Below are positions 1-64,000 of a DNA stretch of 64,000 bases, piece after piece. The notes beneath the pieces are model-generated. The model was not told where the DNA came from. It was given only the letters and a program-made list of their open reading frames with translations, and did not search any database. The DNA is taken from positions 8,072 to 72,071 of the forward strand of contig CAYJMD010000005.1 in the NCBI GenBank assembly GCA_964371585.1, written 5' to 3'. Positions within the stretch are counted from its first letter, which is position 1. The number at the start of each line of letters is the position of its first letter. This stretch comes from an uncultured Clostridiaceae bacterium. Its GTDB lineage: Bacteria > Bacillota > Clostridia > TANB77 > CAG-465. The position numbers were made by a program, and so were the translations under genes.

Positions 1-1154
1 AATCCATTTTCAAATGATATTTCTGCTTTACCTATAGAGTCATCATGTGTAACTGTTTTACCTACCATAGTATTATTATCTGTATAAATATAGTTGTATG
101 CTACTATTGATTGGAACTCCATACCCACAGGATAATATGTAGTTACTTTACCTTCTAAAACATAAATCATATTTTCAAGTTCAAAAGGATTTCTTGTATA
201 ATTATATATTGTTTCTGTATTCGTACTAGCTACAACATTTGATGTTGCATATGCATGATATCTTTCAAAATCAACCCAATAAGTAGGTGTATATTTGGCT
301 GAAACATCTACAGAACTTTTAACTTCAATATCATTGTATTTAGCTGTAGCCACAATATCTTGCAGTATGTCATGGTCTCCATAAATTCTTTTATCATCAC
401 CTTTTACATAAAAAGTAAGTACAATTTTGTCAGCTGTTTCATTTAAAGTATATGTTACTGTGCCAAATGTACTATCTGTTGCAGTATGTACATTTGGAAC
501 AATTACTGAACTTATAGCTTGATTAGCAAGAGGTTGTCCTTCACCTAAAACATTTACAACACTAGAATTTACTGTTGAAGGTTTTACATAGTCTTGTGGT
601 ACTGGAACACCATTAGCTGAATACTCTAGTCCTTCTGGAACAGTTAAGCTTATACTCTTATTAGCAACCGTTTGCACTGGGAAATATGCAGTTAAAGTAA
701 CTACTTTACCAACAGAATCATACTTTTCAAAACTACCATCAAAATCATTTATAACCATCTCAATAGTAACATCTGAGTTTGTATCAGTTACAGTAACATC
801 TTCTGCAGCTCTTGGTAAATCCGAAGTGAAGTTATCCCCATTAATAACATTCTGTGTAATATCTAAATTAAATACCAATACTGCTACTAAAGTGATACAA
901 GCAACCATCGCTATTTTAAAACAATTAAAAGTAGTATTATTAGTTGTTTGTTTTTTTATTCTACTACTACTTAAACTTACTTTACTTTTGTTGCACAATA
1001 TCTTAGTATTTTTTATTTCATTTACAAACTTTATATTCGAATTAGTATTATTTTGTAATTGCTTCTTCTTATATCTCCTTTTTTTAATATTAAAAATCAT
1101 TTTTTCTATAAAATTTTTATTTTTTCTTTTGTACTTTTTTACTCTTTTGTTCAT
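1..1154 (-). CDS. Membrane-anchored surface/secreted protein of unknown function (partial; C-terminus lies beyond window start)
   Basis: Not in the supplied track because it runs off the edge. The reverse strand is open from ATG at 1154 (SD AAGAGGAG, rc of ~1163-1170) to position 1: MNKRVKKYKRKNKNF... It has a Lys-rich N-terminus, one TM (IAMVACITLVAVLVF), then a Thr/Val/Asn-rich region. The listed + ORF 826..1257 is its antisense shadow. Confidence 0.6.
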   Translation of the reverse strand, partial: MNKRVKKYKRKNKNFIEKMIFNIKKRRYKKKQLQNNTNSNIKFVNEIKNTKILCNKSKVSLSSSRIKKQTTNNTTFNCFKIAMVACITLVAVLVFNLDITQNVINGDNFTSDLPRAAEDVTVTDTNSDVTIEMVINDFDGSFEKYDSVGKVVTLTAYFPVQTVANKSISLTVPEGLEYSANGVPVPQDYVKPSTVNSSVVNVLGEGQPLANQAISSVIVPNVHTATDSTFGTVTYTLNETADKIVLTFYVKGDDKRIYGDHDILQDIVATAKYNDIEVKSSVDVSAKYTPTYWVDFERYHAYATSNVVASTNTETIYNYTRNPFELENMIYVLEGKVTTYYPVGMEFQSIVAYNYIYTDNNTMVGKTVTHDDSIGKAEISFENG

Positions 1155-1413
1155 ATCAATATCTCCTCTTAAAAATTTATTTAAAATATTAATTTACGCA
1201 ATTTTAAATTATCACATTATATATTTACATTATACAACAAATTTTTTTATTTTCTAACAAAATCATAATTTTTTATTACTTTTTTCTAATTATTTTATTA
1301 TTTTTAAATTTTACTAATATTTTATAATTTTTAGATAATAATATATGTGTGAACTAAATATTTTAGAACACAAAATATGTATTAGTAAAAAATTTAAACT
1401 ATAAATTATTTAT

Positions 1414-1442
1414 GTATATATTTTAAAAATTTACTAATACTA
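1414..1442 (+). promoter_or_regulatory. Candidate forespore-type (sigma-G/sigma-F-like) promoter for the SASP gene
   Basis: GTATA-N17-AATACTA about 30 nt upstream of the SASP start. It resembles the published sigma-G consensus GHATR-N17/18-CATxHTA. Motif match only. Confidence 0.3.
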
Positions 1443-1472
1443 TTTCCATAAAGCTTAGGAGGTGAATATATA

Positions 1473-1655
1473 ATGGCATCAGGAGCAAATAAACAATATC
1501 AAGATAAATTAAACAGATTTAAAATGGAAGCTGCTAGTGAAGTTGGTGTTAACCTAAAAGAAGGTTATAACGGTGATTTAACTTCTAAACAAGCTGGTTC
1601 AGTTGGTGGTCAAATGGTTAAAAAAATGATCGAAAAAGCTGCTAGTCAAATGTAA
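1473..1655 (+). CDS. Small acid-soluble spore protein, alpha/beta type
   Basis: 60 aa with strong SD AGGAGGTG. Both SASP signature regions are present (KMEAASEVGV and KQAGSVGGQMVKKMIEKA). Confidence 0.88.
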   Translation: MASGANKQYQDKLNRFKMEAASEVGVNLKEGYNGDLTSKQAGSVGGQMVKKMIEKAASQM

Positions 1656-1673
1656 TCTAAGCAATTAGAAAAA

Positions 1674-1711
1674 ACAAGAGTACATAATTAATCTATGTAC
1701 TCTTGTCTTTT
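1674..1711. terminator. Bidirectional rho-independent terminator between SASP gene and hpf
   Basis: 12-bp perfect stem ACAAGAGTACAT / ATGTACTCTTGT, flanked by an A-run and a T-run. Confidence 0.7.
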
Positions 1712-1712
1712 A

Positions 1713-2009
1713 TTAATCTCTTCTATGTTTTTCCATTATTGTTTTAGTTTTTCTTATTTGACCTTCTATTTTTCTGATACATTCTTCGATTCCTTCATAT
1801 AAATCTTTAGAATCTTCTTCAGCCATATAAGTTTTACCTTTAAATTCAACTCTTATATCTACGTGTTGAATTTCTTTGTTAACAGAAAAAGTTACATGAC
1901 AAATTGTGTCCTCATCAAAAAACTTAGCTAATCTTTCAACTTTCTTTTCAGTATACTCTCTTATACCTTCTGTAACCTCAATATGTAGTCCTGTTAAATC
2001 TAATTGCAT
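1713..2009 (-). CDS. hpf: Ribosome hibernation factor, short HPF/RaiA (YfiA) type
   Basis: MQLDLTGLHIEVTEGIREYTEKKVERLAKFF... is typical of the sigma-54 modulation/S30EA family. I place the start at ATG 2009 (SD GAAGGAG 9 nt upstream). The track start at 2018 is a TTG abutting the SD. Confidence 0.8.
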   Translation of the reverse strand: MQLDLTGLHIEVTEGIREYTEKKVERLAKFFDEDTICHVTFSVNKEIQHVDIRVEFKGKTYMAEEDSKDLYEGIEECIRKIEGQIRKTKTIMEKHRRD

Positions 2010-2104
2010 ATCAATCAACTCCTTCTAACTTGGATTATACTATATTTTAATTTATTTTTCAAGAACTATTTAAATAATATATAATTTTTAATTATTTTTA
2101 GCAC

Positions 2105-5100
2105 TTACATTTCAAACAGACTTACTTGTGAAGATGCAGGCATTCCTTCTAAACATCCATTTTTCTGTAGTACTTCTAAAGAGACTTTACCTATTTTGCT
2201 TCTAAGCTGAAGTTCTTCTATCGTTTCAAACTTACCATTTTCTCTTGCTTCTACTAACTTTTTGCTATCAACATCACCAAATCCTGTCATTGAAGAAAGT
2301 GGTGGTCTTAATCCATCTTCTTCAACTATAAATTTAGAAGCATCTGATTTGTACAAATCAACTGGTAAAAAATTAATTCCTCTTTCATACATTTCAAGTA
2401 CAATTTCTAAAATAGGATACATATTCTTATCTTTAGGTGCAGCACTATTTCCTTGTGCATCTATTTCAGCCATCTTTTTAAGTACATTTTCTTTACCATA
2501 TAACATTGATTCACTTTCAAATTCATCGGCTCTTATTGAGTAAAAAGCCGCATAATATGCTTTTGGCATATGTACTTTAAACCATGCTATTCTAAAGGCC
2601 ATAGTTACATATGCAGCAGCATGAGCTTTAGGGAACATATATTTGATTTTTTTACATGAATCAATATACCACTCTGGAACATTATACTCTCTCATCATAG
2701 CTTCTTGATCTGGTTTTAATCCTTTACCTTTACGTACTGGTTCCATTATTTTAAAAGCAGCATTTGGAGGAAGCCCTTGTTTTATTAAATATATCATAAT
2801 ATCATCACGTGTACATATAGCTTCATTTAATGTTACTATACCGTCATTAATTAATGTTTGCGCATTATTAAGCCATACATCTGTGCCATGTGATAGTCCT
2901 GATATTCTAATTAACTCTTCAAAAGTTGTAGGTCTTGTATCCATAAGCATTCCTCTAACAAACTTAGTACCAAACTCTGGAACACCATATGTTCCAACTT
3001 CAGATTTTATTTGTTTACTTGTAACTCCAAGTGCATCTGTAGAACTAAATATAGACATAGTTTTTTTATCATCTAAAGGTATTTGTGTAGGATCTACTCC
3101 TGTAATATCCTGTAGCATCCTTATTACTGTTGGATCATCATGACCTAATATATCTAGTTTAAGTAAGTTTCTATCTATAGAGTGATAATCAAAATGTGTA
3201 GTTATGATTTTAGAAAATGGATCATCTGCTGGATGTTGAACTGGACAAAATTCATATATTTCTCTTCCTTTAGGCACAACTATTATTCCTCCTGGATGTT
3301 GTCCAGATGTTCTTTTAATACCTGTACATCCTTTAGAAATGGTATTAATGTGTGCTGTTCTCATAGGCTGATTTCTTTCTTCTAAATACTTCATTACAAA
3401 ACCATATGCTGTTTTATCTGCCACCGTACCAATAGTTCCTGCTTTATATGTAGTACCAGTACCAAATATAACTTCCGTATATTTATGAGCTGTAGCTTGA
3501 TATTCTCCAGAAAAGTTTAAATCTATATCTGGTTCTTTATCACCATTAAATCCAAGGAATGTTTCAAACGGTATATCCATACCATCTTTAATGTATTTAG
3601 CTCCACATTTAGGACATTCTTTATCTGGAAGATCAACACCATTTTTAACTCCATAGTCTGTAAAATCAGAATGTTTACAGTCTGGACATCTATAATGAGC
3701 TTCTAAAGAATTAACTTCTGTAATACCTGTTAAATATGCAACAAAAGAAGAACCTACAGAACCTCTAGAACCAACTAAATATCCATCTTCATTTGATTTC
3801 CAAACAAGTTTTTGAGCAATTATATACATAACTGAAAATCCATTTTTAATAATAGAGTCTAGTTCTTTATCCATTCTTTTTTTAACAATTTCAGGATAAT
3901 TCTCACCATATAATTCTATAGCTTTTTGCTCTGCTATATCTCTTATTTCCTGTTCACAACCTTCAATATGTGGTGGGCATTTTTCATCAGAAATAGGAGT
4001 TATAGGGGAGCACATATCTGCAACTAGATTAGTATTTGTAACAACAACTTCATATGCTTTCTCCTCAGTTAAATAATCAAACTCTTTAAGCATTTCATCA
4101 GTTGTTCTAAAGTATAATGGTGCTTGCATATCTGCATCGTCATAACCTTGTCCAGCTTGAATTATTCTTCTATATATTTCATCTTCCGGCTCTATAAAGT
4201 GTGTATCACATGTTGCTACTACTGGTTTATTTAATTTTTCACCTAAATTAACTATATCAATATTTATCTGCTTTAATTCATCTTCAGTTAATTTAATATT
4301 TTCTTTTGTTCTATCTTTATTTTTTCTACCAACTCTTGTATAATATTCATTATTTCCAAGTGGTTGTATTTCTAAATAATCATAATAATTTGCTATAGTT
4401 TCAATTTGTTTTTCATCTTGTTTTTCTACAATAGCTTGGAATAACTCTCCAGCTTCACAAGCTGATCCTATTATAAGACCTTCTTTATATCTATTTAGCA
4501 TAGAACGAGTTATACGAGGTTTTTTCTTAAAATAATGTACATGTGAAAAAGATACTAACTTATATAGATTTTTAAGTCCAATATAGTCTTTAGCAAATAT
4601 AATCACATGGTATAAAGGTAGATTACGTATATCATCTTCTATGTTGGAATACAAAAAACCATCAGTATTTATTCCTTTTTCTTTAGCATGTTTAAGCATA
4701 ATATTCATAACTTCAACTGTAGCTCTTGTATCATTAATAGCTCTATGAGCTCCTTCTAAACTTACACCTAAACTTTCTGCTATAGTACCAAGTTTATGAT
4801 TTTCTAAGTGATTATATATTTCTCTTGAAATCATAAGTGTATCCATAACAATAGGTTTAAATCTATCCTCTAGTTTTTCAACTTGTACATTTTCCTTTAT
4901 AAAGGAAATATCAAATTTAGCATTATGTGCAACAAGTATACTTCCTTCTATGAAATCTAAAAACTTAGGTAAAACTTCCGATATTTTAGGCGCATCTTTT
5001 ACCATATCATCAGTAATATGAGTTATATCTTGTACTTGCTTAGGTATAGCTTTTTCAGGATTTACAAAAGTTGCAAATTCATCTATTATTATTCCATCTT

Positions 5101-6571
5101 TAACTTTGCAACAAGCTATTTCAGTTATTTTATCATACTTAGAGCTAAACCCTGTTGTTTCAATATCAAATACACAGTATGTATTTGGAACTTTAAAGTT
5201 TGGCTCTACATCTTGAACTAAATATCCTTCTACTCCATAAAGTACTTTAATAGGGGCATTATTTACAACATCTTGTGTTTTAGGCCATTTACCATTTTCA
5301 TCTGGCTTAGTATAATTATCAGTTATAACATGATGAGCTTCAGGAAAAGCTTGTACAACTCCATGATCTGTAATCGCAACTGCTTTATGTCCCCAATTGA
5401 TAGCTTGTTTTATTATGCTTTTTGCACTTGAAACAGCATCCATTGAGCTCATTTGTGTATGCATATGCAGTTCAACTCTTTTAACCTCTGCATTATCTTT
5501 TCTTCCAGAAGGTTTTTTAGCTTCATTTATACTTGTAGCCATCATAGTAAGTTCATTTGCGTAAGTATCAAATTGTGGTGTTCCCTCTACTTTGATATAT
5601 CCACCAGCTTTTAATTTCTTTCCTATTTTTCCTATATCATCTTCTGTTAAAAACATTTTACAAGTTATTGTACTAGTCTTATCTGCAACATCAAATGAAT
5701 AAATATATTTACCTGATTTTAATTTTCTAGGTTCAGAAGTAATGATACTTCCTTCAATTATAGTTTTATCATAATCTTCTGATAACTTTACTATTTTATC
5801 AGTAAGTTCATCTTTAATATCTCTACCAATTATCACGTGCTCTGGTGCATTTTCTTCAAAAATTGGTTTAGGAGTTCTTTTTTGATATGGAATTTTATTA
5901 CTGTATGAATTATTAGGAGTTGAATTTACATTGTCAAATGATTCGCTCGTATTTGAAGGATTTACGTTAAGGATAACTTTAGATTCATTATTAGTAACTA
6001 TATTATTTTCAGGTATAATATTAAAATTATTTTGTTTATAGTTTGGATTTAAATCTCTTATATCTATAGTTTTAATATGTTCTTTATTTTCTATTTTTTC
6101 TGTTTTTACTAGATCATTAAATTTTATTTTTATCTTTATGCCATATCTAATATACATACATTTTTCAATTAAAACATCTATATTTTTAAGCTTTAAAAAT
6201 TCAGAATATGGTAGTTTTAAATTTATAATTACATTATTATCTGCAATTTCAGTAGTAACGTCATTTAGTATAGCTGAAGTATATACAGCAGTTTTAGAAA
6301 TTTCCAGTAGTATATTTTTAATCATATTTTCTTTTAATTCTTCAATTTCTCCTGTATATTTATAGTCAATTTTAAGACTTTGTAATTCATAAGCTGTTTT
6401 AGCTAATTTTTCAAACTCACTAAGCTCAGTTAAAGTGATGTTTTTTTGACTTGTTAAATGAACGATTGCTGAATTAAGTTTTTTAGAAAATTTTAATTCT
6501 TTAATCGTTGCATCTGCTATGTTATTATCTATTCTAATGTTTTTAAATACATCTTTAACTACCTTATTCAT
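2105..6571 (-). CDS. polC: DNA polymerase III alpha subunit, PolC type
   Basis: 1488 aa. PHP domain (VELHMHTQMSSMD), internal DEDDh 3'-5' exonuclease (YCVFDIETTG ... HNAKFDISF ... HRAINDT), Zn-finger (CPDCKH...CPKCG) and polymerase core. Confidence 0.97.
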   Translation of the reverse strand: MNKVVKDVFKNIRIDNNIADATIKELKFSKKLNSAIVHLTSQKNITLTELSEFEKLAKTAYELQSLKIDYKYTGEIEELKENMIKNILLEISKTAVYTSAILNDVTTEIADNNVIINLKLPYSEFLKLKNIDVLIEKCMYIRYGIKIKIKFNDLVKTEKIENKEHIKTIDIRDLNPNYKQNNFNIIPENNIVTNNESKVILNVNPSNTSESFDNVNSTPNNSYSNKIPYQKRTPKPIFEENAPEHVIIGRDIKDELTDKIVKLSEDYDKTIIEGSIITSEPRKLKSGKYIYSFDVADKTSTITCKMFLTEDDIGKIGKKLKAGGYIKVEGTPQFDTYANELTMMATSINEAKKPSGRKDNAEVKRVELHMHTQMSSMDAVSSAKSIIKQAINWGHKAVAITDHGVVQAFPEAHHVITDNYTKPDENGKWPKTQDVVNNAPIKVLYGVEGYLVQDVEPNFKVPNTYCVFDIETTGFSSKYDKITEIACCKVKDGIIIDEFATFVNPEKAIPKQVQDITHITDDMVKDAPKISEVLPKFLDFIEGSILVAHNAKFDISFIKENVQVEKLEDRFKPIVMDTLMISREIYNHLENHKLGTIAESLGVSLEGAHRAINDTRATVEVMNIMLKHAKEKGINTDGFLYSNIEDDIRNLPLYHVIIFAKDYIGLKNLYKLVSFSHVHYFKKKPRITRSMLNRYKEGLIIGSACEAGELFQAIVEKQDEKQIETIANYYDYLEIQPLGNNEYYTRVGRKNKDRTKENIKLTEDELKQINIDIVNLGEKLNKPVVATCDTHFIEPEDEIYRRIIQAGQGYDDADMQAPLYFRTTDEMLKEFDYLTEEKAYEVVVTNTNLVADMCSPITPISDEKCPPHIEGCEQEIRDIAEQKAIELYGENYPEIVKKRMDKELDSIIKNGFSVMYIIAQKLVWKSNEDGYLVGSRGSVGSSFVAYLTGITEVNSLEAHYRCPDCKHSDFTDYGVKNGVDLPDKECPKCGAKYIKDGMDIPFETFLGFNGDKEPDIDLNFSGEYQATAHKYTEVIFGTGTTYKAGTIGTVADKTAYGFVMKYLEERNQPMRTAHINTISKGCTGIKRTSGQHPGGIIVVPKGREIYEFCPVQHPADDPFSKIITTHFDYHSIDRNLLKLDILGHDDPTVIRMLQDITGVDPTQIPLDDKKTMSIFSSTDALGVTSKQIKSEVGTYGVPEFGTKFVRGMLMDTRPTTFEELIRISGLSHGTDVWLNNAQTLINDGIVTLNEAICTRDDIMIYLIKQGLPPNAAFKIMEPVRKGKGLKPDQEAMMREYNVPEWYIDSCKKIKYMFPKAHAAAYVTMAFRIAWFKVHMPKAYYAAFYSIRADEFESESMLYGKENVLKKMAEIDAQGNSAAPKDKNMYPILEIVLEMYERGINFLPVDLYKSDASKFIVEEDGLRPPLSSMTGFGDVDSKKLVEARENGKFETIEELQLRSKIGKVSLEVLQKNGCLEGMPASSQVSLFEM

Positions 6572-6633
6572 TTCTATCCCTTCTTTAATAAAATATAGGT
6601 AAAATAAATATAAATTTACTTTACCTATACTAT

Positions 6634-7882
6634 TTATATTAATCTTATAATATCTTTATATATTACTATTACAGTTAGAAGCATTAAGCCTCCAAATCCT
6701 ATATATGTAAGAATTATTTCTATTTTTTCTGGTAATTTTCTTCTAATTACACTTTCTATAAGTACAACTACTATTTTACCACCATCTAGAGGTAATATCG
6801 GAAGTAAATTTGCTGCACCTATTGCTAAACTTATAATAGCAAGCATATTTAAATATTCAAATATACCTTCTGTTTTAGAAACTACATTACCAATACCTAC
6901 AATACTTGAAACATTATCAATAGACACTTTTCCTCTAAATATATCTATATATGAATTAATAACTGCTTCTATAGAATTCAAAGTTTTAACTATAGCAAAT
7001 TCAAATGTTGTATTTTCTATAGCCGTAGTTTCAATTCCTAAATCAAATACTCTAGTAGCTGTTGGTGTTACAAGTATATTAAGCACTTCTCCATCTCTTT
7101 CAACTTCAAAATTTACTTCTTTGTTTGCATTTATTGAAACTATTTCAATTATTTCTGTTGAAGATGTAACAGGTGTTCCATCTATTGATTTAATTGTATC
7201 TCTTTCCTTAATTCCAGCTTTATCTGCACTTAGTCCAGGAAATACTGAATCTATTATAGTAGTTCCTTTATCATTTTCCATTACAAAAACTATACCAACT
7301 TGGCCTATTTCTTTAATTGCATCTGTAAGTGTTACTGTATGATAAGTATTATCTCTTTCATATTCTATAACAATCTCGTTACTTTCAGCATATTTAACAT
7401 CATAAAGTTCAGCTGCAAGTTTTATATCTTCACCATTAATTTTCACAATAGTATCATTTGCTACAAGTCCTGCATCTATTAGTACTGAATCATCACTAAA
7501 TGTTGTAATTTGTGATGTAGCAGTTGGATATGAGAAAGATATAGAAATCAGTATTATAGCTGCAAGAATAAAATTAAACATTGCTCCCATAACTAAAACT
7601 AATATCTTTATTAATGGATGTTTTTTTGAATATGAATTCTCAGCATCTGAAGCTTCTCCTTCACCTTCAATAGAAACATAACCACCAAGTGGTAACCATC
7701 TAAGTGAATACTTTGTCCCTTTATATTCTTTTTGGATTATTTTTTTTCCAAATCCAATAGAAAATTCTTTAACTCCGTATTTTAAATATTTTTGCAGTTA
7801 TGAAATGTCCAAATTCATGTATAGTAGCAACTACACCTAGAATTATTATAAGTTTAATGACTGCTAAAATAAAATCTATCAT
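6634..7882 (-). pseudogene. rseP: RIP site-2 metalloprotease RseP/RasP (M50), interrupted by a +1 frameshift in a homopolymer
   Basis: The N-terminal 37 codons from ATG 7882 (MIDFILAVIKLIIILGVVATIHEFGHFITAKIFKIRS*) carry the HEXXH motif and stop at 7769-7771. Removing one base of the T5 run at 7789-7793 gives ...HEFGHFITAKYLKYGVKEFSIGFGKKI..., continuous with ORF 6634..7590 (PDZ region, C-terminal TM with LPILPLDGG). Confidence 0.8.
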
Positions 7883-7906
7883 TAATCAATCCTCTTTCTA
7901 TTAATT

Positions 7907-8719
7907 TTAATTGTATAATAATAAGAATGTATATATTATTGGTGCAACAAATAAAATACTATCAAATCTATCAAGTATTCCTCCGTGACCTGGAATTAAC
8001 ATACTAAAGTCTTTAACACCAGTAAATCTTTTTACTGATGAAGCTGCTAGATCACCAAATTGACCAGCAATAGCAGCAATAATTCCAGCAAGAATCATAT
8101 ACACTATATTATATCCCAAATTAAAATATGTATTACCAATTATAGTAATAATTATAAAACAAACTACTACTCCAATTATTCCAGCAATTGAACCTTCAAC
8201 TGTTTTTTTAGGACTTATTTTTGGACATAGTTTTCTTTTTCCAAATTTAGTTCCTATTAAAAACGCAAATGAATCACTTGCAAAAGCTGCTGAAAGTACA
8301 TATAGTACTACTAATCTTCCGTTTGGAAATTGTAATATTTCATTTAAGAAACATAACATTCCTGGAATATATACTATCGATGCTAGAGTTATACATATAT
8401 CAATAATATTTCTTTTTAAATTCTGTAAAATTACAGTTATATAAGTAAGAATTACAACCAGTGGTGGTAATATGAGAAATAATGTGTTTTGTAATTCATT
8501 TTTTGTAATACTAGAAATAATAAATATTATAACCGTTATAAAATACGATATCCAAGTAATTGGTTCATATCCTTTTGATTTAAAAGCTTTATTAAATTCA
8601 TATATACAACCTAGTGAAATAAGAGCTACTGCAATACTATCTACAATAAAGTTATTAATAAATCCAATTAAAACTATTATAGCTACAATAACTAAACTTG
8701 AAACATTTCTCTTATTCAA
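7907..8719 (-). CDS. cdsA: Phosphatidate cytidylyltransferase
   Basis: 270-aa multi-pass membrane protein with CTP-transferase-1 signature region (SSVKRFTGVKDFSMLIPGHGGILDRFDS). Position between frr and rseP. Confidence 0.9.
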   Translation of the reverse strand: MNKRNVSSLVIVAIIVLIGFINNFIVDSIAVALISLGCIYEFNKAFKSKGYEPITWISYFITVIIFIISSITKNELQNTLFLILPPLVVILTYITVILQNLKRNIIDICITLASIVYIPGMLCFLNEILQFPNGRLVVLYVLSAAFASDSFAFLIGTKFGKRKLCPKISPKKTVEGSIAGIIGVVVCFIIITIIGNTYFNLGYNIVYMILAGIIAAIAGQFGDLAASSVKRFTGVKDFSMLIPGHGGILDRFDSILFVAPIIYTFLLLYN

Positions 8720-8729
8720 TTATATCAAC

Positions 8730-9278
8730 CTACACTTCCATTATTTCTTTTTCTTTTCCTTGTATATTTTCATCTACCATTTGAACATATTTATCAGTTA
8801 TTTTTTGTATTTTTTCTTCTGCTACTTTTAATTCATCTTCAGTCATTTCATTGTTTTTTTGCATAGTTTTAGCAGTGTCAATAGAATCTCTTCTTGCATT
8901 TCTTATTGCAACTTTTGAATCTTCTCCTATTGATTTACATTCTTTAACTAATTCTTTTCTTCTTTGTTCGTTTAATTCTGGAAATATAAGTCTAATGCTA
9001 TTCCCATCATTTACAGGGTTAATTCCTAGTTCAGCTAAATTTATAGCTTTTTCTATACTAGAAAGTGTTGATCTATCCCAAGGTGTTATTTGTATTTGTC
9101 TTGACTCAGGAACTGCTACTGCAGCTATTTGATTTATAGGAGTTGCTGCTCCATAATATTCAACATTCACTTTATTTAATATAGCTGGATTTGCTCTACC
9201 TGCTCTAATGTTAGCAAGCTCCTCCATTAAGTGATTAATTATTTTATCCATTTTTTCTTCTACGATATTGTAATCCAT
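8730..9278 (-). CDS. frr: Ribosome recycling factor
   Basis: 182 aa. Typical RRF sequence (LANIRAGRANPAILNKVNVEYYGAATPINQIA...). Confidence 0.95.
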   Translation of the reverse strand: MDYNIVEEKMDKIINHLMEELANIRAGRANPAILNKVNVEYYGAATPINQIAAVAVPESRQIQITPWDRSTLSSIEKAINLAELGINPVNDGNSIRLIFPELNEQRRKELVKECKSIGEDSKVAIRNARRDSIDTAKTMQKNNEMTEDELKVAEEKIQKITDKYVQMVDENIQGKEKEIMEV

Positions 9279-9446
9279 TATTAATTTCCCTCCAATTTAA
9301 TAACTATATTATACATTCAAAAACATAAAAAATCAAGATATTAATATAAATTAAACAAATTCTAGCAATATAACTTAATTATATTAAAAGTATGAAAAAG
9401 ATAAAACTATTTTTTTCATAATTTAAAAAAATTTAACAAATAACTA

Positions 9447-9474
9447 TTGACTTTTAAAAATTTAATGTTATAAT
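9447..9474 (+). promoter_or_regulatory. Sigma-A promoter of tRNA-Leu
   Basis: TTGACT (9447-9452), 16-nt spacer ending in TGT (extended -10), TATAAT (9469-9474), ~28 nt upstream of the tRNA 5' end. Confidence 0.6.
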
Positions 9475-9502
9475 AATAATGTTCACAAAACAGTGACGCT
9501 TC

Positions 9503-9591
9503 GGGAGTGTGGCGGAACTGGCAGACGCACAGGACTTAAAATCCTGCGAGCCTTAAAACTCGTACCGGTTCGATTCCGGTCACTCCCACCA
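9503..9591 (+). tRNA. tRNA-Leu (anticodon UAA), class II long variable arm, CCA encoded
   Basis: Acceptor GGGAGTG/CACTCCC. Anticodon stem-loop CAGGA-CTTAAAA-TCCTG gives anticodon TAA. Long variable arm, T-arm ACCGG-TTCGATT-CCGGT, discriminator A plus CCA. Confidence 0.93.
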
Positions 9592-9604
9592 ATAACATAG
9601 AAAT

Positions 9605-9633
9605 ATCATTCAGAAATGAATGGTATTTTTTTT
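9605..9633 (+). terminator. Rho-independent terminator after tRNA-Leu
   Basis: 8-bp stem ATCATTCA/TGAATGGT with GAAA tetraloop, followed by T8. Confidence 0.7.
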
Positions 9634-9807
9634 GCATATAAATAGTTAGATTTACGAATCTTAGATATAATAAATATACACTTGTAACATTATGTCAAGT
9701 ATGATATAATATATTCCAGGATTTATAGATATATAACCTACCAATAATTTGGAGGGTATAAAGTCTTCCAAATTACATTAACAATAAATTAATTAGGAGG
9801 ACAAAAC

Positions 9808-11163
9808 ATGAAAATTACAGAATTACCTGCTTACAAGAGACTTGAAGAGATGTTTAAACAGAAAGGATATTCACTGGGTATAAAGAATAATATGCAAATT
9901 TATTCTTGGGATAACATTAAGCGTATTCCTGAAAATTTAACAAGTGGTCACTATGTATATGCTAGCGATCATGGAAAAATCAAATTTAAAGATATTCCAG
10001 AGACGTATCGTACAAGAGAATTTTTCCTACACGCACTATCAGGTGCATATCAAGATATTGTTGAATATGTAAAATTAGATTTCAAACGCTTTGACAAACA
10101 ATTCTTCAAAGACCATATCGAAACTGAGTATTACGCTCTAGAATTCGAACTTAATGATTTTGAATATATGCCACTTGAATTTATTGATGAAGAAATGGTA
10201 ACGTGTGCTATGTTTAAATCAGTTAATATGAGATATTCTGAGAAACGTGGAGATTGTGAAGACTGGTTTTATTCCGTACACAAAAGAAAACCCGAAGTTT
10301 TAACACAAGACTTGTATATCCTTGGAGCTAGATGCTTTGCTGCAAAAAGAAAGGAAAAAAATAACTTTCTAGACATTACACCTGAAGAATACAAAACAGA
10401 AGAATTCTACCTTGCTCTTTGCCTAAAAAATAATACACCTGTAATGGAAGATATCCCTGAAAATATATTAACAACTAATTTTCTTGTCACTTTGCTAAAT
10501 GATGATACTGGAAATATCCAGTGTTTTAGTGATTCTGCTCTTGAAAAAGAAGCTGTAATGCAAGAGAATGGTATAGTAAAGTTTTGGCAAGCAGCTATAA
10601 TCAAAGACGGATATCAAGTCGATAAGATACCTCTAAATGATGAGCGAGCTGAGTTCTTTTTATCTATTTATGATAAAGATTCTCAGGAATATGAATATAG
10701 CTTTAAAAAACATTACAAGAACTATCTTAATGAAAAAAATTCTACACCTAAATCTGAAAATAATGCAAGCGAGTTAGCAAGTATGATGACTTTAGCAGGA
10801 ATCTTAGGAGGAATGAATACAAATTCAGCAATTGATTCAGGTACTGATATTATGAATGCAGTAACAAACCGTCAATCTATGCTTCCTATTTATAATAAGG
10901 AAATAGTTCCTGCTGAGTATTCTAAAAAATACGACAAAGAAGAATACTTACTTGAAATATATAAAAAAATTGGTATTCAAGTGTTAGAAGAATCTGACGA
11001 ATATTATTACAGAATTAAATTTCCTGAAAATATTTCTGTTATCGAAGATGATTGTGGTTATTGTATAAAGGATTCTATAGGCAAAACTCTTATTCATTAT
11101 TATGACAGAGGACCATTCTATGATAGAAGAGTTATGGTAGATGAAATCAATATAACTCTTTAA
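9808..11163 (+). CDS. Hypothetical cytoplasmic protein (451 aa); helical repeats faintly DUF4116-like, tentative
   Basis: Strong SD AGGAGG. No TM or signal peptide. Recurrent helical segments (EFFLHALSGAYQDIVEYV, EEMVTCAMFKSV, EEFYLALCLKNNTPVMEDIPENIL). Own promoter (TTGTAA-17-TATAAT near 9681-9709) and own terminator. G+C visibly above the neighbours. Confidence 0.6.
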   Translation: MKITELPAYKRLEEMFKQKGYSLGIKNNMQIYSWDNIKRIPENLTSGHYVYASDHGKIKFKDIPETYRTREFFLHALSGAYQDIVEYVKLDFKRFDKQFFKDHIETEYYALEFELNDFEYMPLEFIDEEMVTCAMFKSVNMRYSEKRGDCEDWFYSVHKRKPEVLTQDLYILGARCFAAKRKEKNNFLDITPEEYKTEEFYLALCLKNNTPVMEDIPENILTTNFLVTLLNDDTGNIQCFSDSALEKEAVMQENGIVKFWQAAIIKDGYQVDKIPLNDERAEFFLSIYDKDSQEYEYSFKKHYKNYLNEKNSTPKSENNASELASMMTLAGILGGMNTNSAIDSGTDIMNAVTNRQSMLPIYNKEIVPAEYSKKYDKEEYLLEIYKKIGIQVLEESDEYYYRIKFPENISVIEDDCGYCIKDSIGKTLIHYYDRGPFYDRRVMVDEINITL

Positions 11164-11192
11164 TATTCAAAGTATATTTTCAAGAACATATA

Positions 11193-11222
11193 AAAAATCA
11201 CACTAAATTAGTGTGATTTTTT
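11193..11222 (+). terminator. Rho-independent terminator
   Basis: AAATCACAC-TAAATTA-GTGTGATTT followed by a T-run. Confidence 0.75.
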
Positions 11223-11292
11223 CATGTCAAAATATATTGAATTAATTTTCTTAATATTATATAATAATTTTATATAATGATGGAGGTTAAAA

Positions 11293-12174
11293 ATGAATAT
11301 TATTGAGATTAAAAAATTAAATAAAATGTATGGTAAATCCAGAGGAATAATAGATATAGACCTAGAAGTAAAAAAAGGAGAAATATTTGGTTTCATAGGA
11401 CCTAACGGCGCTGGAAAATCTACAACAATTCGTATATTAATGGGACTTATTTTTAAATCCAGTGGTGAAGCTAAAATTTTCGGATTAGATACAGAAAAAG
11501 ATAAAGAAAAGATTTTGGAAAATGTTGGATATCTTCCAAGTGAAATTTTTTATTATGACAATATGAAAGCTATTGAGCTACTAAAATATTCAGCTAGTTT
11601 TTATAAAGTTGATTGTAATAAACGTATTTATGAACTTGCCAAAAGACTTGATTTAGATTTAAATAAAAAAATCCAAGATATGAGTCTTGGTAATCGAAAA
11701 AAAATTGGTATCATACAAGGACTAATACATTCACCAGATTTAATTATACTAGATGAACCGACAAGTGGTCTTGATCCTCTTATTCAACAAACATTTTTTC
11801 AAATTATTAAAGAAGAACAACAAAGAGGGGCAACCATTCTATTTTCTTCACATATATTAAGTGAAGTACAAAAATTATGTGATCGTGTAGCTATTATCAA
11901 AGAAGGTAAAATATTAAAAATACAAGAAATGGATGATATTAATAATGATTCATACAAAACTATTACTATACAAATAGAAGAAGGTAATAACAAATTTAAT
12001 CTTGACGGTTCAACAAATATATCTGAAAACGGAGGAACTATATCTTTCATATATAAAGGAAATTATAACATTCTTTTAACAGAACTTTCAAAATATAAGA
12101 TAAAAAATATTGAAATTACAGAACCCAGTTTGGATGAAATCTTTATGCACTATTATAGTAAGGAGGATAAGTAA
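11293..12174 (+). CDS. ABC transporter ATP-binding protein (ABC-2 subfamily type)
   Basis: Walker A GPNGAGKST, signature MSLGNRKK, Walker B LIILDEPTSGLD, H-loop SSHIL. Confidence 0.9.
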   Translation: MNIIEIKKLNKMYGKSRGIIDIDLEVKKGEIFGFIGPNGAGKSTTIRILMGLIFKSSGEAKIFGLDTEKDKEKILENVGYLPSEIFYYDNMKAIELLKYSASFYKVDCNKRIYELAKRLDLDLNKKIQDMSLGNRKKIGIIQGLIHSPDLIILDEPTSGLDPLIQQTFFQIIKEEQQRGATILFSSHILSEVQKLCDRVAIIKEGKILKIQEMDDINNDSYKTITIQIEEGNNKFNLDGSTNISENGGTISFIYKGNYNILLTELSKYKIKNIEITEPSLDEIFMHYYSKEDK

Positions 12175-12966
12175 ATGAATGTATACAAGTTTGAATTGCG
12201 TTCTATAACTAAATCTCTTATTACTTGGTGTATTGTCCTTATTTGTACATATTACTTTTTAATTGCAGGTATATATCCTATGTTTGCTGATGGAATGAAA
12301 ATGATTGAAGAGTTAATTGTAAATATGCCTGCCGACTACTTGCTTGTTTTTGGACTTGATATAAATAACATGACAGGTTACAATGGATTTTACTCTTTTG
12401 CATATATGTATATTGCTTTAATTTCAGGACTTATGGCAACAAGTATAACTTTAAATATTTTTGGGAAAGAGAAACAATGCCACTGTCAAGAATTTTTACT
12501 TACCAAACCAATAAAGCGTAAGCACATTTTTAAATCTAAACTGCTAGCAGTATTAACAGGCATTTTGATTTTTAATATAGTTTTAATCCCAACATCATTG
12601 CTGTGTTTTAATGAATACGGGATCATAGATATCAACACTGTTTTAGCAATACTTGCAATAACATTTTCTCAATTTATTTTTGTAGGAATATCAATTTTTA
12701 TTGCTATATTTATACCAAAAATTAGATCAGTTACACCAATTGTTGCAACAATCGGATTACTAGCGTTTACTATAGAAGTATTTATTAATGCACTTAGAAT
12801 AAGATGGCTTGAATTTTTATCACCACTACATTTCTTTACACCCAAAAGTGTATTTGAAACTGGAGGATATAACACTACACTTTCTATATATGCAATTATA
12901 GTTTTAATATTGTGTATTGTATTTTCGCTAAGACATTTTTTAAAATCTGATTTAGGCAGAATGTGA
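12175..12966 (+). CDS. ABC-2 type transporter permease
   Basis: 263-aa, ~6-TM hydrophobic protein. Start abuts the stop of the ATPase gene. Confidence 0.7.
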   Translation: MNVYKFELRSITKSLITWCIVLICTYYFLIAGIYPMFADGMKMIEELIVNMPADYLLVFGLDINNMTGYNGFYSFAYMYIALISGLMATSITLNIFGKEKQCHCQEFLLTKPIKRKHIFKSKLLAVLTGILIFNIVLIPTSLLCFNEYGIIDINTVLAILAITFSQFIFVGISIFIAIFIPKIRSVTPIVATIGLLAFTIEVFINALRIRWLEFLSPLHFFTPKSVFETGGYNTTLSIYAIIVLILCIVFSLRHFLKSDLGRM

Positions 12967-12973
12967 GGTATAT

Positions 12974-13777
12974 ATGAAACTTTTAAAATATGAATTAAAA
13001 ATAAAACTAAAACCTTTTTTATTTTGGACAATTGGATTAATCTTATTATATGTAGCTGGTTCTATGGAATTTGGAGGTATTTCAGGAGCAAATAGTGAGA
13101 GTATTGATGTTGTACTAAATTATTATCCACCTATTGTATTATCTATTATGGGAATTACTGAATCAATAGATTTTTCATGTTTAGATGGTTACACATGGGT
13201 TCTTGGATATTATGGAACAGTACTTGCTTCATTTTATGCAATCACATTAGGTTCAAGTATTATAAATCGTGAATTAATTGATAAAACTTTCGAGTTTTTA
13301 TTTACAAAACCTAGAAAAAGAAATTATATTTTGAGTTTTAAAATACTATCTGGATTTTTATATTTGACATTTTTTAGTTTTATAAATCTAATTGCAAGTA
13401 TACTAATTATGAATCCAGTTGATACAAGTATAGATATTACTAATCTTATGTTTTTAAGCGGATTTGGAACTTATATAACTTCATTATTATTTTATACAAT
13501 TTCAATATTTATAAATGTAATTATTAAGAAAAAAGCTATAAGCGGAAAAATTGTTAATTTATTTTTTTTATTTAGTTTTATGCTAGGAGGAGTTTATGAT
13601 GTTTTAGAAAACGTAGAGATTTTACGAATACTTACTCCACTTAGATACACTCTATATCAAGATGCAATAGATGGTAATATTAATATTTTATTTTTATTAA
13701 TATCTATTATATTAACTATATTATTAATTATCTCATCTTACATAATTTTTGAAAAAAGAGATTTAACTGAGATTTAA
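12974..13777 (+). CDS. ABC-2 type transporter permease (second subunit)
   Basis: 267-aa, ~6-TM protein with similar topology to the preceding permease, 7 nt downstream of it. Confidence 0.7.
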   Translation: MKLLKYELKIKLKPFLFWTIGLILLYVAGSMEFGGISGANSESIDVVLNYYPPIVLSIMGITESIDFSCLDGYTWVLGYYGTVLASFYAITLGSSIINRELIDKTFEFLFTKPRKRNYILSFKILSGFLYLTFFSFINLIASILIMNPVDTSIDITNLMFLSGFGTYITSLLFYTISIFINVIIKKKAISGKIVNLFFLFSFMLGGVYDVLENVEILRILTPLRYTLYQDAIDGNINILFLLISIILTILLIISSYIIFEKRDLTEI

Positions 13778-13784
13778 ACATAAC

Positions 13785-13813
13785 AAAAAAGATGCAATTT
13801 TGCATCTTTTTTT
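13785..13813. terminator. Bidirectional rho-independent terminator
   Basis: A6-GATGCA-ATTT-TGCATC-T7 between convergent genes. Confidence 0.7.
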
Positions 13814-14552
13814 ATAACCCTATTGAAACAGATCTTAAAAAATTATTTTTAGCTTCTTCTACAACATTGAAATTTTCATAAACAATCCCTTCTTCTTCCT
13901 TAGTAAACTTATTTTTAGATCCCAGATATTCTTCTAGAGCATCTGACATTTCTCTTGTAAAAGCATTATGTTTAACCAAATAGTTAGCAATTATAATATC
14001 TATATGATTAAATTCGATTAACTGTTCTATAGTATACTTTGAAAGTGTACGATTTTTTTTCATTACTGATGTAGCAATACTAGAACTTTTAAAAAATTCT
14101 TTAATCTGATTATTTGACAAATTTTCAAAAAATTTTCTTCTTACAAATTTATCTATAAAAATAGGATTTTCCATTAGTTTAGATTTCAAAATTTCATCAA
14201 AATCTTTAATGAATGTTTTATCTTGCAACGCTGTGTATTCAGAAACATCTTTATACTTTATAAGATCATCTTCATACCAATATTCTTTAGGTAAATTCAT
14301 TAGGGGAACATTTCTAAAATATAATAATATCTTCCTATAATACTTAGGAACATATTTTTGATTTAACCGATTAGTTTGATATATTTTTCTCCATATTTCT
14401 CCAAGTTTAGAAATTTTTCTGTTTTTATCTTCATAATTTTTTGACTCTTTATATCCTTCATAAATTTCATCAGCTCTTATCAAAAGTTCTAATGTCAAAA
14501 ATGATCTATTAAATTCTAATGTGCCTCCTAATAAATATTTTATTTGTTTCAT
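13812..14552 (-). CDS. Hypothetical protein (246 aa), Lys/Tyr-rich, no recognised motif
   Basis: Long ORF with SD (AAAGAAAGGAAATACT-ATG). No TM. No family recognised by eye. Confidence 0.55.
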   Translation of the reverse strand: MKQIKYLLGGTLEFNRSFLTLELLIRADEIYEGYKESKNYEDKNRKISKLGEIWRKIYQTNRLNQKYVPKYYRKILLYFRNVPLMNLPKEYWYEDDLIKYKDVSEYTALQDKTFIKDFDEILKSKLMENPIFIDKFVRRKFFENLSNNQIKEFFKSSSIATSVMKKNRTLSKYTIEQLIEFNHIDIIIANYLVKHNAFTREMSDALEEYLGSKNKFTKEEEGIVYENFNVVEEAKNNFLRSVSIGL

Positions 14553-14686
14553 AGTATTTCCTTTCTTTATACTTATTAAAGTATAACTATTTTAATTTAA
14601 TTTGACATAATTATAACATCTGATATAGCAATTGTCAACAAAATAAAAAAATAGAGAACTAATATATAATTAATTCTCTATTAAAT

Positions 14687-15580
14687 CTATTTACTATACT
14701 TTTTCTTATGTATTAATCTATCTATTTCATACCATGCTGATGATGCTACAAATATAGATGAATATGTACCTGCAAGAACACCAATTATAAGTGGTAATGC
14801 AAATTCTTGTAATACTTGTTGATTATTAATATATGCAAACACATAAATACATGTTATTGCTATTAATGTAGTTATTGATGTAAATATTGTTCTTTTAAAA
14901 GTTTGAGTTAAGCTTAAGTTTATAGTATCACTTAGCTCATCACTTCTTGAAGCTTTTCTTTTATTTTCACGTATTCTATCATATACAACTATAGTATCAT
15001 TAATTGAGTAACCTATAATTGTAAGTATAACTGCAACAAATGTTGAGTTTATAGATAAACCAAACATACCATATATAGCTATTATGATTAAAGCATCGTG
15101 TATAAGTGCTAATATAGCTGTTATAGCTGCTGGAACACCTAAAGTTTTAAACCTAATTGTTATATATATAAGTAATGCACATATTGAAACTATTATTGCA
15201 ACAAGTGCTGAATCAATAAGTTCTTTACCATATGCTGGTTGTATATTTCTTATACTAGGTTCATCCATATTTAAATATACTTCTTCTAATTTTTGTACTA
15301 TTTCATCTGCTTTTTCTTCAGATATAGGTTCTGTAGTTATAGCTACTGAAGAATCTCCACTAGATAATTTTTGTACTAATGGTACACTACCAGTTATTTC
15401 TTTAACTAAGTTTTCTATATCTGTATTGTTATATTCTTCTTTTAAATCTACTTGTATTTTAGTTCCACCTAAAAAATCAATATCAAGTTTAAATCCATTA
15501 ACAAATCCAAGTGTAATACCTGTAATAATTATTATTAAAGAGATAGTTAAAAATACATATCTATATTTTAAAAAATTCAT
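14687..15580 (-). CDS. secF: Protein translocase subunit SecF
   Basis: 297 aa. Typical SecF start (FLKYRYVFLTISLIIIITG...GFKLDIDFLGGT) and 6-TM SecD/F domain. Immediately downstream of secD. Confidence 0.92.
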   Translation of the reverse strand: MNFLKYRYVFLTISLIIIITGITLGFVNGFKLDIDFLGGTKIQVDLKEEYNNTDIENLVKEITGSVPLVQKLSSGDSSVAITTEPISEEKADEIVQKLEEVYLNMDEPSIRNIQPAYGKELIDSALVAIIVSICALLIYITIRFKTLGVPAAITAILALIHDALIIIAIYGMFGLSINSTFVAVILTIIGYSINDTIVVYDRIRENKRKASRSDELSDTINLSLTQTFKRTIFTSITTLIAITCIYVFAYINNQQVLQEFALPLIIGVLAGTYSSIFVASSAWYEIDRLIHKKKYSK

Positions 15581-15581
15581 A

Positions 15582-16877
15582 TTATTCTACCTCCTTTTTA
15601 AGTCCAAATAAAAATTTACTTTTAGATGAAAGAGGTATTAATTGTTTTAATAATACTTTTGTTACAACGATTGATGTAAATAATCCTACTAGTACACCTA
15701 TTGCAAGTACAAGTCCAAATCCTTTTATTGCACCTATACCTAATATGTATAATAATATAGCTATAATAAATGTTGTTACATTACCATCTATAATTGCAGT
15801 CATTGCTGTTTTATGACTTTTTTCAAATGCTTTTTTATATGTCATATTACTTCTAAGCTCATCTTTTAATCTCTCAAATATTATAACATTAGCGTCTACT
15901 GCCATACCTACTGATAGTACAAGACCTGCTATACCTGGAAGTGTTAAACTAGTTCCTGTTGAAACAAGAATAAATAACACAAGTCCTACATATGTTGCAA
16001 GAGATAATACTGACACAAGACCTGGTAGCCTATATATTATTATCATAAATATTGATATTAATATAAATGCTGTTATTCCAGCATATACACTTATCTCTAA
16101 AGCTTGTTGTCCTATAAATGGCCCTACATATTCTTTATTAATAACTTCTAAAGTAAATGGTAATGCACCTGAATCTATAAGCATTGCATATTCAGTTGCC
16201 GTTTCTTTTTTCTCTGAGTATGTACCATTACCAACTGTTATAATCGCTGTGTTTGAATCAATTTTTTCATCTACCATAGGTGCAAAAATTTCATTACCAT
16301 CTAATTTAACAACTAGTGATTTACCTACTAATGCTTCTGTAGCACTAGCAAATTTCACTCTTCCTTCTTCAGAAAAAGTTAAAACAACATGAGGTGTTGG
16401 TATTCCTGTATTATCTATAGCTGTTTCACTTAAAGATGCGCTAACTATATCATCACCAGATAATAGTACATTTCCTTCTTCATCTGTAAATTCAATTTTA
16501 GCTGTTTTATCAAGTCCTTTAACCGCTTCTAAAGGATCTCTACTTTCATCTGAAATATCTGCTGGTATTTCAAGAAGAATTTGATTTGTAGCTTCATCAT
16601 TTCTAATATTAGCATCAAAAATATTTATAGCTTCCAATCTTTGCCTAATTACAATTTCAGATTTTTTCAAATCTTCTGGAGTAATTTCTTCACCTTCTTC
16701 AGCTGTGGCTTGATAGGTAATTGAAACACCTCCACTTATATCTAATCCTGTTCTTATATTTTCAGCACCTGCTATGTATGTTTTATCACCAATAGTAAGT
16801 CCAAAAATACTAAAATATACAAAAACAATTATTACTATACATAATAATAGAAAGTTTAGTACGTTTTTTAATTTCAT
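15582..16877 (-). CDS. secD: Protein translocase subunit SecD
   Basis: 431 aa. N-terminal TM, periplasmic-type domain (LDISGGVSITYQ), C-terminal 5-TM SecD/F block (DANVIIFERLKDEL). Confidence 0.92.
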   Translation of the reverse strand: MKLKNVLNFLLLCIVIIVFVYFSIFGLTIGDKTYIAGAENIRTGLDISGGVSITYQATAEEGEEITPEDLKKSEIVIRQRLEAINIFDANIRNDEATNQILLEIPADISDESRDPLEAVKGLDKTAKIEFTDEEGNVLLSGDDIVSASLSETAIDNTGIPTPHVVLTFSEEGRVKFASATEALVGKSLVVKLDGNEIFAPMVDEKIDSNTAIITVGNGTYSEKKETATEYAMLIDSGALPFTLEVINKEYVGPFIGQQALEISVYAGITAFILISIFMIIIYRLPGLVSVLSLATYVGLVLFILVSTGTSLTLPGIAGLVLSVGMAVDANVIIFERLKDELRSNMTYKKAFEKSHKTAMTAIIDGNVTTFIIAILLYILGIGAIKGFGLVLAIGVLVGLFTSIVVTKVLLKQLIPLSSKSKFLFGLKKEVE

Positions 16878-17001
16878 AGTATCACTCCGTTTCTATAAAA
16901 AATATTATACTATTTAATAGAAAAATAGTCAACATATATTAATAATTTAATTCTTAAATTTAAACGCAAAAAAAGTGAGCATACACTCACTTCATTTCTG
17001 A

Positions 17002-17157
17002 CTAAACTCTTCTATTTCTAGCTTTTTTAGCAGCTCTGCATTCTTTACATCTAACTGGATCATTTTCGAATCCTTTATCTTGATAGAATTCTTGTTCAGC
17101 TACTGTAAATATAAATTCGTTTCCACAGTCTTTACATACGATTGTTTTATCTTGCAT
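17002..17157 (-). CDS. Small zinc-ribbon protein (51 aa)
   Basis: Not in the track (below size cutoff). rc reads MQDKTIVCKDCGNEFIFTVAEQEFYQDKGFENDPVRCKECRAAKKARNRRV* with CxxC...CxxC. Perfect SD AAGGAGG 7 nt upstream. Terminator hairpin GTGAGTGTATGCTCAC+T7 downstream (rc of ~16966-16995). Confidence 0.7.
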   Translation of the reverse strand: MQDKTIVCKDCGNEFIFTVAEQEFYQDKGFENDPVRCKECRAAKKARNRRV

Positions 17158-17351
17158 GGTTATACCTCCTTTAAGATTTTGATTAATACTAAAACTTATA
17201 ATTTCCTCTTCTTAAAGGGGTTACGATTTTTACTAATCAATGAGTATATTATATCACAAAATTTAACAAAAGCAAGGAATTTACATTTTTATTTAACATT
17301 TATCATTGTTTTATCAAATTTCGACAAAAAATAACCCCAAATATCTACTAT

Positions 17352-17385
17352 ACAAATAAAAAAGATGAGAATTATTCTCATCTTT
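17352..17385 (-). terminator. Rho-independent terminator of the coupling-protein module
   Basis: On the minus strand: AAAGATGAGA-ATAAT-TCTCATCTTT then TTTTATTTG. The stem overlaps the stop codon by 2 nt. Confidence 0.7.
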
Positions 17386-19366
17386 AATCTACTATATCAC
17401 TATCTGTGTCTCCAAAAAGTTCATCAAATTTTTTCTCTAATTCTTTTTGCAGATCAAATTCTTCTGATTTTTTAGTTTCAGTTACAACTGGTTTTACTTC
17501 TTCTTTAACTTCATTATCAAACTCTATCGCAGAACCTGAAGTTGCAGTTACATTATTTGAAGTTCCCATTTTAAATTCTTTAATTTTTCTATCAATCTCA
17601 TCTAAATGAGCTTGAACATTAAATGATTGTGGATCTATTTCAACTGGTTTTGGTGTATCTGTAATATTTGTTATCTTATATCTACCTATTACTTCTCTAT
17701 CTTTATGATATTTAAAAAACCAAGCTTTCTGTGTTCTTATAGGTCTTATACCTCTAATTAATAGTATTTCTTCATTTGGATTTAAACGTTTTATCTCATC
17801 AACTGTCATAAGCTCTCTACCTTGTCTTTGTTCACTAAAGCTTACCCCTTGTTTTTGAGTTTCAGTTTTATCTTTACTTATAGATCTACTTTCTATTTTA
17901 ATAGTTTTTTGTCCTAAAGACTTAGAAAAGTATTCACAAGTTTTTAAAGATTGACTTCCTAAGAATAATTGAGTATCACAGTTACCAATTATTGTTTCAT
18001 AATCATTTTTATACATTGCTTCAAGCTGATCTAAAGCTTGAACAATTACTGATACACTTATACCATAACTTCTTGTTGTACTTAATTTCTTTGGAAAATC
18101 AGGTATTTGTCCTATATTTACAAATTCATCTAGTAACATATATATTGGATTTTCTAAAGTTCCACCTAATTTATATGCTTCTGAATATAATGTTGTAAAC
18201 AATTGTGAGAAAAATATACTTAAGATATAGTCATATGTACTATGATCTGGTGGTGTAATTATATATAATGCTGTTTTATGTTTATATAATGACATGAAAT
18301 CAATCTCATTTATAGCTGTAACTTTAGCTATATTTGGAGTATCAAAATCTTTAAGTTTACTAACTAAACTTATTGCTATACTTTGTTTAGTTTTATCAGC
18401 AGCAAGTTTAATACTTTCATATTCTTTTCTACCTGGATGTTCTGGTTTTAACTCATCTATAAATAGCCTGTCCATAACTTTTTCATCAATTCCACCAGCT
18501 CTTACAATATTAACACACGATGATAGATTTTGTTCATCTTCTGGTAATAAAGATTTTACATAGTATATACACGCTTTAAGTAACATCATTGCTGAATCAT
18601 CCCAGAAAGTATCTCCAGAAGCATTTTTATCTTTTCCTGATTTAACTATAGTTTCTGCTAATATATTTACATCATTATGATCCTTTACATGAGCTAAAGG
18701 ATTATATCTATCACTATATTCAGTTTCAATAAGATTTAATACTTGTATATTATAACCATCTGCTTTTAGGTAATTAGCAGTATCTCTATACATTTCACCT
18801 TTTGGATCGGTAATTACATATGAACCTAATTTTTGCATTATATTAGGTTTTACATAACAAGCAGATTTACCTGCACCAGATCCCCCTATTACTAGTATAT
18901 TTTTATTTATTTTTACTTTCCTTTGATCTGTACCAAGGAAGTGTTTTTTACTTAAAATAAAACCTTCTTTTTTATTTAGAACTTCACTTCCATCTGAAAG
19001 TTTTCTAAACTCTTCTCCACCTTTTGCCCATTCACTCGAACCATTTTCAGTGCCTTCATAATCATGTTTCGTTTTATATTTATATCTATAATATAAATAA
19101 GCAAGTAACACCATTACAAATACATAGCCTAATCCTGACATAAACATGCCCATATTTTCACTATTTAAAGCAAAAACTTGTTCAATATTACCAAAAGGAT
19201 TAATAAAGTTCTGAGTAAATGTGTCTATAAAATTGTTTATTGATATACTACCATCTTCTGCAACACTGCTTACGAATATTGGCATATATACAAATATAGA
19301 TATTATTAAATAAAATATAATAAATATTATTATATGTTTTTTCACTTCATTAAAGTCAATCATCAT
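17384..19366 (-). CDS. Type IV secretion coupling protein-like ATPase (VirD4/TraG/TraD family), membrane-anchored
   Basis: 660 aa. Two N-terminal TMs. Walker A VLVIGGSGAGKSACYVKPN, Walker B YMLLDEFVNIGQIPDF. Downstream SVSVIVQALDQLEAMY block typical of T4CPs. Acidic C-terminal tail. Strong SD AAGGGGAG. Confidence 0.82.
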   Translation of the reverse strand: MMIDFNEVKKHIIIFIIFYLIISIFVYMPIFVSSVAEDGSISINNFIDTFTQNFINPFGNIEQVFALNSENMGMFMSGLGYVFVMVLLAYLYYRYKYKTKHDYEGTENGSSEWAKGGEEFRKLSDGSEVLNKKEGFILSKKHFLGTDQRKVKINKNILVIGGSGAGKSACYVKPNIMQKLGSYVITDPKGEMYRDTANYLKADGYNIQVLNLIETEYSDRYNPLAHVKDHNDVNILAETIVKSGKDKNASGDTFWDDSAMMLLKACIYYVKSLLPEDEQNLSSCVNIVRAGGIDEKVMDRLFIDELKPEHPGRKEYESIKLAADKTKQSIAISLVSKLKDFDTPNIAKVTAINEIDFMSLYKHKTALYIITPPDHSTYDYILSIFFSQLFTTLYSEAYKLGGTLENPIYMLLDEFVNIGQIPDFPKKLSTTRSYGISVSVIVQALDQLEAMYKNDYETIIGNCDTQLFLGSQSLKTCEYFSKSLGQKTIKIESRSISKDKTETQKQGVSFSEQRQGRELMTVDEIKRLNPNEEILLIRGIRPIRTQKAWFFKYHKDREVIGRYKITNITDTPKPVEIDPQSFNVQAHLDEIDRKIKEFKMGTSNNVTATSGSAIEFDNEVKEEVKPVVTETKKSEEFDLQKELEKKFDELFGDTDSDIVD

Positions 19367-19385
19367 ATCTCCCCTTACATAAATA

Positions 19386-19631
19386 TTAGATTATTAGTTC
19401 ATCAGAATCATCTGATTTTTCTTTTTCTACTGATTGCTCTACATTATTGTTATTTTCAGTTTCTTCAATTACAAATTCAACCGGTATTTGTTTTTTAATT
19501 TCAACCTCTTCTTTGATTAAACTAGGTTGTTTTTTTTCTATAGCATCTTTAATTTTTATGCTTGCTTTGCTTGAAATCGCAAATCCCTTTTCATCAACTG
19601 TTCCTGCTACTGCATTAACTACTATTCCCAT
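19386..19631 (-). CDS. Hypothetical small protein (81 aa) with acidic C-terminus
   Basis: ORF between the 173-aa gene and the T4CP gene on the same strand. Weak SD. C-terminus EKEKSDDSDELII. Coding status uncertain. Confidence 0.4.
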   Translation of the reverse strand: MGIVVNAVAGTVDEKGFAISSKASIKIKDAIEKKQPSLIKEEVEIKKQIPVEFVIEETENNNNVEQSVEKEKSDDSDELII

Positions 19632-19678
19632 CTTATTCTCGTATGATTACTCATACGCTCCTTTCCACATTAATCTAT

Positions 19679-20200
19679 CTATACAGATTTTATTTCCAGA
19701 ACAACATATGTTCTATGAGGTAATATTTTACATCTTCCCTTCATTTCATTTGTTACTGGATCTATAAATATTGACGGCTTTACTTCATCTCCATTTTGAG
19801 TATCAATTATTGTAAAGTGTCTTTTCATACTTGGATTATAAGCAACTTCTTTATATTCTACACCTTCAGTATTTAATATTGTTCCATAATATAAAGGAAT
19901 ATTCCCTTCTGTAACTTTAAATCCTTCTGCATTTAAATTACCTGTACTTAATATTGCTTTTTTATTTGTTAGCGTTAATAAAATAATTGCCTGATCTTCT
20001 TGTAAATCCTCAGTAATAACATTAAAAGTTTTAATCATTTTACCTTCTTTTTCAGAAGCAACATGATTTAATTTTTCTAATGTAAATGTTGAATCATACT
20101 CAGTAATTGGACTCTTATTTTTTTCTACTACAAATCCAATTGTATTCATCCCTTGTAAGTCTACTATTTCAAATTTATTTACTTGTATTATTGGTTCCAT
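19679..20200 (-). CDS. Hypothetical protein (173 aa), first gene of coupling-protein module
   Basis: Good SD AGAGGAGTG. No TM. No motif recognised. Confidence 0.6.
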   Translation of the reverse strand: MEPIIQVNKFEIVDLQGMNTIGFVVEKNKSPITEYDSTFTLEKLNHVASEKEGKMIKTFNVITEDLQEDQAIILLTLTNKKAILSTGNLNAEGFKVTEGNIPLYYGTILNTEGVEYKEVAYNPSMKRHFTIIDTQNGDEVKPSIFIDPVTNEMKGRCKILPHRTYVVLEIKSV

Positions 20201-20235
20201 ACTTTCACTCCTCTAAATAGTTGTATTACCCTTAT

Positions 20236-20264
20236 ATTATACAATACAATTTACATAATTACAA
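20236..20264 (-). promoter_or_regulatory. Sigma-A promoter of the 173aa-81aa-T4CP module
   Basis: Minus strand TTGTAA (rc of 20259-20264), 17-nt spacer, TATAAT (rc of 20236-20241). Lies in the 80-nt gap after the VanW-family gene. Confidence 0.5.
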
Positions 20265-20280
20265 CTTTTTTAATTATTTT

Positions 20281-21837
20281 TTACTCTTTAGTTCCTATTT
20301 TTACTATTTTATTTTGTGGAGAATACTTATCTTGTGATAAAAGTTCTCTTGAAACAATTTCTCCATCTAGTTTTTTCACAATGTAAGCTTCCGATATCTT
20401 TCCATTACTACCATTTGAAACTACAATTTCTTTACCTTTTTCTAGTGTATCATCATATATGTATTTAGTACTTGGATATAATGTTGATGTTACTACAGAT
20501 TCGATTTCTATTTCATATTCAATTTCTTCTTTCATCCCATACATACTTATATTTAAACTACCTGAAGGATCATATGTAGTAACTATTTTAATTGCATTAT
20601 TCCTTGTGTTTTTAAATTTGAAATCAAGTACTCCTGTATATATTGTAGCATCTCTACTTGGTAATACGTATCCAACTGGTAATCCATGTGCATATCTCAT
20701 TGTTATTTCTAAATTAGCAAGTAATGCTGTATTATATAATGATGATGAAACTTGGCATATACCTCCACCTGTTTCATTAACTATTGTTCCAGCCTTAAAC
20801 GTACCGGCTGGTAAATACCCTTGCTCTTTTGTTACATTACCAACAGTATTATTAAATGAAAATTCTTCTCCAGGTAATATTATAACCTCATCAATATAAC
20901 TTAAACCAATTTTTATATTATTACTTCTGTTATACTCATTTGGATTAAAATATGTGGTGAAACTTGCTACTTTATCTTCAAATAATTTATAACTTAAATC
21001 AACAGTTGTTATTGTAGGATTTATAGGAGTAAGATTAAGTTCACTCTCTACTGCACTACTAGAATAAAAATTATTAACAAATGCAGTTACTATATCTTTA
21101 TCTGTTCTATATCCAACAATTTCATTTATTAGAACTCTATTTATTTCATCAAATGTAGCATCTTTTGCTTCTACATTTGCAAGCTCGTATATTATTTGTG
21201 CCGATATTTGGTCAGGCACTTTTGTGTATATATCCAAACTATAATTATCTTGAATATTTGTTATGCTATTAAATATTGATTCTTTTTCTTTTTCATAATT
21301 AATAGCGTTACCTGTTTTGCCTTTAGTAAGTACAATCTTATTATTTGGTCTATCTAAGAAATACATATCATCTAAATATCTATCTTCTATTGTTAAATCA
21401 ATATTTCTAATAACTTCATCTAATTTTACTAAATCATAATCATATATAATTTCAATATCTTTTTTAAAAATATTATTTTTAAGTACATTTATTATATTAC
21501 TTAATTCATCTTCATCTCTTCCAGCAGCAAAACAAGCTAAAATAGTCTCAGAAATATTTATATTCAAATCTAAGTCTTCTGGTGTAATTGTTACACGCAT
21601 AGCATCATCTTGATAAATATGTAATTTTGATGAAGTTAACTCATCGTTAAATGAAATTATTAGTTCCTTTACTTCATCATAGGTATATCCGGATATATCA
21701 TGTCCATTAATATATATATTGTTGTATACATTATCATTTATCTTAATTGATATTACAATTAAAGAGATAGATATTAAAACAAAAATAAATATACATGAAA
21801 CTGTAATAATAAATTTCTTCTTTTTTTCCATATCCAC
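20281..21837 (-). CDS. VanW-family protein with N-terminal TM anchor and C-terminal G5 domain
   Basis: 518 aa. N-terminal TM. Central VanW-like block (LPGEEFSFNNTVGNVTKEQGYLPAGTF...GGGICQVSSSLYNTALLANLEI). C-terminal G5-like segment (KGKEIVVSNGSNGKISEAYIVKKLDGEIVSRELLSQDKYSPQNKIVKIGTKE). Confidence 0.8.
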   Translation of the reverse strand: MDMEKKKKFIITVSCIFIFVLISISLIVISIKINDNVYNNIYINGHDISGYTYDEVKELIISFNDELTSSKLHIYQDDAMRVTITPEDLDLNINISETILACFAAGRDEDELSNIINVLKNNIFKKDIEIIYDYDLVKLDEVIRNIDLTIEDRYLDDMYFLDRPNNKIVLTKGKTGNAINYEKEKESIFNSITNIQDNYSLDIYTKVPDQISAQIIYELANVEAKDATFDEINRVLINEIVGYRTDKDIVTAFVNNFYSSSAVESELNLTPINPTITTVDLSYKLFEDKVASFTTYFNPNEYNRSNNIKIGLSYIDEVIILPGEEFSFNNTVGNVTKEQGYLPAGTFKAGTIVNETGGGICQVSSSLYNTALLANLEITMRYAHGLPVGYVLPSRDATIYTGVLDFKFKNTRNNAIKIVTTYDPSGSLNISMYGMKEEIEYEIEIESVVTSTLYPSTKYIYDDTLEKGKEIVVSNGSNGKISEAYIVKKLDGEIVSRELLSQDKYSPQNKIVKIGTKE

Positions 21838-21852
21838 CTCTTTATATATTTT

Positions 21853-22551
21853 TTATTTGTTTTTTCTAATTAAAATGATTGGTGTAAGTGTAGCTGCTTG
21901 CCCAGCTGGATTATCTTTTATCATTTTTATTAATTCATCTTCTGTATTTTCTATAACGTCTGCTTTCCCAAGTATTTCTATATTAATATCATTAGCATCA
22001 ACTATCATACATTTTATACCAGTAGCTTTATAAATTTCATTACATACTCCTGATGAATTCTCTGGTATCCTAATTCCAAACTCAGCATAATCTTCAAATA
22101 CATCTCCATAAAACCCGTCAAGTCCACTAACTTCTGGACCAACTATTTCATAGAAGACTCCTCTTTTACCAAATAATTTACAAATTCCACCTGCAACAGC
22201 TGCATATATAACTTTAAATCTACCACATAAATTGATAGCAAATTGCATTTTATATGGATTATCAACTCCTACCCCTGCACTACTTTTCATTGCAAATCTT
22301 GATAAGAATTTTGCAAGTCCACTTACTTTAACATCTTTTTTATACACTACTCTATTTTGACATAGGCCTATAATTTTTTCACTAATTGAAACAATATCGC
22401 CTTCTTCGTATATATCTGTAACATATTTCTTTATTATATCTACGTAATTTTCACCTATTTGCACATAATGCGTTTCTATAGCATGTCTTAAATAAGTTTC
22501 ACCATTAACATCAATTTCTACTTTTTTATTTTTATTTGCTTTAAACTCCAT
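21853..22551 (-). CDS. F420-0:gamma-glutamyl ligase (CofE)-like family protein
   Basis: Resembles the CofE-like proteins common in Clostridia (recognition by eye only). Start moved to ATG 22551 (MEFKANK...), which has SD AAAGGAG. The track start lies further upstream. Confidence 0.55.
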   Translation of the reverse strand: MEFKANKNKKVEIDVNGETYLRHAIETHYVQIGENYVDIIKKYVTDIYEEGDIVSISEKIIGLCQNRVVYKKDVKVSGLAKFLSRFAMKSSAGVGVDNPYKMQFAINLCGRFKVIYAAVAGGICKLFGKRGVFYEIVGPEVSGLDGFYGDVFEDYAEFGIRIPENSSGVCNEIYKATGIKCMIVDANDINIEILGKADVIENTEDELIKMIKDNPAGQAATLTPIILIRKNK

Positions 22552-22649
22552 AACTGCTCCTTTATTCAATCTATACATATATGTTATCACATGTTTTTTT
22601 AAAAATCAATAATTATTTATAATTATTACTATATACTATCATATTCGTG

Positions 22650-22793
22650 TTATTTGATATTCTTTGTTATAATAGTATCACTATTTTTTATTACATCTGA
22701 TGTAATTATTCCAGCAATAATTATTAAAAATATAATTAAAATTATTACTACTATAATCATCACTATTTGAGTAAATGTCACTTTATTTTTCAT
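22650..22793 (-). CDS. Small single-TM protein (47 aa)
   Basis: Not in the track. rc reads MKNKVTFTQIVMIIVVIILIIFLIIIAGIITSDVIKNSDTIITKNIK*. SD AAAGGAGGAA 5 nt upstream. Confidence 0.4.
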   Translation of the reverse strand: MKNKVTFTQIVMIIVVIILIIFLIIIAGIITSDVIKNSDTIITKNIK

Positions 22794-22916
22794 AACATTC
22801 CTCCTTTGTTTTATTATATACTAAATCAAAAAATATTGCAAAAAATAAATTTATATTAAATTTAAATTTACATTTTAAGATATTTAATATATAATTAAAT
22901 AGTAATAGGTGATAAT

Positions 22917-25013
22917 ATGAAAAGTAAAATATGGATATTCGTTGTAGCTGTAATCTTAACTACAATTATAGTTTCTATGAATATGATTAATGTAAATTAC
23001 ATATCTGATTTAGATTCAATTTACACAGTAAACTCTAACGGCTCTATTAAAGTAAGTCAAACTATAACTTATGATTTAAGCTCTAAAATTTCAAATCTTG
23101 AATTTGCCATATATGGACCTGACGCTTACGAAAGCAGTAAAGAAAGTTTACCATGGTTAAACAATCCACCAGAATTTTCTAATGTAAAAGTAACTATGAC
23201 TAGTAATACTTCTAAACAAGAAACCACTTTAAAACATAAACTTGAAGATTATGGTCCTTACGATAATAAAATAGTAGTATTAGAAGAATTTGAGCCGGGC
23301 GTCTATGAGATAGAAATCTCCTATACAGTGCCAAATGGTATTGTTGAATATCGTGATCATTTGCATTTGTGTATTCAGCCCATAACTATTTTAAACAACT
23401 ATACTATTAATAATATGAATGTACGAGTAAATGCACAATATTCTGGATTTAAAGTTGATGAATTTTATCTTTTATCAAACATGGATAGTAATGCTATAAC
23501 TAATGGTTCTTTAGAATATAATTTTTATGATATTAAATCTTCTGATTTAATAAGTGTCAATCTTTTATTTGATAAAAGTGATAGTTTTGTAGGAAATCAT
23601 TTACACTATGGAACTGCTGATATTAAAGAGGTATTAGAAGATAATTTATCTATGATTACTGAAAGTAATAATATACTATCAACTTTAGATAATCTTGTTG
23701 TAGTATTTATAATTATACTAGCGCTATACTATATATTCCTTATATTTAAATATGATTATCAAAATTTAAATTCAATGAGTGGACATAGTTACGAGCAAGT
23801 ATTCGACGAATTAAATTTAGTAGTAGGTGCTTGTATTGTGCAAGAAAGAAATGCTGAAGCCAAAGATATTATTGGAATACTTATTAGTTTAATAGTAGAT
23901 AAAGTTGTTATTTTAAATGTAAATAAAAAAGTTACTGAAAATGAATACTTATTAGAACTACACCCTGACTATTATAAGAATATAGATAAACTAGAAGAAT
24001 TATCTAGAATTGAAAAACAAGTAATTGATTTCTTTTTTAAAGCTGAAAAAAATAATTATATCAGCAAATATGAAAAGAGTATTAATCTTAAAGATTCACT
24101 TCTAGCAATTCAAAGTACTTCTGATAGACAAATAGAATTAGAAACAATAGTTGCATCACTTAATGCCGAATTGTGGGAAAAAAATCACGAAACTGCAATA
24201 GTTCCTAAACTAACTAAAACATTTAATATCATATTAATGGTTATAGTTATGTCACTGGTAATTGCTAGGTTTGTATTTGAACAAATTTCAAACTATATAA
24301 TTTTAAAAGACTTTTGGGATTTATTTAATATTTCTAATCAACTTGAAATATTAATTTTACTATTTCTTCCGTATATTATTATATTTATACTATACTATTT
24401 CTTTGAAGTAGTGCTTCTCGGACTAAACGCTGCTGTATACATAACTAAATCTAATGCCACTAGAATATCTAACTCAGTTAATAAACATGTTATGAAATCA
24501 AATACTATAGATAAAAAATTATTTACTGCCTCTGTAGACAGAGTATTTAAAATTGCAAATAAATATATTTTCTTAGTATCGATTATAACATCAATACTGT
24601 ATTTAATATTAAATGACACAATAATAATATTCTATGGAGTACTAGCAGCTATAGCTGTACTAATAGTTGTAACTGATGATTACATGAAAAAATATTCTTA
24701 TGACTCTTTAAAAAGATTTATAGGCCTTAAAATATTAGAAGATAAAGTTATATATGGTACTTTCTTAGATGATAAGACAATTGATTATAGTCATATTTGG
24801 GGTAATTATATAGGATTTGCATTTGCTCTTGGATATACTCAAAATCAAGAATTAATTAAAATATTAAATTCAGATTTTGAACTTCAAAAATATGATAAAG
24901 AAGCTTTTGTTTACTTTACAAACCCTGATACTTATGTGAATATTTTCAAAGATATAAATAGAAAAGATAGGGCAATAGGTAGAGTGTTGGGAAGAAAAAA
25001 ATATCATTACTAA
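22917..25013 (+). CDS. Large multi-pass membrane protein (DUF2207-like architecture, tentative)
   Basis: 698 aa. N-terminal TM/signal, ~250-aa extracytoplasmic domain, then several TMs separated by a soluble segment. Family call by architecture only. Confidence 0.5.
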   Translation: MKSKIWIFVVAVILTTIIVSMNMINVNYISDLDSIYTVNSNGSIKVSQTITYDLSSKISNLEFAIYGPDAYESSKESLPWLNNPPEFSNVKVTMTSNTSKQETTLKHKLEDYGPYDNKIVVLEEFEPGVYEIEISYTVPNGIVEYRDHLHLCIQPITILNNYTINNMNVRVNAQYSGFKVDEFYLLSNMDSNAITNGSLEYNFYDIKSSDLISVNLLFDKSDSFVGNHLHYGTADIKEVLEDNLSMITESNNILSTLDNLVVVFIIILALYYIFLIFKYDYQNLNSMSGHSYEQVFDELNLVVGACIVQERNAEAKDIIGILISLIVDKVVILNVNKKVTENEYLLELHPDYYKNIDKLEELSRIEKQVIDFFFKAEKNNYISKYEKSINLKDSLLAIQSTSDRQIELETIVASLNAELWEKNHETAIVPKLTKTFNIILMVIVMSLVIARFVFEQISNYIILKDFWDLFNISNQLEILILLFLPYIIIFILYYFFEVVLLGLNAAVYITKSNATRISNSVNKHVMKSNTIDKKLFTASVDRVFKIANKYIFLVSIITSILYLILNDTIIIFYGVLAAIAVLIVVTDDYMKKYSYDSLKRFIGLKILEDKVIYGTFLDDKTIDYSHIWGNYIGFAFALGYTQNQELIKILNSDFELQKYDKEAFVYFTNPDTYVNIFKDINRKDRAIGRVLGRKKYHY

Positions 25014-25045
25014 TAATGATAATATGAAAAAAACACTAATAAAAT

Positions 25046-25085
25046 AATGCCTGAGATATATTTTGTATCTCAGGCATTATTTTAT
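25046..25085. terminator. Bidirectional rho-independent terminator
   Basis: 12-bp perfect stem AATGCCTGAGAT / ATCTCAGGCATT with flanking A/T runs, between convergent genes. Confidence 0.75.
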
Positions 25086-25106
25086 TCTCAGTTTACAATA
25101 CTATTT

Positions 25107-25808
25107 TTAATTATTTTTCTCTCTTCCAAATATTTCTATTACTCTATCAGCTAGCACTTCCATAGAATCAATATAATCTGATGATAACTTATTATCTCTC
25201 TTTATAAGAGAAAGTTCTGTACATCCAAGTATTATTTTTGTACATCCCATTTTTTTTAAAGAATCAACAACATTATAAAAAGATACCATATCAGGAGATT
25301 TACCTTTTTTCACCTCATCATAAATTATATTCATAATAACTTTCTGATTTTCATCAGAAGGTATCTCATAATCTAAATTATAATTTTCACATATACTCTG
25401 ATATGTATCTGTCATGATTGTACCTGTTGTTGCCAGTATTCCTACCTTATCACATTCTGCTTTACACTCTTTAACAGTTTCTTCGATCATATTAATAAAG
25501 GGAACATCTATATTCTTATCTAACTCTTTATAAAAAAAATGAGCTGTGTTACATGGAATAACTAAAACATCAGCACCAAAATCTACTAATTTTTTAGAGT
25601 CTTCTATCATAACTTTAAAAGGATCTTTAGTACTATTACCAATTATAAATTCAGTTCTATCTGGTGTAGAAGCTCTTGAATTTATAATTATATCTATATG
25701 ATCTTGATCACATGTTACTTTTGTTTTATTTATGATTAATTGATAAAAATATGATGATGCTTCTGGTCCTAATCCTCCTAGTATTCCTAATAATTGTGGT
25801 TTACTCAA
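25107..25808 (-). CDS. Aspartate racemase (Asp/Glu/hydantoin racemase family)
   Basis: 233 aa. LGILGGLGPEASSYFY, first catalytic Cys region VIPCNTAHFF, second ILGCTELSL. Confidence 0.85.
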   Translation of the reverse strand: MSKPQLLGILGGLGPEASSYFYQLIINKTKVTCDQDHIDIIINSRASTPDRTEFIIGNSTKDPFKVMIEDSKKLVDFGADVLVIPCNTAHFFYKELDKNIDVPFINMIEETVKECKAECDKVGILATTGTIMTDTYQSICENYNLDYEIPSDENQKVIMNIIYDEVKKGKSPDMVSFYNVVDSLKKMGCTKIILGCTELSLIKRDNKLSSDYIDSMEVLADRVIEIFGREKNN

Positions 25809-25866
25809 ATAATCACTCCTTCTTATACAAATATAACTGATATAGAGTATATATCAGTTACTTAAA

Positions 25867-26424
25867 CTATTGTTCAAAAGATACTTTAACATTTTCTCTT
25901 TCTTCTGGTTTTGTAATTTCGAAAAAATCCATTTTTTCATATTTGTATATTTTTGCTACCATGTTTGCTGGGAACATTAATATAGTTGTATTATATAATT
26001 GTACAGCATCATTGTAGAACTGTCTTGCATATAATATTTTTTGTTCAGTTTCAGTAAGTTCTTCTTGTAACATAATAAAATTTTTGTCCGCTTTTAAATC
26101 AGGATAACTTTCAGTTACAGCAAATAAAGTTTTAAGTGTATTTTCTAATTGCTGTCCTGCTTTTACTTTTTCATTAGAACTGCCTGCTGAATTATACGCA
26201 CTTCTTGCCGAAATAACTTTTTCTAAAGTTTCAGCTTCGTGGTTCATATAGCCTTTTACAGTTTCAACTAAATTAGGTATTAAATCAAATCTTCTTTTTA
26301 ATTGAGTATCAACCTGTGCAAAAGCATTTTCAGCTCTTAATTTAACAGAAACCATATTATTATATATTGCTACGAAAGCTATTATCAATACAATTATTAT
26401 ACCTAGTATAATATAAATCCACAT
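25867..26424 (-). CDS. lemA: LemA family protein
   Basis: N-terminal TM then a typical LemA sequence (QVDTQLKRRFDLIPNLVETVKGY...ARQFYNDAVQLYNT). Start set at ATG 26424 (SD AAGGAGTG 6 nt upstream). Confidence 0.9.
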   Translation of the reverse strand: MWIYIILGIIIVLIIAFVAIYNNMVSVKLRAENAFAQVDTQLKRRFDLIPNLVETVKGYMNHEAETLEKVISARSAYNSAGSSNEKVKAGQQLENTLKTLFAVTESYPDLKADKNFIMLQEELTETEQKILYARQFYNDAVQLYNTTILMFPANMVAKIYKYEKMDFFEITKPEERENVKVSFEQ

Positions 26425-26505
26425 ATATATCACTCCTTATATATAATTATTATATCATATCTAATATTTATTGCAAGCAGTTTTTAAACTTTATTTTTAT
26501 ATATT

Positions 26506-26537
26506 AAAAAGAGTGCAATATAAATTACACTCTTTTT
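26506..26537 (-). terminator. Rho-independent terminator after tsf
   Basis: AAAAAGAGTG...CACTCTTTTT hairpin immediately downstream of the tsf stop. Confidence 0.7.
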
Positions 26538-26541
26538 AATA

Positions 26542-27189
26542 TTAACCGTTAACTTGTTTCATAACTTCTTCAGCGAAATTAGATTCTTCTTTTTCAATGC
26601 CTTCTCCTCTTTCGAATCTAGCAAATCTACGAACAACTATATTTTCACCAATTTTAGCAATAAGTTCTGTTAATAATTCACCAACTGTTTTGTCTGGATC
26701 TTTAACAAAAGCTTGTTCTAATAAGCAAATTTCTGAGAAGAATTTATTTAATCTTCCTTCAACGATTTTTGCTGCAACTGCTTCTGGTTTACCTTCTTTA
26801 ATAGCTTGAGCTGTTAAAGCTTCTTTTTCAGCTTCTACTACACTAGCAGGTACTTCTTCTCTTCTTACATATGTTGGTCCAACTGCAGCTATATGCATAG
26901 CTACGTCTTTAACAAATGTTTTAAAGTCTTCATTATTAGAAACAAAATCTGTTTCAGAGTTTACTTCTACTAAACTTCCGTATTTTCCACCATGAATGTA
27001 TGCTTCAACGATACCTTCACTTGCTACTCTACCAGCTTTTTTAGCAGCTTTAGCAATTCCTCTGTCTTTTAATAAAGCTATCGCTTTATCCATGTTTCCA
27101 TCTGCTTCTACTAAAACTTTTTTGCAGTCCATTATTCCTGCGCCTGTTCTTTCTCTTAATTCTTTTACTTGTCCAGCTGTTACTGCCAC
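26542..27189 (-). CDS. tsf: Translation elongation factor Ts (short form)
   Basis: 215 aa. [25 protein letters not shown] is a canonical EF-Ts UBA-like N-terminus. Confidence 0.95.
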
Positions 27190-27201
27190 TATAAACTCCC
27201 C

Positions 27202-28035
27202 CTATTCTCCTGTAGTTTGTTCTTTTTTAGCGTAATTGTTATTTCTATTAAATCTGTTGTTTTGTCTTGGTTTTCTTTCGATTTTGTCAACACCAACTTC
27301 TTTAACTAACTCTTCCATTGTTATTTCTTCAATATCATCTACTAATTCTGTATTACCATCTTTAACTTCTAATATAGCGTCTGCTATTTTACCAGCTATT
27401 AAAGCAACACTTCTTACTGAATCATCGTTACCTGGAACAACGTAATCTACGTCTTCAGGATTACAGTTTGAATCTATAAGACCAATTGTAGGGATACCTA
27501 ATTTTCTAGCTTCTCTAGTACAGATATATTCTTTTTTAGAGTCAGCAAGGAAAATAAGTGATGGAAGTTTTTCCATATTTTTAATACCACCTAAGTTAGT
27601 ATTTAATTTTTCCATTTCATTTTTAAGACCGATAACTTCTTTTTTAGGTAATAAATCAAAAGTTCCATCTTCTTGCATTCTTTCAAGTTCATGTAATCTT
27701 GCAATTCTTTTCTTAATTGTAGAAAGATTTGTAAGAGTACCTCCAAGCCATCTGCTGTTGATGTAGTACATTCCACTTCTTTCAGCTTCAGTTTTCATAG
27801 TTTCTTGGATTTGTTTTTTAGTACCAACAAAAAGTACAGTACCTCCATTTGCTACAACTTGTTTAGTTAAGTTGTAAGCTTCTTGTAATTTTTTTAATGT
27901 TTTTTGTAAATCTAATATGTAGATTCCATTTCTTGCTGTAAAGATGTATGGAGCCATTCTTGGATCCCATCTTTTTGTTTGATGTCCAAAGTGAACACCA
28001 GCTTCTAGTAATGATTTCATAGGTATAATTGCCAT
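27202..28035 (-). CDS. rpsB: 30S ribosomal protein S2
   Basis: 277 aa. [24 protein letters not shown]. Carries an Asn/Arg-rich C-terminal extension. Confidence 0.97.
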
Positions 28036-28148
28036 TTAAAATTCCTCCTTCTTTTCTCCTCCACAGCTCTCTTAATCTTTTGCGTCCATAATGGAAGAAG
28101 CAAAGACTCCATCTGTGTGTGTATTACTCATACTTTATGAGCACGTTT

Positions 28149-28177
28149 ATTATATCATAGTTACACATATTAATCAA
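28149..28177 (-). promoter_or_regulatory. Sigma-A promoter of rpsB-tsf
   Basis: Minus strand TTGATT (rc of 28172-28177), 17-nt spacer, TATAAT (rc of 28149-28154). Leaves a ~105-nt leader. Confidence 0.55.
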
Positions 28178-28204
28178 TAGTTATGTAATATTTCTTCATG
28201 ATAT

Positions 28205-28233
28205 TTGCATATTTTTATTATTTATGGTATAAT
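28205..28233 (+). promoter_or_regulatory. Sigma-A promoter driving the large non-coding region and downstream membrane-protein gene
   Basis: TTGCAT (28205-28210), exactly 17-nt spacer, TATAAT (28228-28233). Divergent from the rpsB promoter. Confidence 0.6.
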
Positions 28234-28239
28234 ATGTAT

Positions 28240-28840
28240 TGATGGTGCATTATTCTAGTAATGCTGTATATTATGAGGGTGGGGCTAAAAATCCACTAAA
28301 GAGCATATCGTTGAAGTTTCTTTTAAGTGCGCATTACGCCCAGTTTTGTGTGTTTGATGGAAGTAAGATTTTAGGGTACAATATAATGGCATATATTTAA
28401 CCCCCTTAAATCGTGGAGGCTTAAATTTAGCATATATTTTTTGCTGTATTTAAGTATAACCTATGTAAAGTGCCAAGACACAATACATAGTGTAGCTTGA
28501 CTTGAGTGAGAATATTGGGATATATTTTAAACGTAATAAACTGTTATGGCCATAATAGTTTATTTACTGATATTGAAATTATTATTGCAAAAAAGTCTAA
28601 TAATATTAACAGTGTTTTTTAAGGAAAACTTCTAGAATGTTTGTTTTACTTCAAAGCATGATTTTTTAAGGATTAAGGTACGGACTTAAGTGGCGATCTA
28701 GTTTTCTAATAGGTGACTTTAGAATATTTCTTTTAAATGGAAACAACTACACAGCAATGTTTAGTAAGAAATAGAGAAATTCTACTAGACCTGAAACCGT
28801 AAAATTTACTTATAAAATTACCATCAATTTTATTTTAATT
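28240..28840 (+). ncRNA. Candidate large structured non-coding RNA (~600 nt); OLE-RNA-like by size and gene context
   Basis: The track has no ORF >=60 aa in any frame between 28036 and 28853. G+C is locally high: I counted 23/60 in both 28261-28320 and 28321-28380, versus 4/60 in the intergenic line 1261-1320. Contains hairpin GCATTA-TTCTAG-TAATGC (28247-28264), a 15-bp inverted repeat at 28535-28564, and GC-rich islands (GAGGGTGGGGC, GTGCGCATTACGCCC, CGTGGAGGC, GGTACGGACTTAAGTGGCGATC). No terminator before the downstream gene. Boundaries approximate. Confidence 0.45.
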
Positions 28841-28853
28841 AAGAAAGAGAAAA

Positions 28854-29501
28854 ATGGAAGAAGATAATTTAAAACAAAAAGAAAAAAAGATAATTTCAAA
28901 AACAACTACAAAGAGTAAAACGAAAAAAGCACGTAAACATTTAAATAAATCAACTTTTGATTGGTTTATTCAAGTTTCAGTAATGACATTTGTGCTTTCA
29001 CTTATTTTTTCGCTTATATCAACACTACTTATATCAAAATTGGATTTATTTCCAGCAATATTAATGTTGCTTTTAGTAATATTTTTAGGTGTTTTTTTTG
29101 ATGTTGTAGCTGTTGCTGTAACAATTGCTAAAGAACATAATTTCCACGCTAAAGCTAGTAAAAAGATAAAAGGAGCTAAAACGTCTTTATTTTTAATTAG
29201 TAACTCGCACAAGGTTTCAAACTTTTGTGCTGATGTAATTGGCGATATAGCTGGTGTACTAAGTGGTGCAATATCTGCTCTTATAACAATGAAGATTATG
29301 AGTGATTTTAATATTTCTATGGATTTACAATTTATAATAAGTGCTATAGTAGCTTCACTTACTGTAGGTGGTAAAGCAATAGGTAAATCAGTTGCAAAAG
29401 AATACTGTGATGAAATCGTGGACAAAGTTAGTAAGATATTGAATAAATTTGATAAAAAAGATAATTTAAATACAAAAGCTAAGCAAACAAATAATAAATA
29501 A
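28854..29501 (+). CDS. Small 4-TM membrane protein with Lys-rich N-terminal tail (OapA-like by architecture and position, tentative)
   Basis: 215 aa. N-terminus KQKEKKIISKTTTKSKTKKARKHLNK, then four predicted TM helices, then a Lys-rich C-terminus. Lies directly downstream of the ORF-free structured region with no intervening terminator. Confidence 0.5.
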   Translation: MEEDNLKQKEKKIISKTTTKSKTKKARKHLNKSTFDWFIQVSVMTFVLSLIFSLISTLLISKLDLFPAILMLLLVIFLGVFFDVVAVAVTIAKEHNFHAKASKKIKGAKTSLFLISNSHKVSNFCADVIGDIAGVLSGAISALITMKIMSDFNISMDLQFIISAIVASLTVGGKAIGKSVAKEYCDEIVDKVSKILNKFDKKDNLNTKAKQTNNK

Positions 29502-29528
29502 AAAATTGATTAAATTATAATATAAAAA

Positions 29529-29556
29529 ATAGATGTAGGGATTATCCTTACATCTA
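29529..29556. terminator. Bidirectional rho-independent terminator
   Basis: TAGATGTAGG-GATTAT-CCTTACATCTA (one bulge), flanked by A6 and a T-rich run. Between convergent genes. Confidence 0.65.
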
Positions 29557-29563
29557 TTTTATT

Positions 29564-31645
29564 TTATTTTGCTTCAAATATTTCATTGAATTCTTCTGCA
29601 CCCATTTTTTCTTTTTCAAGTAAAACTGCTGCAACTTTATGTAATTTATCAATATTTTCTTTTAAAACTCTTTCAGCAAATCTATATCCATCATTTATTA
29701 TAGTTCTTACTTCTTCGTCTATTTCTGCTGCAACTTTTTCACTATAATTTTTCTGATTATTCATATCTCTACCTAAGAATACTTCTTCTTGGTTTGCTCC
29801 ATATGTTATAGGTCCAAGTTTATCACTCATACCGTATTTTGTAACCATAGATCTTGCTATTTTACTAGCACGACTGATGTCACTTGAAGCACCTGTACTT
29901 ATATCATCAAGTACTAATTGTTCTGCAACTCTTCCTCCAAGTAATGAAACAATATGTTCTTTCATTTCATTTTTAGAATGGTAACTTTTATCTTCATTTG
30001 GTTTGTACATAGTATAACCACCAGCCATACCACGTGGAATTATTGAAATTTGATGTACAGTGTCATGAGTTGGTAAAAATCTAGATACAACAGCGTGACC
30101 AGCTTCATGGTATGCAGTTAATCTTCTTTCTTTTTCACTTATAACTTTACTATGTTTTTCAGGTCCCATCATAACCTTAACCATTGCTTCTTCTACATCT
30201 GCAAGAGCAATATTTTTTTTGTTTTTTCTTGCTGCAAGAAGAGCCGCTTCATTCATCATATTTTCTAAATCAGCACCTGAAAATCCTGCAGTATTTTTAG
30301 CAATAACTTTATAATCTATTCCAGCAACAAATGGTTTATTTTTACTATGTAATTTTAATATTTGCTCTCTTGCTCCTATATCTGGATCATGAACAACTAT
30401 TTGTCTATCAAATCTTCCTGGTCTAAGTAATGCTTTATCTAATATATCTGGTCTATTTGTAGCTGCTATTATTATTATATTTTCATGATTAGCAAATCCA
30501 TCCATTTCAACAAGTAATTGATTTAATGTTTGTTCTCTTTCATCATGACCTCCACCTACACCAGCACCTCTTTGACGACCTACAGCATCGATTTCATCAA
30601 TAAAAACAATACATGGTGAATTTTCTTTAGCTTCTTTAAACAAATCTCTTACTCTTGAAGCACCAACACCAACAAACATTTCAACAAAATCAGAACCACT
30701 TATACTAAAAAACGGTACATTCGCCTCTCCTGCCACTGCTTTAGCAAGTAATGTTTTACCAGTTCCCGGTCCACCTACAAGTAATAAACCTTTTGGTATT
30801 CTTGCCCCTAAAGCTTTATATTTTTTAGGATCTTTTAAGAAATCTACTATTTCACTCAGTTCTTCTTTTTCTTCTTCTAATCCAGCTACATCTTCAAACG
30901 TTTTTTTACCTTTTCCTGTATTATCTGCAAGTCTTGCTCTATTTTTTCCAAAACTCATAGCTTTATCATTTCCTTGCCCTGTCTTTTTAAGCATGAATAT
31001 AAATAGAAATAAAGTTCCACCTAATAATATTAAATTAGGAATTAGTGGGGCTATACTTTCCATAAATGTAGGGTCAGATAATGTAAGTTCAATAGCACTT
31101 TCAGGATCAGTAGTTACTTTTGATTGTACATATTCAATAAAAGCACCTGAATCTGGAATTTTAACAGATTTAATTTCTTCTACATCTTTTAGTTTAACCG
31201 TTGCTTCTTGTCTATTATTTGCAATATTAATTTCTGATACATTTTGAGATTCTATATTTTGCATAAGTTCAGTATATGACATTTCTTTTGTAGGAGTTCC
31301 ACTAATAGTATTAAGTAATAATATAGTGATAACTAGTATAGCAATATATGTAAGTAAAGTTCTAAAGATACTTGGTTTTCTCATTCTCACCTCAAAAATT
31401 TTTGAATCTCTTCTCATTTTTTCAATTTCTTCTTGTATTTCCTTTTCAGTTTTATTATTTAAATTAATTTTTCCATTTTCTTTTAATTCCTTTTTCTCTT
31501 TAGATTTCCCTTCTGCTGTTTTTACTTCTTTTTTAGCAGTAGAGTTTTCTTTTTTTGTCTCTCCATTTTTAGATTGTTTTTTAGTTTGACTTGAATCAGC
31601 TTTTTTAGTAGTTACATCTTTGTTTTCTTTTTCTTCTTGCTTCAT
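29564..31645 (-). CDS. ftsH: ATP-dependent zinc metalloprotease FtsH
   Basis: 693 aa. Walker A GGPGTGKT, Walker [13 protein letters not shown] region, Zn site HEAGHAV. Has a ~90-aa Lys/Glu-rich N-terminal extension before TM1. Confidence 0.95.
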
Positions 31646-31661
31646 TAATTCATCCCTTTCT

Positions 31662-32687
31662 TTATCTTAATGTAATAACAGCAATATTTTTCTTTATTAT
31701 TTTAATTTCAAACTTATTGCCAATTATATATTTTTTACCTGTTATATTATTTTTAAGTAATCTAATTATATCTTCTACATGTATTGTTTCAATGCCATTT
31801 AAATTGTTTAAACTTTCTTTTATTATACATCTTACAATTCTATATGTAATAGCTTCATTATTTTTAAAAAGATCTTTATACGAAAATACTATAGAATCAT
31901 CATTCTTTTCAACTATCATGCCTCTAACAATTTCATCTGTATATTCTGTTAGAAATTGATCATCTAATCTAGCAAGCTTACTTAATCTTAATATATTATT
32001 AACAAAGTTTTCATTATACTCATTTTGAAGTAATGGTATAAGGTTTAGTCTTACTTTATTTCTCATATATATATCTTGTAAGTTTGTTTTATCCACATAA
32101 TAAACAATATTATTTACATTACAATAATTATTAATATTTTCCTTAGTTACATCAAGTAGTGGTCTTATTATATTATTTTGAATATAACTCATACCAGTTA
32201 ATCCCTTAAGCCCAGTTCCACGTATAATATTAAGTAAAATAGTTTCCACATTATCTTCTTTATTGTGAGCTACAGCAATTTTATTATATCCAAGCTTATT
32301 GCATGTTTTGTTAAAAAAATCATATCTTACTTTTCTTGCATATTCTTCAATACCCATTTTATTTTGTTTAGAATTAGTTGTTACATCGACTTCTAAATAA
32401 TTAAATTTTATATTATTCAATTTACAGTATTCTTCAACATATTCTTTTTCTATTTTACTCTCTTCTCTAATTAAGTGATTTATATGACATACTGCAATAT
32501 TATATTCAATTCCTACTTTTAAAAATTCTTTTTTATATTTTATTAAAAAATGTAACAAAAACATTGAATCACTGCCACCTGACACACAAACTATGATTTT
32601 ATCTCCATTTTCTATAATATTATTTTCTATAATATTATTATATATCGATTTTAAAAAAATATTATTTTCTTCTTCAATTTTATTCAT
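31662..32687 (-). CDS. tilS: tRNA(Ile)-lysidine synthase
   Basis: 341 aa. PP-loop VCVSGGSDS. Conserved tilS-ftsH adjacency. Confidence 0.85.
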
Positions 32688-32690
32688 TTT

Positions 32691-34025
32691 TTATCCTTTA
32701 TATAAATTAGCAAATTTCGTGTATTTACCAATCCAAGCAAGTTCTACTGTACCAGTCGAACCACTTCTATTTTTAGCTATTATTACTTCAGCTATATTTT
32801 TCTTTTCAGTATCTGGATTATAATAATCTTCTCTATGTAAAAACATAACTATATCTGCATCTTGCTCTATCGCTCCAGATTCACGAAGATCACTAAGCAT
32901 AGGTTTGTGATCTGCTCTTGATTCTGTAGCACGACTAAGCTGTGATAACGCAATTACCGGAACTTGTAATTCTTTAGCAAGTACTTTAAGAGATCTACTT
33001 ATTTCAGATATTTCTTGTTGTCTACTTGGACTTTTTGTTTTTGATTCCATAAGTTGTAAGTAATCTATAATAACTATACCTATATTTTTTTCTAGTTTTG
33101 CTTTTCTACATTTTGCTCTAAGTTCAGCTGAAGAAAGAGCTGGTGTATCATCTATATATATAGGTATCTCTGATAAATGGTTACTAGCTTCTCCCAGTTT
33201 TAGCCATTCTTCGCTTGTTAAATCAGCATTTTGGAATTTCATGCTATCAACTTCACTTTCACTACATAAAATCCTATTAATCATCTGCTCTTTAGCCATT
33301 TCTAATGAGAATATCATTACTGGCACCTTTGATTTCATTGCAACACTTGCTGCTATATTAAGAACAAATGCACTTTTTCCCATTGCGGGTCTTGCTGCAA
33401 CTATAAGTAATTCTGATGGTTTCAGTCCTGATATTTTAGAATCTAAGTCAATAAATCCTGATTCTATACCTGCCATTTTTTTCTTATTTAAATGCATTTC
33501 TTCTAATTTAGAAAATGTAGTAACAAGTATATCTCTTATTGATGAATATCCTTTAGAATTTCTATTTTGAAGAACATTAAATATACTCTTTTCAGCAAAC
33601 TCAATAACAGAGTCTGTTTCTTCTGTCCCAGAATACCCCATTTGAAGAATATCGTTTGCAGACTTTATTAGACTACGCATAGTTGATTTTTCTTCAACTA
33701 TTTTAACATAACTTTGAATATTTGAAGTCGTAGGTACACTATCTGCAAGTGTTGAAAGATATGCAAGTCCACCTATTTTTTCAAACATACCTCTTAGCGA
33801 TAATTCATCCTTAACTGTAATCATATCTATCTGTCTTCCGCTATTATATATATCATACATAGCAGCAAATATTTCTTTATTATCTTGTCTATAAAAATCA
33901 TCTTCTCTTAGTACTTCTATTGCTGCAACAACTGCATCACTATCTACAAGCATACTACCAAGTACAGCTTGCTCTGCTACAATATCATTTGGCTGAATTT
34001 TAAATGCTACTTCGTTATTTTCCAC
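32691..34025 (-). CDS. dnaB: Replicative DNA helicase DnaB
   Basis: 444 aa. N-terminus PNDIVAEQAVLGSMLVD, Walker A ARPAMGKSAF, IIDYLQLM, SQLSR. Confidence 0.95.
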   Translation of the reverse strand: MENNEVAFKIQPNDIVAEQAVLGSMLVDSDAVVAAIEVLREDDFYRQDNKEIFAAMYDIYNSGRQIDMITVKDELSLRGMFEKIGGLAYLSTLADSVPTTSNIQSYVKIVEEKSTMRSLIKSANDILQMGYSGTEETDSVIEFAEKSIFNVLQNRNSKGYSSIRDILVTTFSKLEEMHLNKKKMAGIESGFIDLDSKISGLKPSELLIVAARPAMGKSAFVLNIAASVAMKSKVPVMIFSLEMAKEQMINRILCSESEVDSMKFQNADLTSEEWLKLGEASNHLSEIPIYIDDTPALSSAELRAKCRKAKLEKNIGIVIIDYLQLMESKTKSPSRQQEISEISRSLKVLAKELQVPVIALSQLSRATESRADHKPMLSDLRESGAIEQDADIVMFLHREDYYNPDTEKKNIAEVIIAKNRSGSTGTVELAWIGKYTKFANLYKG

Positions 34026-34047
34026 TATTCTTTCACCTATGTTCTAG

Positions 34048-34494
34048 TTATAATTTAACTACGCTTATCTTAAGTTTAGCTACAATTCCTTCTTGTAACT
34101 TTATGTTTGCTGTATATTCACCTATATTTTTTATAGGGTTAGATAATACTATTTTTTTCTTATCTATTTTAAGTCCAAAAGTTTCTTCTATTTTAGTAGC
34201 AATATCTTTTTCTGTAATCGTACCAAATAGTTTTCCATTATCTCCAATTTTATGTTTAAAAGTAATATACCTTTTTTCAATAGTATCTTTAATTTTATTT
34301 GAGTTTTCTAAATCAACTTTTTTCTTATGATTTATTGCATCGATTTTACCTTTAGCTTCATTTTTTGTTTTATTATCTAATATACTAGCTATTTTTTTAG
34401 GAAGTAAATAATTTCTTGCATATCCTTCATTCACTTCTACAACTTGTAATTTTTTACCTAGTCCTTTAACATCTACATTTAATATAACCTGCAT
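34048..34494 (-). CDS. rplI: 50S ribosomal protein L9
   Basis: 148 aa. MQVILNVDVKGLGKKLQVVEVNEGYARNYLLPKK. Confidence 0.95.
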   Translation of the reverse strand: MQVILNVDVKGLGKKLQVVEVNEGYARNYLLPKKIASILDNKTKNEAKGKIDAINHKKKVDLENSNKIKDTIEKRYITFKHKIGDNGKLFGTITEKDIATKIEETFGLKIDKKKIVLSNPIKNIGEYTANIKLQEGIVAKLKISVVKL

Positions 34495-34505
34495 ATCTTA
34501 CTCCT

Positions 34506-36476
34506 TTAGTCTTTAATTATATGTTTTTTGATTATTTCTATCAGTTTTTCTTTTGCTTCATCTATCGTAACATTTTCAAGTTGTGCACCTGCAAAAGTCA
34601 AATGACCTCCACCACCTAATTCTTCCATAATATACTGAACATTTATATCCCCTGTTGACCTACTAGATATAAGTATTACACCATCATTTTCACATAGCAC
34701 AAACGATACCAGTATAGAATTTATAGATAGTAATTCATCTGCTGCTTGTGCTATAAGAGTAGCTTTATCTTCATGCTCTTTATTACAAATAGATATTGCT
34801 ATCTTATCATCAATTAATTCTGCATTTTTAATTATTTCAGCTTTAGCTAAATATGTATCAAAATCATTTTGGAATAATTGCTTGACTTCAGATATATCAA
34901 TACCTATACTTTTTAAGTATGCAGCAACTTCAAAAGTTCTAACACCTGTTTTATAGCTGAAATTTTTAGTATCTATAAGTATACCAGCATATAATAGTTC
35001 AGCTTCAATATTTGATATTTTTATATCCTCCATATGCATTATAAGTTCTGTTACAAGTTCACAAGTTGAAGATGCATATATTTCATGGTATGTAAGCAAT
35101 GTGTCTTCAATAAACTCTGGACCTCTTCTATGATGATCTATCATAACAACATTTGTAAACTCTGATGCTACGTTTCCAGAAGCTAAATATGATTTTTTAT
35201 GTGTATCTACAATTACCAATAAATCATCTATCATAATTTTTTTCTTTTTCAGTTCTTCTTTAGTCATAAATATATCTTTATATTCATCATTATTTTCTAA
35301 CTTTTCTAAAATTATTTTAGTCGTATTATTTAGTTTTGTATCAATTACTATTTTTACTTCTTTACCATATGTTTTAGCTATTTTAGCAATACCAATACCC
35401 GCACCAATACTATCTGGATCTGGATTTTTATGACCGACTATATATATATTATCACTTTTAAAAACTATATCTTTAAATGCCGTTGCCACCGATCTTGCTT
35501 TAACTCTAGATGTTTTTTCTAAATCTTCATTTAGCTCACCATAAAAATCATATTTTTTATTTCTTTTTATTATGGCTTGATTTCCACCTCTACCTTGAGC
35601 TATTTCTAAAGCATTAATTGCTGCTGAATATTTATCAGCAAGAGTATCTTCAAGTCCTGATATTCCTATAGATATAGTTATTGGTAGCTTTGTTTTGTCT
35701 GATATTTCTTTAACTTCTTCTAAAATTTTAAATTCATTTGCTTCAAGTTCATTAAGTCTATACTGTTTTAAGCAACAGATATATTTATCTTTTTCAAGCT
35801 TAGCTACAATACCTTCAAGTTCATCAACATAATTTCTAATTTTTTTATCTATTTTCGTTACAATTTCTAATTTATCTATTTCTGATATCCCAGAAAAAGT
35901 TTCTTCATAATTATCAATTGTAATTACAGCAACATTTAAATTATTATCTTTTAATCTATCTTCAAGTTCATTTTGTTTTGTTGTATCAATAAATGATATT
36001 ATAATATACTCTATGTTCTTAAATTTTGAATTACTATAATTACATTCATAACTTCTATTGTTACTAGCTTTTAAATTATATACTAATTTACTTATATCAA
36101 AATCTTCATTTTTTTCTGTTGATACGTAATTATTATACACTTCTGTTATATCGTGTTCATTAAGCATTTCTTGACATTCTAAATTTTTCCAAATAACTCT
36201 TCCTTTTAACGAAACAAAACATATTGGTAAATTAAATGCATTTAAATTTTTTTTAAGAGCAAGTTCTACTCCTTTTTTTACTGCTTCTATATTTGTTTTT
36301 CTATTTTTTATCTCTTTAATTAAGGAATACATAGCGAAAATATACAAAGATAGTATTGTTATAACTGTGAGATAAATATTATTAAAGTTAATTATTTGCC
36401 ATATTATTAATGCAATAACAAGTGCGCAAAAAACAGCTACAAGAACTGGTCTTATATCTTTATTTTTATTTTTCAT
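34506..36476 (-). CDS. gdpP: GdpP/YybT-type DHH-DHHA1 phosphodiesterase (probable c-di-AMP phosphodiesterase)
   Basis: 656 aa. Two N-terminal TMs, PAS-like and degenerate GGDEF-like region, DHH motifs (GHKNPDPDSIGAG, DHHRR), DHHA1 GGGGH. Conserved position upstream of rplI-dnaB. Confidence 0.85.
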   Translation of the reverse strand: MKNKNKDIRPVLVAVFCALVIALIIWQIINFNNIYLTVITILSLYIFAMYSLIKEIKNRKTNIEAVKKGVELALKKNLNAFNLPICFVSLKGRVIWKNLECQEMLNEHDITEVYNNYVSTEKNEDFDISKLVYNLKASNNRSYECNYSNSKFKNIEYIIISFIDTTKQNELEDRLKDNNLNVAVITIDNYEETFSGISEIDKLEIVTKIDKKIRNYVDELEGIVAKLEKDKYICCLKQYRLNELEANEFKILEEVKEISDKTKLPITISIGISGLEDTLADKYSAAINALEIAQGRGGNQAIIKRNKKYDFYGELNEDLEKTSRVKARSVATAFKDIVFKSDNIYIVGHKNPDPDSIGAGIGIAKIAKTYGKEVKIVIDTKLNNTTKIILEKLENNDEYKDIFMTKEELKKKKIMIDDLLVIVDTHKKSYLASGNVASEFTNVVMIDHHRRGPEFIEDTLLTYHEIYASSTCELVTELIMHMEDIKISNIEAELLYAGILIDTKNFSYKTGVRTFEVAAYLKSIGIDISEVKQLFQNDFDTYLAKAEIIKNAELIDDKIAISICNKEHEDKATLIAQAADELLSINSILVSFVLCENDGVILISSRSTGDINVQYIMEELGGGGHLTFAGAQLENVTIDEAKEKLIEIIKKHIIKD

Positions 36477-36555
36477 ATTTATCTCCTTTCTTTAAAATAT
36501 TACCTACCTATATTGTACTATTTTAACCTTTTTATGTCAAGAAAATTTAATCATT

Positions 36556-37428
36556 TTACACATTATTATCACTAATATTAGTTATTATTTTTAAAAATTC
36601 TTCTATACTTAGTTCTTCTGCTCTTGTATTACTAGAAATACCGCTTTTATTAAGTATCGTTTCTATTTCTTTTTTTTCTAAATTCATAAATTTATTCATT
36701 GCAAGAGAATTTAACATTTTTTTTCTTCTATTTAAAAATGCTTTATGCACTAACTCTTTAAATATGTTATAGTCAAAATCTTTATATTTATCATTTTTAA
36801 TTATTTTTATAACTGCTGATGTAACATTAGGAGCAGGTATAAAGCAAGAACTATCTACTTTAATCTCTTTAGATGCTAGACCAAAATAATTAATCATTAC
36901 AGTTAAAACACCATATACTTTATTCTTATTTTTAGCTACAATTCTATCTGCAACTTCTTCTTGCACCATCGCTATAATCTCAGTAATTCTTGATGAATCT
37001 TCTAATAATTTAAATATAATTGGTGATGTTATATAATATGGTAAATTAGCTATTACTTTAACATTACTAAATTTCTTACCAATATTATCTTCAATCTTAG
37101 AAATTTCATTATCTAGATCTACTTTAAGTACATCTATATTAATGAGAGAAATATTTTTAGAAGCACTAATATTAAATCTATCTTCTAATATTTCTATCAT
37201 ATCATTATCTATTTCAATAAGAAGAAGATTATATTCTTTTAAATATTCTGTTAGATTTCCAAGTCCTGGTCCTATTTCTATTATAAGCTCATCTTCTTTT
37301 ACATTACCTAAATTTTTTATTCCTTCTAATATATTATCATCAATTAAAAAGTTCTGTCCAAACTTCTTTTTAGCCGACAAATTATATTTATTCAATATTT
37401 GTTTTGTTTTACTTGTAGAATTAATCAT
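36556..37428 (-). CDS. rsmA: 16S rRNA (adenine1518/1519-N6)-dimethyltransferase
   Basis: 290 aa. KKKFGQNFLIDDNIL, SAM motif IEIGPGLGNLT, NLPYYITSPI. Confidence 0.93.
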   Translation of the reverse strand: MINSTSKTKQILNKYNLSAKKKFGQNFLIDDNILEGIKNLGNVKEDELIIEIGPGLGNLTEYLKEYNLLLIEIDNDMIEILEDRFNISASKNISLINIDVLKVDLDNEISKIEDNIGKKFSNVKVIANLPYYITSPIIFKLLEDSSRITEIIAMVQEEVADRIVAKNKNKVYGVLTVMINYFGLASKEIKVDSSCFIPAPNVTSAVIKIIKNDKYKDFDYNIFKELVHKAFLNRRKKMLNSLAMNKFMNLEKKEIETILNKSGISSNTRAEELSIEEFLKIITNISDNNV

Positions 37429-37446
37429 TTATCTCCTTACCTAAAA

Positions 37447-37479
37447 ATAGCAAATATAACCGTAAATTATATTTGCTAT
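37447..37479 (-). terminator. Possible rho-independent terminator between the lytic transglycosylase gene and rsmA
   Basis: 11-bp perfect stem ATAGCAAATAT / ATATTTGCTAT. Short T-run on the minus strand. Confidence 0.4.
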
Positions 37480-37487
37480 CTTTTATA

Positions 37488-38555
37488 CTATACAGTTCCT
37501 GTAGCTTTAATTTTATCTCTTAAAGCTCTTATTGATGTACTATAATCTCTATGTAAAATTCCTTGTGAATAACATAGACTATAGTAAGCTCCTTCTCCCA
37601 TATTATATGAGTTTAAACCATAAACTTCTATAAACGCTGGATCTGAAGATATTTTCCTTGCACTATTTAAATATAGATTAAGCATATATGCACCAGCTTC
37701 CATATTCTCATATGGATCCAAGAAATTGCTTATGCCTAATGTTTTTTGTAAATATGTAAAATTCGATTCATGTATTTGGCATAATCCATATGAATTACCT
37801 CCACCTACTGCACTTGCTCTATACGAACTTTCTTTAAACATTACTGCTAAAAACAATTCATAATCAAAACCATATTTTTGTGATAAATGGTATGCATATT
37901 GCTGTTCTTCAAGAGACAAGTTAATATTGTATTCTTTAAAATTACTATCTACTTTAGGTATTATAATATTTGCATTTCTATTTACTGATAATGCTAAATT
38001 TGTTCCTACCTCTATTACTTTATTGATTGGTTCTTTTATTACAGTTGTATCAACTTTAACTTTATATATTTCTTCATCTGATACTGAACTCTTAACAAAA
38101 TATTGATTTGTTGCAAGTCCATCTAAACCTTCTTCAGTTATTTTAGTAACACCTCTTGCAATAAGATTGTTATCAATTTGAGTTTCACCAAACTTAAGCA
38201 CTTCTTCTTCTGAAACGATTTTAGTAGCAGTTGAAGCAAGATGAGTCTCAATAGTGTCAGTATCAAGTTTTAAATATTCTGAAGATTCATCTATAACTAT
38301 CTGCATATCATTTTCTACTTTAGCATTTAAATCCACAGATATTGTCATATCATCATTTACATATATGTTATTTTCTTGTAGTAATTCAGATACATTTTGG
38401 CTCATAGTCCTTACAACTAAAATATTGTCAAAATACTTCACATAGGCTGTTTTAGTCATGTACGTAAATGTATATATACCTATAGATGATATAAGCAGTA
38501 TAACTGTAAGTACTGTCATAAATTCTCTAAATTTTTGAAGTTTATCTTCTTTCAC
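37488..38555 (-). CDS. YabE-like cell-wall protein: TM, DUF348-like, G5-like, C-terminal SLT lytic transglycosylase domain
   Basis: SLT catalytic region FKESSYRASAVGGGNSYGLCQI. G5-like KVKVDTTVIKEPINKVIEVGT. Start moved to GTG 38555 (SD TAGGAGG 6 nt upstream). The track start at 38594 has no SD. Confidence 0.7.
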   Translation of the reverse strand: MKEDKLQKFREFMTVLTVILLISSIGIYTFTYMTKTAYVKYFDNILVVRTMSQNVSELLQENNIYVNDDMTISVDLNAKVENDMQIVIDESSEYLKLDTDTIETHLASTATKIVSEEEVLKFGETQIDNNLIARGVTKITEEGLDGLATNQYFVKSSVSDEEIYKVKVDTTVIKEPINKVIEVGTNLALSVNRNANIIIPKVDSNFKEYNINLSLEEQQYAYHLSQKYGFDYELFLAVMFKESSYRASAVGGGNSYGLCQIHESNFTYLQKTLGISNFLDPYENMEAGAYMLNLYLNSARKISSDPAFIEVYGLNSYNMGEGAYYSLCYSQGILHRDYSTSIRALRDKIKATGTV

Positions 38556-38599
38556 TTTTTTCCTCCTAAATATTAGGTAGTAATATTTTATCATATTAC

Positions 38600-39301
38600 C
38601 TATACTTTGTCAAATCTACACACATCTTTTACTATTTCGCTAGTTATGATTAAACCAGCTACTGAAGGCACATATGGTAAACTGCCAAGAGTAGTACTAT
38701 CATTATATTTTTTATATGGCTTTTCCTCTGAATATATTACTTTTAATTTTTTAATATTTAAACTTTTTAGTTCTTTTCTTATTTTTTTAGCAAGAGGACA
38801 CATAATAGTCTTATTAATATCTGTAACTTTAATCTCAAGTGGGTTTAATTTATTTCCCATCCCCATAGAAGATATTAATCTTATATTTCTTGAATTACAA
38901 TGTTTAATTATAGCTAGTTTTGCACTAACATCATCAACACAATCAACAATATAATCATAATTTTTTTCTAAAAGGTCAGCTATATTTTCATCACTAATAT
39001 TGGCTTTTATATTTATAACTGCTATATCACTATTAATTTCATTGATTCTAGATTTGCACACATCTACTTTAGACATGCCCACTGTTTTTTCTGTAGCAAT
39101 TAACTGCCTGTTTATATTAGTTATATCCACAATATCTTTATCAATTATAGTAATATTAAGTACTCCAAGTCTAGCTAAAGACTCAATCACATATGAACCT
39201 ACTCCTCCAGCACCTAAAACTGCTATTTTTAGACTTTTAATTATATCTAAATTAGATGAACCTATTAAAAGTTTAGTTCTATCATATACATTTTTATTCA
39301 T
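38600..39301 (-). CDS. tcdA: ThiF/MoeB-family E1-like enzyme, TcdA-type (tRNA threonylcarbamoyladenosine dehydratase)
   Basis: 233 aa. Rossmann motif VLGAGGVGSY, DKDIVDITNINRQ. Confidence 0.75.
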   Translation of the reverse strand: MNKNVYDRTKLLIGSSNLDIIKSLKIAVLGAGGVGSYVIESLARLGVLNITIIDKDIVDITNINRQLIATEKTVGMSKVDVCKSRINEINSDIAVINIKANISDENIADLLEKNYDYIVDCVDDVSAKLAIIKHCNSRNIRLISSMGMGNKLNPLEIKVTDINKTIMCPLAKKIRKELKSLNIKKLKVIYSEEKPYKKYNDSTTLGSLPYVPSVAGLIITSEIVKDVCRFDKV

Positions 39302-39302
39302 A

Positions 39303-40559
39303 TTATTTGTTCTCTTTTTTCTTTCTTAGAATATCTCCTGTTTGAACTTCAAAAGGAATTTCAATTTGAACAAGTTGACCTTTCACTCCTGGATTTATTG
39401 TAGGTATTTCCTCACTAGTTTTTATATCATAAAGTTTTGTTATATTAAATTTAACTTCATCAATTGTATCTGCATAAACTATTTCTAGTTCATCACCTAT
39501 ATTCAATTTGTTTTTAATTTCAATAATATATACATTATTCTCCACTTTTTCATTTACTCTACCTGCAAATTCATATTCTAAATTTTCACTTTGGCCATCT
39601 AAATCATGAATATCTTGATTTGAATCATCTGAAAAATAGAATTCAGATAACCCTCTCGTTTTTACTTTTTTTAATTCTTTTAAGTATTTAGAAGCGTCAT
39701 ATAAATGAGCTTTATTTTCTTGTCTTAATTTAATATATTCATCAATAGCTTGTCTATATGAACGAACAACCGTTGCTAAATAATATTCTGTTTTTAATCT
39801 TCCCTCAATTTTTAAACTTTCAATACCCATATCAACTATTGTTGGTATGCTATTTATTAAACACATATCTTTTGAAGAAAATAAATATGTACCTTTTTCA
39901 TCAAAATCTAAATTAATAACACTATCTTTATTATTAACTTCTGTAGCAGTTATATTATACTGCCATCTACAAGACTGAGCACAATCTCCTAAATTAGCAC
40001 ATCTATTAGATAAGTATTTACTTAAGTAACATCTTCCTGAATATGCAAAACATATTGCTCCATGTATAAAAGTTTCGATTTCTAATCCCTCTGGTTTGTT
40101 TTTCATTATATGTTCTATTTTTTCTTTACTAAGTTCACGTGCTAGTACAACTCTTTTAGCTCCAAATGTATGCCAAAACTTACAAGCCTCTAAACTTACA
40201 GTATTAGCCTGTGTACTAATGTGTATCTCCATGTTTGGTGCAACTTCTTTAATTTTAGTTATAACTCCAACATCACTAGCAATTATAGCATCTGCTCCAA
40301 TTTCTTCTAATTTTTTAACTTCTTTTTCAATTTCTATATAATCTTCATCTTGTGCATATATATTAAGAGCAACATATACTTTTTTTCCTATACTATGTGC
40401 ATATTTTATTGTTTCCTCTAAAGAATCAGTATCAATCTCACTTCTAGTTCGAAGTGATAATTTTGAAGTTCCTGCATATACTGCATCTGCTCCATATTTA
40501 AAAGCTATTTTAGCTTTTTCTAAACTCCCAGCCGGAGCTAATAATTCTGGTATTTTCAT
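39303..40559 (-). CDS. Peptidase U32 family protein
   Basis: 418 aa. PELLAPAGSLEKAKIAFKYGADAVY and the Cys-rich GAICFAYSGRCYLS...CRW region typical of U32. Confidence 0.85.
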   Translation of the reverse strand: MKIPELLAPAGSLEKAKIAFKYGADAVYAGTSKLSLRTRSEIDTDSLEETIKYAHSIGKKVYVALNIYAQDEDYIEIEKEVKKLEEIGADAIIASDVGVITKIKEVAPNMEIHISTQANTVSLEACKFWHTFGAKRVVLARELSKEKIEHIMKNKPEGLEIETFIHGAICFAYSGRCYLSKYLSNRCANLGDCAQSCRWQYNITATEVNNKDSVINLDFDEKGTYLFSSKDMCLINSIPTIVDMGIESLKIEGRLKTEYYLATVVRSYRQAIDEYIKLRQENKAHLYDASKYLKELKKVKTRGLSEFYFSDDSNQDIHDLDGQSENLEYEFAGRVNEKVENNVYIIEIKNKLNIGDELEIVYADTIDEVKFNITKLYDIKTSEEIPTINPGVKGQLVQIEIPFEVQTGDILRKKKENK

Positions 40560-40607
40560 TTATTTATTCGTGTATAACTATATTGTTATACTCTCCTTTC
40601 ATTTTAA

Positions 40608-41339
40608 TTAATTAGTAATCATCCAAATAAGATCACTAACACCTGTATTTATTGCCATACAAAGGCCTATATACATATCAATAATAACTTGTGGATCTAC
40701 AACCATTATTATAAATGTAGCTATTACTATGAACGGTCCAAAAGGTATATAGCTTTGACCATCTTTTTTCTTAATAATCATTAGTATTCCACCTATTATC
40801 GCACCAATAAAGAAAGATACTAATGATACAACAAGAATAGTCTTAACTCCAAATATAAAACCAAGAGCTGCCATTAACTTTACGTCACCAAATCCCATGC
40901 CTTCTTTTTTATAAATAATGAGTGCGAGTAGAGCAATAGCAAAAAAGATTCCTCCTCCTGTTAACGCACCTAGTATCGCTGATATTACTGTCATATCTGT
41001 AACAATAATATTCATAATCCCTAACATTGCAAGAGCTATATGTGCTTCATCTGGAATAAGTTGTATTTTGTAATCTATTACAAAAACTATAACTAAGATA
41101 GATGATATTATAATATATAGATAAGTTAAAAAATCCACTCCTAAAAAATATGTCAACATATTGCTTATTATCAACATAATAATACTATATATATAATCAA
41201 CTTTAAAATCTTTTAAAATAGTAGAAAAAAACTCTTTATATGTAATTTCTTCAGCTACAACAGGTGGCATTTTTTTATTTAAATGACCTATAACCTGTCC
41301 TAGTAATATAGCAATAATATTTATTATAAATATGTTCAT
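40608..41339 (-). CDS. A24-family prepilin peptidase, catalytic domain only (no N-terminal Cys-motif domain)
   Basis: 243 aa, multi-TM. Both catalytic Asp contexts are present (VIDYKIQLIPDE and GMGFGDVKLMAALG). No CxxC...CxxC region. Start overlaps the yqeG stop by 4 nt. Confidence 0.8.
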   Translation of the reverse strand: MNIFIINIIAILLGQVIGHLNKKMPPVVAEEITYKEFFSTILKDFKVDYIYSIIMLIISNMLTYFLGVDFLTYLYIIISSILVIVFVIDYKIQLIPDEAHIALAMLGIMNIIVTDMTVISAILGALTGGGIFFAIALLALIIYKKEGMGFGDVKLMAALGFIFGVKTILVVSLVSFFIGAIIGGILMIIKKKDGQSYIPFGPFIVIATFIIMVVDPQVIIDMYIGLCMAINTGVSDLIWMITN

Positions 41340-41842
41340 TTATGGCCTACTTTCTTTTTTAAACGTTTTTTTATAATCATTGTTTCTACCGGCCTTTTTA
41401 TTCTTGTAATTATAGCTTCTTTATTTTCTATAGGACTTACTAATATAGTTTTTATGCCATATGAATTTCCACCTAAAATGTCAGTAAATATTTGATCACC
41501 AACAATCGCCATATTATCTTTGTCAGTAGCTAGTAAAGCTTCTGCTTTTTTAAACCCTTTTAAAAGAGGTTTCATTGCCATATTTATATAATTAACTCCA
41601 AGTTGTTTTGCTATTTGTTTAACTTTTTCAGTTTTAAAAGAATTACTTAATATACAAACTTTTATTCCTTGTTTTTTCAAAGACTTAATCCAAGATTTAA
41701 CATTTTTATTTAATATATAATCACTACCAACTAGTGTATTATCCATATCAAACATAACTGCTTTTATTCTATTAGCTTCAAAAAAATTAAGCGGAATTTC
41801 TTCAACTCTATCATATACAAAATCCGGATACATTTTTTTCAT
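41336..41842 (-). CDS. yqeG: YqeG-family HAD-IIIA phosphatase
   Basis: AVMFDMDNTLV (DxDxT), ILSNS, VGDQIFTDILGGN. Start set to ATG 41842 (SD AGGAGGAA). Confidence 0.8.
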   Translation of the reverse strand: MKKMYPDFVYDRVEEIPLNFFEANRIKAVMFDMDNTLVGSDYILNKNVKSWIKSLKKQGIKVCILSNSFKTEKVKQIAKQLGVNYINMAMKPLLKGFKKAEALLATDKDNMAIVGDQIFTDILGGNSYGIKTILVSPIENKEAIITRIKRPVETMIIKKRLKKKVGHK

Positions 41843-42089
41843 AATCTGAATTCCTCCTACTATATATATTACCACGTTTGTGCACATTTTTCAATATTTT
41901 AGTATTGTTTTTAAGTTATATCATATAAAATTATCAAAAGTAAACAATTTTCGATTTAATTACTAGTACAATAACTAATTATAGTCATTATATTTTTAAA
42001 AAAATTATTAATTTATACAATTTTATCTAAATTTATGGAAAAACTTATAAAATTATGTTATACTAGTATAGAAATTAAGGAGATTAGTT

Positions 42090-43304
42090 ATGGAAAATAA
42101 TAATAAAAATATATATGATGTATTAAAAAGTCGTGATTTAATTAAACAGATTGCATTTGAAGATGAATTTAAAGAATTATCAAAAAATGAGACTTTTTCG
42201 CTATATCTAGGTATAGATCCCACTGCTGACAGTATTCATATTGGTCACTTTATACCACTTATGATGATGTCTCACTTCCAAGCAGCAGGTCATAAGCCAA
42301 TAATTATAGTTGGCGGTGGTACTGCAACAATTGGTGATCCTTCTGGAAAAACTGATATGAGAAAAATGTTAACAAGAGAAGATATTAATAACAATGTTGA
42401 ATCTATAAAAAAACAAGTAGAAAAATTTATTTCTTTTGAAGGAGAAAATGCAGCTATTATCGTTAATAATGCTGATTGGATACTTGCTAAAAATTATCTT
42501 GAATTTATCTCTACAATAGGAGTCCACTTTAATGTAAATAGAATGCTTTCTGCAGAATGTTTTAAGCAGAGAATGGAAAACGGACTTACTTTTTTTGAGA
42601 TGAATTATATGATAATGCAAGCTTATGACTTTTTACACTTATTTGAAAATAATAATTGTAAATTACAAATAGGTGGAGACGATCAATGGTCAAACATGCT
42701 TGCTGGTGTTGATTTAATAAGAAAAATACATAAATCAGGAAGTTTTTGTATTACATGCCCTTTACTTTTAAATTCTGAAGGTAAAAAAATGGGCAAGACA
42801 GTAAGTGGCGCACTATGGCTTAGTAAAGATAAAACTTCTGTTTATGATTTCTATCAATACTGGAGAAATATAAAAGATGATGAAGTATATAATGTTTTAA
42901 GAATGCTTACAAAATTACCTATGGAAGAAGTAACTAGACTTTCAAAATTAGAGGGAAGCGAAATTAATGAAGCTAAAAAAATAGCAGCTTTTGAAATCAC
43001 AAAACTTATTCACTCTGAAGAAGAAGCTTTAAAAGCTAAAGAAGCATCTGAATCATTATTTGAAAACAATTCAAACAATGAAAATATGCCAACAATTACT
43101 ATTTCTAAAGATGAAGTAAACATACTTGATATACTTATTAAATCAAATATAACAACGTCAAAAAGTCAAGGTAGAACTCTTATAAATCAAGGTGGTATCT
43201 TTATAGATGATGTTAAACTATTATCTGATAGTGAATCTATTACAAAAAATGAATTTATACTTAGAAAAGGTAAAAAAACATTTATAAAAATAATTGTTGA
43301 ATAA
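42090..43304 (+). CDS. tyrS: Tyrosine--tRNA ligase
   Basis: 404 aa. HIGH motif (DSIHIGHF), KMSKS-type motif (KKMGKT), C-terminal S4 domain. Confidence 0.95.
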   Translation: MENNNKNIYDVLKSRDLIKQIAFEDEFKELSKNETFSLYLGIDPTADSIHIGHFIPLMMMSHFQAAGHKPIIIVGGGTATIGDPSGKTDMRKMLTREDINNNVESIKKQVEKFISFEGENAAIIVNNADWILAKNYLEFISTIGVHFNVNRMLSAECFKQRMENGLTFFEMNYMIMQAYDFLHLFENNNCKLQIGGDDQWSNMLAGVDLIRKIHKSGSFCITCPLLLNSEGKKMGKTVSGALWLSKDKTSVYDFYQYWRNIKDDEVYNVLRMLTKLPMEEVTRLSKLEGSEINEAKKIAAFEITKLIHSEEEALKAKEASESLFENNSNNENMPTITISKDEVNILDILIKSNITTSKSQGRTLINQGGIFIDDVKLLSDSESITKNEFILRKGKKTFIKIIVE

Positions 43305-43345
43305 AAATACTGCATTATGATGTATTACACTATAATATAAAAAAT

Positions 43346-43383
43346 AAAATTCAGAAATTTACATTCTGAATTTTATTTTTTTA
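43346..43383. terminator. Bidirectional rho-independent terminator
   Basis: 11-bp perfect stem AAAATTCAGAA / TTCTGAATTTT followed by a long T-run. Between convergent tyrS and the kinase gene. Confidence 0.75.
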
Positions 43384-43456
43384 TTATTTAGTTTTTATTT
43401 TTTATTATAAAGCTAGTTTCTCTATCTTTATATCGTAATTTTATCTTCCAATCATT

Positions 43457-44818
43457 TTATCTTGACAAATTAAAATAAAATGTTGTTCCTTTGCCAACTT
43501 CACTTTCAACACCATATTTAAATTTATGAAGTTCTAATATGTTTTTTACTATACTTAACCCTAATCCAGTTCCAAATCCAGATTTTCTATATTTATCATT
43601 TGATTTATAATATCTATCAAATATATGTGTTGTATCCTCAATACCCTTACCATGATCTATAACTTCAACTTTAACTTTATCGATGTTTGGATTATATGTA
43701 GTTTTTATAATAATTTTTTTATCTTCTCCTACATAATTTACAGCATTACTTATTAGATTATATAAAACTTGATTTATTTTTAGTTTATCTGCTAAAACTG
43801 TAGAATTTTCATTACTAAGGTCATTTTGAAATTCAAAATTATAATCTTTCAAATATTCAAAACCTGTTACTATATTTTTTATCTCTTCAGTAATATCAAA
43901 ATGTTCTTTTTTGAGTTCATATACTGTTGTTTCTAGTTTAGACAAGTCCATCATATCACCAATTAATCTAGTTAACAAGTCAGTTTGGTTTATTATAACA
44001 TCTAGATGTTCTTCTCTTTTTTCTTTATTATCACCTGATATGTCTTTAATCATTTCAGAATACGCTTTTATTATCGTTATAGGAGTTTTTATATCATGTG
44101 AAACATTGGCAATTAATTCTTTTCTTAAAGTGTCTGTTTTTTTAAGTTCTTTAGCACTGTAATTTAAAGTGTCTGATAGTGTATTAATTTCATCATATTC
44201 ACTTTTCTCAAAATTAATATCAAGCTCACCTTTACCTAATTTCTTGGCTTGTTTAGTTATCTTGTTAATAGGCTTTATAAGTCTATTAGATATATATAGT
44301 GATAAACCTATAGCTACTAACATAATTAGAAGCGTTATATATACAAGCTGACTTGCTTGTATATTAGTTACTGAACTTATAGGATCAATATTGGCTGTTA
44401 TTACATAGTAATAGTCATCAACATAACTCACATATACTAACCCTCTTGAATTTGCTTCCTTAATATCTACTGTATATGTAGTGTAATACTTATCTGATTT
44501 ATTTAAAGCATTTATAACATCTTCTTTTTTTACTGCAAAAGGAGCTGATGAATTAGTTGAAGAGTATTTAACTTCATCATTTTTATCAAAAATAACTATA
44601 TTAAGAGAATTTTTAAATGCTATTTCATTTAACGTATATATTTTATCATTTTGTTCTATAATCTTAGATATTTCTATAATTTCATTTTCTAACATATGCT
44701 GATAGTATACTGTTATAAAAATAATCTGCATAATCCATACTATAGAAAGTATAATTAGTGTAAAAAATATAAAATATTTAGTTAATTTGCTTTTTATACT
44801 ACTATTTTTCATATTCAA
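43457..44818 (-). CDS. Two-component sensor histidine kinase
   Basis: 453 aa. Two TMs flanking an extracytoplasmic domain, HAMP-like linker, H-box ELIANVSHDIKTP, N/G boxes (LISNAVNY, DHGKGI, GTGLGLSIV). Confidence 0.9.
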   Translation of the reverse strand: MNMKNSSIKSKLTKYFIFFTLIILSIVWIMQIIFITVYYQHMLENEIIEISKIIEQNDKIYTLNEIAFKNSLNIVIFDKNDEVKYSSTNSSAPFAVKKEDVINALNKSDKYYTTYTVDIKEANSRGLVYVSYVDDYYYVITANIDPISSVTNIQASQLVYITLLIMLVAIGLSLYISNRLIKPINKITKQAKKLGKGELDINFEKSEYDEINTLSDTLNYSAKELKKTDTLRKELIANVSHDIKTPITIIKAYSEMIKDISGDNKEKREEHLDVIINQTDLLTRLIGDMMDLSKLETTVYELKKEHFDITEEIKNIVTGFEYLKDYNFEFQNDLSNENSTVLADKLKINQVLYNLISNAVNYVGEDKKIIIKTTYNPNIDKVKVEVIDHGKGIEDTTHIFDRYYKSNDKYRKSGFGTGLGLSIVKNILELHKFKYGVESEVGKGTTFYFNLSR

Positions 44819-45464
44819 ATTTATACCCTACTCCTCTTAGTGTTTTAATTACTTCTCTATATTCACCTAGATTACTCCTAAGTGTTTTTATATGTGTATC
44901 TACTGTTCTATCATCACCAAAAAAATCATATCCCCATACGTTTATTAGTAAATTCTCTCTAGAAAGTGCTATTCCTTTATTTACAATAAAATAAAACAAG
45001 AGATCATACTCTTTAGGTGATAATTTAATTTCTTCATCATTAATTTTCACACATCTTGAAGTTACATCTACATATAATTTTCCAAACTCATGAGTATTAT
45101 GTTTTAATTCTGTTCTGTTAATCACTACTTTAATTCTAGCCATTAATTCCTTAGGACTAAAAGGTTTAGTAACATAATCTTGAATGCCAGAATCAAAACC
45201 TTCAAGCTTATCTTCTTCTTCAGATTTTGCAGTTAGCATTATAATTGGAACTAATGAATCTTGTCTAATTTTTTTAGCACAAGTAATACCATCCATTTTA
45301 GGCATCATAACATCTAATATAACAAGATCAATTTTAGATTTTTTTAAAACATCTAATGCTTCTAATCCATTAGAAGCTTCATACACAGTATACCCTGTCA
45401 TTACCAAATATTCTCTTATTACCTCTCTTATACTTTTATCATCATCTACTATTAATATATTCAT
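44802..45464 (-). CDS. OmpR/PhoB-family response regulator
   Basis: Receiver domain (ILIVDDD ... DLVILDVMMP ... TAK) plus winged-helix domain (LSPKEYDLL...VDTHIKTLRSNLG...TLRGVGYKF). Start set to ATG 45464 (SD AAAGGAGTG). Confidence 0.9.
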   Translation of the reverse strand: MNILIVDDDKSIREVIREYLVMTGYTVYEASNGLEALDVLKKSKIDLVILDVMMPKMDGITCAKKIRQDSLVPIIMLTAKSEEEDKLEGFDSGIQDYVTKPFSPKELMARIKVVINRTELKHNTHEFGKLYVDVTSRCVKINDEEIKLSPKEYDLLFYFIVNKGIALSRENLLINVWGYDFFGDDRTVDTHIKTLRSNLGEYREVIKTLRGVGYKFEYEK

Positions 45465-45559
45465 AAAAACACTCCTTTTAACCATTATATATTATAATTG
45501 TGAAGTTTTGGTGTTGAAAAAACACTTAACATCTAGTAAAAAATGTTAAGTGCTTATTT

Positions 45560-46411
45560 TTATTGTCCATCATAAGTTGTTAAAAAATTATTATACATCA
45601 TTGTAGTTGCTACATCTGTATGTCCTAATATTTCTTGTAATTTTTTAATATCTAATCCATTACTTAGTTGGTGTACTGCAAACGAGTGTCTAATAGTATG
45701 TGGAGTAAGTTCTTTTGTAATGCTTGCACCTTCTTTGTATTGTTTTAATATCTTCCAAAATCCTTGTCTTGTTAATTTTTTACCATTAGCATTTAGGAAT
45801 AATGTATCATCTGTATCAATTTTAGCTAGTAATGGTCTAATATTTTCCATATAAGATCTTAGATAATTAAGTGTAGATTTATTTAACTTAACTGTTCTTG
45901 CAATTTGACCTTTACTAATTTTTACTGTTGCTAGATTTAAACTTATATCACTAGTTTTAAGAGATATTAATTCTGTAACTCTCATACCTGTTGCATATAA
46001 TATATGTAACATTGTTTCATCTCTTCTTCCTTTTAAATCGTTTGCAACTGTTTGTGTTAATAGAGCCTCAATCTCTTTTTTACTAAGTATTGCTGGATCT
46101 TTTTTTTCTACTTTATATGTTTTCACATCTTTTACAATATTTGTCTCTGCTAAATTTTTACTTACTAAATATTTATAGTAAGCTTTTATAGAAGCAGACA
46201 CTCTTGATATTGTAGCATTAGATTTGCCATTTATTCTTAAGTATTCTAAATACTCTTGCATATCTTCTGAATTTAAATAGAATACTTGTTTATTTAATTC
46301 TTCAAAATATTTTTCAAATTTTGTTATATCACGTTCGTAAGATGCTATTGTATTTTTAGCAGCATGTTTTGATTGTAAATAACCTAAAAATTCATCAATA
46401 ATAACTTTCAT
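45560..46411 (-). CDS. Tyrosine site-specific recombinase, XerC/XerD-like
   Basis: RDETMLHILYATGMRVTELISL, HTIRHSFAVHQL, LGHTDVATTMMY (R..HxxR..Y catalytic set). Start set to ATG 46411 (SD GGGAGG). No flanking repeats or cargo seen. Confidence 0.8.
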   Translation of the reverse strand: MKVIIDEFLGYLQSKHAAKNTIASYERDITKFEKYFEELNKQVFYLNSEDMQEYLEYLRINGKSNATISRVSASIKAYYKYLVSKNLAETNIVKDVKTYKVEKKDPAILSKKEIEALLTQTVANDLKGRRDETMLHILYATGMRVTELISLKTSDISLNLATVKISKGQIARTVKLNKSTLNYLRSYMENIRPLLAKIDTDDTLFLNANGKKLTRQGFWKILKQYKEGASITKELTPHTIRHSFAVHQLSNGLDIKKLQEILGHTDVATTMMYNNFLTTYDGQ

Positions 46412-46544
46412 TTTTGAGCCTCCCACTTGACTACATATATTATATATTATTTTGGCTCTATTTGCAACCTTTTTCACATATTTTCATTCAAACTTATGTA
46501 AATTATTAATGATACATCGTTATTCAGGTATTTTTTTATTCTTT

Positions 46545-46796
46545 TTATGTTTTACCGTATTTATTCTTTGTAGCAAGTCCTCCGCGTAAGTGCCTTTCAT
46601 TTTTATTAATTTCTAATATTTTCTTTGCTTCATATGCAAGACTAGGGTTGAATTTCTGTAGACGTTCTGATATATCCTTATGTACTGTAGATTTACTAAT
46701 TTTAAATTCTTTTGCGGCACATCTTACTGTCGTCTTATTTTTAATTATATATACTGCTAATATTTTTGCTCTTTCATCTATATCTGTATATACCAT
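46545..46796 (-). CDS. spoIIID: Sporulation transcriptional regulator SpoIIID
   Basis: 83 aa. ERAKILAVYIIKNKTTVRCAAKEFKISKSTVHKDISERL... closely matches the conserved SpoIIID HTH. Confidence 0.93.
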   Translation of the reverse strand: MVYTDIDERAKILAVYIIKNKTTVRCAAKEFKISKSTVHKDISERLQKFNPSLAYEAKKILEINKNERHLRGGLATKNKYGKT

Positions 46797-46824
46797 ATAA
46801 CCACCTCTATTTAACTTTTACTCT

Positions 46825-47817
46825 CTATATTTTACTTAATGGATCTATAACCACATCTTTATGCAACATCATAAAATGTAGATGGGGTTCATCTAAACTT
46901 TCAATAATAGCAGAATTATCTAATGTACCCACCACACTACCTTTAGTTATTTTTTCTCCTTCTTTTAAATTACTAACAACATTTGAATACACTGTTGTAT
47001 ATTCATCTTCATGAGAAATAACTACTGTATTTCCATATAGCGAATCTGCATATATTTTTTTAATAATACCACTTTCACTTGATATTACACTTTCACCCAT
47101 ATTACCTTTTATATCAATACCATCATGTGTTCTCCACTCATCAAGAGTGATAGAATACAATAATTCGTTTGTAGAATATTCTTTTACAATCTCATTATTT
47201 AATGGCATTATAAAATCGAGCTCAGGCTTATTTGCTATTGTAACCGGACCTATATTAACTTGTTTTTCTATATAATCACTACTTTTAATTTCTTTTGATT
47301 CTGTTTTTTCATCATTTCTAGTATCTGAATTATTCACACTTTCTTCTTGAAAATTATTTGAATTTATTGCCTCAATACCTTGCTGCATTTGAATATAATT
47401 TTCATTATTTAAATTATTATATCCATTATAATTAAAATACATGCTAAAAGATAATATAACTAACATTCCAGACAAAATAAAGTAATATGGCTTCATCATC
47501 TTAAATGAATTACATTTTTCTTTTTTTAATTGTTTTCTTCTCTTTACATGAGAATCATTAGTAATAACTGTTTTTTCTAGATTGTTATAATATTTTTTTA
47601 AACACTTTTCAAACTCTAGCATTTCTTTTTCATAATTATGATTATTAGTTTCATTACTAATATGTTTACTATGTATTTTTAATTTATTAATTGCTTTTTG
47701 TATAGTATTTAATATGTTTTTTAATATAGTATTTATACTTATTTTATTAATATTATTTTTTAATTTATTTACACTTATATTTAATCTTTTGTTTATTTTT
47801 ATTTTCATTCTATTCAC
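46825..47817 (-). CDS. spoIIQ: M23/LytM-domain membrane protein, SpoIIQ-like
   Basis: TM at ~residues 110-130. C-terminal LytM with HxxxD (THDGIDI) and HxH (PHLHF) retained. The position between spoIID and spoIIID matches the order I recall for Clostridioides difficile. Long Lys/Asn-rich N-terminal region. True start uncertain. Confidence 0.6.
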   Translation of the reverse strand: MNRMKIKINKRLNISVNKLKNNINKISINTILKNILNTIQKAINKLKIHSKHISNETNNHNYEKEMLEFEKCLKKYYNNLEKTVITNDSHVKRRKQLKKEKCNSFKMMKPYYFILSGMLVILSFSMYFNYNGYNNLNNENYIQMQQGIEAINSNNFQEESVNNSDTRNDEKTESKEIKSSDYIEKQVNIGPVTIANKPELDFIMPLNNEIVKEYSTNELLYSITLDEWRTHDGIDIKGNMGESVISSESGIIKKIYADSLYGNTVVISHEDEYTTVYSNVVSNLKEGEKITKGSVVGTLDNSAIIESLDEPHLHFMMLHKDVVIDPLSKI

Positions 47818-47820
47818 CTC

Positions 47821-48855
47821 TTAAAATGAACTTATTTTTACAATATCTACACCAGTATAATAGTATTTTATTATATCTTCAAACCCTATATTATTTGAAG
47901 CTAAATAATCACTTCCGACTTGAGACAAACCTACACCATGACCATATCCTATTACATTAAAGATTACCATACCATTTTCTACTCTTAAATCAAAATTAGT
48001 TGATTTAAGTCCAAAAGCAACTCTTAATTTTTCTGCACTTATAGCTACTCCTGCAAAATTAACTTCATTTACCCTTAAACTTGTTGTATAGTCTATAATA
48101 TTTATATTATCACCTGTATAATCTAAAATATAATTAGAATTGATATTTTCTCTTATGTATTTTTCAATATCATTAAAATTTATACTTACACTGCTATATC
48201 TGTTGACATACTCATCACTCTCCACATTTTCCACACTCTTTAAATAGGGATATGATATTTTGCCCCATATTTGATCTACTGATTCTGTTTTTACTGGACT
48301 ACTAGCATGAAAAAATGCTTTTATCAAGTTATTATCATATGTTATAACTAAATCTTGAGTGGTATATACTGCTTCATTAATTTTACTCCAATATTCTTCT
48401 CTTAATTCTTTACTAAATCCCCTTCCTTCCCAGATTTTCATAATTTCATCTTTAGTATGAAATGCTTGGCAATGATTAAAGTCATCACATATATGAGCTT
48501 CATTTAATTCTGCATTATCTTCTATTTTCTTATATGTATAGGTCCTTGCCACAACTGCTTGTGCTTTTAAAGCTTCTATATCATATGATGCAGGCATTTC
48601 AGAGGCTAGAACCCCTCTTAAATAATCATTAAAATCCATTGCAACAACTTCATTATTATCTTTGCTCATCCTTACTAATATTGTCTGATTAGCTTTAAAA
48701 TCAATCAACTCTTTATCAATTTTTTCATTATAATTAATGTTTTTATTTTTTATACTATCAACTTGCCCCATTTTATTTAAAATATTGAAAGATATATTCA
48801 TAAGTATTGATATTATAAGTAAAATAACACATAAAAAAACAAGCTTATTATTCAA
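47821..48855 (-). CDS. spoIID: Stage II sporulation protein D (lytic transglycosylase)
   Basis: 344 aa. YLRGVLASEMPASYDIEALKAQAVVARTY ... ICDDFNHCQAF ... GYGHGVGLSQVG is the typical SpoIID domain. Confidence 0.9.
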   Translation of the reverse strand: MNNKLVFLCVILLIISILMNISFNILNKMGQVDSIKNKNINYNEKIDKELIDFKANQTILVRMSKDNNEVVAMDFNDYLRGVLASEMPASYDIEALKAQAVVARTYTYKKIEDNAELNEAHICDDFNHCQAFHTKDEIMKIWEGRGFSKELREEYWSKINEAVYTTQDLVITYDNNLIKAFFHASSPVKTESVDQIWGKISYPYLKSVENVESDEYVNRYSSVSINFNDIEKYIRENINSNYILDYTGDNINIIDYTTSLRVNEVNFAGVAISAEKLRVAFGLKSTNFDLRVENGMVIFNVIGYGHGVGLSQVGSDYLASNNIGFEDIIKYYYTGVDIVKISSF

Positions 48856-48954
48856 TATATATCACCTTAATAATATATATTCATAAGCTTGTCTTTTTAT
48901 TCATATTTTATTTAACTATTTTTTCAATTTTTATTTTTTTTGATATCATTTATA

Positions 48955-50277
48955 TTATAATTGTATAAATGATCCCATGTATATTTCAATCATTGGTACT
49001 ACAACGACTAATACAAAAGCTATCATTGGTATACCAACTAAAAGGTATGTAACATCTGGTAACCATTTTGCAAAAGCATCCATTGATTCATTGATTTCAT
49101 CTTCTGTATATTCATTAACTTTTTCCATCATTTCAGCTAGATCACTCTTCATACCTATATCCATCATTTGTGAAACCATAGGTGAAAACACTTCTGTATC
49201 TTCGAATGGTGTTATCCATGACTCACCCACCATACTATTATTTTTAGCTACTTCAACAATTGATAAAAAATAGTAATTATTAGTTACATCTTTAGAAACA
49301 TTTAAACTTTCTTGTAACCTCATTCCATTTCTTAAATTTAGTAGCATTGCTTTAAAAAACTTATTTAATGTAATGTTTGTAACAAGTCTTCCAACTACAG
49401 GAAATCTCATTAACATCCTATTATAATTAAATTTACCTCTTGGTGTATTTACATATGTCATAATAAGCAGTATTATTCCAATTATAGGAATAGCTATTAT
49501 ATACCAATATGATTGTACCCATACAGCTATATCAAAAGCAAGTTGAGTTGCCGGTGGTATTTGAGCTTGAGATTCAAATATATCGAAAACTTCTAACATT
49601 ATAGGTACCCCTACTATTACCGCAATAAACATAAGTACTAATATTAATATAAATTGTAAAACTCTAGGTAATAATACAGATGTAATTTGTTTTTTTAATT
49701 TATTTGAAGAATCTACATAGTCTCTTGCATACAATAAAGCTTTTTCTAAAGAACCTGATTCTTCTCCAACACGAACAAAATTAATAAACATTTTTGAAAA
49801 AGCATTTGGATGATTTTCCATAGCAACATTTAGTTTTTCACCAGATTGAACAGATATAAGTAAATCTTCTATTATTTCTTTAAAAGTATGACTTTCTGTT
49901 CCATCATATAATGCCTCAAGTGCAGCAATATTATTAAACCCAGCTTTTTTAAGTCTGTATAAGTTATTAGCAAATGCTATTATATCTTTTTTCTTGACTC
50001 TTTTAAATATTTTTGCTTCTAATGCATTTATTTGACCCATTAAAGTAGTTTGAGATTTTTTTTCATCTCTTTCTATTATTCCAGTTTTCTTAAGAAAATC
50101 ATCATTTTTAGATTTCTTTTTAGGTGCTTTAGTAGTTGTAGTTATTTTTTTAACACTAAGAGGTTGTAACTTAGCTTCTTTTAATTTTACTAATAATTGT
50201 TGTTTATTAGGAGCAACGAGTTTTCCTTTAGTCACTTTACCATCTCTCATTACCGCTTTATATAAGTATTCAGCCAA
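48955..50277 (-). CDS. pilC: Type IV pilus assembly platform protein PilC (GspF family)
   Basis: 440 aa. N-terminus AEYLYKAVMRDGKVTKGKL, duplicated GspF domains, 3 TM blocks. TTG start with SD AGGAGGG. Confidence 0.88.
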   Translation of the reverse strand: MAEYLYKAVMRDGKVTKGKLVAPNKQQLLVKLKEAKLQPLSVKKITTTTKAPKKKSKNDDFLKKTGIIERDEKKSQTTLMGQINALEAKIFKRVKKKDIIAFANNLYRLKKAGFNNIAALEALYDGTESHTFKEIIEDLLISVQSGEKLNVAMENHPNAFSKMFINFVRVGEESGSLEKALLYARDYVDSSNKLKKQITSVLLPRVLQFILILVLMFIAVIVGVPIMLEVFDIFESQAQIPPATQLAFDIAVWVQSYWYIIAIPIIGIILLIMTYVNTPRGKFNYNRMLMRFPVVGRLVTNITLNKFFKAMLLNLRNGMRLQESLNVSKDVTNNYYFLSIVEVAKNNSMVGESWITPFEDTEVFSPMVSQMMDIGMKSDLAEMMEKVNEYTEDEINESMDAFAKWLPDVTYLLVGIPMIAFVLVVVVPMIEIYMGSFIQL

Positions 50278-50291
50278 ATTTATCCCTCCTT

Positions 50292-51395
50292 TTATTTATC
50301 TGATATTAATTTGCCAGAATTTAAAATTAATCCTTTTATTACTTCTAATCTATCTGTATCCATTACACCTTTTATAGTCTCCATATCAATTATATCATTA
50401 ACATATAACTCCGCAAGCACAGTTTCAAAACTTTGAGAACCTGCATATCTAGATGTATGAATGCTATCTTCAATTTCTGGAATACTAAATTTTTCTTGCC
50501 TAATTTGAGCTGCAATTGTATTAGTAACACACATTACTTCTGGTGCAAGTACTAAATCACCTGTTTTACCAACAAGTAGTTTCTGAGAAATTACTAATTT
50601 TATAACACTTGATAAAGAATTTTTAATAGCAAGTTGATCAGATGGATCATACATGTTTATTATTCTATCAATAGTCTCCCCACAAGATCTAGTATGTAAC
50701 GTTCCAATAACTAGGCCTCCAGACTCAGCAAGATCAAGAGCTACATTCATAGTATCTTTATCTCTTATTTCACCAATAACAGCAATGTCTGAGTCTTCTC
50801 TTAAAACATTTATTAACGCTTCTTCAAATGTTGGTACATCTCCTTCGATTCCAACTTCTTTTTGTACAACTACAGATTTTATAGGTTTATGTATATACTC
50901 TATAGGATCTTCTATTGTAACAATTTTTTTATATTCTGCTTTATTAACTTCTTGTATAAAAGCATTCATAGTAATTGATTTTCCAGAATTTACTTTACCT
51001 GTTATTAATATTAGTCCTGAATTTATCTTTCTTATCTTTTTAACCAAGTCACTTATTCCGTTAGCCTCCAAATCAATTTCTCCATTCGGAATTGCTCTTA
51101 TTGAAAATGTTGGAACAGATCTAGTTAAAGAAACATTAATTCTAAATCTATACCCATTATATGAGTGAGCAAAATCCAATTTTTTATTTTTTTCAAATAT
51201 TTCTTTTAACTTAGTGTTTGATCCAAAAAAATAATATAGAATATCTTCTAATATTCCTTTATTCATTTCTATCATCATTTCATCTGGAATAAGCTGTTTT
51301 CTTATTCTGAATACTGGTTTATAGTTTGGTGCTAAATGAATATCCGTTGCATTTTTATCTATCGCTGCCTGTAATATAATATCTAATATATCCAT
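50292..51395 (-). CDS. pilT: Type IV pilus retraction ATPase PilT
   Basis: 367 aa. ATDIHL, Walker A GKVNSGKS, TIEDPIEY, Walker B/Asp box IAVIGEIRD, His box GTLHT. Confidence 0.9.
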   Translation of the reverse strand: MDILDIILQAAIDKNATDIHLAPNYKPVFRIRKQLIPDEMMIEMNKGILEDILYYFFGSNTKLKEIFEKNKKLDFAHSYNGYRFRINVSLTRSVPTFSIRAIPNGEIDLEANGISDLVKKIRKINSGLILITGKVNSGKSITMNAFIQEVNKAEYKKIVTIEDPIEYIHKPIKSVVVQKEVGIEGDVPTFEEALINVLREDSDIAVIGEIRDKDTMNVALDLAESGGLVIGTLHTRSCGETIDRIINMYDPSDQLAIKNSLSSVIKLVISQKLLVGKTGDLVLAPEVMCVTNTIAAQIRQEKFSIPEIEDSIHTSRYAGSQSFETVLAELYVNDIIDMETIKGVMDTDRLEVIKGLILNSGKLISDK

Positions 51396-51438
51396 TATTA
51401 TCTCCTATCTTTTAGTACATTAATCATCATATGTACTT

Positions 51439-53079
51439 TTACATTGTAATTTTTTTACCTAGTTCGTCAATTGTTGTTATTCCCGCTAAAACTTTTTTTA
51501 TACCATCAACAACAAGTGGTTTATATCTTGTGTTTTTAATAGCGTATTTTTTTATATCTAGAGTTGATGAACCTTCTGAAATCATTTCTTTAATTTCATC
51601 TGTTAAACATAAAACTTCAAAAATACCAATTCTCTCATAGTAACCAGTTCCATTACATTTTGCACAACCTACAGGTTTACAAACTTTAGAATTAATCATA
51701 TCAAACTCAATATCATTATGTGTTGCTACTTTTTCAATATATTTAAGATCTTTTTCTGATAATTCACCATGTTCTTTACAATTATCACATAATTTTCTTA
51801 CAAGTCTTTGTGATACAGCCGTTACTAATGTTGATGCTATATCATATGGAGATAGTCCCATTTTTTTAATCCTTGTAATCGACTCAATAGCATCTGTAGT
51901 ATGTATAGTAGATAGTACTAAGTGCCCTGTTTGACCTGATTCCATAGCTATTTCAGCAGTTTCTCTATCACGAATCTCTCCAACTAGTATTATATTTGGA
52001 TCTTGTCTTAATGCTGTTCTAAGTGCAGAAGCAAATGTTATATTTGGACCTATTTCTACTTGGTTAACCCCTGGTATTCTCATTTCTACAGGGTTTTCTA
52101 TAGATAGTACATTTATACTAGGGTCATTTAAAAAGTCTAGAACACTATATAATGTTGTTGTTTTACCTTCACCTGTAGGAGCACAAACAAGTATTAAACT
52201 ATTTCTCTTATTAAATGCTTCATCAACAAGTTCAGAATCTCTTTCAAATCCAAGTTCAAATATATCTTTAACATCATTGTTTTTCTTTAAAAATCTTAAA
52301 ACAAATTTTTCACCAAAAATATTTTTCTGACTAGATACACGAACACTAAAATTTTCTAAAGTATCTATACTACCATCTTGATCATACGATATTTCTTGAT
52401 GCATATTTGACATAGCTTTTATTCTTCCTGAAATAATATTTTGTCTTTCTTTAGGAAGATCTGTAGCATTAATAAGCTGTCCATCTATTCTAAATCTAAC
52501 TCTTACTTTATCTGCCATTGGTTCAATATGAATATCACTTGCTCTTTTTGCTACACCAGTCATTAATATATTATCTATTAATCTTGTAGTATCTTTTTCT
52601 TCTTTATCTACAAATTTACTTTCAACACTTTTAACATCACCTATTTGTTTCATTATAGATGTATATAATGTAACAAATTTTACAAGTTCATACCCTGCAT
52701 TCATAAGCATCATTTCTATTTCTTTTACTTTTTCAGTATTTTGAATATCTGCAAATGCAACATATAGTTTAGAACCATCTAATTTAAAAGGAAATGCTCT
52801 GTAGTTTATTATTATATCTCTAGGTAAAAATTCTATAGGTTTAACTTCAATTCGTCCTTCTTCTAACATTATTCCCTCTACTTGAACTTTTTCAGAAATT
52901 ACTTTTAAAAGTTGATTCTTATCACACATATCAAGTACATCAACAATTTCACCAAACTTTAGTTCCTTATGCTCTTTTTGATATTCTAAAACCCTATTAA
53001 CCTGGGCAGTTGTTAAAAGGCCCTTTTTTATAAATTCTAATCCAATTGGATTTTTCTTAGCTTTTACATTTTCAAACAT
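51439..53079 (-). CDS. pilB: Type IV pilus assembly ATPase PilB (GspE family)
   Basis: 546 aa. N-terminal MshEN/T2SSE_N-like domain, ASDIHIEP, Walker A APTGEGKT, SIENPVE, ILVGEIRD, STIHT, tetra-Cys cluster (CDNCK...CAKCNGTG). Confidence 0.9.
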   Translation of the reverse strand: MFENVKAKKNPIGLEFIKKGLLTTAQVNRVLEYQKEHKELKFGEIVDVLDMCDKNQLLKVISEKVQVEGIMLEEGRIEVKPIEFLPRDIIINYRAFPFKLDGSKLYVAFADIQNTEKVKEIEMMLMNAGYELVKFVTLYTSIMKQIGDVKSVESKFVDKEEKDTTRLIDNILMTGVAKRASDIHIEPMADKVRVRFRIDGQLINATDLPKERQNIISGRIKAMSNMHQEISYDQDGSIDTLENFSVRVSSQKNIFGEKFVLRFLKKNNDVKDIFELGFERDSELVDEAFNKRNSLILVCAPTGEGKTTTLYSVLDFLNDPSINVLSIENPVEMRIPGVNQVEIGPNITFASALRTALRQDPNIILVGEIRDRETAEIAMESGQTGHLVLSTIHTTDAIESITRIKKMGLSPYDIASTLVTAVSQRLVRKLCDNCKEHGELSEKDLKYIEKVATHNDIEFDMINSKVCKPVGCAKCNGTGYYERIGIFEVLCLTDEIKEMISEGSSTLDIKKYAIKNTRYKPLVVDGIKKVLAGITTIDELGKKITM

Positions 53080-53093
53080 TATTACATTTCCTC

Positions 53094-53315
53094 CTATTTA
53101 TTTATTTCGTTATATCTATTATACTGAACCAATTGTTCGTATACTTCCTCTTTTTTATCTAACTCATTACTATAATAATCTTTAGTGTTTTGAATATACT
53201 CATTACTTATATACTCAAAATGCTCTTGCTCTGCATATACTGAAGTTGAATAAATAGTAACAATTATTGATGATACAATAACAAGTAGTATTGCTGATCC
53301 TGTTTTTTTATTCAT
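53094..53315 (-). CDS. Small pilin-like membrane protein (73 aa)
   Basis: N-terminus MNKKTG|SAILLVIVSSIIVTIY resembles a class III signal peptide but has no Glu at +5. Sits between the minor pilin gene and pilB. Confidence 0.4.
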   Translation of the reverse strand: MNKKTGSAILLVIVSSIIVTIYSTSVYAEQEHFEYISNEYIQNTKDYYSNELDKKEEVYEQLVQYNRYNEINK

Positions 53316-53318
53316 AAA

Positions 53319-53756
53319 TTATTCTCCTAAAGCAAAAAACATTTGCTTTTCTGATACAACATCATATTTTTCAAACTTAACACTTATAGCTAGAGCTTTA
53401 AAGTCTTCTATCTCATTTAATGTAACTAGTGATTCATCAATTACAGTAAAGTTTTCCACGCTATCAATAAAAAAACCACCATTTTTATTAACTCTTTTTT
53501 TGTCAATATCATATTCGTAGTAATCGCCATTTGAAAAAGCTATTGTATTTCCAACTACAGAAAACGATGTACTTGCCTTACTACTTGTAAATAAATTATA
53601 ATGTAGCTTCATTTCTTGTTCACTAATTAAAATACTACCTTTGTCCGAAAGTGATGTATAAGTAAAATTATTAGTAATGCTTGTAACTAATGTAGTCAGG
53701 ACAAAAAATAGTGCAACATAAACAATTAATGAAGTAATTGAAATTCCTCTTTTCAT
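53319..53756 (-). CDS. Minor pilin-like protein (145 aa)
   Basis: N-terminus MKRG|ISITSLIVYVALFFVLTTLV (Ser at +5). Start is 1 nt after the upstream gene's stop. Confidence 0.5.
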   Translation of the reverse strand: MKRGISITSLIVYVALFFVLTTLVTSITNNFTYTSLSDKGSILISEQEMKLHYNLFTSSKASTSFSVVGNTIAFSNGDYYEYDIDKKRVNKNGGFFIDSVENFTVIDESLVTLNEIEDFKALAISVKFEKYDVVSEKQMFFALGE

Positions 53757-53757
53757 A

Positions 53758-54543
53758 TTATAACACCTTCTTTTTTAATGTAGATAATTCTAACATTTGT
53801 GACTGACCATCAAAATTATACCTAACAATTACATATATTTCTTTTATATAGTCTTTTCTGTCTACCTCATAATCTGAATATTTTTCAACATTAACATCAA
53901 TGTAATAAACTATACCATCAACCTCTTCTTGTACATTAAAACTATTCAAACTATTATATTCTGTAGCAAGTGCAACTTCTACATATTTAGATCCTGTTAA
54001 GTAGGCATTATTTTTTGCTGTTGTATAAATATTTTTTTCTGCTATGTTTGATGTCGTAACAAATGTCATTCCTATTACTGAAACAAAAAATATAAAAGCA
54101 ACTATTATTTCCAATACAAAAACACCTTTTTTAGTTTTTAAATTTTCAATTTCACCTAAAATTAACTTTCTTTTCATTATATAATAACTTGTATTTAAGA
54201 AAAATAATGAATATAAAATGATAGCAAAAATATAGTATATAGAAAAATTAAATACATAGTACAATAATACAAATACTATACCATTGAATAGTTCAAATAA
54301 CGGATATCTAATACTAATTTTTTCTTTGCAATATCTACATTTGCCGCCAGAAAAAGTATAACTAAGTATTGGAATTAAATCAAAAAATCCTAATTCATGT
54401 TTGCAATTAGGACAAATAGATCTACTTTTAACAATATCCATCTTCCTAGGCAATCTATATGATGCCAATGTAAAAAAACTACCAAATAAAGTACCAATAA
54501 TAAAAATATTAATATATATGTATATTTGTATCTCTAACGGCAT
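53758..54543 (-). CDS. Fusion protein: prepilin-peptidase N-terminal Cys-motif domain + type IV pilin-like C-terminal half
   Basis: Residues 1-~120 match the PilD N-terminal domain (GSFFTLASYRLPRK...SICPNCKHELGFFDLIPILSYTFSGGKCRYCKEKISIRYPLFEL) but no A24 catalytic Asp motifs follow. From M123 (54177) the same frame reads MKRKLILGEIENLKTKKG|VFVLEIIVAFIFF, a canonical prepilin leader with Glu+5. No SD precedes M123. Confidence 0.6.
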   Translation of the reverse strand: MPLEIQIYIYINIFIIGTLFGSFFTLASYRLPRKMDIVKSRSICPNCKHELGFFDLIPILSYTFSGGKCRYCKEKISIRYPLFELFNGIVFVLLYYVFNFSIYYIFAIILYSLFFLNTSYYIMKRKLILGEIENLKTKKGVFVLEIIVAFIFFVSVIGMTFVTTSNIAEKNIYTTAKNNAYLTGSKYVEVALATEYNSLNSFNVQEEVDGIVYYIDVNVEKYSDYEVDRKDYIKEIYVIVRYNFDGQSQMLELSTLKKKVL

Positions 54544-54617
54544 TTTATCAACTCCTTTATATATGTATTTTGTAGCATATTTTTTTATTAATATGCTATA
54601 AATGCATATATTTGATT

Positions 54618-54652
54618 AAAGAGCATATACCTTATATATGCATATGCTCTTT
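54618..54652 (-). terminator. Possible intra-operon attenuating terminator after the major pilin gene
   Basis: AAAGAGCATAT / ATATGCTCTTT 11-bp stem just downstream of the pilin stop. Weak T-tract, so probably leaky. Confidence 0.4.
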
Positions 54653-54663
54653 AAAATATTATA

Positions 54664-55098
54664 CTAATCTGCATAATCAGTTACTTTACCACCAGAAATT
54701 ACTACAGTTGTTGTAGCAGAGTAATTTTCTAAACCTGGTATTGTATTTATTGCAAATAATTTAGCTGTAGCTGCATCTGCAGATGTTGTTACTAAACCAG
54801 TAGTAGCATCAATTGCAGTTACATAAGCTTCTTCTCCAGCAACTTTGATTTGGATACCAGCAGTTGCTGTTGGATTATTAATTATTTCAAATGCTTTTAA
54901 ATTATCACCCATTACTTGACCCATCCACATTGTTATTGCACTATTCATAGAGTTTATGTTAGACGCTTTAACTGCTTCATTTGCATCATTTATAGTATTA
55001 TTGTTTGAGAACGATAATATTGTTGCACCTGTTAATATTAATATGATTATAATAGTTATTATTAAAACTATTAAAGATATACCTTTTTTGTTATTCAT
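54664..55098 (-). CDS. pilA: Probable major type IV pilin (144 aa), non-canonical (no Glu+5)
   Basis: Strongest SD in the operon (GAAGGAGGTG). MNNKKG|ISLIVLIITIIIILILTGATILSF, then an Ala/Thr-rich globular part. Followed by a hairpin, as is common after major pilin genes. Confidence 0.6.
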   Translation of the reverse strand: MNNKKGISLIVLIITIIIILILTGATILSFSNNNTINDANEAVKASNINSMNSAITMWMGQVMGDNLKAFEIINNPTATAGIQIKVAGEEAYVTAIDATTGLVTTSADAATAKLFAINTIPGLENYSATTTVVISGGKVTDYAD

Positions 55099-55128
55099 AA
55101 TTTCACCTCCTTCAAAATAATTTTAAAA

Positions 55129-55635
55129 TTAATTATTGTAAATATTTATTTGATTGTCTGAAATTAAAAAACTTTCATATTCTTGTTGCCACCAAGAAGG
55201 TTCTTCTAAATAGTATACTTTAATATTACCATTTATATCTGTATAAAAGCTTAACCCTTCAATTTCAGGCATGCTGTAATTTGTTATTTTAAAAAAGTTT
55301 TCTGTATCAATACAATAATAATTAATATTATCAATAATTTTAGGTTCATTATCAACAATTGAAATCATATCTTCATTATTATTGTTCTTAATACTATTTC
55401 CTTCCATAGTCATAGCTGTAAAAAGTTCTACTGTTGTATAAGTATTAAACGTATCCGATTGTAATTCTCCAATATATAATGACATTTGCTTTTGAGTTTC
55501 AACAAGAGTTTTTAAGAAATTACTCTTATCTATTACTAAATTAGGTTTAAGTAGCATATATAGGGTATACGAAAGTATAACTCCTAATAATAATATAATC
55601 ACTATATTTTTTAATCCATTTTTATTTTTTAACAT
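55129..55635 (-). CDS. Pilus-operon membrane protein (168 aa), weakly pilin-like
   Basis: N-terminus MLKNKNG|LKNIVIILLLGVILSY. No Glu+5. Function unknown. Confidence 0.4.
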   Translation of the reverse strand: MLKNKNGLKNIVIILLLGVILSYTLYMLLKPNLVIDKSNFLKTLVETQKQMSLYIGELQSDTFNTYTTVELFTAMTMEGNSIKNNNNEDMISIVDNEPKIIDNINYYCIDTENFFKITNYSMPEIEGLSFYTDINGNIKVYYLEEPSWWQQEYESFLISDNQINIYNN

Positions 55636-55643
55636 TTAATCTC

Positions 55644-56027
55644 CTATTTACCTGTTGAAGAATCATTGTCAGTTCCAGAATTACTATTGTCTGTTTTACC
55701 ATCAGTGTCATCATCATCAGTATCTTCTATATCAGAATTTAAATCATCCTTTGGTGTAAAAGGATTTGCATTTCCTGGTACATATAGATTTTTATTTTCA
55801 TAATTATCTAACTGACCATTTGTAACTGAATACTCTTTAGTAAGAGTATCACTTGTAATATTTTTAGTATTATCAAATTTATAATTTTCTTGTTCAATTG
55901 GTACATATTTCTCTGATGTTTGCACCTCATCCATCTTTGTTTGAGGTATCATAATCATAAGTAATATTACTGTTACTGGTATAAATATAATAGCACTAAC
56001 CAGCGTTGCTATAATAAAATTTTTCAT
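55644..56027 (-). CDS. Pilus-operon single-TM protein with acidic Asp/Thr-rich tail (127 aa)
   Basis: One N-terminal TM. C-terminus DIEDTDDDDTDGKTDNSNSGTDNDSSTGK. Position after pilO. Confidence 0.4.
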   Translation of the reverse strand: MKNFIIATLVSAIIFIPVTVILLMIMIPQTKMDEVQTSEKYVPIEQENYKFDNTKNITSDTLTKEYSVTNGQLDNYENKNLYVPGNANPFTPKDDLNSDIEDTDDDDTDGKTDNSNSGTDNDSSTGK

Positions 56028-56037
56028 ACTTCCTCCA

Positions 56038-56703
56038 TTATTTTACAAAGACTAAATTTTTAACTACAAATGTTGCTGAAACATCGTTATTATCCGCATA
56101 AGTCATATTAATCTTATCCAGTTTAAACTTAAGTTCAACATCATTTTCTACATCAAACACAAATTTTGCAAGATCTGAATAGTTTCCTACAAGCATAATA
56201 GAAAATTCATCTAAATCGTTTATTGATCCTTCTGGACTTGTAATAGTGGTATCGAAATCTTCTGAAGTAATTGTATCTTTTGTAGATTCATCCGAAGAAT
56301 CATCGATTTGTTCTCCACCTGGCTCTACTAGTACTAAAGATAAGTTATTTGTATTTGCGTAGTGACCAAGTTTAATCCACATGTAATCAATGTTAAATTC
56401 TTCTACTACTGTAGCTTCTTTTATTATATCTAATGTTTCTTGAGTAATTGCATCATATTTTCTTTTTTCTTCAGTATATTTTGTTTTGTTAGTATCTAAT
56501 TCTGTTAATTTTGCTTGATAGTTAAGTTTGGCACCTTCAAGACTAACACTATTAAATCTAACATAAGTTTCTTCCATTGTAGATGGTGTTATAATTCTAA
56601 AAATTCCTAAATTAATTTCAACATTAAGAATAAGAAATATAATACCGATAAATATTAACAATGTTACTGATAAAGCAATTAATTTTTTCATATTATCCAT
56701 CAT
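56038..56703 (-). CDS. pilO: PilO-like pilus assembly protein
   Basis: 221 aa. N-terminal TM, coiled-coil segment, C-terminal domain. Start overlaps the pilMN stop (ATGA). Call by architecture and position. Confidence 0.5.
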   Translation of the reverse strand: MMDNMKKLIALSVTLLIFIGIIFLILNVEINLGIFRIITPSTMEETYVRFNSVSLEGAKLNYQAKLTELDTNKTKYTEEKRKYDAITQETLDIIKEATVVEEFNIDYMWIKLGHYANTNNLSLVLVEPGGEQIDDSSDESTKDTITSEDFDTTITSPEGSINDLDEFSIMLVGNYSDLAKFVFDVENDVELKFKLDKINMTYADNNDVSATFVVKNLVFVK

Positions 56704-58400
56704 GGCAATTCACCACCAATTTCTACCGTAACAACTTCACCATTAGTTATATTTTTAACTTCAATATTTCCTAATAAATCTGGGCTTAATCTTAAATTCG
56801 CAACAAAGTAACCTATTGTTTCGTAATCTTCAGCTGTAGCTGTTATTGTTATATTTTTATTATCATCAGAAGAAATATTATTAATTACTAAATCTTCTGG
56901 TATGATTTTAATGATTTTTTGCATAAATGATGCAACATTATATGTTGAAAATTTACCAATTTCATTTTGTTCTATAGCATTTTTAGTAGTCTCTATTGTA
57001 TTATTTATAGATGCATAACTATCCATAGATAGACTAACGTAATCGATATCTTTTTGAACTTCACTTGACATAGCTACATATGTATCTATGTTCTTAGTTA
57101 TGTTTTGATACCCTTCTTCTAGCTTAGATAAATATACATTTGAAAAAGCAATATAAGAGATTATACCAACTGCTGTGAATGATATAGCATAAGAAAGTAC
57201 GTTATTTGCTATATCAATAGCTGTAGCTCTTTCAACATAATCATTGTTTGAAGCAAGTCCAGATAATAATGTTTTTGCGTCTTCACTAGCCATTCCATTA
57301 GAATTAGCAGAAGTATTATTTTTATCTGTCTTACCTTTTACTTTAGATTTAGGTTTTGAACTAAATAAATTTTTAAACAATCCACCTGTTTTTTTAGTAA
57401 CAAGTAAGAAATCTAATTTTTGTTTTTTAGTTTTATAAAATTCTGACGCAAGAGCAATTGAAGGCGTCACTTCAATTACATCTGCAATATTTTTAACAGT
57501 ATTTTGAGTAGTTTGAACCTCTGCTCTTAATATTTCACATTTTAGAGCAAAATATTCAGTAATAAGTGTATCTATATTAGTAAATAATGTAGCTTTACCT
57601 GTTACTAAAATTTTTGCAACTAACTCTTTATTTTTATTTATTATTTCTGATACAGTAGCAAATATTTCTTGTAATATCGGTTCAAGAATTTCTTCTAATT
57701 GAACTTTATTATGCATATAATCATCTTCAGTGAAAACATTTATTTGTTTACATGCATCATAAGCTTTTTGATATGATCCTAAGATATCCTCAAACTTTTT
57801 AAGAACATTACTCATACCAACTTCATACTCATCAATTGTTACTACTTTATTACCTATAACTACAGTAACTGTCGTTTTATCATCAATATCAAGAAGTATA
57901 TAATCTTTTTCAGTTTTTGGAACTGCTGAAGACATTATGATATTAGTAGGTTGCATAGAAGCAACAGAAGTACTTTTAATAGATGAAAAATCTGTTATAT
58001 TAGTTTTTTCAGTAATTGATATTACACCTTTTTTATAATCACCTGATATAACATCAGATAAAAGGCTAACATAAGCATATTCGTCAGGATTAACTCCTCT
58101 ATGTTCACACCAATCTTCAAACTCCAGTTTAATAGTATTAAGCATATCAGTTTGCGATACTTGTTTGAAAATTTGATATGGATAACTTTGCGCATCCAAT
58201 ATATTTGTAATAACAGGGATTTGAGTACTGTCAGTATCTTTAATTATTGTTTCTAATGTTTCTTTTAAAGAATGCTTTACAAACACAACTCCATGTTCTT
58301 TTAATTCAAATCCATTAGAAGAATTTTTAGTTACTTTTGCATATTTAACAATGTTATTATTATATTGTATAGCTAAACACGTATTTTGTTTTTTTGACAT
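56700..58400 (-). CDS. pilM: PilM-PilN fusion (actin-like pilus assembly ATPase fold + TM + PilN-like domain)
   Basis: 566 aa. ~340-aa cytoplasmic PilM-like part, Lys/Ser-rich linker, one TM (AISFTAVGIISYIAFSNVYL), then a ~150-aa outer domain. As far as I recall, PilMN fusions are described for Clostridia T4P clusters. Confidence 0.7.
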   Translation of the reverse strand: MSKKQNTCLAIQYNNNIVKYAKVTKNSSNGFELKEHGVVFVKHSLKETLETIIKDTDSTQIPVITNILDAQSYPYQIFKQVSQTDMLNTIKLEFEDWCEHRGVNPDEYAYVSLLSDVISGDYKKGVISITEKTNITDFSSIKSTSVASMQPTNIIMSSAVPKTEKDYILLDIDDKTTVTVVIGNKVVTIDEYEVGMSNVLKKFEDILGSYQKAYDACKQINVFTEDDYMHNKVQLEEILEPILQEIFATVSEIINKNKELVAKILVTGKATLFTNIDTLITEYFALKCEILRAEVQTTQNTVKNIADVIEVTPSIALASEFYKTKKQKLDFLLVTKKTGGLFKNLFSSKPKSKVKGKTDKNNTSANSNGMASEDAKTLLSGLASNNDYVERATAIDIANNVLSYAISFTAVGIISYIAFSNVYLSKLEEGYQNITKNIDTYVAMSSEVQKDIDYVSLSMDSYASINNTIETTKNAIEQNEIGKFSTYNVASFMQKIIKIIPEDLVINNISSDDNKNITITATAEDYETIGYFVANLRLSPDLLGNIEVKNITNGEVVTVEIGGELP

Positions 58401-58553
58401 ATTATTCTCCTATTCTTTTTTTCATATTTTTAACCATCTTATATATAATTTATCATAAAACATATTTCAATTCAACTTTTTTTCGTTTTTTTTCGCATCA
58501 CAAAAAACATTTTTGCAATAATGTTTTTTTTTGAAATATAACTGTAATATTTG

Positions 58554-59750
58554 TTACTTTTCTGTTACATCCATAACATAAGTAAAACCATAATCTAGAA
58601 CTCCTGAAATACCAAGTTCAGGATCCAATTCTGCTGAAGTTTTAGTAGCAAAATCGTATACATATTTAAATTCATTTCCTGAATATATGATAGCTGTTGT
58701 ATCTATCTTATCACTATATTTAATTATATCTGTTGTATTTAGATTTTTAAAACTTTTATCTGTTTTTTGACTAGTTTTTAAATCATACATTGTAAATACT
58801 CCTGGAACTTCTTGTAATAATAAAAATTCTTCTTCCCCGCTTGTATTAACAAAAATCATATCTTCGTCCATATCAAGTAGACCTGTAACCATTAGTTCTC
58901 CAGTCATGTCATATATTTTTGTAACTATATCTTCTTTGCTTTGAATTATATAATTTGCTGTAACAGTAAAGTCAAAACCATTATCTACTTTAATAAATTT
59001 CTGATCTTGATTAAATACAAATGTCTCAGAGTTTTTAACTATTAGTAATGATTCTTCGAAATCTTTTGGTTTACTAATAGTTTGCTCAGCAAAATCAATA
59101 ATTATACTTTCTTTTTCATCAATAACAGCTTGTTTAGCATCTTCTTTTGATGTAACTATATACTGTTTGTATCCATCAACTGTTTCATAATCTAATAAAA
59201 CAACTTTCTCATATTTATCTTCTAAAGCTTCAAAAGTACTACCTTCTGTAATCGTTCTAGCTACTGAAATCTCTAAAAAATTATATATTTCACTTAAACT
59301 AACAAAGTCTTTAGTTGTATACAACGTTCCATCTAGAGAATAAATTCTGTATATAGAACTAGATTCAGTTAATTTGTATTGAAGTACAAAATATGGCTGT
59401 AGTTTATTTTCAGCATCATATAGTGGTATAGCTTGTGTTTCTTTACTATCTAAAGCTACACTTGATTTTTTATCTAGAAAAACAAAGTAACTAGAATTTT
59501 CTCCTCTTACATATGCAGTATCTTCAATTCTAAGAATAGTACTGTATATTGGTGTTGCAAGCACTTCTCCACTTGTGTTTGCTATTCCCATTCCACTTAA
59601 TGAATTTGTTATATAATAAATATCATCACTAATATCAATAACATTTCTATTTAAATATGGGATTATATATATTGTTACTAACACATAAACTGCTACAATA
59701 ATTGTAACAAATATTATTGAAAGTAAGATTGTTGTTCTTTTATCAAACAT
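58554..59750 (-). CDS. Hypothetical membrane-anchored protein (398 aa)
   Basis: N-terminal TM, then a large Thr/Tyr/Asp-rich, probably beta-rich, extracytoplasmic domain. Own terminator (rc of ~58505-58535) before the pilus promoter. Confidence 0.55.
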   Translation of the reverse strand: MFDKRTTILLSIIFVTIIVAVYVLVTIYIIPYLNRNVIDISDDIYYITNSLSGMGIANTSGEVLATPIYSTILRIEDTAYVRGENSSYFVFLDKKSSVALDSKETQAIPLYDAENKLQPYFVLQYKLTESSSIYRIYSLDGTLYTTKDFVSLSEIYNFLEISVARTITEGSTFEALEDKYEKVVLLDYETVDGYKQYIVTSKEDAKQAVIDEKESIIIDFAEQTISKPKDFEESLLIVKNSETFVFNQDQKFIKVDNGFDFTVTANYIIQSKEDIVTKIYDMTGELMVTGLLDMDEDMIFVNTSGEEEFLLLQEVPGVFTMYDLKTSQKTDKSFKNLNTTDIIKYSDKIDTTAIIYSGNEFKYVYDFATKTSAELDPELGISGVLDYGFTYVMDVTEK

Positions 59751-59810
59751 TTTACCACCTCATCATAATTATATTATCACATAAAAAAATTTTTTTCAAT
59801 ATAATTCAAT

Positions 59811-59840
59811 AAAAAAATTAAGAGCTTGCAACTCTTAATT
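59811..59840 (-). terminator. Rho-independent terminator after scpA
   Basis: Minus strand AATTAAGAG-TTGCAAG-CTCTTAATT followed by T7. Confidence 0.65.
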
Positions 59841-59854
59841 ATTTTTATACTATT

Positions 59855-60667
59855 TTACTCAAAAATACCTTGATTTAAATTTTCTTTATTTTTCATGTTA
59901 AAATTTTCATTTTTTGAGACATTAATATCTCCAAATTGATATTCTTGCTCTAGCTTTATTTTTTTTAATTTATTTAATTCTAACACACTTAAAAAACCTG
60001 TAACTATATGAGTATTATTAAATTTATTATTATCAAAATACTTATTAAAAACAAATTTGTCTTTAATAGCTAAGTAATTTATTATCTCTGCAGCTTTTTC
60101 TTTAACTGTAACTTTTTCGTGTATTGCTATTTTTTCAATTTCCTTTGCTTTAATATTTATTTTATTTTCATTTCTAGCTAAAATTTCTAAATAAATTTTA
60201 TTTAAATCTTTTGATTTAAATTTATCACCAGAATACTCAATCTGTTTAATAAACCTAATTTTTTCCATAGGTTTTAAAAATGTTCCAAATCCATTTTGAT
60301 AATTCAATGCAATTATATTTGAAACTTCTTTATATTTTTTATATTCTAATATTCTAGCAATCATTTCTTCTTCAGATATTTCTTCTTCATCGTCATTGTC
60401 TGTAATTTCCGGCAATAATTTTCTGGATTTAATATTAACTAAAGTTGAAGCCATAACTATAAATTCACTTGCTATATCCATATTGAATTTTGACATTCCA
60501 TCTAAATATTCTAAATATTTATCTGTTATTTCACTAAGATTAAGCTCAAAAATATTCATTTTATTTTTGCAAATAAGAAACAATATTAAATCTAAAGGAC
60601 CTTCAAATTCATTAATTTTCAATTTAAATTCTGATGATTCTATTTTAATTATACTAGTAGTAGACAT
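59855..60667 (-). CDS. scpA: Segregation and condensation protein A
   Basis: 270 aa. FEGPLDLILFLICKNKMNIFELNLSEITDKYLEYL is a typical ScpA N-terminus. Confidence 0.85.
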   Translation of the reverse strand: MSTTSIIKIESSEFKLKINEFEGPLDLILFLICKNKMNIFELNLSEITDKYLEYLDGMSKFNMDIASEFIVMASTLVNIKSRKLLPEITDNDDEEEISEEEMIARILEYKKYKEVSNIIALNYQNGFGTFLKPMEKIRFIKQIEYSGDKFKSKDLNKIYLEILARNENKINIKAKEIEKIAIHEKVTVKEKAAEIINYLAIKDKFVFNKYFDNNKFNNTHIVTGFLSVLELNKLKKIKLEQEYQFGDINVSKNENFNMKNKENLNQGIFE

Positions 60668-61392
60668 TAATTTTTCTCCTCTAATATTGCTGTTTCTAAA
60701 GCTATTTCAATCATATCACCTAAAGCTTTTTCTCTATCTTCAGTAGATACTAAAGTTTTTTTAGTATGAGAATCAACTACAGAAACAAGACAAGCAGCTC
60801 TTTTATTTAAAACTTTAGCTAAATGAAATAATGCAAATGATTCCATTTCAGCTCCTATTACGTTGATGTTTTCTGGAATTCTATCTAATAAACCTTCAAT
60901 ATCTATATAATAATCAAAACCGTCACTAGTTAAAATAGTTCCTCTTGTAACTTTTTTATTAAGTCTACTTGCAGTTTGAGAGAGTTTATCTGTTAAATCC
61001 TTTGTAGAACTGATAAGATTATCCCTACACCCATTAAATGTAAGTGCAAAATTACTTTCACTATATGAATTGTCTGCAAGTATAACATCTAATAAATCTA
61101 AATCATCTGAATAGGCTCCACACGAACCTATTCTTATAATAGTTTCAACATCGTAAAACTTATATAATTCATATGCATATATCCCTATACTTGGCATACC
61201 CATTCCACTACCCATTACTGATATTTTTATACCTTTATAAGTTCCTGTATAACCAAACATATTTCTAACTTCATTGAAACATACTACATTTTCTAAATAT
61301 TTTTCAGCAATATATTTTGCTCTAAGTGGATCGCCAGGCATTAAAACTACCTTAGCTATGTCTCCTTGTTTTGCTGTGTTATGTGGTGTCAT
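60667..61392 (-). CDS. deoD: Purine nucleoside phosphorylase DeoD-type
   Basis: 241 aa. TPHNTAKQGDIAKVVLMPGDPLRAKYIAEKYL ... GSCG ... GAEMESFALF. Confidence 0.92.
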   Translation of the reverse strand: MTPHNTAKQGDIAKVVLMPGDPLRAKYIAEKYLENVVCFNEVRNMFGYTGTYKGIKISVMGSGMGMPSIGIYAYELYKFYDVETIIRIGSCGAYSDDLDLLDVILADNSYSESNFALTFNGCRDNLISSTKDLTDKLSQTASRLNKKVTRGTILTSDGFDYYIDIEGLLDRIPENINVIGAEMESFALFHLAKVLNKRAACLVSVVDSHTKKTLVSTEDREKALGDMIEIALETAILEEKN

Positions 61393-61403
61393 AAATCTTC
61401 CTC

Positions 61404-61811
61404 CTATATTTTAAATCCTCTTCTATACAAATAGTTTTTTATCTGAATTTCATCTTTATTTTTAAGTTTTCCTTGTACTAATTTTTCAACAACTTTACCT
61501 TCATAATCTCCACTTCTAATAGCTATTATTTCTGGTGAATTTAAATCTAAATAAATACCTTTAATTTTTAGTTTTTGAATTATTTCGAAAACTGAGTATT
61601 TTTTAGAAGCAATGTTCTGTCTAATATAAGATTTAATATATTCTTTATCATCTATGTATTCTAATTTTTTTAAATACTCTGTAACATTACTTATTATATC
61701 CTCATCATACCCTTTTAATTTAAGTTTAGATCTAACTTCATGCTCTGTTTTTTTACTTATACCAATATATTTTATAGCTTTAAATCTAGCTTCTTCAAAT
61801 AGATTAGTCAT
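61404..61811 (-). CDS. recX: RecX-like regulatory protein (short form)
   Basis: 135 aa of repeated three-helix units ([36 protein letters not shown]). Overlaps the recA stop by 8 nt. Confidence 0.7.
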
Positions 61812-62862
61812 CTATTTCATCATCTTCTTCTAGCTCATCAGCAGAAAGCATTTCTCCCATACTTTTTTCAAAAGCTACTGAATAATTATCTCTCACTTTT
61901 TTAGCAACTTCATCCATAATATTTTTATTATCTAATAAATATTGTTTTGCATTTTCTCTACCTTGGCCTATTTTTTGCCCATTATAAGAGAACCATGCTC
62001 CTGCTTTATTTACTATATCTAAATTAACAGCTAAATCTAATATACATCCTTCATTTGAAATACCTTTTCCATAAACTATATCGAACTCTGCTTCTCTAAA
62101 TGGAGGCGCTACTTTATTTTTAATTATTTTAACTTTTGTTCTATTTCCTAAAACTTCACCATTAACTTTTATAGCTTCTTGCTTTCTTATATCAAGTCTA
62201 ACTGACGAATAGAATTTTAAAGCTCTACCACCAGGAGTAGTTTCTGGGTTACCAAACATTATACCAACTTTTTCTCTTAATTGATTTATGAATATTGCAA
62301 CTGTTTTAGATTTACTAAGAACACCTGTTAGTTTTCTTAAAGCTTGTGACATAAGTCTAGCCTGAAGTCCTATATGACTATCTCCCATTTCACCATCAAT
62401 TTCAGCCTTAGGCACAAGTGCTGCAACAGAATCCACTACAACTAAATCAACTGCTCCACTACGAATTAATTGTTCAGTTATTTCTAAAGCTTGTTCTCCT
62501 GTATCAGGTTGAGATACAATTAAATTATCTACATCCACACCAAGATTTTTAGCATATACAGGATCTAGTGCGTGTTCTGCATCTATAAAAGCAGCTATAC
62601 CACCTTGTTTTTGTGCTTCTGCAATTGCATGTAAAGCCACTGTTGTTTTTCCAGAAGATTCTGGCCCATATATTTCAATAATTCTTCCACGAGGGAACCC
62701 ACCAATTCCTAGAGCTATATCTAAGCTGAGTGCACCTGTAGAAATAGAGTCTATATTAACACTTGAAACTTCACCTAATTTCATTACAGAACCTTTACCA
62801 AAATTCTTTTCAATTTGTGCCATAGCTATTTCTAAGGCTTTTTTTCTTTCTTCACTAACCAT
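61804..62862 (-). CDS. recA: Recombinase RecA
   Basis: Walker [20 protein letters not shown]1/L2 loop regions, acidic C-terminus. Start set to ATG 62862 ([11 protein letters not shown]..., SD AAGGAGGAA). The track start at 62952 is upstream of the promoter. Confidence 0.97.
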
Positions 62863-62901
62863 TTTAAATTCCTCCTTATGTACAAACATTTGTTTGATTA
62901 T

Positions 62902-62930
62902 ATTATATACTGTATTTTTTTGTTTGTCAA
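62902..62930 (-). promoter_or_regulatory. Sigma-A promoter of recA-recX
   Basis: Minus strand TTGACA (rc of 62925-62930), 17-nt spacer, TATAAT (rc of 62902-62907). Confidence 0.6.
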
Positions 62931-62950
62931 TACTAAAATGAAATTTAAAC

Positions 62951-62962
62951 AAACTTTTGTTC
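62951..62962 (-). promoter_or_regulatory. Candidate LexA (Cheo/SOS) box upstream of the recA promoter
   Basis: Minus strand GAACAAAAGTTT, one mismatch from the Firmicute GAAC-N4-GTTC core. ~20 nt upstream of the -35. Confidence 0.45.
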
Positions 62963-63097
62963 TTTTTTCATTTTAAAATATTTTGTCTTTTGTTTAATAT
63001 GTTAGCTTTAGGGATATTATATACTATATATATTTTTTTTGCAAGCTATTTAAAAAAAACAAAAAAAGTTGGCAATCTACTACCAACTTCTACAATT

Positions 63098-64000
63098 TTA
63101 TTGTTCTAATCTTCTTTTTATTTTCATCGTAGTTGTCTTTTCAAAACTACCTTCTTTAATTTCAAAATCTTTAATCGCTTTATATGACACAACTTTTTGA
63201 TTTATTTTTTTTATTTCATTCCATATAAGCTTTTTAATTTCTTCTTCTGTAATATCTGTACTTCTATATTTTTCTTTAATATATTCTTCATCAAGTATTA
63301 ATTTAGCTTTAACTATAAGATGATTATTATCACCGGAACCGTAAACCATAGATTCAAGTACATATGGTATTCTATTTATTAGATTTTCAAGTTCTTCAGG
63401 ATAAATATTTTTACCATTACTAGTAACAATTACATTTTTACATCTACCTGATATTACTAAATCACCTTTATTATCAAAATATCCAATATCACCTGTATAA
63501 AACCAGCCTTTTTTCATAACTTTTTCAGTTTCTTCTTCATCTTCATAATAACCTAACATCACATTAGGTCCAGAAACCATTATTTCACCAGTATTTTCAA
63601 TTTCGTCTGATTTCAAATCTATTCTAACTTCAACTGACTTTAAGGGTATACCTACAGTTCCAGCTCGTCTTGAATGTAGTAAATTAGAAGATATAAGTGG
63701 TGATGTTTCAGTAAGACCATAACCTTGCAGAACTGTAAAACCATAACCTTCCATAGCTTCTATCGTTTCTTTATCCGTAGCTGCTCCACCAACAATGATA
63801 TATTTAAGTCTTCCACCAAATCCATCATGAATGTTTTTAAAAATTTGTTTTTTCAAATCTATTTTAACTTTAGTTAATACATTAGTAATGTTTTTAGCTA
63901 TACTTACTGCTTCTTCTTTCTTTTGTAATCTTATATTCTTTTCTATTTTTTTTCTTATATTATCTAATAACAATGGAACACAACAAAATACATCTGGTGT
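63098..64000 (-). CDS. AMP-dependent acyl-CoA synthetase/ligase (long-chain fatty-acid--CoA ligase-like), partial; N-terminus beyond window end
   Basis: C-terminal half of an adenylate-forming enzyme: GYGLTETSP, TGDIGYFDNKGDLVISGRCKNVIVTSNGKNIYPEELE, terminal KIKRR. The reading frame stays open upstream of the track's Met to position 64000. Confidence 0.85.
   Translation of the reverse strand, partial: TPDVFCCVPLLLDNIRKKIEKNIRLQKKEEAVSIAKNITNVLTKVKIDLKKQIFKNIHDGFGGRLKYIIVGGAATDKETIEAMEGYGFTVLQGYGLTETSPLISSNLLHSRRAGTVGIPLKSVEVRIDLKSDEIENTGEIMVSGPNVMLGYYEDEEETEKVMKKGWFYTGDIGYFDNKGDLVISGRCKNVIVTSNGKNIYPEELENLINRIPYVLESMVYGSGDNNHLIVKAKLILDEEYIKEKYRSTDITEEEIKKLIWNEIKKINQKVVSYKAIKDFEIKEGSFEKTTTMKIKRRLEQ

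Follow-up and report, generated by a model that had tools for sequence, protein, structure and literature searches.

A vertically inherited VirD4/TraG-type ATPase with a private partner protein in uncultured gut Clostridia

Type IV coupling proteins (T4CPs) pass their substrates on to a channel of the VirB4/VirB6 type and normally occur alongside a relaxase. What, then, is a T4CP gene doing among core genes in the chromosome of an uncultured gut Clostridia bacterium? We addressed this question for an operon on the minus strand (positions 17352–20264) of a 64-kb window, by which we mean the whole stretch of DNA that was analysed. From its promoter to its terminator, the operon encodes proteins of 173 aa (P173), 81 aa (P81) and 660 aa (the T4CP), and core genes lie on both sides.

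A coupling-protein ATPase in a short operon

Every sequence feature that the original prediction had described for this interval was found on the minus strand where it had been placed, and its account of the neighbours, namely secD/secF (by ORF family), a zf_Tbcl zinc-ribbon gene and a VanW/G5/PG_binding_4 wall protein (by Pfam), proved correct. The sigma-70-type promoter TTGTAA-17-TATAAT matches at 20264–20236; the window holds 24 promoter-like sites against 27.6 expected in AT-rich DNA, so that a single match is not significant. The position of the operon promoter is conserved: a TTGnAA-17-TATAAT equivalent with at least 10 of 12 matching bases, ending 24–46 nt before the P173 start, was present in 45 of 66 related loci compared with 12 of 66 control windows. 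At the far end, an intrinsic terminator (17351–17385) overlaps the T4CP stop codon, again as predicted; it consists of a hairpin with an 11-bp stem and a 3-nt loop (17385–17361) followed by a T-run, and three such sites were found in the window versus 0.9 expected. Ahead of P81, a strong Shine-Dalgarno sequence (GGAAAGGAG, 19666–19658) is followed by a 10-codon mini-ORF (19654–19622), which extends past the start of the 81-aa gene. The P81 ORF of the window lacks its own Shine-Dalgarno sequence, and 41 of 49 orthologous small ORFs carry one of the GGAGG type with at least 5 nt. The element at 19622–19666 is possibly a translational-coupling device.

The 660-aa protein (17384–19366) matched the Pfam families T4SS-DNA_transf (PF02534; 1.1e-77, 262 bits against a cutoff of 20.1), TraG-D_C (5.8e-37) and TrwB_AAD_bind (1.4e-27, residues 154–536), and scored 427.8 bits against the NCBIfam model NF045973 ('VirD4-like, CD1115 family'; cutoff 250). 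The CD1115 family, named after a Clostridioides difficile gene, comprises T4CPs of Firmicute conjugative plasmids and ICEs. A Kyte-Doolittle scan placed an N-terminal membrane anchor at 19088–19348, with hydrophobic residues 7–38 and 71–93 and a loop of about 35 aa between them. Walker A (GGSGAGKS, residue 161, encoded by GGG GGA TCT GGT GCA GGT AAA TCT at 18863–18886), Walker B (LLDEF, residue 411, 18122–18136) and the all-alpha domain are intact, which agrees with the two-TM T4CP originally proposed. The closest solved structure by sequence is Helicobacter pylori Cag5/VirD4 (8dol). Judged by its sequence, the protein is a full-length family member descended from the Firmicute CD1115 conjugative lineage. 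It shares 52–66% identity with more than 120 chromosomal relatives, 41–43% with chromosomal proteins of deep branches and 32–39% with plasmid CD1115 T4CPs. Near its end, a hypervariable low-complexity linker precedes a signature helix (FDLQKELEKKFDELFG, residues 637–652, 17411–17458) that is nearly invariant across 66 of 66 loci. Its consensus, FDLQxELExKFDELFG, was found in all T4CPs of the chromosomal lineage, deep branches included, and one plasmid CD1115 T4CP has only the weaker DLRDELEKLFE; this signature on a variable linker marks the window protein as a member of a distinct chromosomal sub-lineage.

As a separate observation, the Walker A of the T4CP is broken by one extra C (GGA-C-GGA) in 16 related genomes, and the window copy is intact. 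Of 17 GGN-CGG-N sites, all lie in the T4CP gene, and CGG accounts for about 0.02% of codons. At the putative frameshift sites, the 0 frame runs into a stop within 5 codons, and the +1 frame, which contains no start codon, continues without a stop for at least 134 codons; the shifted genes are scattered over several sub-branches. With a conserved site, a rare A-site codon, both halves kept and no downstream start, GGA-C-GGA is likely to be a programmed +1 frameshift on rare CGG. 'Hungry codon' frameshift sites are known from prfB, Ty3 and influenza PA-X; if true, the predicted event would be a rare gene-specific programmed +1 frameshift in a bacterial chromosomal gene besides prfB. In glass-sponge mitochondria, +1 frameshifting occurs at rare CGG_(A) codons with the inserted base 5' of GGA (PMC5009743). 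The predicted T4CP site resembles these in its GGA|C|GGA / CGG_A layout, the very rare A-site Arg codon and a Gly-tRNA in the P site, but it would lie in a bacterial chromosomal gene, inside Walker A, and is conserved across many species.

Conservation of the P173–T4CP pair

The original prediction had left two readings of this T4CP, either the final trace left by a decayed ICE or a domesticated protein, and had leaned towards the second; conservation of the three genes in relatives was to help to decide. In 68 of 69 related loci, representing 65 species-level genomes, a T4CP of this type has P173 immediately upstream, and the pair was found in 66 of 66 loci of a family census. It recurs in deep branches, where P173 identity falls to 23–36% and homology was confirmed by hhalign (99.9%). 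The relatives in all comparisons are MAGs. The small ORF is either separate or fused. The pair is under purifying selection at a housekeeping level, like gyrA, with dN/dS values of 0.12 for P173 and 0.15 for the T4CP (gyrA, 0.12; dnaX, 0.14), which are comparative only as dS is near saturation. The gene order gyrA-f2-VanW-P173-small-T4CP-f5-dnaX-ybaB-recR is conserved in about 30 species. Thus, the T4CP is a permanent, vertically inherited chromosomal gene with a private partner in uncultured low-GC gut Clostridia.

Nothing in the surroundings pointed to a mobile element. Across the 1.36 Mb that surround 74 loci (±10 kb each), no homologue of VirB4, VirB6, PrgI or DUF3801 was found; in the window, VirB6, PrgI and DUF3801 were likewise not found, and a Pfam scan that covered nearly every ORF of 180 aa or more yielded neither VirB4 nor a relaxase and, among the scanned genes, core genes only. 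None of 72,556 plasmids and 50,697 phages carried P173. No bracketing or att-like repeats were found beyond chance-level AT-rich repeats, and there is no compositional island, the GC of the module being identical to that of its flanks. The claim that the 64 kb contain no relaxase, VirB4, integrase or repeat boundary therefore needs one amendment: a Phage_integrase-family gene (45560–46477, 305 aa, SAM_1 plus catalytic domain) is present. It is XerC/D-like, is the only tyrosine recombinase of the window and lies 25 kb from the module, to which no integrase is adjacent.

We considered an ICE or integrative mobilisable element, intact or decayed, and rejected it, given the lack of border integrase and att repeats and of relaxase and T4SS genes in the neighbourhoods searched, the fixed synteny and the flank-like GC. 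The decayed form, in which the T4CP would be a last, now functionless remnant, does fit its clear descent from the conjugative CD1115 family. However, the ORFs are intact in at least 65 species at the low dN/dS given above, promoter, Shine-Dalgarno sequences and terminal motifs are conserved, and the chromosomal context is shared across species. We regard this reading as effectively refuted, its probability being minimal, and the preference for domestication over decay is borne out by the invariant pair, core synteny, gyrA-like selection, conserved promoter and lack of a nearby T4SS.

A domesticated T4CP might still serve as the substrate receptor of an unlinked T4SS or conjugation apparatus elsewhere on the chromosome, with P173 and its tail as adaptor or cargo. 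Serving a VirB4/VirB6-type channel is what T4CPs are established to do, our T4SS search covered neighbourhoods (±10 kb and the 64-kb window) rather than whole genomes, and the acidic-hydrophobic C terminus of the tail (see below) resembles T4SS substrate signals. Moreover, some 9 kb upstream, one related genome (L002) encodes another TraG-D_C protein, a T4SS_pilin and a gene with weak similarity to TrbL/VirB6. These genes do not recur among the loci, though, and the VirB4, VirB6 and PrgI genes that are contiguous with mobile CD1115 T4CPs are missing from all neighbourhoods searched, in hosts that we take to be reduced-genome lineages. We consider this reading unlikely. The label 'orphan' in the original prediction holds for the neighbourhood, that is, for the window and ±10 kb of 74 loci. 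With neither relaxase nor VirB4 channel in that range, the window T4CP is a structural member of the coupling-protein family and, by neighbourhood, not a demonstrated 'coupling' protein.

The beta-sandwich partner and its tail

P173 (19679–20200, minus strand) matched no Pfam, NCBIfam, PADLOC or PHROG family. Its AF2 model (pLDDT 84, pTM 0.79) has 14 strands, for which Foldseek returned generic Ig-like matches only (TM about 0.3). The protein is acidic (pI 5.3), has neither a hydrophobic segment nor a signal peptide and revealed no DNA-binding signature. According to the model, it is a previously undescribed cytosolic tandem beta-sandwich without known relative and the invariant partner of the T4CP. 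Compared with DUF3801 by hhalign, P173 reached a probability of 0.2%; it is an unrelated beta-sandwich protein.

P173-like domains also occur in large proteins, fused to TIR_2, Sel1 repeats or a Ser/Thr kinase, a hint of roles in sensing or conflict instead of DNA maintenance. The module could accordingly be read as a conflict or defence system in which the beta-sandwich is the sensor and the membrane ATPase an effector or a pump expelling invading DNA; such domain combinations are typical of immune and signalling proteins, and several defence systems include ATPases of the FtsK-HerA type. A patchy, island-borne distribution is the norm for defence genes, whereas this pair is universal, vertically inherited, fixed in core synteny and constrained like gyrA. 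The suggested screen with defence predictors gave nothing meaningful either: in PADLOC-DB 2.0, the T4CP had only weak partial P-loop matches (best, DpdF, 2.3e-4 over 60 residues; mad8, 5.6e-4), and P173 and P81 had none. A defence role thus seems improbable.

P81 (19386–19631, minus strand; pI 4.55) is a disordered acidic protein that ends in SDDSDELII (19389–19415). Position-specific counts over 64 loci gave the family consensus G-E-D-[DE]-[MLP]-I-[VI]-COOH, with D at −5 in 42, I at −2 in 47 and V or I at −1 in 49 loci. Apart from this C-terminal motif (acidic-[LMP]-I-[IV]), P81 shows no conserved feature. A small ORF of 40–123 aa occupies the P81 position in 49 loci; in 15 genomes, the tail is instead fused to P173, where it is predicted to be disordered (pLDDT <50). 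From these sequences, P81 is a split-off disordered C-terminal extension of P173, separate in the window and joined in cis elsewhere. The three ORFs of the proposed three-gene module are all present, but they would form two functional parts. A test for co-variation between tail type and columns of the T4CP or P173 found nothing.

A disordered arm with a conserved motif at its C terminus is what secretion signals typically look like, and the T4CP might recognise this motif and export P173/P81, or anchor them at the envelope, as a minimal export or recruitment system, perhaps together with the VanW-type cell-wall enzyme encoded next to the module. A VanW/G5 gene, of the LD-transpeptidase type (PMC11348318), lies directly upstream in about 35–40 loci, and a LytR-CpsA-Psr gene takes the upstream position in another clade. 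Against export, P173 has a compact fold that would need unfolding and lacks a signal peptide, the searches identified no part of a channel, many lineages in which the P173–T4CP pair persists have lost the link to VanW, and deep branches link the module to sbcDC rather than to envelope genes. We give this reading little credence.

A probable role in DNA metabolism and known systems

Direct support was gained for none of the roles suggested at the outset (export of the acidic protein, defence, sporulation); the gene neighbourhood points instead towards DNA metabolism. Our favoured reading, held with modest confidence, is that the operon encodes a domesticated, vertically inherited VirD4/TraG-type ATPase and its dedicated partner, outside any ICE, and that the motor most likely acts on DNA with P173 and the tail as adaptor or regulator. 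The T4CP would form a membrane-anchored hexameric NTP-driven motor, and P173 with its tail would serve it as a private adaptor or regulator, the two sides probably docking through two terminal peptides on flexible linkers. We favour DNA as the substrate because the module lies directly upstream of sbcD-sbcC, the genes of an Mre11/Rad50-type nuclease, in all five deep branches examined and, in the main clade, between gyrA and dnaX-ybaB-recR, the latter genes standing downstream in place of sbcD-sbcC. In the window and its own clade, sbcDC linkage is absent (0 of 66), and there the DNA link therefore rests on looser synteny near replication genes. The motor thus probably has a new housekeeping job, likely a DNA-related one.

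Tools such as CONJscan and ICE finders take a T4CP as a diagnostic sign of conjugation and T4SS, and in MAGs the T4CP genes of this lineage carry the annotation 'conjugative DNA transfer protein'. Such labels mislead across an entire group of prevalent uncultured gut bacteria, and exaptation can separate a coupling protein from the mating channel. We know of no T4CP that translocates anything without a channel; the module bears on what the motor does alone, from DNA pumping to substrate recognition through terminal peptides, and, with two to three proteins, is a compact system in which to dissect how a T4CP and its partner recognise each other. SSB combines a disordered linker with an acidic tip. 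More speculatively, and with considerable doubt, the coupling ATPase may have been exapted in these reduced-genome gut Clostridia as a core, channel-independent, HerA/FtsK-like DNA pump that cooperates with SbcCD and the replication-repair machinery, is controlled by a beta-sandwich adaptor with an SSB-like acidic tail and, in a large sub-clade, has its dosage set by the +1 frameshift on rare CGG in Walker A.

Mobile CD1115 T4CPs (NF045973) share the 2-TM anchor, Walker A and B and the TrwB_AAD_bind and TraG-D_C domains with the chromosomal protein over a core of 32–39% identity, together with a weak version of the C-terminal helix, which is far more strongly conserved in the chromosomal lineage. 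They stand in contiguous DUF3801-T4CP-VirB6(CD1112)-PrgI-VirB4(CD1110)-SLT operons, whereas the chromosomal module lacks these partners, is core, syntenic and vertically inherited, and has the unrelated beta-sandwich upstream. The acidic C-terminal tail of F TraD binds TraM, and T4SS substrates carry C-terminal signals. By analogy, short acidic/hydrophobic C-terminal peptides on flexible regions may serve the module as well, where both T4CP and partner have one, but the module has no relaxosome, TraM-like protein or relaxase. FtsK/SpoIIIE and Streptomyces TraB are hexameric DNA pumps anchored in the membrane; they need no T4SS channel and have long low-complexity linkers. The T4CP belongs to the same superfamily as FtsK/SpoIIIE (PMC2288612) but differs in domain order, its Pfam matches include no FtsK_SpoIIIE motor or gamma domain, and DNA translocation by it is putative.

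Archaea have a herA-mre11-rad50 operon, and HerA is, like the T4CP, a member of the FtsK-HerA pump superfamily (PMC2288612). The T4CP-sbcD-sbcC order of the deep branches resembles the HerA-NurA-Mre11-Rad50 operons of archaea (and Deinococcus-Thermus) in joining a pump ATPase to SbcD/SbcC. The module differs in that its ATPase is membrane-anchored and VirD4-type, its accessory protein is a beta-sandwich and no NurA equivalent was seen. Within these bounds, the recurring sbcDC linkage suggests, by analogy, a bacterial equivalent of the HerA-Mre11-Rad50 arrangement known from archaea.

A coupling protein among core genes

All features of the predicted three-gene module could be located at positions 17352-20264 on the reverse strand of the window. 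A TTGTAA-17-TATAAT promoter (20264-20236) precedes three co-oriented ORFs, P173 (20200-19679, 173 aa), P81 (19631-19386, 81 aa) and the coupling ATPase T4CP (19366-17384, 660 aa), and a terminator composed of an 11-bp hairpin and a T-run (17385-17361) overlaps the T4CP stop codon. By itself, the promoter match is not significant in 27%-GC DNA, as the window contains 24 promoter-like sites compared with 27.6 expected. It was rescued by comparative analysis, because 45 of 66 related loci but only 12 of 66 control windows had a site that matched in 10/12 or more positions and ended 24-46 nt ahead of the P173 start. The GC content of the module equals that of its flanks and, in line with the original prediction, a repeat search of the window revealed no bracketing repeats.

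The 660-aa protein is unambiguously a VirD4/TraG-type coupling protein and, structurally, a member of the T4CP/CD1115 family. It matches the Pfam families T4SS-DNA_transf (1.1e-77), TraG-D_C (5.8e-37) and TrwB_AAD_bind (1.4e-27), scores 428 bits against a cutoff of 250 with the NCBIfam model 'VirD4-like conjugal transfer protein, CD1115 family', and has, besides a pair of hydrophobic segments near the N terminus, the Walker A motif GGSGAGKS and the Walker B motif LLDEF, all of which bears out the identity proposed for it. Among solved structures, H. pylori Cag5/VirD4 is nearest in sequence; an exact-sequence look-up returned no record identical to the window protein. What defines a coupling protein functionally is that it is associated with a relaxase and a VirB4 channel, and no such association was found in the neighbourhood. 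All chromosomal T4CPs end in a hypervariable low-complexity linker followed by a nearly invariant (F/Y)D[LI]xKxLExKFD[EL]LFG, which in the window forms the C-terminal helix FDLQKELEKKFDELFG, whereas a plasmid CD1115 T4CP carries just a weak counterpart, DLRDELEKLFE, in that position. Identity to the window T4CP is 52-66% for more than 120 chromosomal relatives, compared with 34-39% for the nearest plasmid proteins.

Nearly every ORF of 180 aa or longer in the 64 kb was scanned against Pfam, and core functions alone emerged. One flank of the module encodes PolC, RseP, CdsA, Frr, an ABC transporter and SecDF; the other, after the module in window coordinates, encodes a VanW/G5 protein, DUF2207, a racemase, LemA, Tsf and RpsB, beyond which lie OLE RNA, FtsH, TilS, DnaB, GdpP, KsgA and TyrS, and then a two-component system, SpoIID, a type IV pilus cluster, ScpA and RecA. 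The same scans upheld the claim that the window lacks a relaxase and VirB4. The claim that it lacks an integrase did not survive, as a 305-aa XerC/D-like tyrosine recombinase (45560-46477, reverse strand; Phage_integrase and Phage_int_SAM_1) adjoins the two-component system. The upstream neighbour of the module (20281-21837, reverse strand) combines PG_binding_4, VanW and G5 domains, and some 35-40 related genomes likewise have a VanW/G5 gene beside the module; recent work on C. difficile showed that VanW domains are peptidoglycan L,D-transpeptidases (PMC11348318). The OLE (ornate, large, extremophilic) RNA is full-length (28226-28840, forward strand; Rfam RF01071, 345 bits, E 8e-98) and is followed, in the position expected for OapA, by a gene (28854-29501, forward strand) whose 215-aa membrane-protein product gives a weak match of the CNNM type. 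The type IV pilus/competence-type genes (40608-41339 and 48955-58400, reverse strand), which encode a prepilin peptidase, PilC-like T2SSF, PilT-like and PilB-like T2SSE ATPases, a PilN-domain protein and small pilin-sized ORFs, have no relation to type IV secretion. Three sizeable ORFs of 451, 246 and 398 aa (9808-11163, forward; 13812-14552 and 58554-59750, reverse) had no Pfam match at E ≤ 0.01.

Conservation of the P173-T4CP pair

Relatives were sought by pattern scan in one genome per GTDB species, using alignment-derived patterns, as single-sequence P173 patterns were too specific and retrieved no confirmed relative. P173 was found in 65 species-level genomes. All are MAGs of uncultured 'Clostridia' or 'Bacillota' recovered from guts and digesters; among them are Clostridium sp. 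CAG:465, CAG:921 and CAG:1219. The hosts may belong to TANB77-like reduced-genome clades, as hinted indirectly by the 27% GC, the OLE RNA and the CAG-named relatives. T4CP directly follows P173 in 68 of 69 loci, the lone exception stopping at a contig edge, and an ORF family census found P173 and T4CP alone to be universal (66/66 loci). The MAGs GCA_028692955.1 and GCA_026415435.1 are among the carriers of the pair. Co-occurrence in relatives, a check suggested at the outset, holds for this pair; the tail encoded by P81 is a separate small gene in 49 loci and fused to P173 in 15.

The commonest gene order, dnaJ (reverse) followed by gyrA, f2, VanW, P173, the small ORF, T4CP, f5, dnaX, ybaB and recR (all forward), is probably ancestral; a variant with secDF after the module occurs in the window and in loci L005, L006 and L057. 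In 34 loci, f5 is a conserved gene of ~230 aa directly 3' of T4CP and before dnaX (for example, L001:12957-13643), with no Pfam family. It shows no similarity to the 246-aa ORF of the window and has no counterpart there.

The original prediction had left a choice between the remnant of a decayed ICE and a domesticated protein with a non-conjugative role. A tblastn search of 1.36 Mb around 74 loci, with queries from a genuine plasmid system of the CD1115 type (C. botulinum pCDC3875), found no VirB4, VirB6, PrgI, DUF3801 or hydrolase, and none of 72,556 plasmids and 50,697 phages carried P173. Median pairwise dN/dS was 0.12 for P173 and 0.15 for T4CP, alongside 0.12 for gyrA and 0.14 for dnaX at the same loci, values that are meaningful as a comparison only because dS is near saturation. 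Since the pair is conserved, has no such secretion genes in these 1.36 Mb, shows a P173 gene missing from the plasmids and phages searched, and evolves like gyrA, ICE decay is excluded for practical purposes, and we give an ICE or IME remnant almost no credence. Instead, we rate the module as a domesticated T4CP with a new partner. Our literature searches found no published account of this chromosomal lineage, its P173 partner or the sbcDC link described below, no earlier description of an orphan or domesticated T4CP in Clostridia, of a standalone T4CP or of a T4CP-SbcCD link, and no mention of the lineage in work on TANB77 and OLE.

A secretion system encoded elsewhere might still use this T4CP. 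Pointing that way, L002 (same contig as L033) has a second TraG-D_C protein (L002:1-1752, 523 aa) ~9 kb upstream of the module, together with a T4SS_pilin, a weak TrbL/VirB6-like protein and a small membrane protein, adjoining DnaD/DnaI-like genes. However, this arrangement was not seen in other loci, and we consider such a system unlikely.

The partner protein, its tail and a likely programmed frameshift in related ATPase genes

P173 and P81 had no match in Pfam, NCBIfam, PADLOC or PHROGs. About 60 relatives of P173 share 49-65% identity, all from MAGs or metagenomes, and when 1.84 billion representatives were searched exhaustively with a profile, only 124 proteins emerged. An AlphaFold2 model built on the family alignment was confident and all-beta (pLDDT 84, pTM 0.79, 14 strands). 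Foldseek searches of PDB and BFVD gave no lead to its function, yielding nothing more specific than generic two-Ig-domain matches, antibody Fc among them (TM ~0.3, E > 1e-3). The protein is acidic and lacks a signal peptide, hydrophobic segments and features of nucleic-acid binding. BLASTP and an hhalign probability of 0.2% ruled out that it is a diverged form of DUF3801, which is the partner encoded upstream in mobile systems. Stand-alone deep relatives share 23-36% identity among themselves and are homologues according to hhalign (99.9%, E 1e-35). A P173-like tandem beta-sandwich domain also occurs within 700-1049-aa metagenomic proteins (P0273, P0292, P0294, P0298, P0306, P0271 and P0301; P0306 at L076:201-2714), alongside TIR_2, Sel1 repeats or a Ser/Thr kinase domain, which suggests a generic mobile sensing or protein-binding module, possibly of conflict or signalling proteins.

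The 81-aa gene is the split-off tail of P173. In 49 loci, P173 and T4CP are separated by a small ORF (40-123 aa) whose K/E-rich central part is hypervariable, and in 15 loci P173 is 207-222 aa long with no separate small ORF. The sole element conserved in split and fused tails is the extreme C terminus, with the consensus G-E-D-[DE]-[MLP]-I-[VI]-COOH (of 64 loci, 42 have D at -5, 47 have I at -2 and 49 have V/I at -1); the window tail ends in SDDSDELII, and a few loci finish in ...E-x-L-x-W. In the AlphaFold2 model of a naturally fused P173, the core is confident and residues 170-210 are disordered (pLDDT <50), so the tail is predicted to be a flexible arm bearing a short linear motif. The idea that the N-terminal tail segment completes the P173 fold found no support, as the whole tail is predicted to be disordered in the fused homologue. 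A GGAGG-type Shine-Dalgarno (SD) sequence of at least 5 nt precedes 41 of the 49 orthologous small ORFs, indicating that these are real genes. The window P81 is atypical in having an ATG without an SD. The strong SD GGAAAGGAG, 26 nt upstream of this ATG, serves a 10-codon out-of-frame mini-ORF, MSNHTRIRWE (19622-19666 with the SD, reverse strand), whose stop overlaps P81 codons 3-4, and P81 translation would presumably require coupling.

With conserved ends on variable linkers, P173/tail and T4CP alike appear to expose terminal peptides on floppy linkers. This resembles F TraD, which contacts TraM in this way, and T4SS substrates and SSB, which likewise reach their partners through terminal peptides on linkers. 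No signal of co-variation was detected between tail type (...I[IV] or ...W) and T4CP or P173 columns.

In 16 related species (loci L008, L013, L014, L015, L016, L018, L019, L020, L021, L023, L028, L031, L036, L042, L045 and L067), the T4CP frame is broken exactly at the Walker A Gly-Gly by one extra C. These genes read ...GTT GGA C GGA TCT GGT... (for example, L015:11416-11436), compared with GGT GGA TCT in unshifted relatives and GGG GGA TCT at the equivalent, unshifted window site (18863-18886). The 0 frame continues as V-V-G-R-I-W-C-W-stop, ending within 5 codons, and the +1 frame, which has no start codon, becomes open 1-3 codons ahead of the site. Skipping the C restores VVGGSGAGKS, giving the predicted trans-frame peptide ...NILVVGGSGAGK, and all 66 T4CPs are full length once frames are corrected. 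Among 107 GGNCGGN sites in 1.3 Mb, 17 coincide with an ORF switch, all 17 in the T4CP gene; in L014, an identical GGA-C-GGA recurs at a further Gly-Gly (position 11803). CGG makes up ~0.02% of codons, and the shifted genes are scattered among unshifted ones across several sub-branches of a single large clade. The configuration is the same as that of a known +1 frameshift site in glass-sponge mitochondria, with a rare CGG_(A) and the inserted base 5' of GGA (PMC5009743). Judging from these sequences, the site looks like gene-specific programmed +1 ribosomal frameshifting, which, if true, would gate production of the ATPase half. Elsewhere in the family, T4CPs of one deep subfamily (L075:2006-3889 and L077:6879-8753) have a deviant P-loop, GGAGSRKS, with Arg in place of the canonical Gly before Lys, and retain the C-terminal FDIQKQLExKFDELFG signature.

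Linkage to DNA-processing genes

All deep P173 relatives with retrievable context lie directly upstream of a T4CP with the same C-terminal signature. These T4CPs are 41-48% identical to the window protein and to one another, and all are nearer each other than any is to the plasmid protein. In all five deep branches with sufficient downstream sequence, T4CP is followed by sbcD and sbcC (Metallophos and AAA_23/AAA_27; L071:8001-13710, L073:8001-13969, L077:6001-11778, L078:2584-8334 and L079:7001-12751), with spacings from 0-7 nt up to 313 nt and upstream genes that vary by branch. Within ±10 kb, this linkage is absent from the clade of the window, the window included, where the recurrent neighbours are dnaX-ybaB-recR and gyrA.

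Two further roles fit less well with the core synteny, the sbcDC linkage and the result from PADLOC, which returned nothing meaningful for the module. A dedicated export system for P173/P81 seems improbable. Defence, another function raised originally, found no backing in that predictor or in PHROGs, and we regard it as equally doubtful. We favour a DNA-handling role, in which T4CP would act as the motor and P173 with its tail as an adaptor or regulator, from the sbcDC, dnaX-recR and gyrA neighbourhood and by analogy with HerA; the TIR, Sel1 and kinase fusions of the P173-like domain are a counter-hint. In archaea, mre11-rad50 is operon-linked with HerA, and its products bind HerA, a pump ATPase of the FtsK-HerA superfamily that also includes TrwB, VirD4 and FtsK (PMC2288612), an arrangement that the T4CP-sbcD-sbcC order of the deep branches resembles.

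Follow-up and report, generated by a model that had tools for sequence, protein, structure and literature searches.

The window, a 64-kb stretch of DNA, carries an OLE RNA gene (ole) followed by oapA, and we are highly confident that this pair is an autonomous transcription unit encoding the core of the OLE ribonucleoprotein. The locus is an ordinary additional member of the well-studied OLE/OapA family and contributes one representative of a very AT-rich lineage that is poorly sampled. Comparative data for it and its relatives outline an ole-oapA unit that is minimal and complete in itself, its promoter conserved and its 5' end predictable, and the GGCC dimerisation loop and the GNRA and bulge determinants of P13 persist here in RNAs of only 29% G+C. 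These data are of modest value for OLE researchers and leave knowledge of the family unchanged; for testing the biochemical function of OLE, the locus offers nothing beyond the existing model organisms.

Identity and structure of the OLE RNA

The region was searched with Rfam covariance models, including those for OLE, ROOL, GOLLD, HEARO and raiA that a preliminary description of this DNA had proposed to run. OLE (RF01071) matched with 345.4 bits (E 7.9e-98; gathering score 50), and the match covered positions 1-616 of the 616 in the model. It was the only one of 4227 Rfam families to pass, with nothing else below E 0.1. The next-best matches in the region lay on the opposite strand at E values of at least 0.18, and ROOL, GOLLD, HEARO and raiA, all contained in the Rfam library, gave no match even at E up to 10. 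In the window sequence, 138 of the 153 consensus pairs were standard base pairs and 15 were non-standard. P7 was 10 nt shorter than in the Rfam consensus, and P8 and P9 had consensus length. The elements of the RNA are as follows.

28226-28840, + strand: OLE RNA as delimited by Rfam RF01071; its first ~14 nt overlap the -10 box
28241-28246, + strand: GATGGT, 5' strand of the putative closing helix, 7 nt after the -10 box
28278-28297, + strand: hairpin GGUGGG-GCUAAAAA-UCCACU, Rfam model positions 54-73, essentially invariant in 9 sequences
28317-28363, + strand: P5/P5.1 stem, with 6 pairs changed on both sides among homologues
28532-28567, + strand: P9.3 hairpin with 15-bp arms and the loop UGGCCA; palindrome GGCC at 28548-28551
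28704-28724, + strand: P13 hairpin; GNRA tetraloop GUGA at 28713-28716, one bulged A at 28709
28746-28765, + strand: P14.1 hairpin; GNRA tetraloop GCAA at 28754-28757
28820-28825, + strand: ACCATC, 3' strand of the putative closing helix, followed by a T-rich tail

GATGGT and ACCATC are perfect complements and both are invariant in 9 sequences. The helix that they would form is absent from the Rfam consensus structure, and we infer that it corresponds to the published P1. The ~585 nt between the closing strands fold into the full OLE architecture, including P12.2, P13 and P14.1 with GNRA loops. The hairpin at 28278-28297 lies directly 5' of J4a/5 and is therefore probably P4a, by analogy one of the mapped OapA-binding regions; the name was taken from the P5 and J4a/5 numbering in PMC9723947 and from PMC12265935. 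The segment AUCGUUGAAG (28307-28316), which flanks P5, matched the consensus of the J4a/5 strand of the OapC k-turn, and positions U84 and C85 of the Rfam model coincided with the Halalkalibacterium halodurans numbering in PMC9723947.

Two inverted repeats had been pointed out before, and both are present. The 15-bp arm pair at 28535-28564 lies inside the P9.3 hairpin, the loop of which contained GGCC in 9/9 aligned sequences. A palindromic tetranucleotide in L9.3 (GGCC, covarying to GAUC or AGCU) is the intermolecular kissing loop of the OLE dimer (PMC12286853). P9.3 was only 57% paired in the MAFFT alignment, which probably reflects misalignment of a variable stem. The other repeat, 28247-28264, has 6-bp arms (GCATTA/TAATGC) and falls where Rfam has no pairing; its 3' arm varies among relatives, with partial, register-shifting complementarity. 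The P13 tetraloop of relatives was GUGA, GUAA or GCGA. The GNRA loop and the one-nucleotide bulge of P13 determine OapB binding, and the GNRA loop of P14.1 is a weak second OapB site (PMC7936274).

An alignment of relatives, which the preliminary description had suggested as a check for covariation, revealed compensatory changes. With a structure taken over from the alignment of the window itself to the Rfam model, paired cells across 9 homologues amounted to 85%, compared with 41-45% in slid controls. Fifty-four of the 153 consensus pairs were changed on both sides, a number reached by 0 of 500 shuffles. Conserved single-stranded motifs were invariant across homologues whose OapA proteins share only 56-66% identity.

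The region had been described as about 600 nt free of ORFs of at least 60 aa, and this held: the only ORF of at least 40 aa within 28036-28853 was 53 aa long (TTG start, 28239-28400). The G+C counts reported at the same time, 23/60 for each of 28261-28320 and 28321-28380 and 4/60 for 1261-1320, were exact. The G+C content was 0.293 in the whole RNA, 0.268 in the window and 0.271 in coding sequence, which is a modest enrichment of the RNA; short ordinary intergenic regions had 0.13-0.22, and the RNA was clearly richer than these.

Promoter, transcript ends and OapA

The transcription unit around the RNA comprises the following elements.

28205-28210, + strand: -35 hexamer TTGCAT of the ole promoter; TTG invariant in the window and 8 aligned related loci
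28225-28233, + strand: extended -10 element TGgTATAAT; TG and TATAAT invariant in all related loci
28826-28853, + strand: 28-nt spacer with a purine-rich ribosome-binding region (AAGAAAGAGAAAA), free of hairpins and terminators
28854-29501, + strand: oapA, an intact ORF of 215 aa encoding four TM helices
29232-29246, + strand: codons of DxxxD (D127-V-I-G-D131) at the start of TM3
29526-29560, unstranded: intrinsic terminator, a 16-bp stem between an A run and a T run (-18.3 kcal/mol)

The promoter TTGCAT-17-TATAAT that had been recognized at 28205-28233 was upheld by comparison with related loci. TATAAT at 28228-28233 follows the -35 hexamer after a spacer of 17 nt, and it is an extended -10 element owing to TG at 28225-28226. 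TTGnnT was kept in register 17 nt before TATAAT in 11/11 related loci tested (9 distinct sequences), and the promoter sat 6-9 nt before the invariant GATGGT in related loci. DNA upstream of the -35 hexamer was unalignable among these loci, unlike the promoter itself. The pattern TTG-N17-TGnTATAAT occurred 4 times in the 64 kb, compared with 0.25 expected; generic promoter-like matches in the region were not enriched over shuffles (10 found, 11.7 expected). The first ~14 nt of the Rfam match overlap the -10 box, so that the transcript probably starts near 28240. A sigma-A-type extended -10 promoter would place the transcription start at about this position, exactly where GATGGT begins. For the ole transcript, start site, 3' end and stability are all predicted.

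A terminator scan detected no terminator between the promoter and the oapA ORF, the start codon of which is 28 nt after the 3' closing strand. This agrees with the preliminary description, and one strong terminator lies after the ORF, at 29526-29560. Probably bidirectional, it is located between the stop codons of the convergent genes oapA (29501) and ftsH (29564). Comparable hairpins were found 3' of oapA in the related loci L002, L006, L007, L009, L015 and L016. The neighbours on both sides lie on the opposite strand in the window and in most relatives, so the ole-oapA pair must be transcribed alone.

By sequence, the product of the 215-aa ORF is OapA. The Lys-rich N terminus and four TM helices seen in the preliminary description were both recovered: the K-rich tail spans aa 1-35, with K/R at 12 of the first 35 residues, and the AlphaFold model (pLDDT 78) predicted TM1 at ~37-61, TM2 at ~65-91, TM3 at ~118-152 and TM4 at ~157-183, in agreement with four hydrophobic segments in the sequence. 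A basic loop, FHAKASKKIKGAK (aa 97-109), connects TM2 and TM3 and would lie on the cytoplasmic face. Among 25 homologues, H98, K103 and G107 of this loop were invariant and K104 and K109 nearly invariant. D127 and D131 were invariant in the same set and are conserved in the OapA of Pusillibacter faecalis. The motif DxxxD is a distinctive feature of OapA and is lacking in CNNM domains (PMC11332333). The homology check proposed for the protein linked it to the OapA of the canonical P. faecalis locus (WP_213543803.1), with 36% identity over 181 aa (E 5e-37). The closest OapA among 5.8 billion proteins was 73% identical, and an exact-sequence look-up returned no identical copy on record.

The predicted fold of OapA is nearest to the CorB and CorC TM domains of the CNNM/CorB/CorC/MpfA Mg2+ transporters (PF01595), with a weak sequence match: PF01595 scored 25.3 bits, below the gathering threshold of 28.4. 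Foldseek ranks 1-6 were all CorB/CorC TM domains (7M1T, 7M1U, 7CFF and 7CFG; probability 0.99-1.0), at TM-scores of 0.44-0.60 and with weak E-values, the best being 6e-3. A CNNM/CorB-like fold has likewise been published for OapA (PMC11332333). In sequence searches of the PDB, the single sequence gave CorB at E 0.16 and the profile gave LolE at E 0.025, both insignificant, and the fold comparison alone was informative. NCBIfam, which has no OapA model, gave noise only. Unlike CNNM transporters, OapA has no CBS or CorC domain, as confirmed here by domain search, and possesses DxxxD (PMC11332333). We rejected the assignment of the protein as a CNNM/CorC/MpfA transporter on these grounds, namely the PF01595 score below the cut-off, the lack of other domains and the presence of DxxxD. 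PF20990 (DUF2207_C) on a few longer homologues was a weak membrane-domain match of no significance.

By analogy with H. halodurans and Clostridium acetobutylicum, the primary ole-oapA transcript would be bicistronic, and its structured 5' part may accumulate as a stable ~600-nt RNA via processing or partial termination at the T-rich tail. OapA would enter the membrane as a dimer and bind OLE in a ratio of 2:1 or more. This binding likely involves the conserved basic loop that links TM2 to TM3, and a role of the Lys-rich N-terminal tail in it is speculation. Binding would tether OLE to the membrane and might insert the RNA into it. OLE would dimerise via the GGCC kissing loop of L9.3, and the particle may aid tolerance of alcohols, cold, excess Mg2+ and poor carbon sources. 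This functional model is drawn from PMC12265935, PMC9723947, PMC7936274, PMC10898510 and PMC12286853.

Alternative readings of the locus

The 600-nt region could be thought of as a mere cis-acting 5' leader, a riboswitch or attenuator regulating oapA: it is co-oriented with oapA, the start codon is 28 nt downstream, and no terminator intervenes. We consider this very unlikely, because the region is a full-length member of a family experimentally shown to be the RNA of a membrane RNP (PMC12265935, PMC9723947). Moreover, there is no expression platform, that is, no terminator/anti-terminator and no RBS-sequestering structure in the spacer, and ~585 nt with 153 conserved pairs are far beyond any known leader.

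A similarly low probability applies to the idea that the RNA is a decaying OLE relic, the function of which was lost after the move from an ancestral operon. In favour of a relic, the score is lower than that of canonical OLE (345 versus 400 bits), P7 is shortened, and gut clades with reduced genomes reportedly lack OapB and OapC for the most part (PMC11332333). However, every model position is covered, and the single-stranded motifs stayed invariant while OapA diverged to the identities given above. The helices are maintained by compensatory changes, the promoter is conserved, and oapA retains every motif in an intact ORF.

It is hardly credible that the region encodes a small protein, namely the 53-aa ORF at 28239-28400. 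The frame has a TTG start, and strong conservation of the nucleotide sequence keeps it open in several relatives. In contrast, the start codon is gone and in-frame stop codons were gained in L007 and L008, and substitutions track base-pairing, not codon structure.

The last alternative, a different large structured RNA (ROOL, GOLLD, HEARO, raiA) or a novel class next to an unrelated membrane protein, which was the second reading offered in the preliminary description, had size and lack of ORFs and nothing more in its favour, and its probability is negligible because it is already refuted by OLE alone passing among the Rfam families. The first reading offered there, an OLE/OapA locus relocated beside rpsB and ftsH with its own promoter, is supported by the full-length OLE match and also by the OapA features, the conserved promoter and the absence of canonical neighbours from the window.

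Genomic context and comparison with known OLE loci

The usual context of OLE is xseAB-ispA-dxs, with xseA, xseB and ispA upstream and dxs, tlyA, nadK, argR and recN downstream; this context does not define the family. In the window, ole-oapA is flanked by rpsB-tsf on one side (divergent) and by ftsH-tilS-dnaB on the other (ftsH convergent), and no xseA, xseB, ispA, dxs, tlyA, nadK, argR or recN was found among 50 ORFs scanned across 826-60667. We collected 16 related loci from uncultured Clostridia, about 11 of them independent, which represent eight different neighbourhoods. The canonical context was also absent from all eight neighbourhoods of close relatives, and tblastn with the window neighbours (rpsB, tsf, ftsH, tilS, dnaB and others) against eight related loci detected no shared context. 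OLE was directly upstream of the oapA homologue in 15/15 scanned loci that hold a close homologue; the scan covered L001-L009 and L012-L017, and L010 and L011 duplicate L009 in other samples. The earlier emphasis on a non-canonical context is true for the window but of reduced significance, since eight contexts make it the rule of the clade. A non-canonical ole-oapA context is normal for this clade, and the canonical isoprenoid/argR/recN neighbourhood is shown to be dispensable.

The nearest relatives of the window are MAGs labelled Clostridia or Bacillota, mostly derived from the gut, and the window carries SpoIID and Firmicute-type gene arrays. OLE hosts are Bacillota, typically anaerobes or extremophiles. 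No OapB or OapC gene was found within the 64-kb window. In Bacillus, OapB is located between map and infA. A 95-aa ORF at the same position in L014 was considered as OapB and rejected, being hydrophobic, without a family match and not a KOW protein.

The cassette organisation of ole-oapA itself is well supported. With a compact relocatable cassette, the extended -10 promoter would set the 5' end of the RNA at the closing helix, so that 5' processing would be unneeded. It is rather unlikely that such a cassette has, in AT-rich uncultured Clostridia, repeatedly landed beside highly expressed translation-machinery operons. The translation genes concerned are rpsB-tsf here and rplQ-rpoA-rpsD-rpsK-rpsM, rplL-rplJ-rplA-rplK-nusG and gatCAB/rpsT in relatives; they account for three or four of the eight contexts, which is a bare tally. 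If true, the reason for a place beside translation genes could be that very high expression is selected for, or that there is a functional tie to the ribosome. A link between bS21 and OLE has been reported (PMC12054373).

The pair resembles OLE/OapA of H. halodurans in the RNA family, RF01071 at full length, and in the position of oapA immediately downstream. The ole gene of H. halodurans is already known to possess its own promoter (PMC9723947); this feature is shared, as are the GNRA tetraloop and single-nucleotide bulge of P13 and the J4a/5 k-turn strand (PMC9723947, PMC7936274). The OapA proteins have in common four TM helices, DxxxD and a basic cytoplasmic cluster (PMC12265935). The ole gene of H. 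halodurans lies within a large operon (PMC9723947), whereas the pair in the window stands alone between rpsB-tsf and ftsH. The host of the window is very AT-rich (26.8% G+C), Clostridia-like to judge by its nearest relatives, and not an alkaliphile. The H. halodurans system is known from experiments and the present locus from sequence, in a window without an OapB or OapC gene.

Gut lineages of this kind are already among the 2,822 Bacillota OLE representatives of a published survey (PMC11332333). Among these, the RNA is similar to 'variant 1' OLE of the TANB77 clade (Fernando and Breaker 2024, PMC11332333) in its type of host, an uncultured AT-rich Clostridia MAG, and in the shortened P7. Its 345 bits fall inside the variant 1 band of 310-390; the covariance model of those authors differs, and this match is only suggestive. 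Variant 1 has shorter P7, P8 and P9 and often lacks the OapB site in P13, whereas P8 and P9 are full here and the P13 determinants are present. The P9.3 loop with palindromic GGCC is like that of the C. acetobutylicum OLE homodimer (cryo-EM, PMC12286853); the latter dimer was solved, and dimerisation of the window RNA is predicted from the motif alone.

In the canonical locus of P. faecalis pMM59_01 (NZ_AP023421.1), OLE likewise directly precedes the gene of a homologous OapA, which shares the DxxxD and basic-loop motifs. argR is often near OLE (PMC10898510). Unlike the window, P. faecalis keeps its isoprenoid, argR and recN neighbours in the array ole-oapA-dxs-tlyA-nadK-argR-recN, and its OLE scored 399.8 bits with the same model, compared with 345.4 bits for that of the window.

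Identity of the RNA and its protein

When the entire 64-kb window was scanned against all 4227 Rfam families, only two matches rose above the gathering thresholds: OLE (RF01071; 345.4 bits vs gathering 50, E 7.9e-98), spanning positions 1–616 of the 616-position model, and a tRNA at 9503–9588. A permissive re-scan of 28036–28900 gave, besides OLE, nothing below E 0.18, with weak matches on the opposite strand. Among the families that the preliminary description had proposed for checking, OLE alone matched, and ROOL, GOLLD, HEARO and raiA are therefore excluded. Standard pairs occur at 138 of the 153 OLE consensus base pairs.

Features of the ole-oapA locus
28205–28233, + strand: ole promoter (TTGCAT 28205–28210, 17 nt, TATAAT 28228–28233)
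28226–28840, + strand: OLE match
28532–28567, + strand: hairpin with P9.3 loop UGGCCA, bearing a GGCC palindrome
Within OLE, + strand: J4a/5 strand AUCGUUGAAG, agreeing with the k-turn-forming consensus (PMC9723947)
Within OLE, + strand: P13 hairpin with a GUGA tetraloop and a one-nucleotide bulge
Within OLE, + strand: P14.1 hairpin with a GCAA loop
28854–29501, + strand: oapA
29526–29560: strong terminator after oapA

The 215-aa protein has four hydrophobic segments, and its AlphaFold model (25 homologues, pLDDT 78) predicts four long transmembrane (TM) helices, with a Lys-rich N-terminal tail that is disordered. Invariant across the family alignment is DxxxD (D127, D131), a motif described as a distinguishing mark of OapA that CNNM domains lack (PMC11332333). 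TM2 and TM3 are separated by a basic loop, FHAKAxKK.KG.K, in which H98 and K103 are invariant and K104 and K109 nearly invariant. The sole Pfam match, CNNM, fell below threshold (25.3 bits vs 28.4), and CorB or CorC transmembrane domains took all six top places among the Foldseek matches in the PDB; one of these is 7M1U, with which the literature made the same OapA fold comparison (PMC11332333). Among plasmid records, tblastn located a homologue on pMM59_01, a 504-kb replicon of Pusillibacter faecalis (36% identity over 181 residues, E 5e-37). Its annotation is 'CNNM domain-containing protein'; it lies directly 3' of a 399.8-bit OLE and directly 5' of dxs-tlyA-nadK-argR-recN, which is the canonical arrangement. 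A few kb downstream of that locus, an ordinary T-box leader (positions 15260–15508 of the P. faecalis locus L017, 93.6 bits) precedes tyrS. With the full-length RF01071 match and the OapA identity of the protein, the initial reading of an OLE/OapA locus is borne out: the RNA is OLE, the protein is OapA, and the locus adds one member to an already known family.

Structure, conservation and predicted expression of the RNA

The G+C content is 29.3% in the OLE RNA, 26.8% in the window and 13–22% in ordinary short intergenic regions; the earlier counts for 60-nt lines (23 in each of two, 4 in line 1261–1320) were exact. The sole ORF of at least 40 aa in the 818-nt gap, a 53-aa frame with a TTG start, is not preserved across relatives, in agreement with the ORF-free stretch first described. 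Both inverted repeats reported earlier were recovered, the 6-bp one at 28247–28264 and the 15-bp one as the P9.3 hairpin. The GGCC palindrome of L9.3 is the intermolecular kissing loop in the cryo-EM OLE dimer (PMC12286853), and the P13 tetraloop and one-nucleotide bulge are OapB determinants (PMC7936274). A survey of 2,822 Bacillota representatives included reduced forms in uncultured gut clades; its 'variant 1' band is 310–390 bits with a different covariance model, compared with 345.4 bits by the Rfam model here (PMC11332333). The RNA, a candidate variant 1 member by its score, is shortened in P7 only, and its P13 site is intact. Four CTAG palindromes (28255, 28632, 28698, 28785) lie in OLE, all within conserved segments, and two of them form both strands of P12.2; they may correspond to the 'palindromic' OapA-binding sites of PMC12265935.

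With the 215-aa protein as query, eight related loci were retrieved from species-representative genomes, all uncultured Clostridia or Bacillota MAGs (OapA identity 56–66%), and a full-length OLE (338–367 bits) lies immediately 5' of the oapA homologue in all eight. Homologous proteins led to eight more loci, of which three represent a single contig recovered in different samples; the OLE-then-oapA order held in 6/6 scanned. Nine OLEs were aligned with MAFFT and the Rfam structure was projected onto the alignment, with 3' partners slid one to three columns as the control. Paired cells amounted to 85%, compared with 41–45% in the slid controls; 54 pairs were changed on both sides, and none of 500 shuffles attained the observed values. 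The single-stranded OLE motifs are invariant in the nine sequences. Thus, the secondary structure of OLE is conserved among relatives.

The ole promoter, present as first described, also carries TG (extended -10). TTGnnT-17-TGnTATAAT is kept in register in 11/11 relatives examined (9 distinct sequences), and DNA 5' of the -35 is unalignable among them; the promoter is conserved. The full pattern occurs four times in the window (0.25 expected). An invariant GATGGT (28241–28246), 6–9 nt past the -10, is the perfect complement of invariant ACCATC (28820–28825). From sequence, these probably form a closing helix, placing the transcription start at ~28240 and the RNA length at ~585 nt, and the Rfam match probably opens with ~14 nt of promoter rather than RNA. 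The 28-nt spacer before oapA is purine-rich and without structure. As stated earlier, no terminator precedes the ORF; terminator hairpins lie 3' of oapA in the window and at least six relatives. Because both neighbours are encoded on the opposite strand, with rpsB-tsf diverging from the pair and ftsH-tilS-dnaB converging on it, ole-oapA must form its own transcription unit. In H. halodurans, ole has its own promoter within its operon (PMC9723947).

By analogy with experimental work on other species, a stable RNA would accumulate from the 5' portion of the bicistronic transcript. OapA dimers would bind this RNA and retain it at, or within, the membrane (PMC12265935), and OLE would dimerise via L9.3 (PMC12286853). 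The particle would support growth in ethanol, cold, high Mg2+ and poor carbon sources (PMC10898510, PMC9723947). The locus gives no clue to OLE's biochemical activity.

Genomic context of ole-oapA

Pfam annotation of 50 ORFs of at least 90 aa (826–60667) identified housekeeping genes, among them polC, rseP, cdsA, frr, secDF, tsf, rpsB, ftsH, tilS, dnaB, rplI, gdpP, ksgA, tyrS, a two-component system, SpoIID, a type IV pilus cluster and scpA. Since xseA, xseB, ispA, dxs, argR and recN were not found among these ORFs, the context is non-canonical, as first proposed. This is unexceptional: eight different neighbourhoods occur among the relatives, and not one is canonical or includes the window's neighbours. 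In four of eight distinct contexts (the window, L001/L004/L014, L009 and L012), ole-oapA lies ~0.2–6 kb from translation-machinery operons, namely rpsB-tsf (window 26542–28035), rplQ-rpoA-rpsD-rpsK-rpsM-rpmJ-infA, rplL-rplJ-rplA-rplK-nusG-secE-rpmG and gatCAB with rpsT. By this raw count of three or four of eight contexts, the stand-alone cassette may prefer sites beside such operons.

Record MT835614.1 (1–5333, human faeces), labelled 'UNVERIFIED: Bacteriophage sp.', looks bacterial. Its apparent gene order, identified by eye in an unannotated record, is xseA (3' end), a 240-nt gap, an OapA-like gene, tlyA, nadK, argR and recN. The OapA-like product (204 aa, DVIGD) is 33% identical to the window's OapA, and OLE was not detected in the 13.4 kb scanned, even with the cut-off relaxed to E 1 for the first 1.5 kb. 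Since ole and oapA are described as mutually inclusive (PMC11332333), it is unusual for an oapA homologue to occupy the canonical neighbourhood with no ole beside it.

Other elements in the window

On the - strand, another perfect extended -10 promoter (TTGATT-17-TGaTATAAT, 28177 to 28149) is arranged back-to-back with that of ole, in a position that suits rpsB (start codon at 28035). In the ~110-nt rpsB leader, t44 (RF00127) matched below threshold at 28052–28139 (19.1 bits vs 44, E 0.39). In enterobacteria, t44 lies upstream of rpsB, overlapping the S2 leader; the match here may reflect a leader through which S2 autoregulates, or chance.

The Firmicute-type array rpsB-tsf...frr-cdsA-rseP-polC is interrupted by ~17 kb (9279–26541), starting at the tRNA (long variable arm, anticodon loop CUUAAAA) and containing an ABC transporter, secDF, a TraG/VirD4-type coupling protein (17384–19366), VanW, DUF2207, a racemase and LemA. 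In Bacillus, pyrH, uppS, dxr and proS belong to this array; they are absent from the window's split array. The interruption could stem from rearrangement or be what remains of an integrated element.

Within 47821–58400, a SpoIID homologue (47821–48855) and an M23 peptidase adjoin the type IV pilus cluster, which comprises T2SSF, two T2SSE ATPases, a prepilin peptidase, a PilN-like protein and several small unannotated ORFs. The sporulation genes in the window fit the published correlation of OLE with genes of this kind (PMC11332333).
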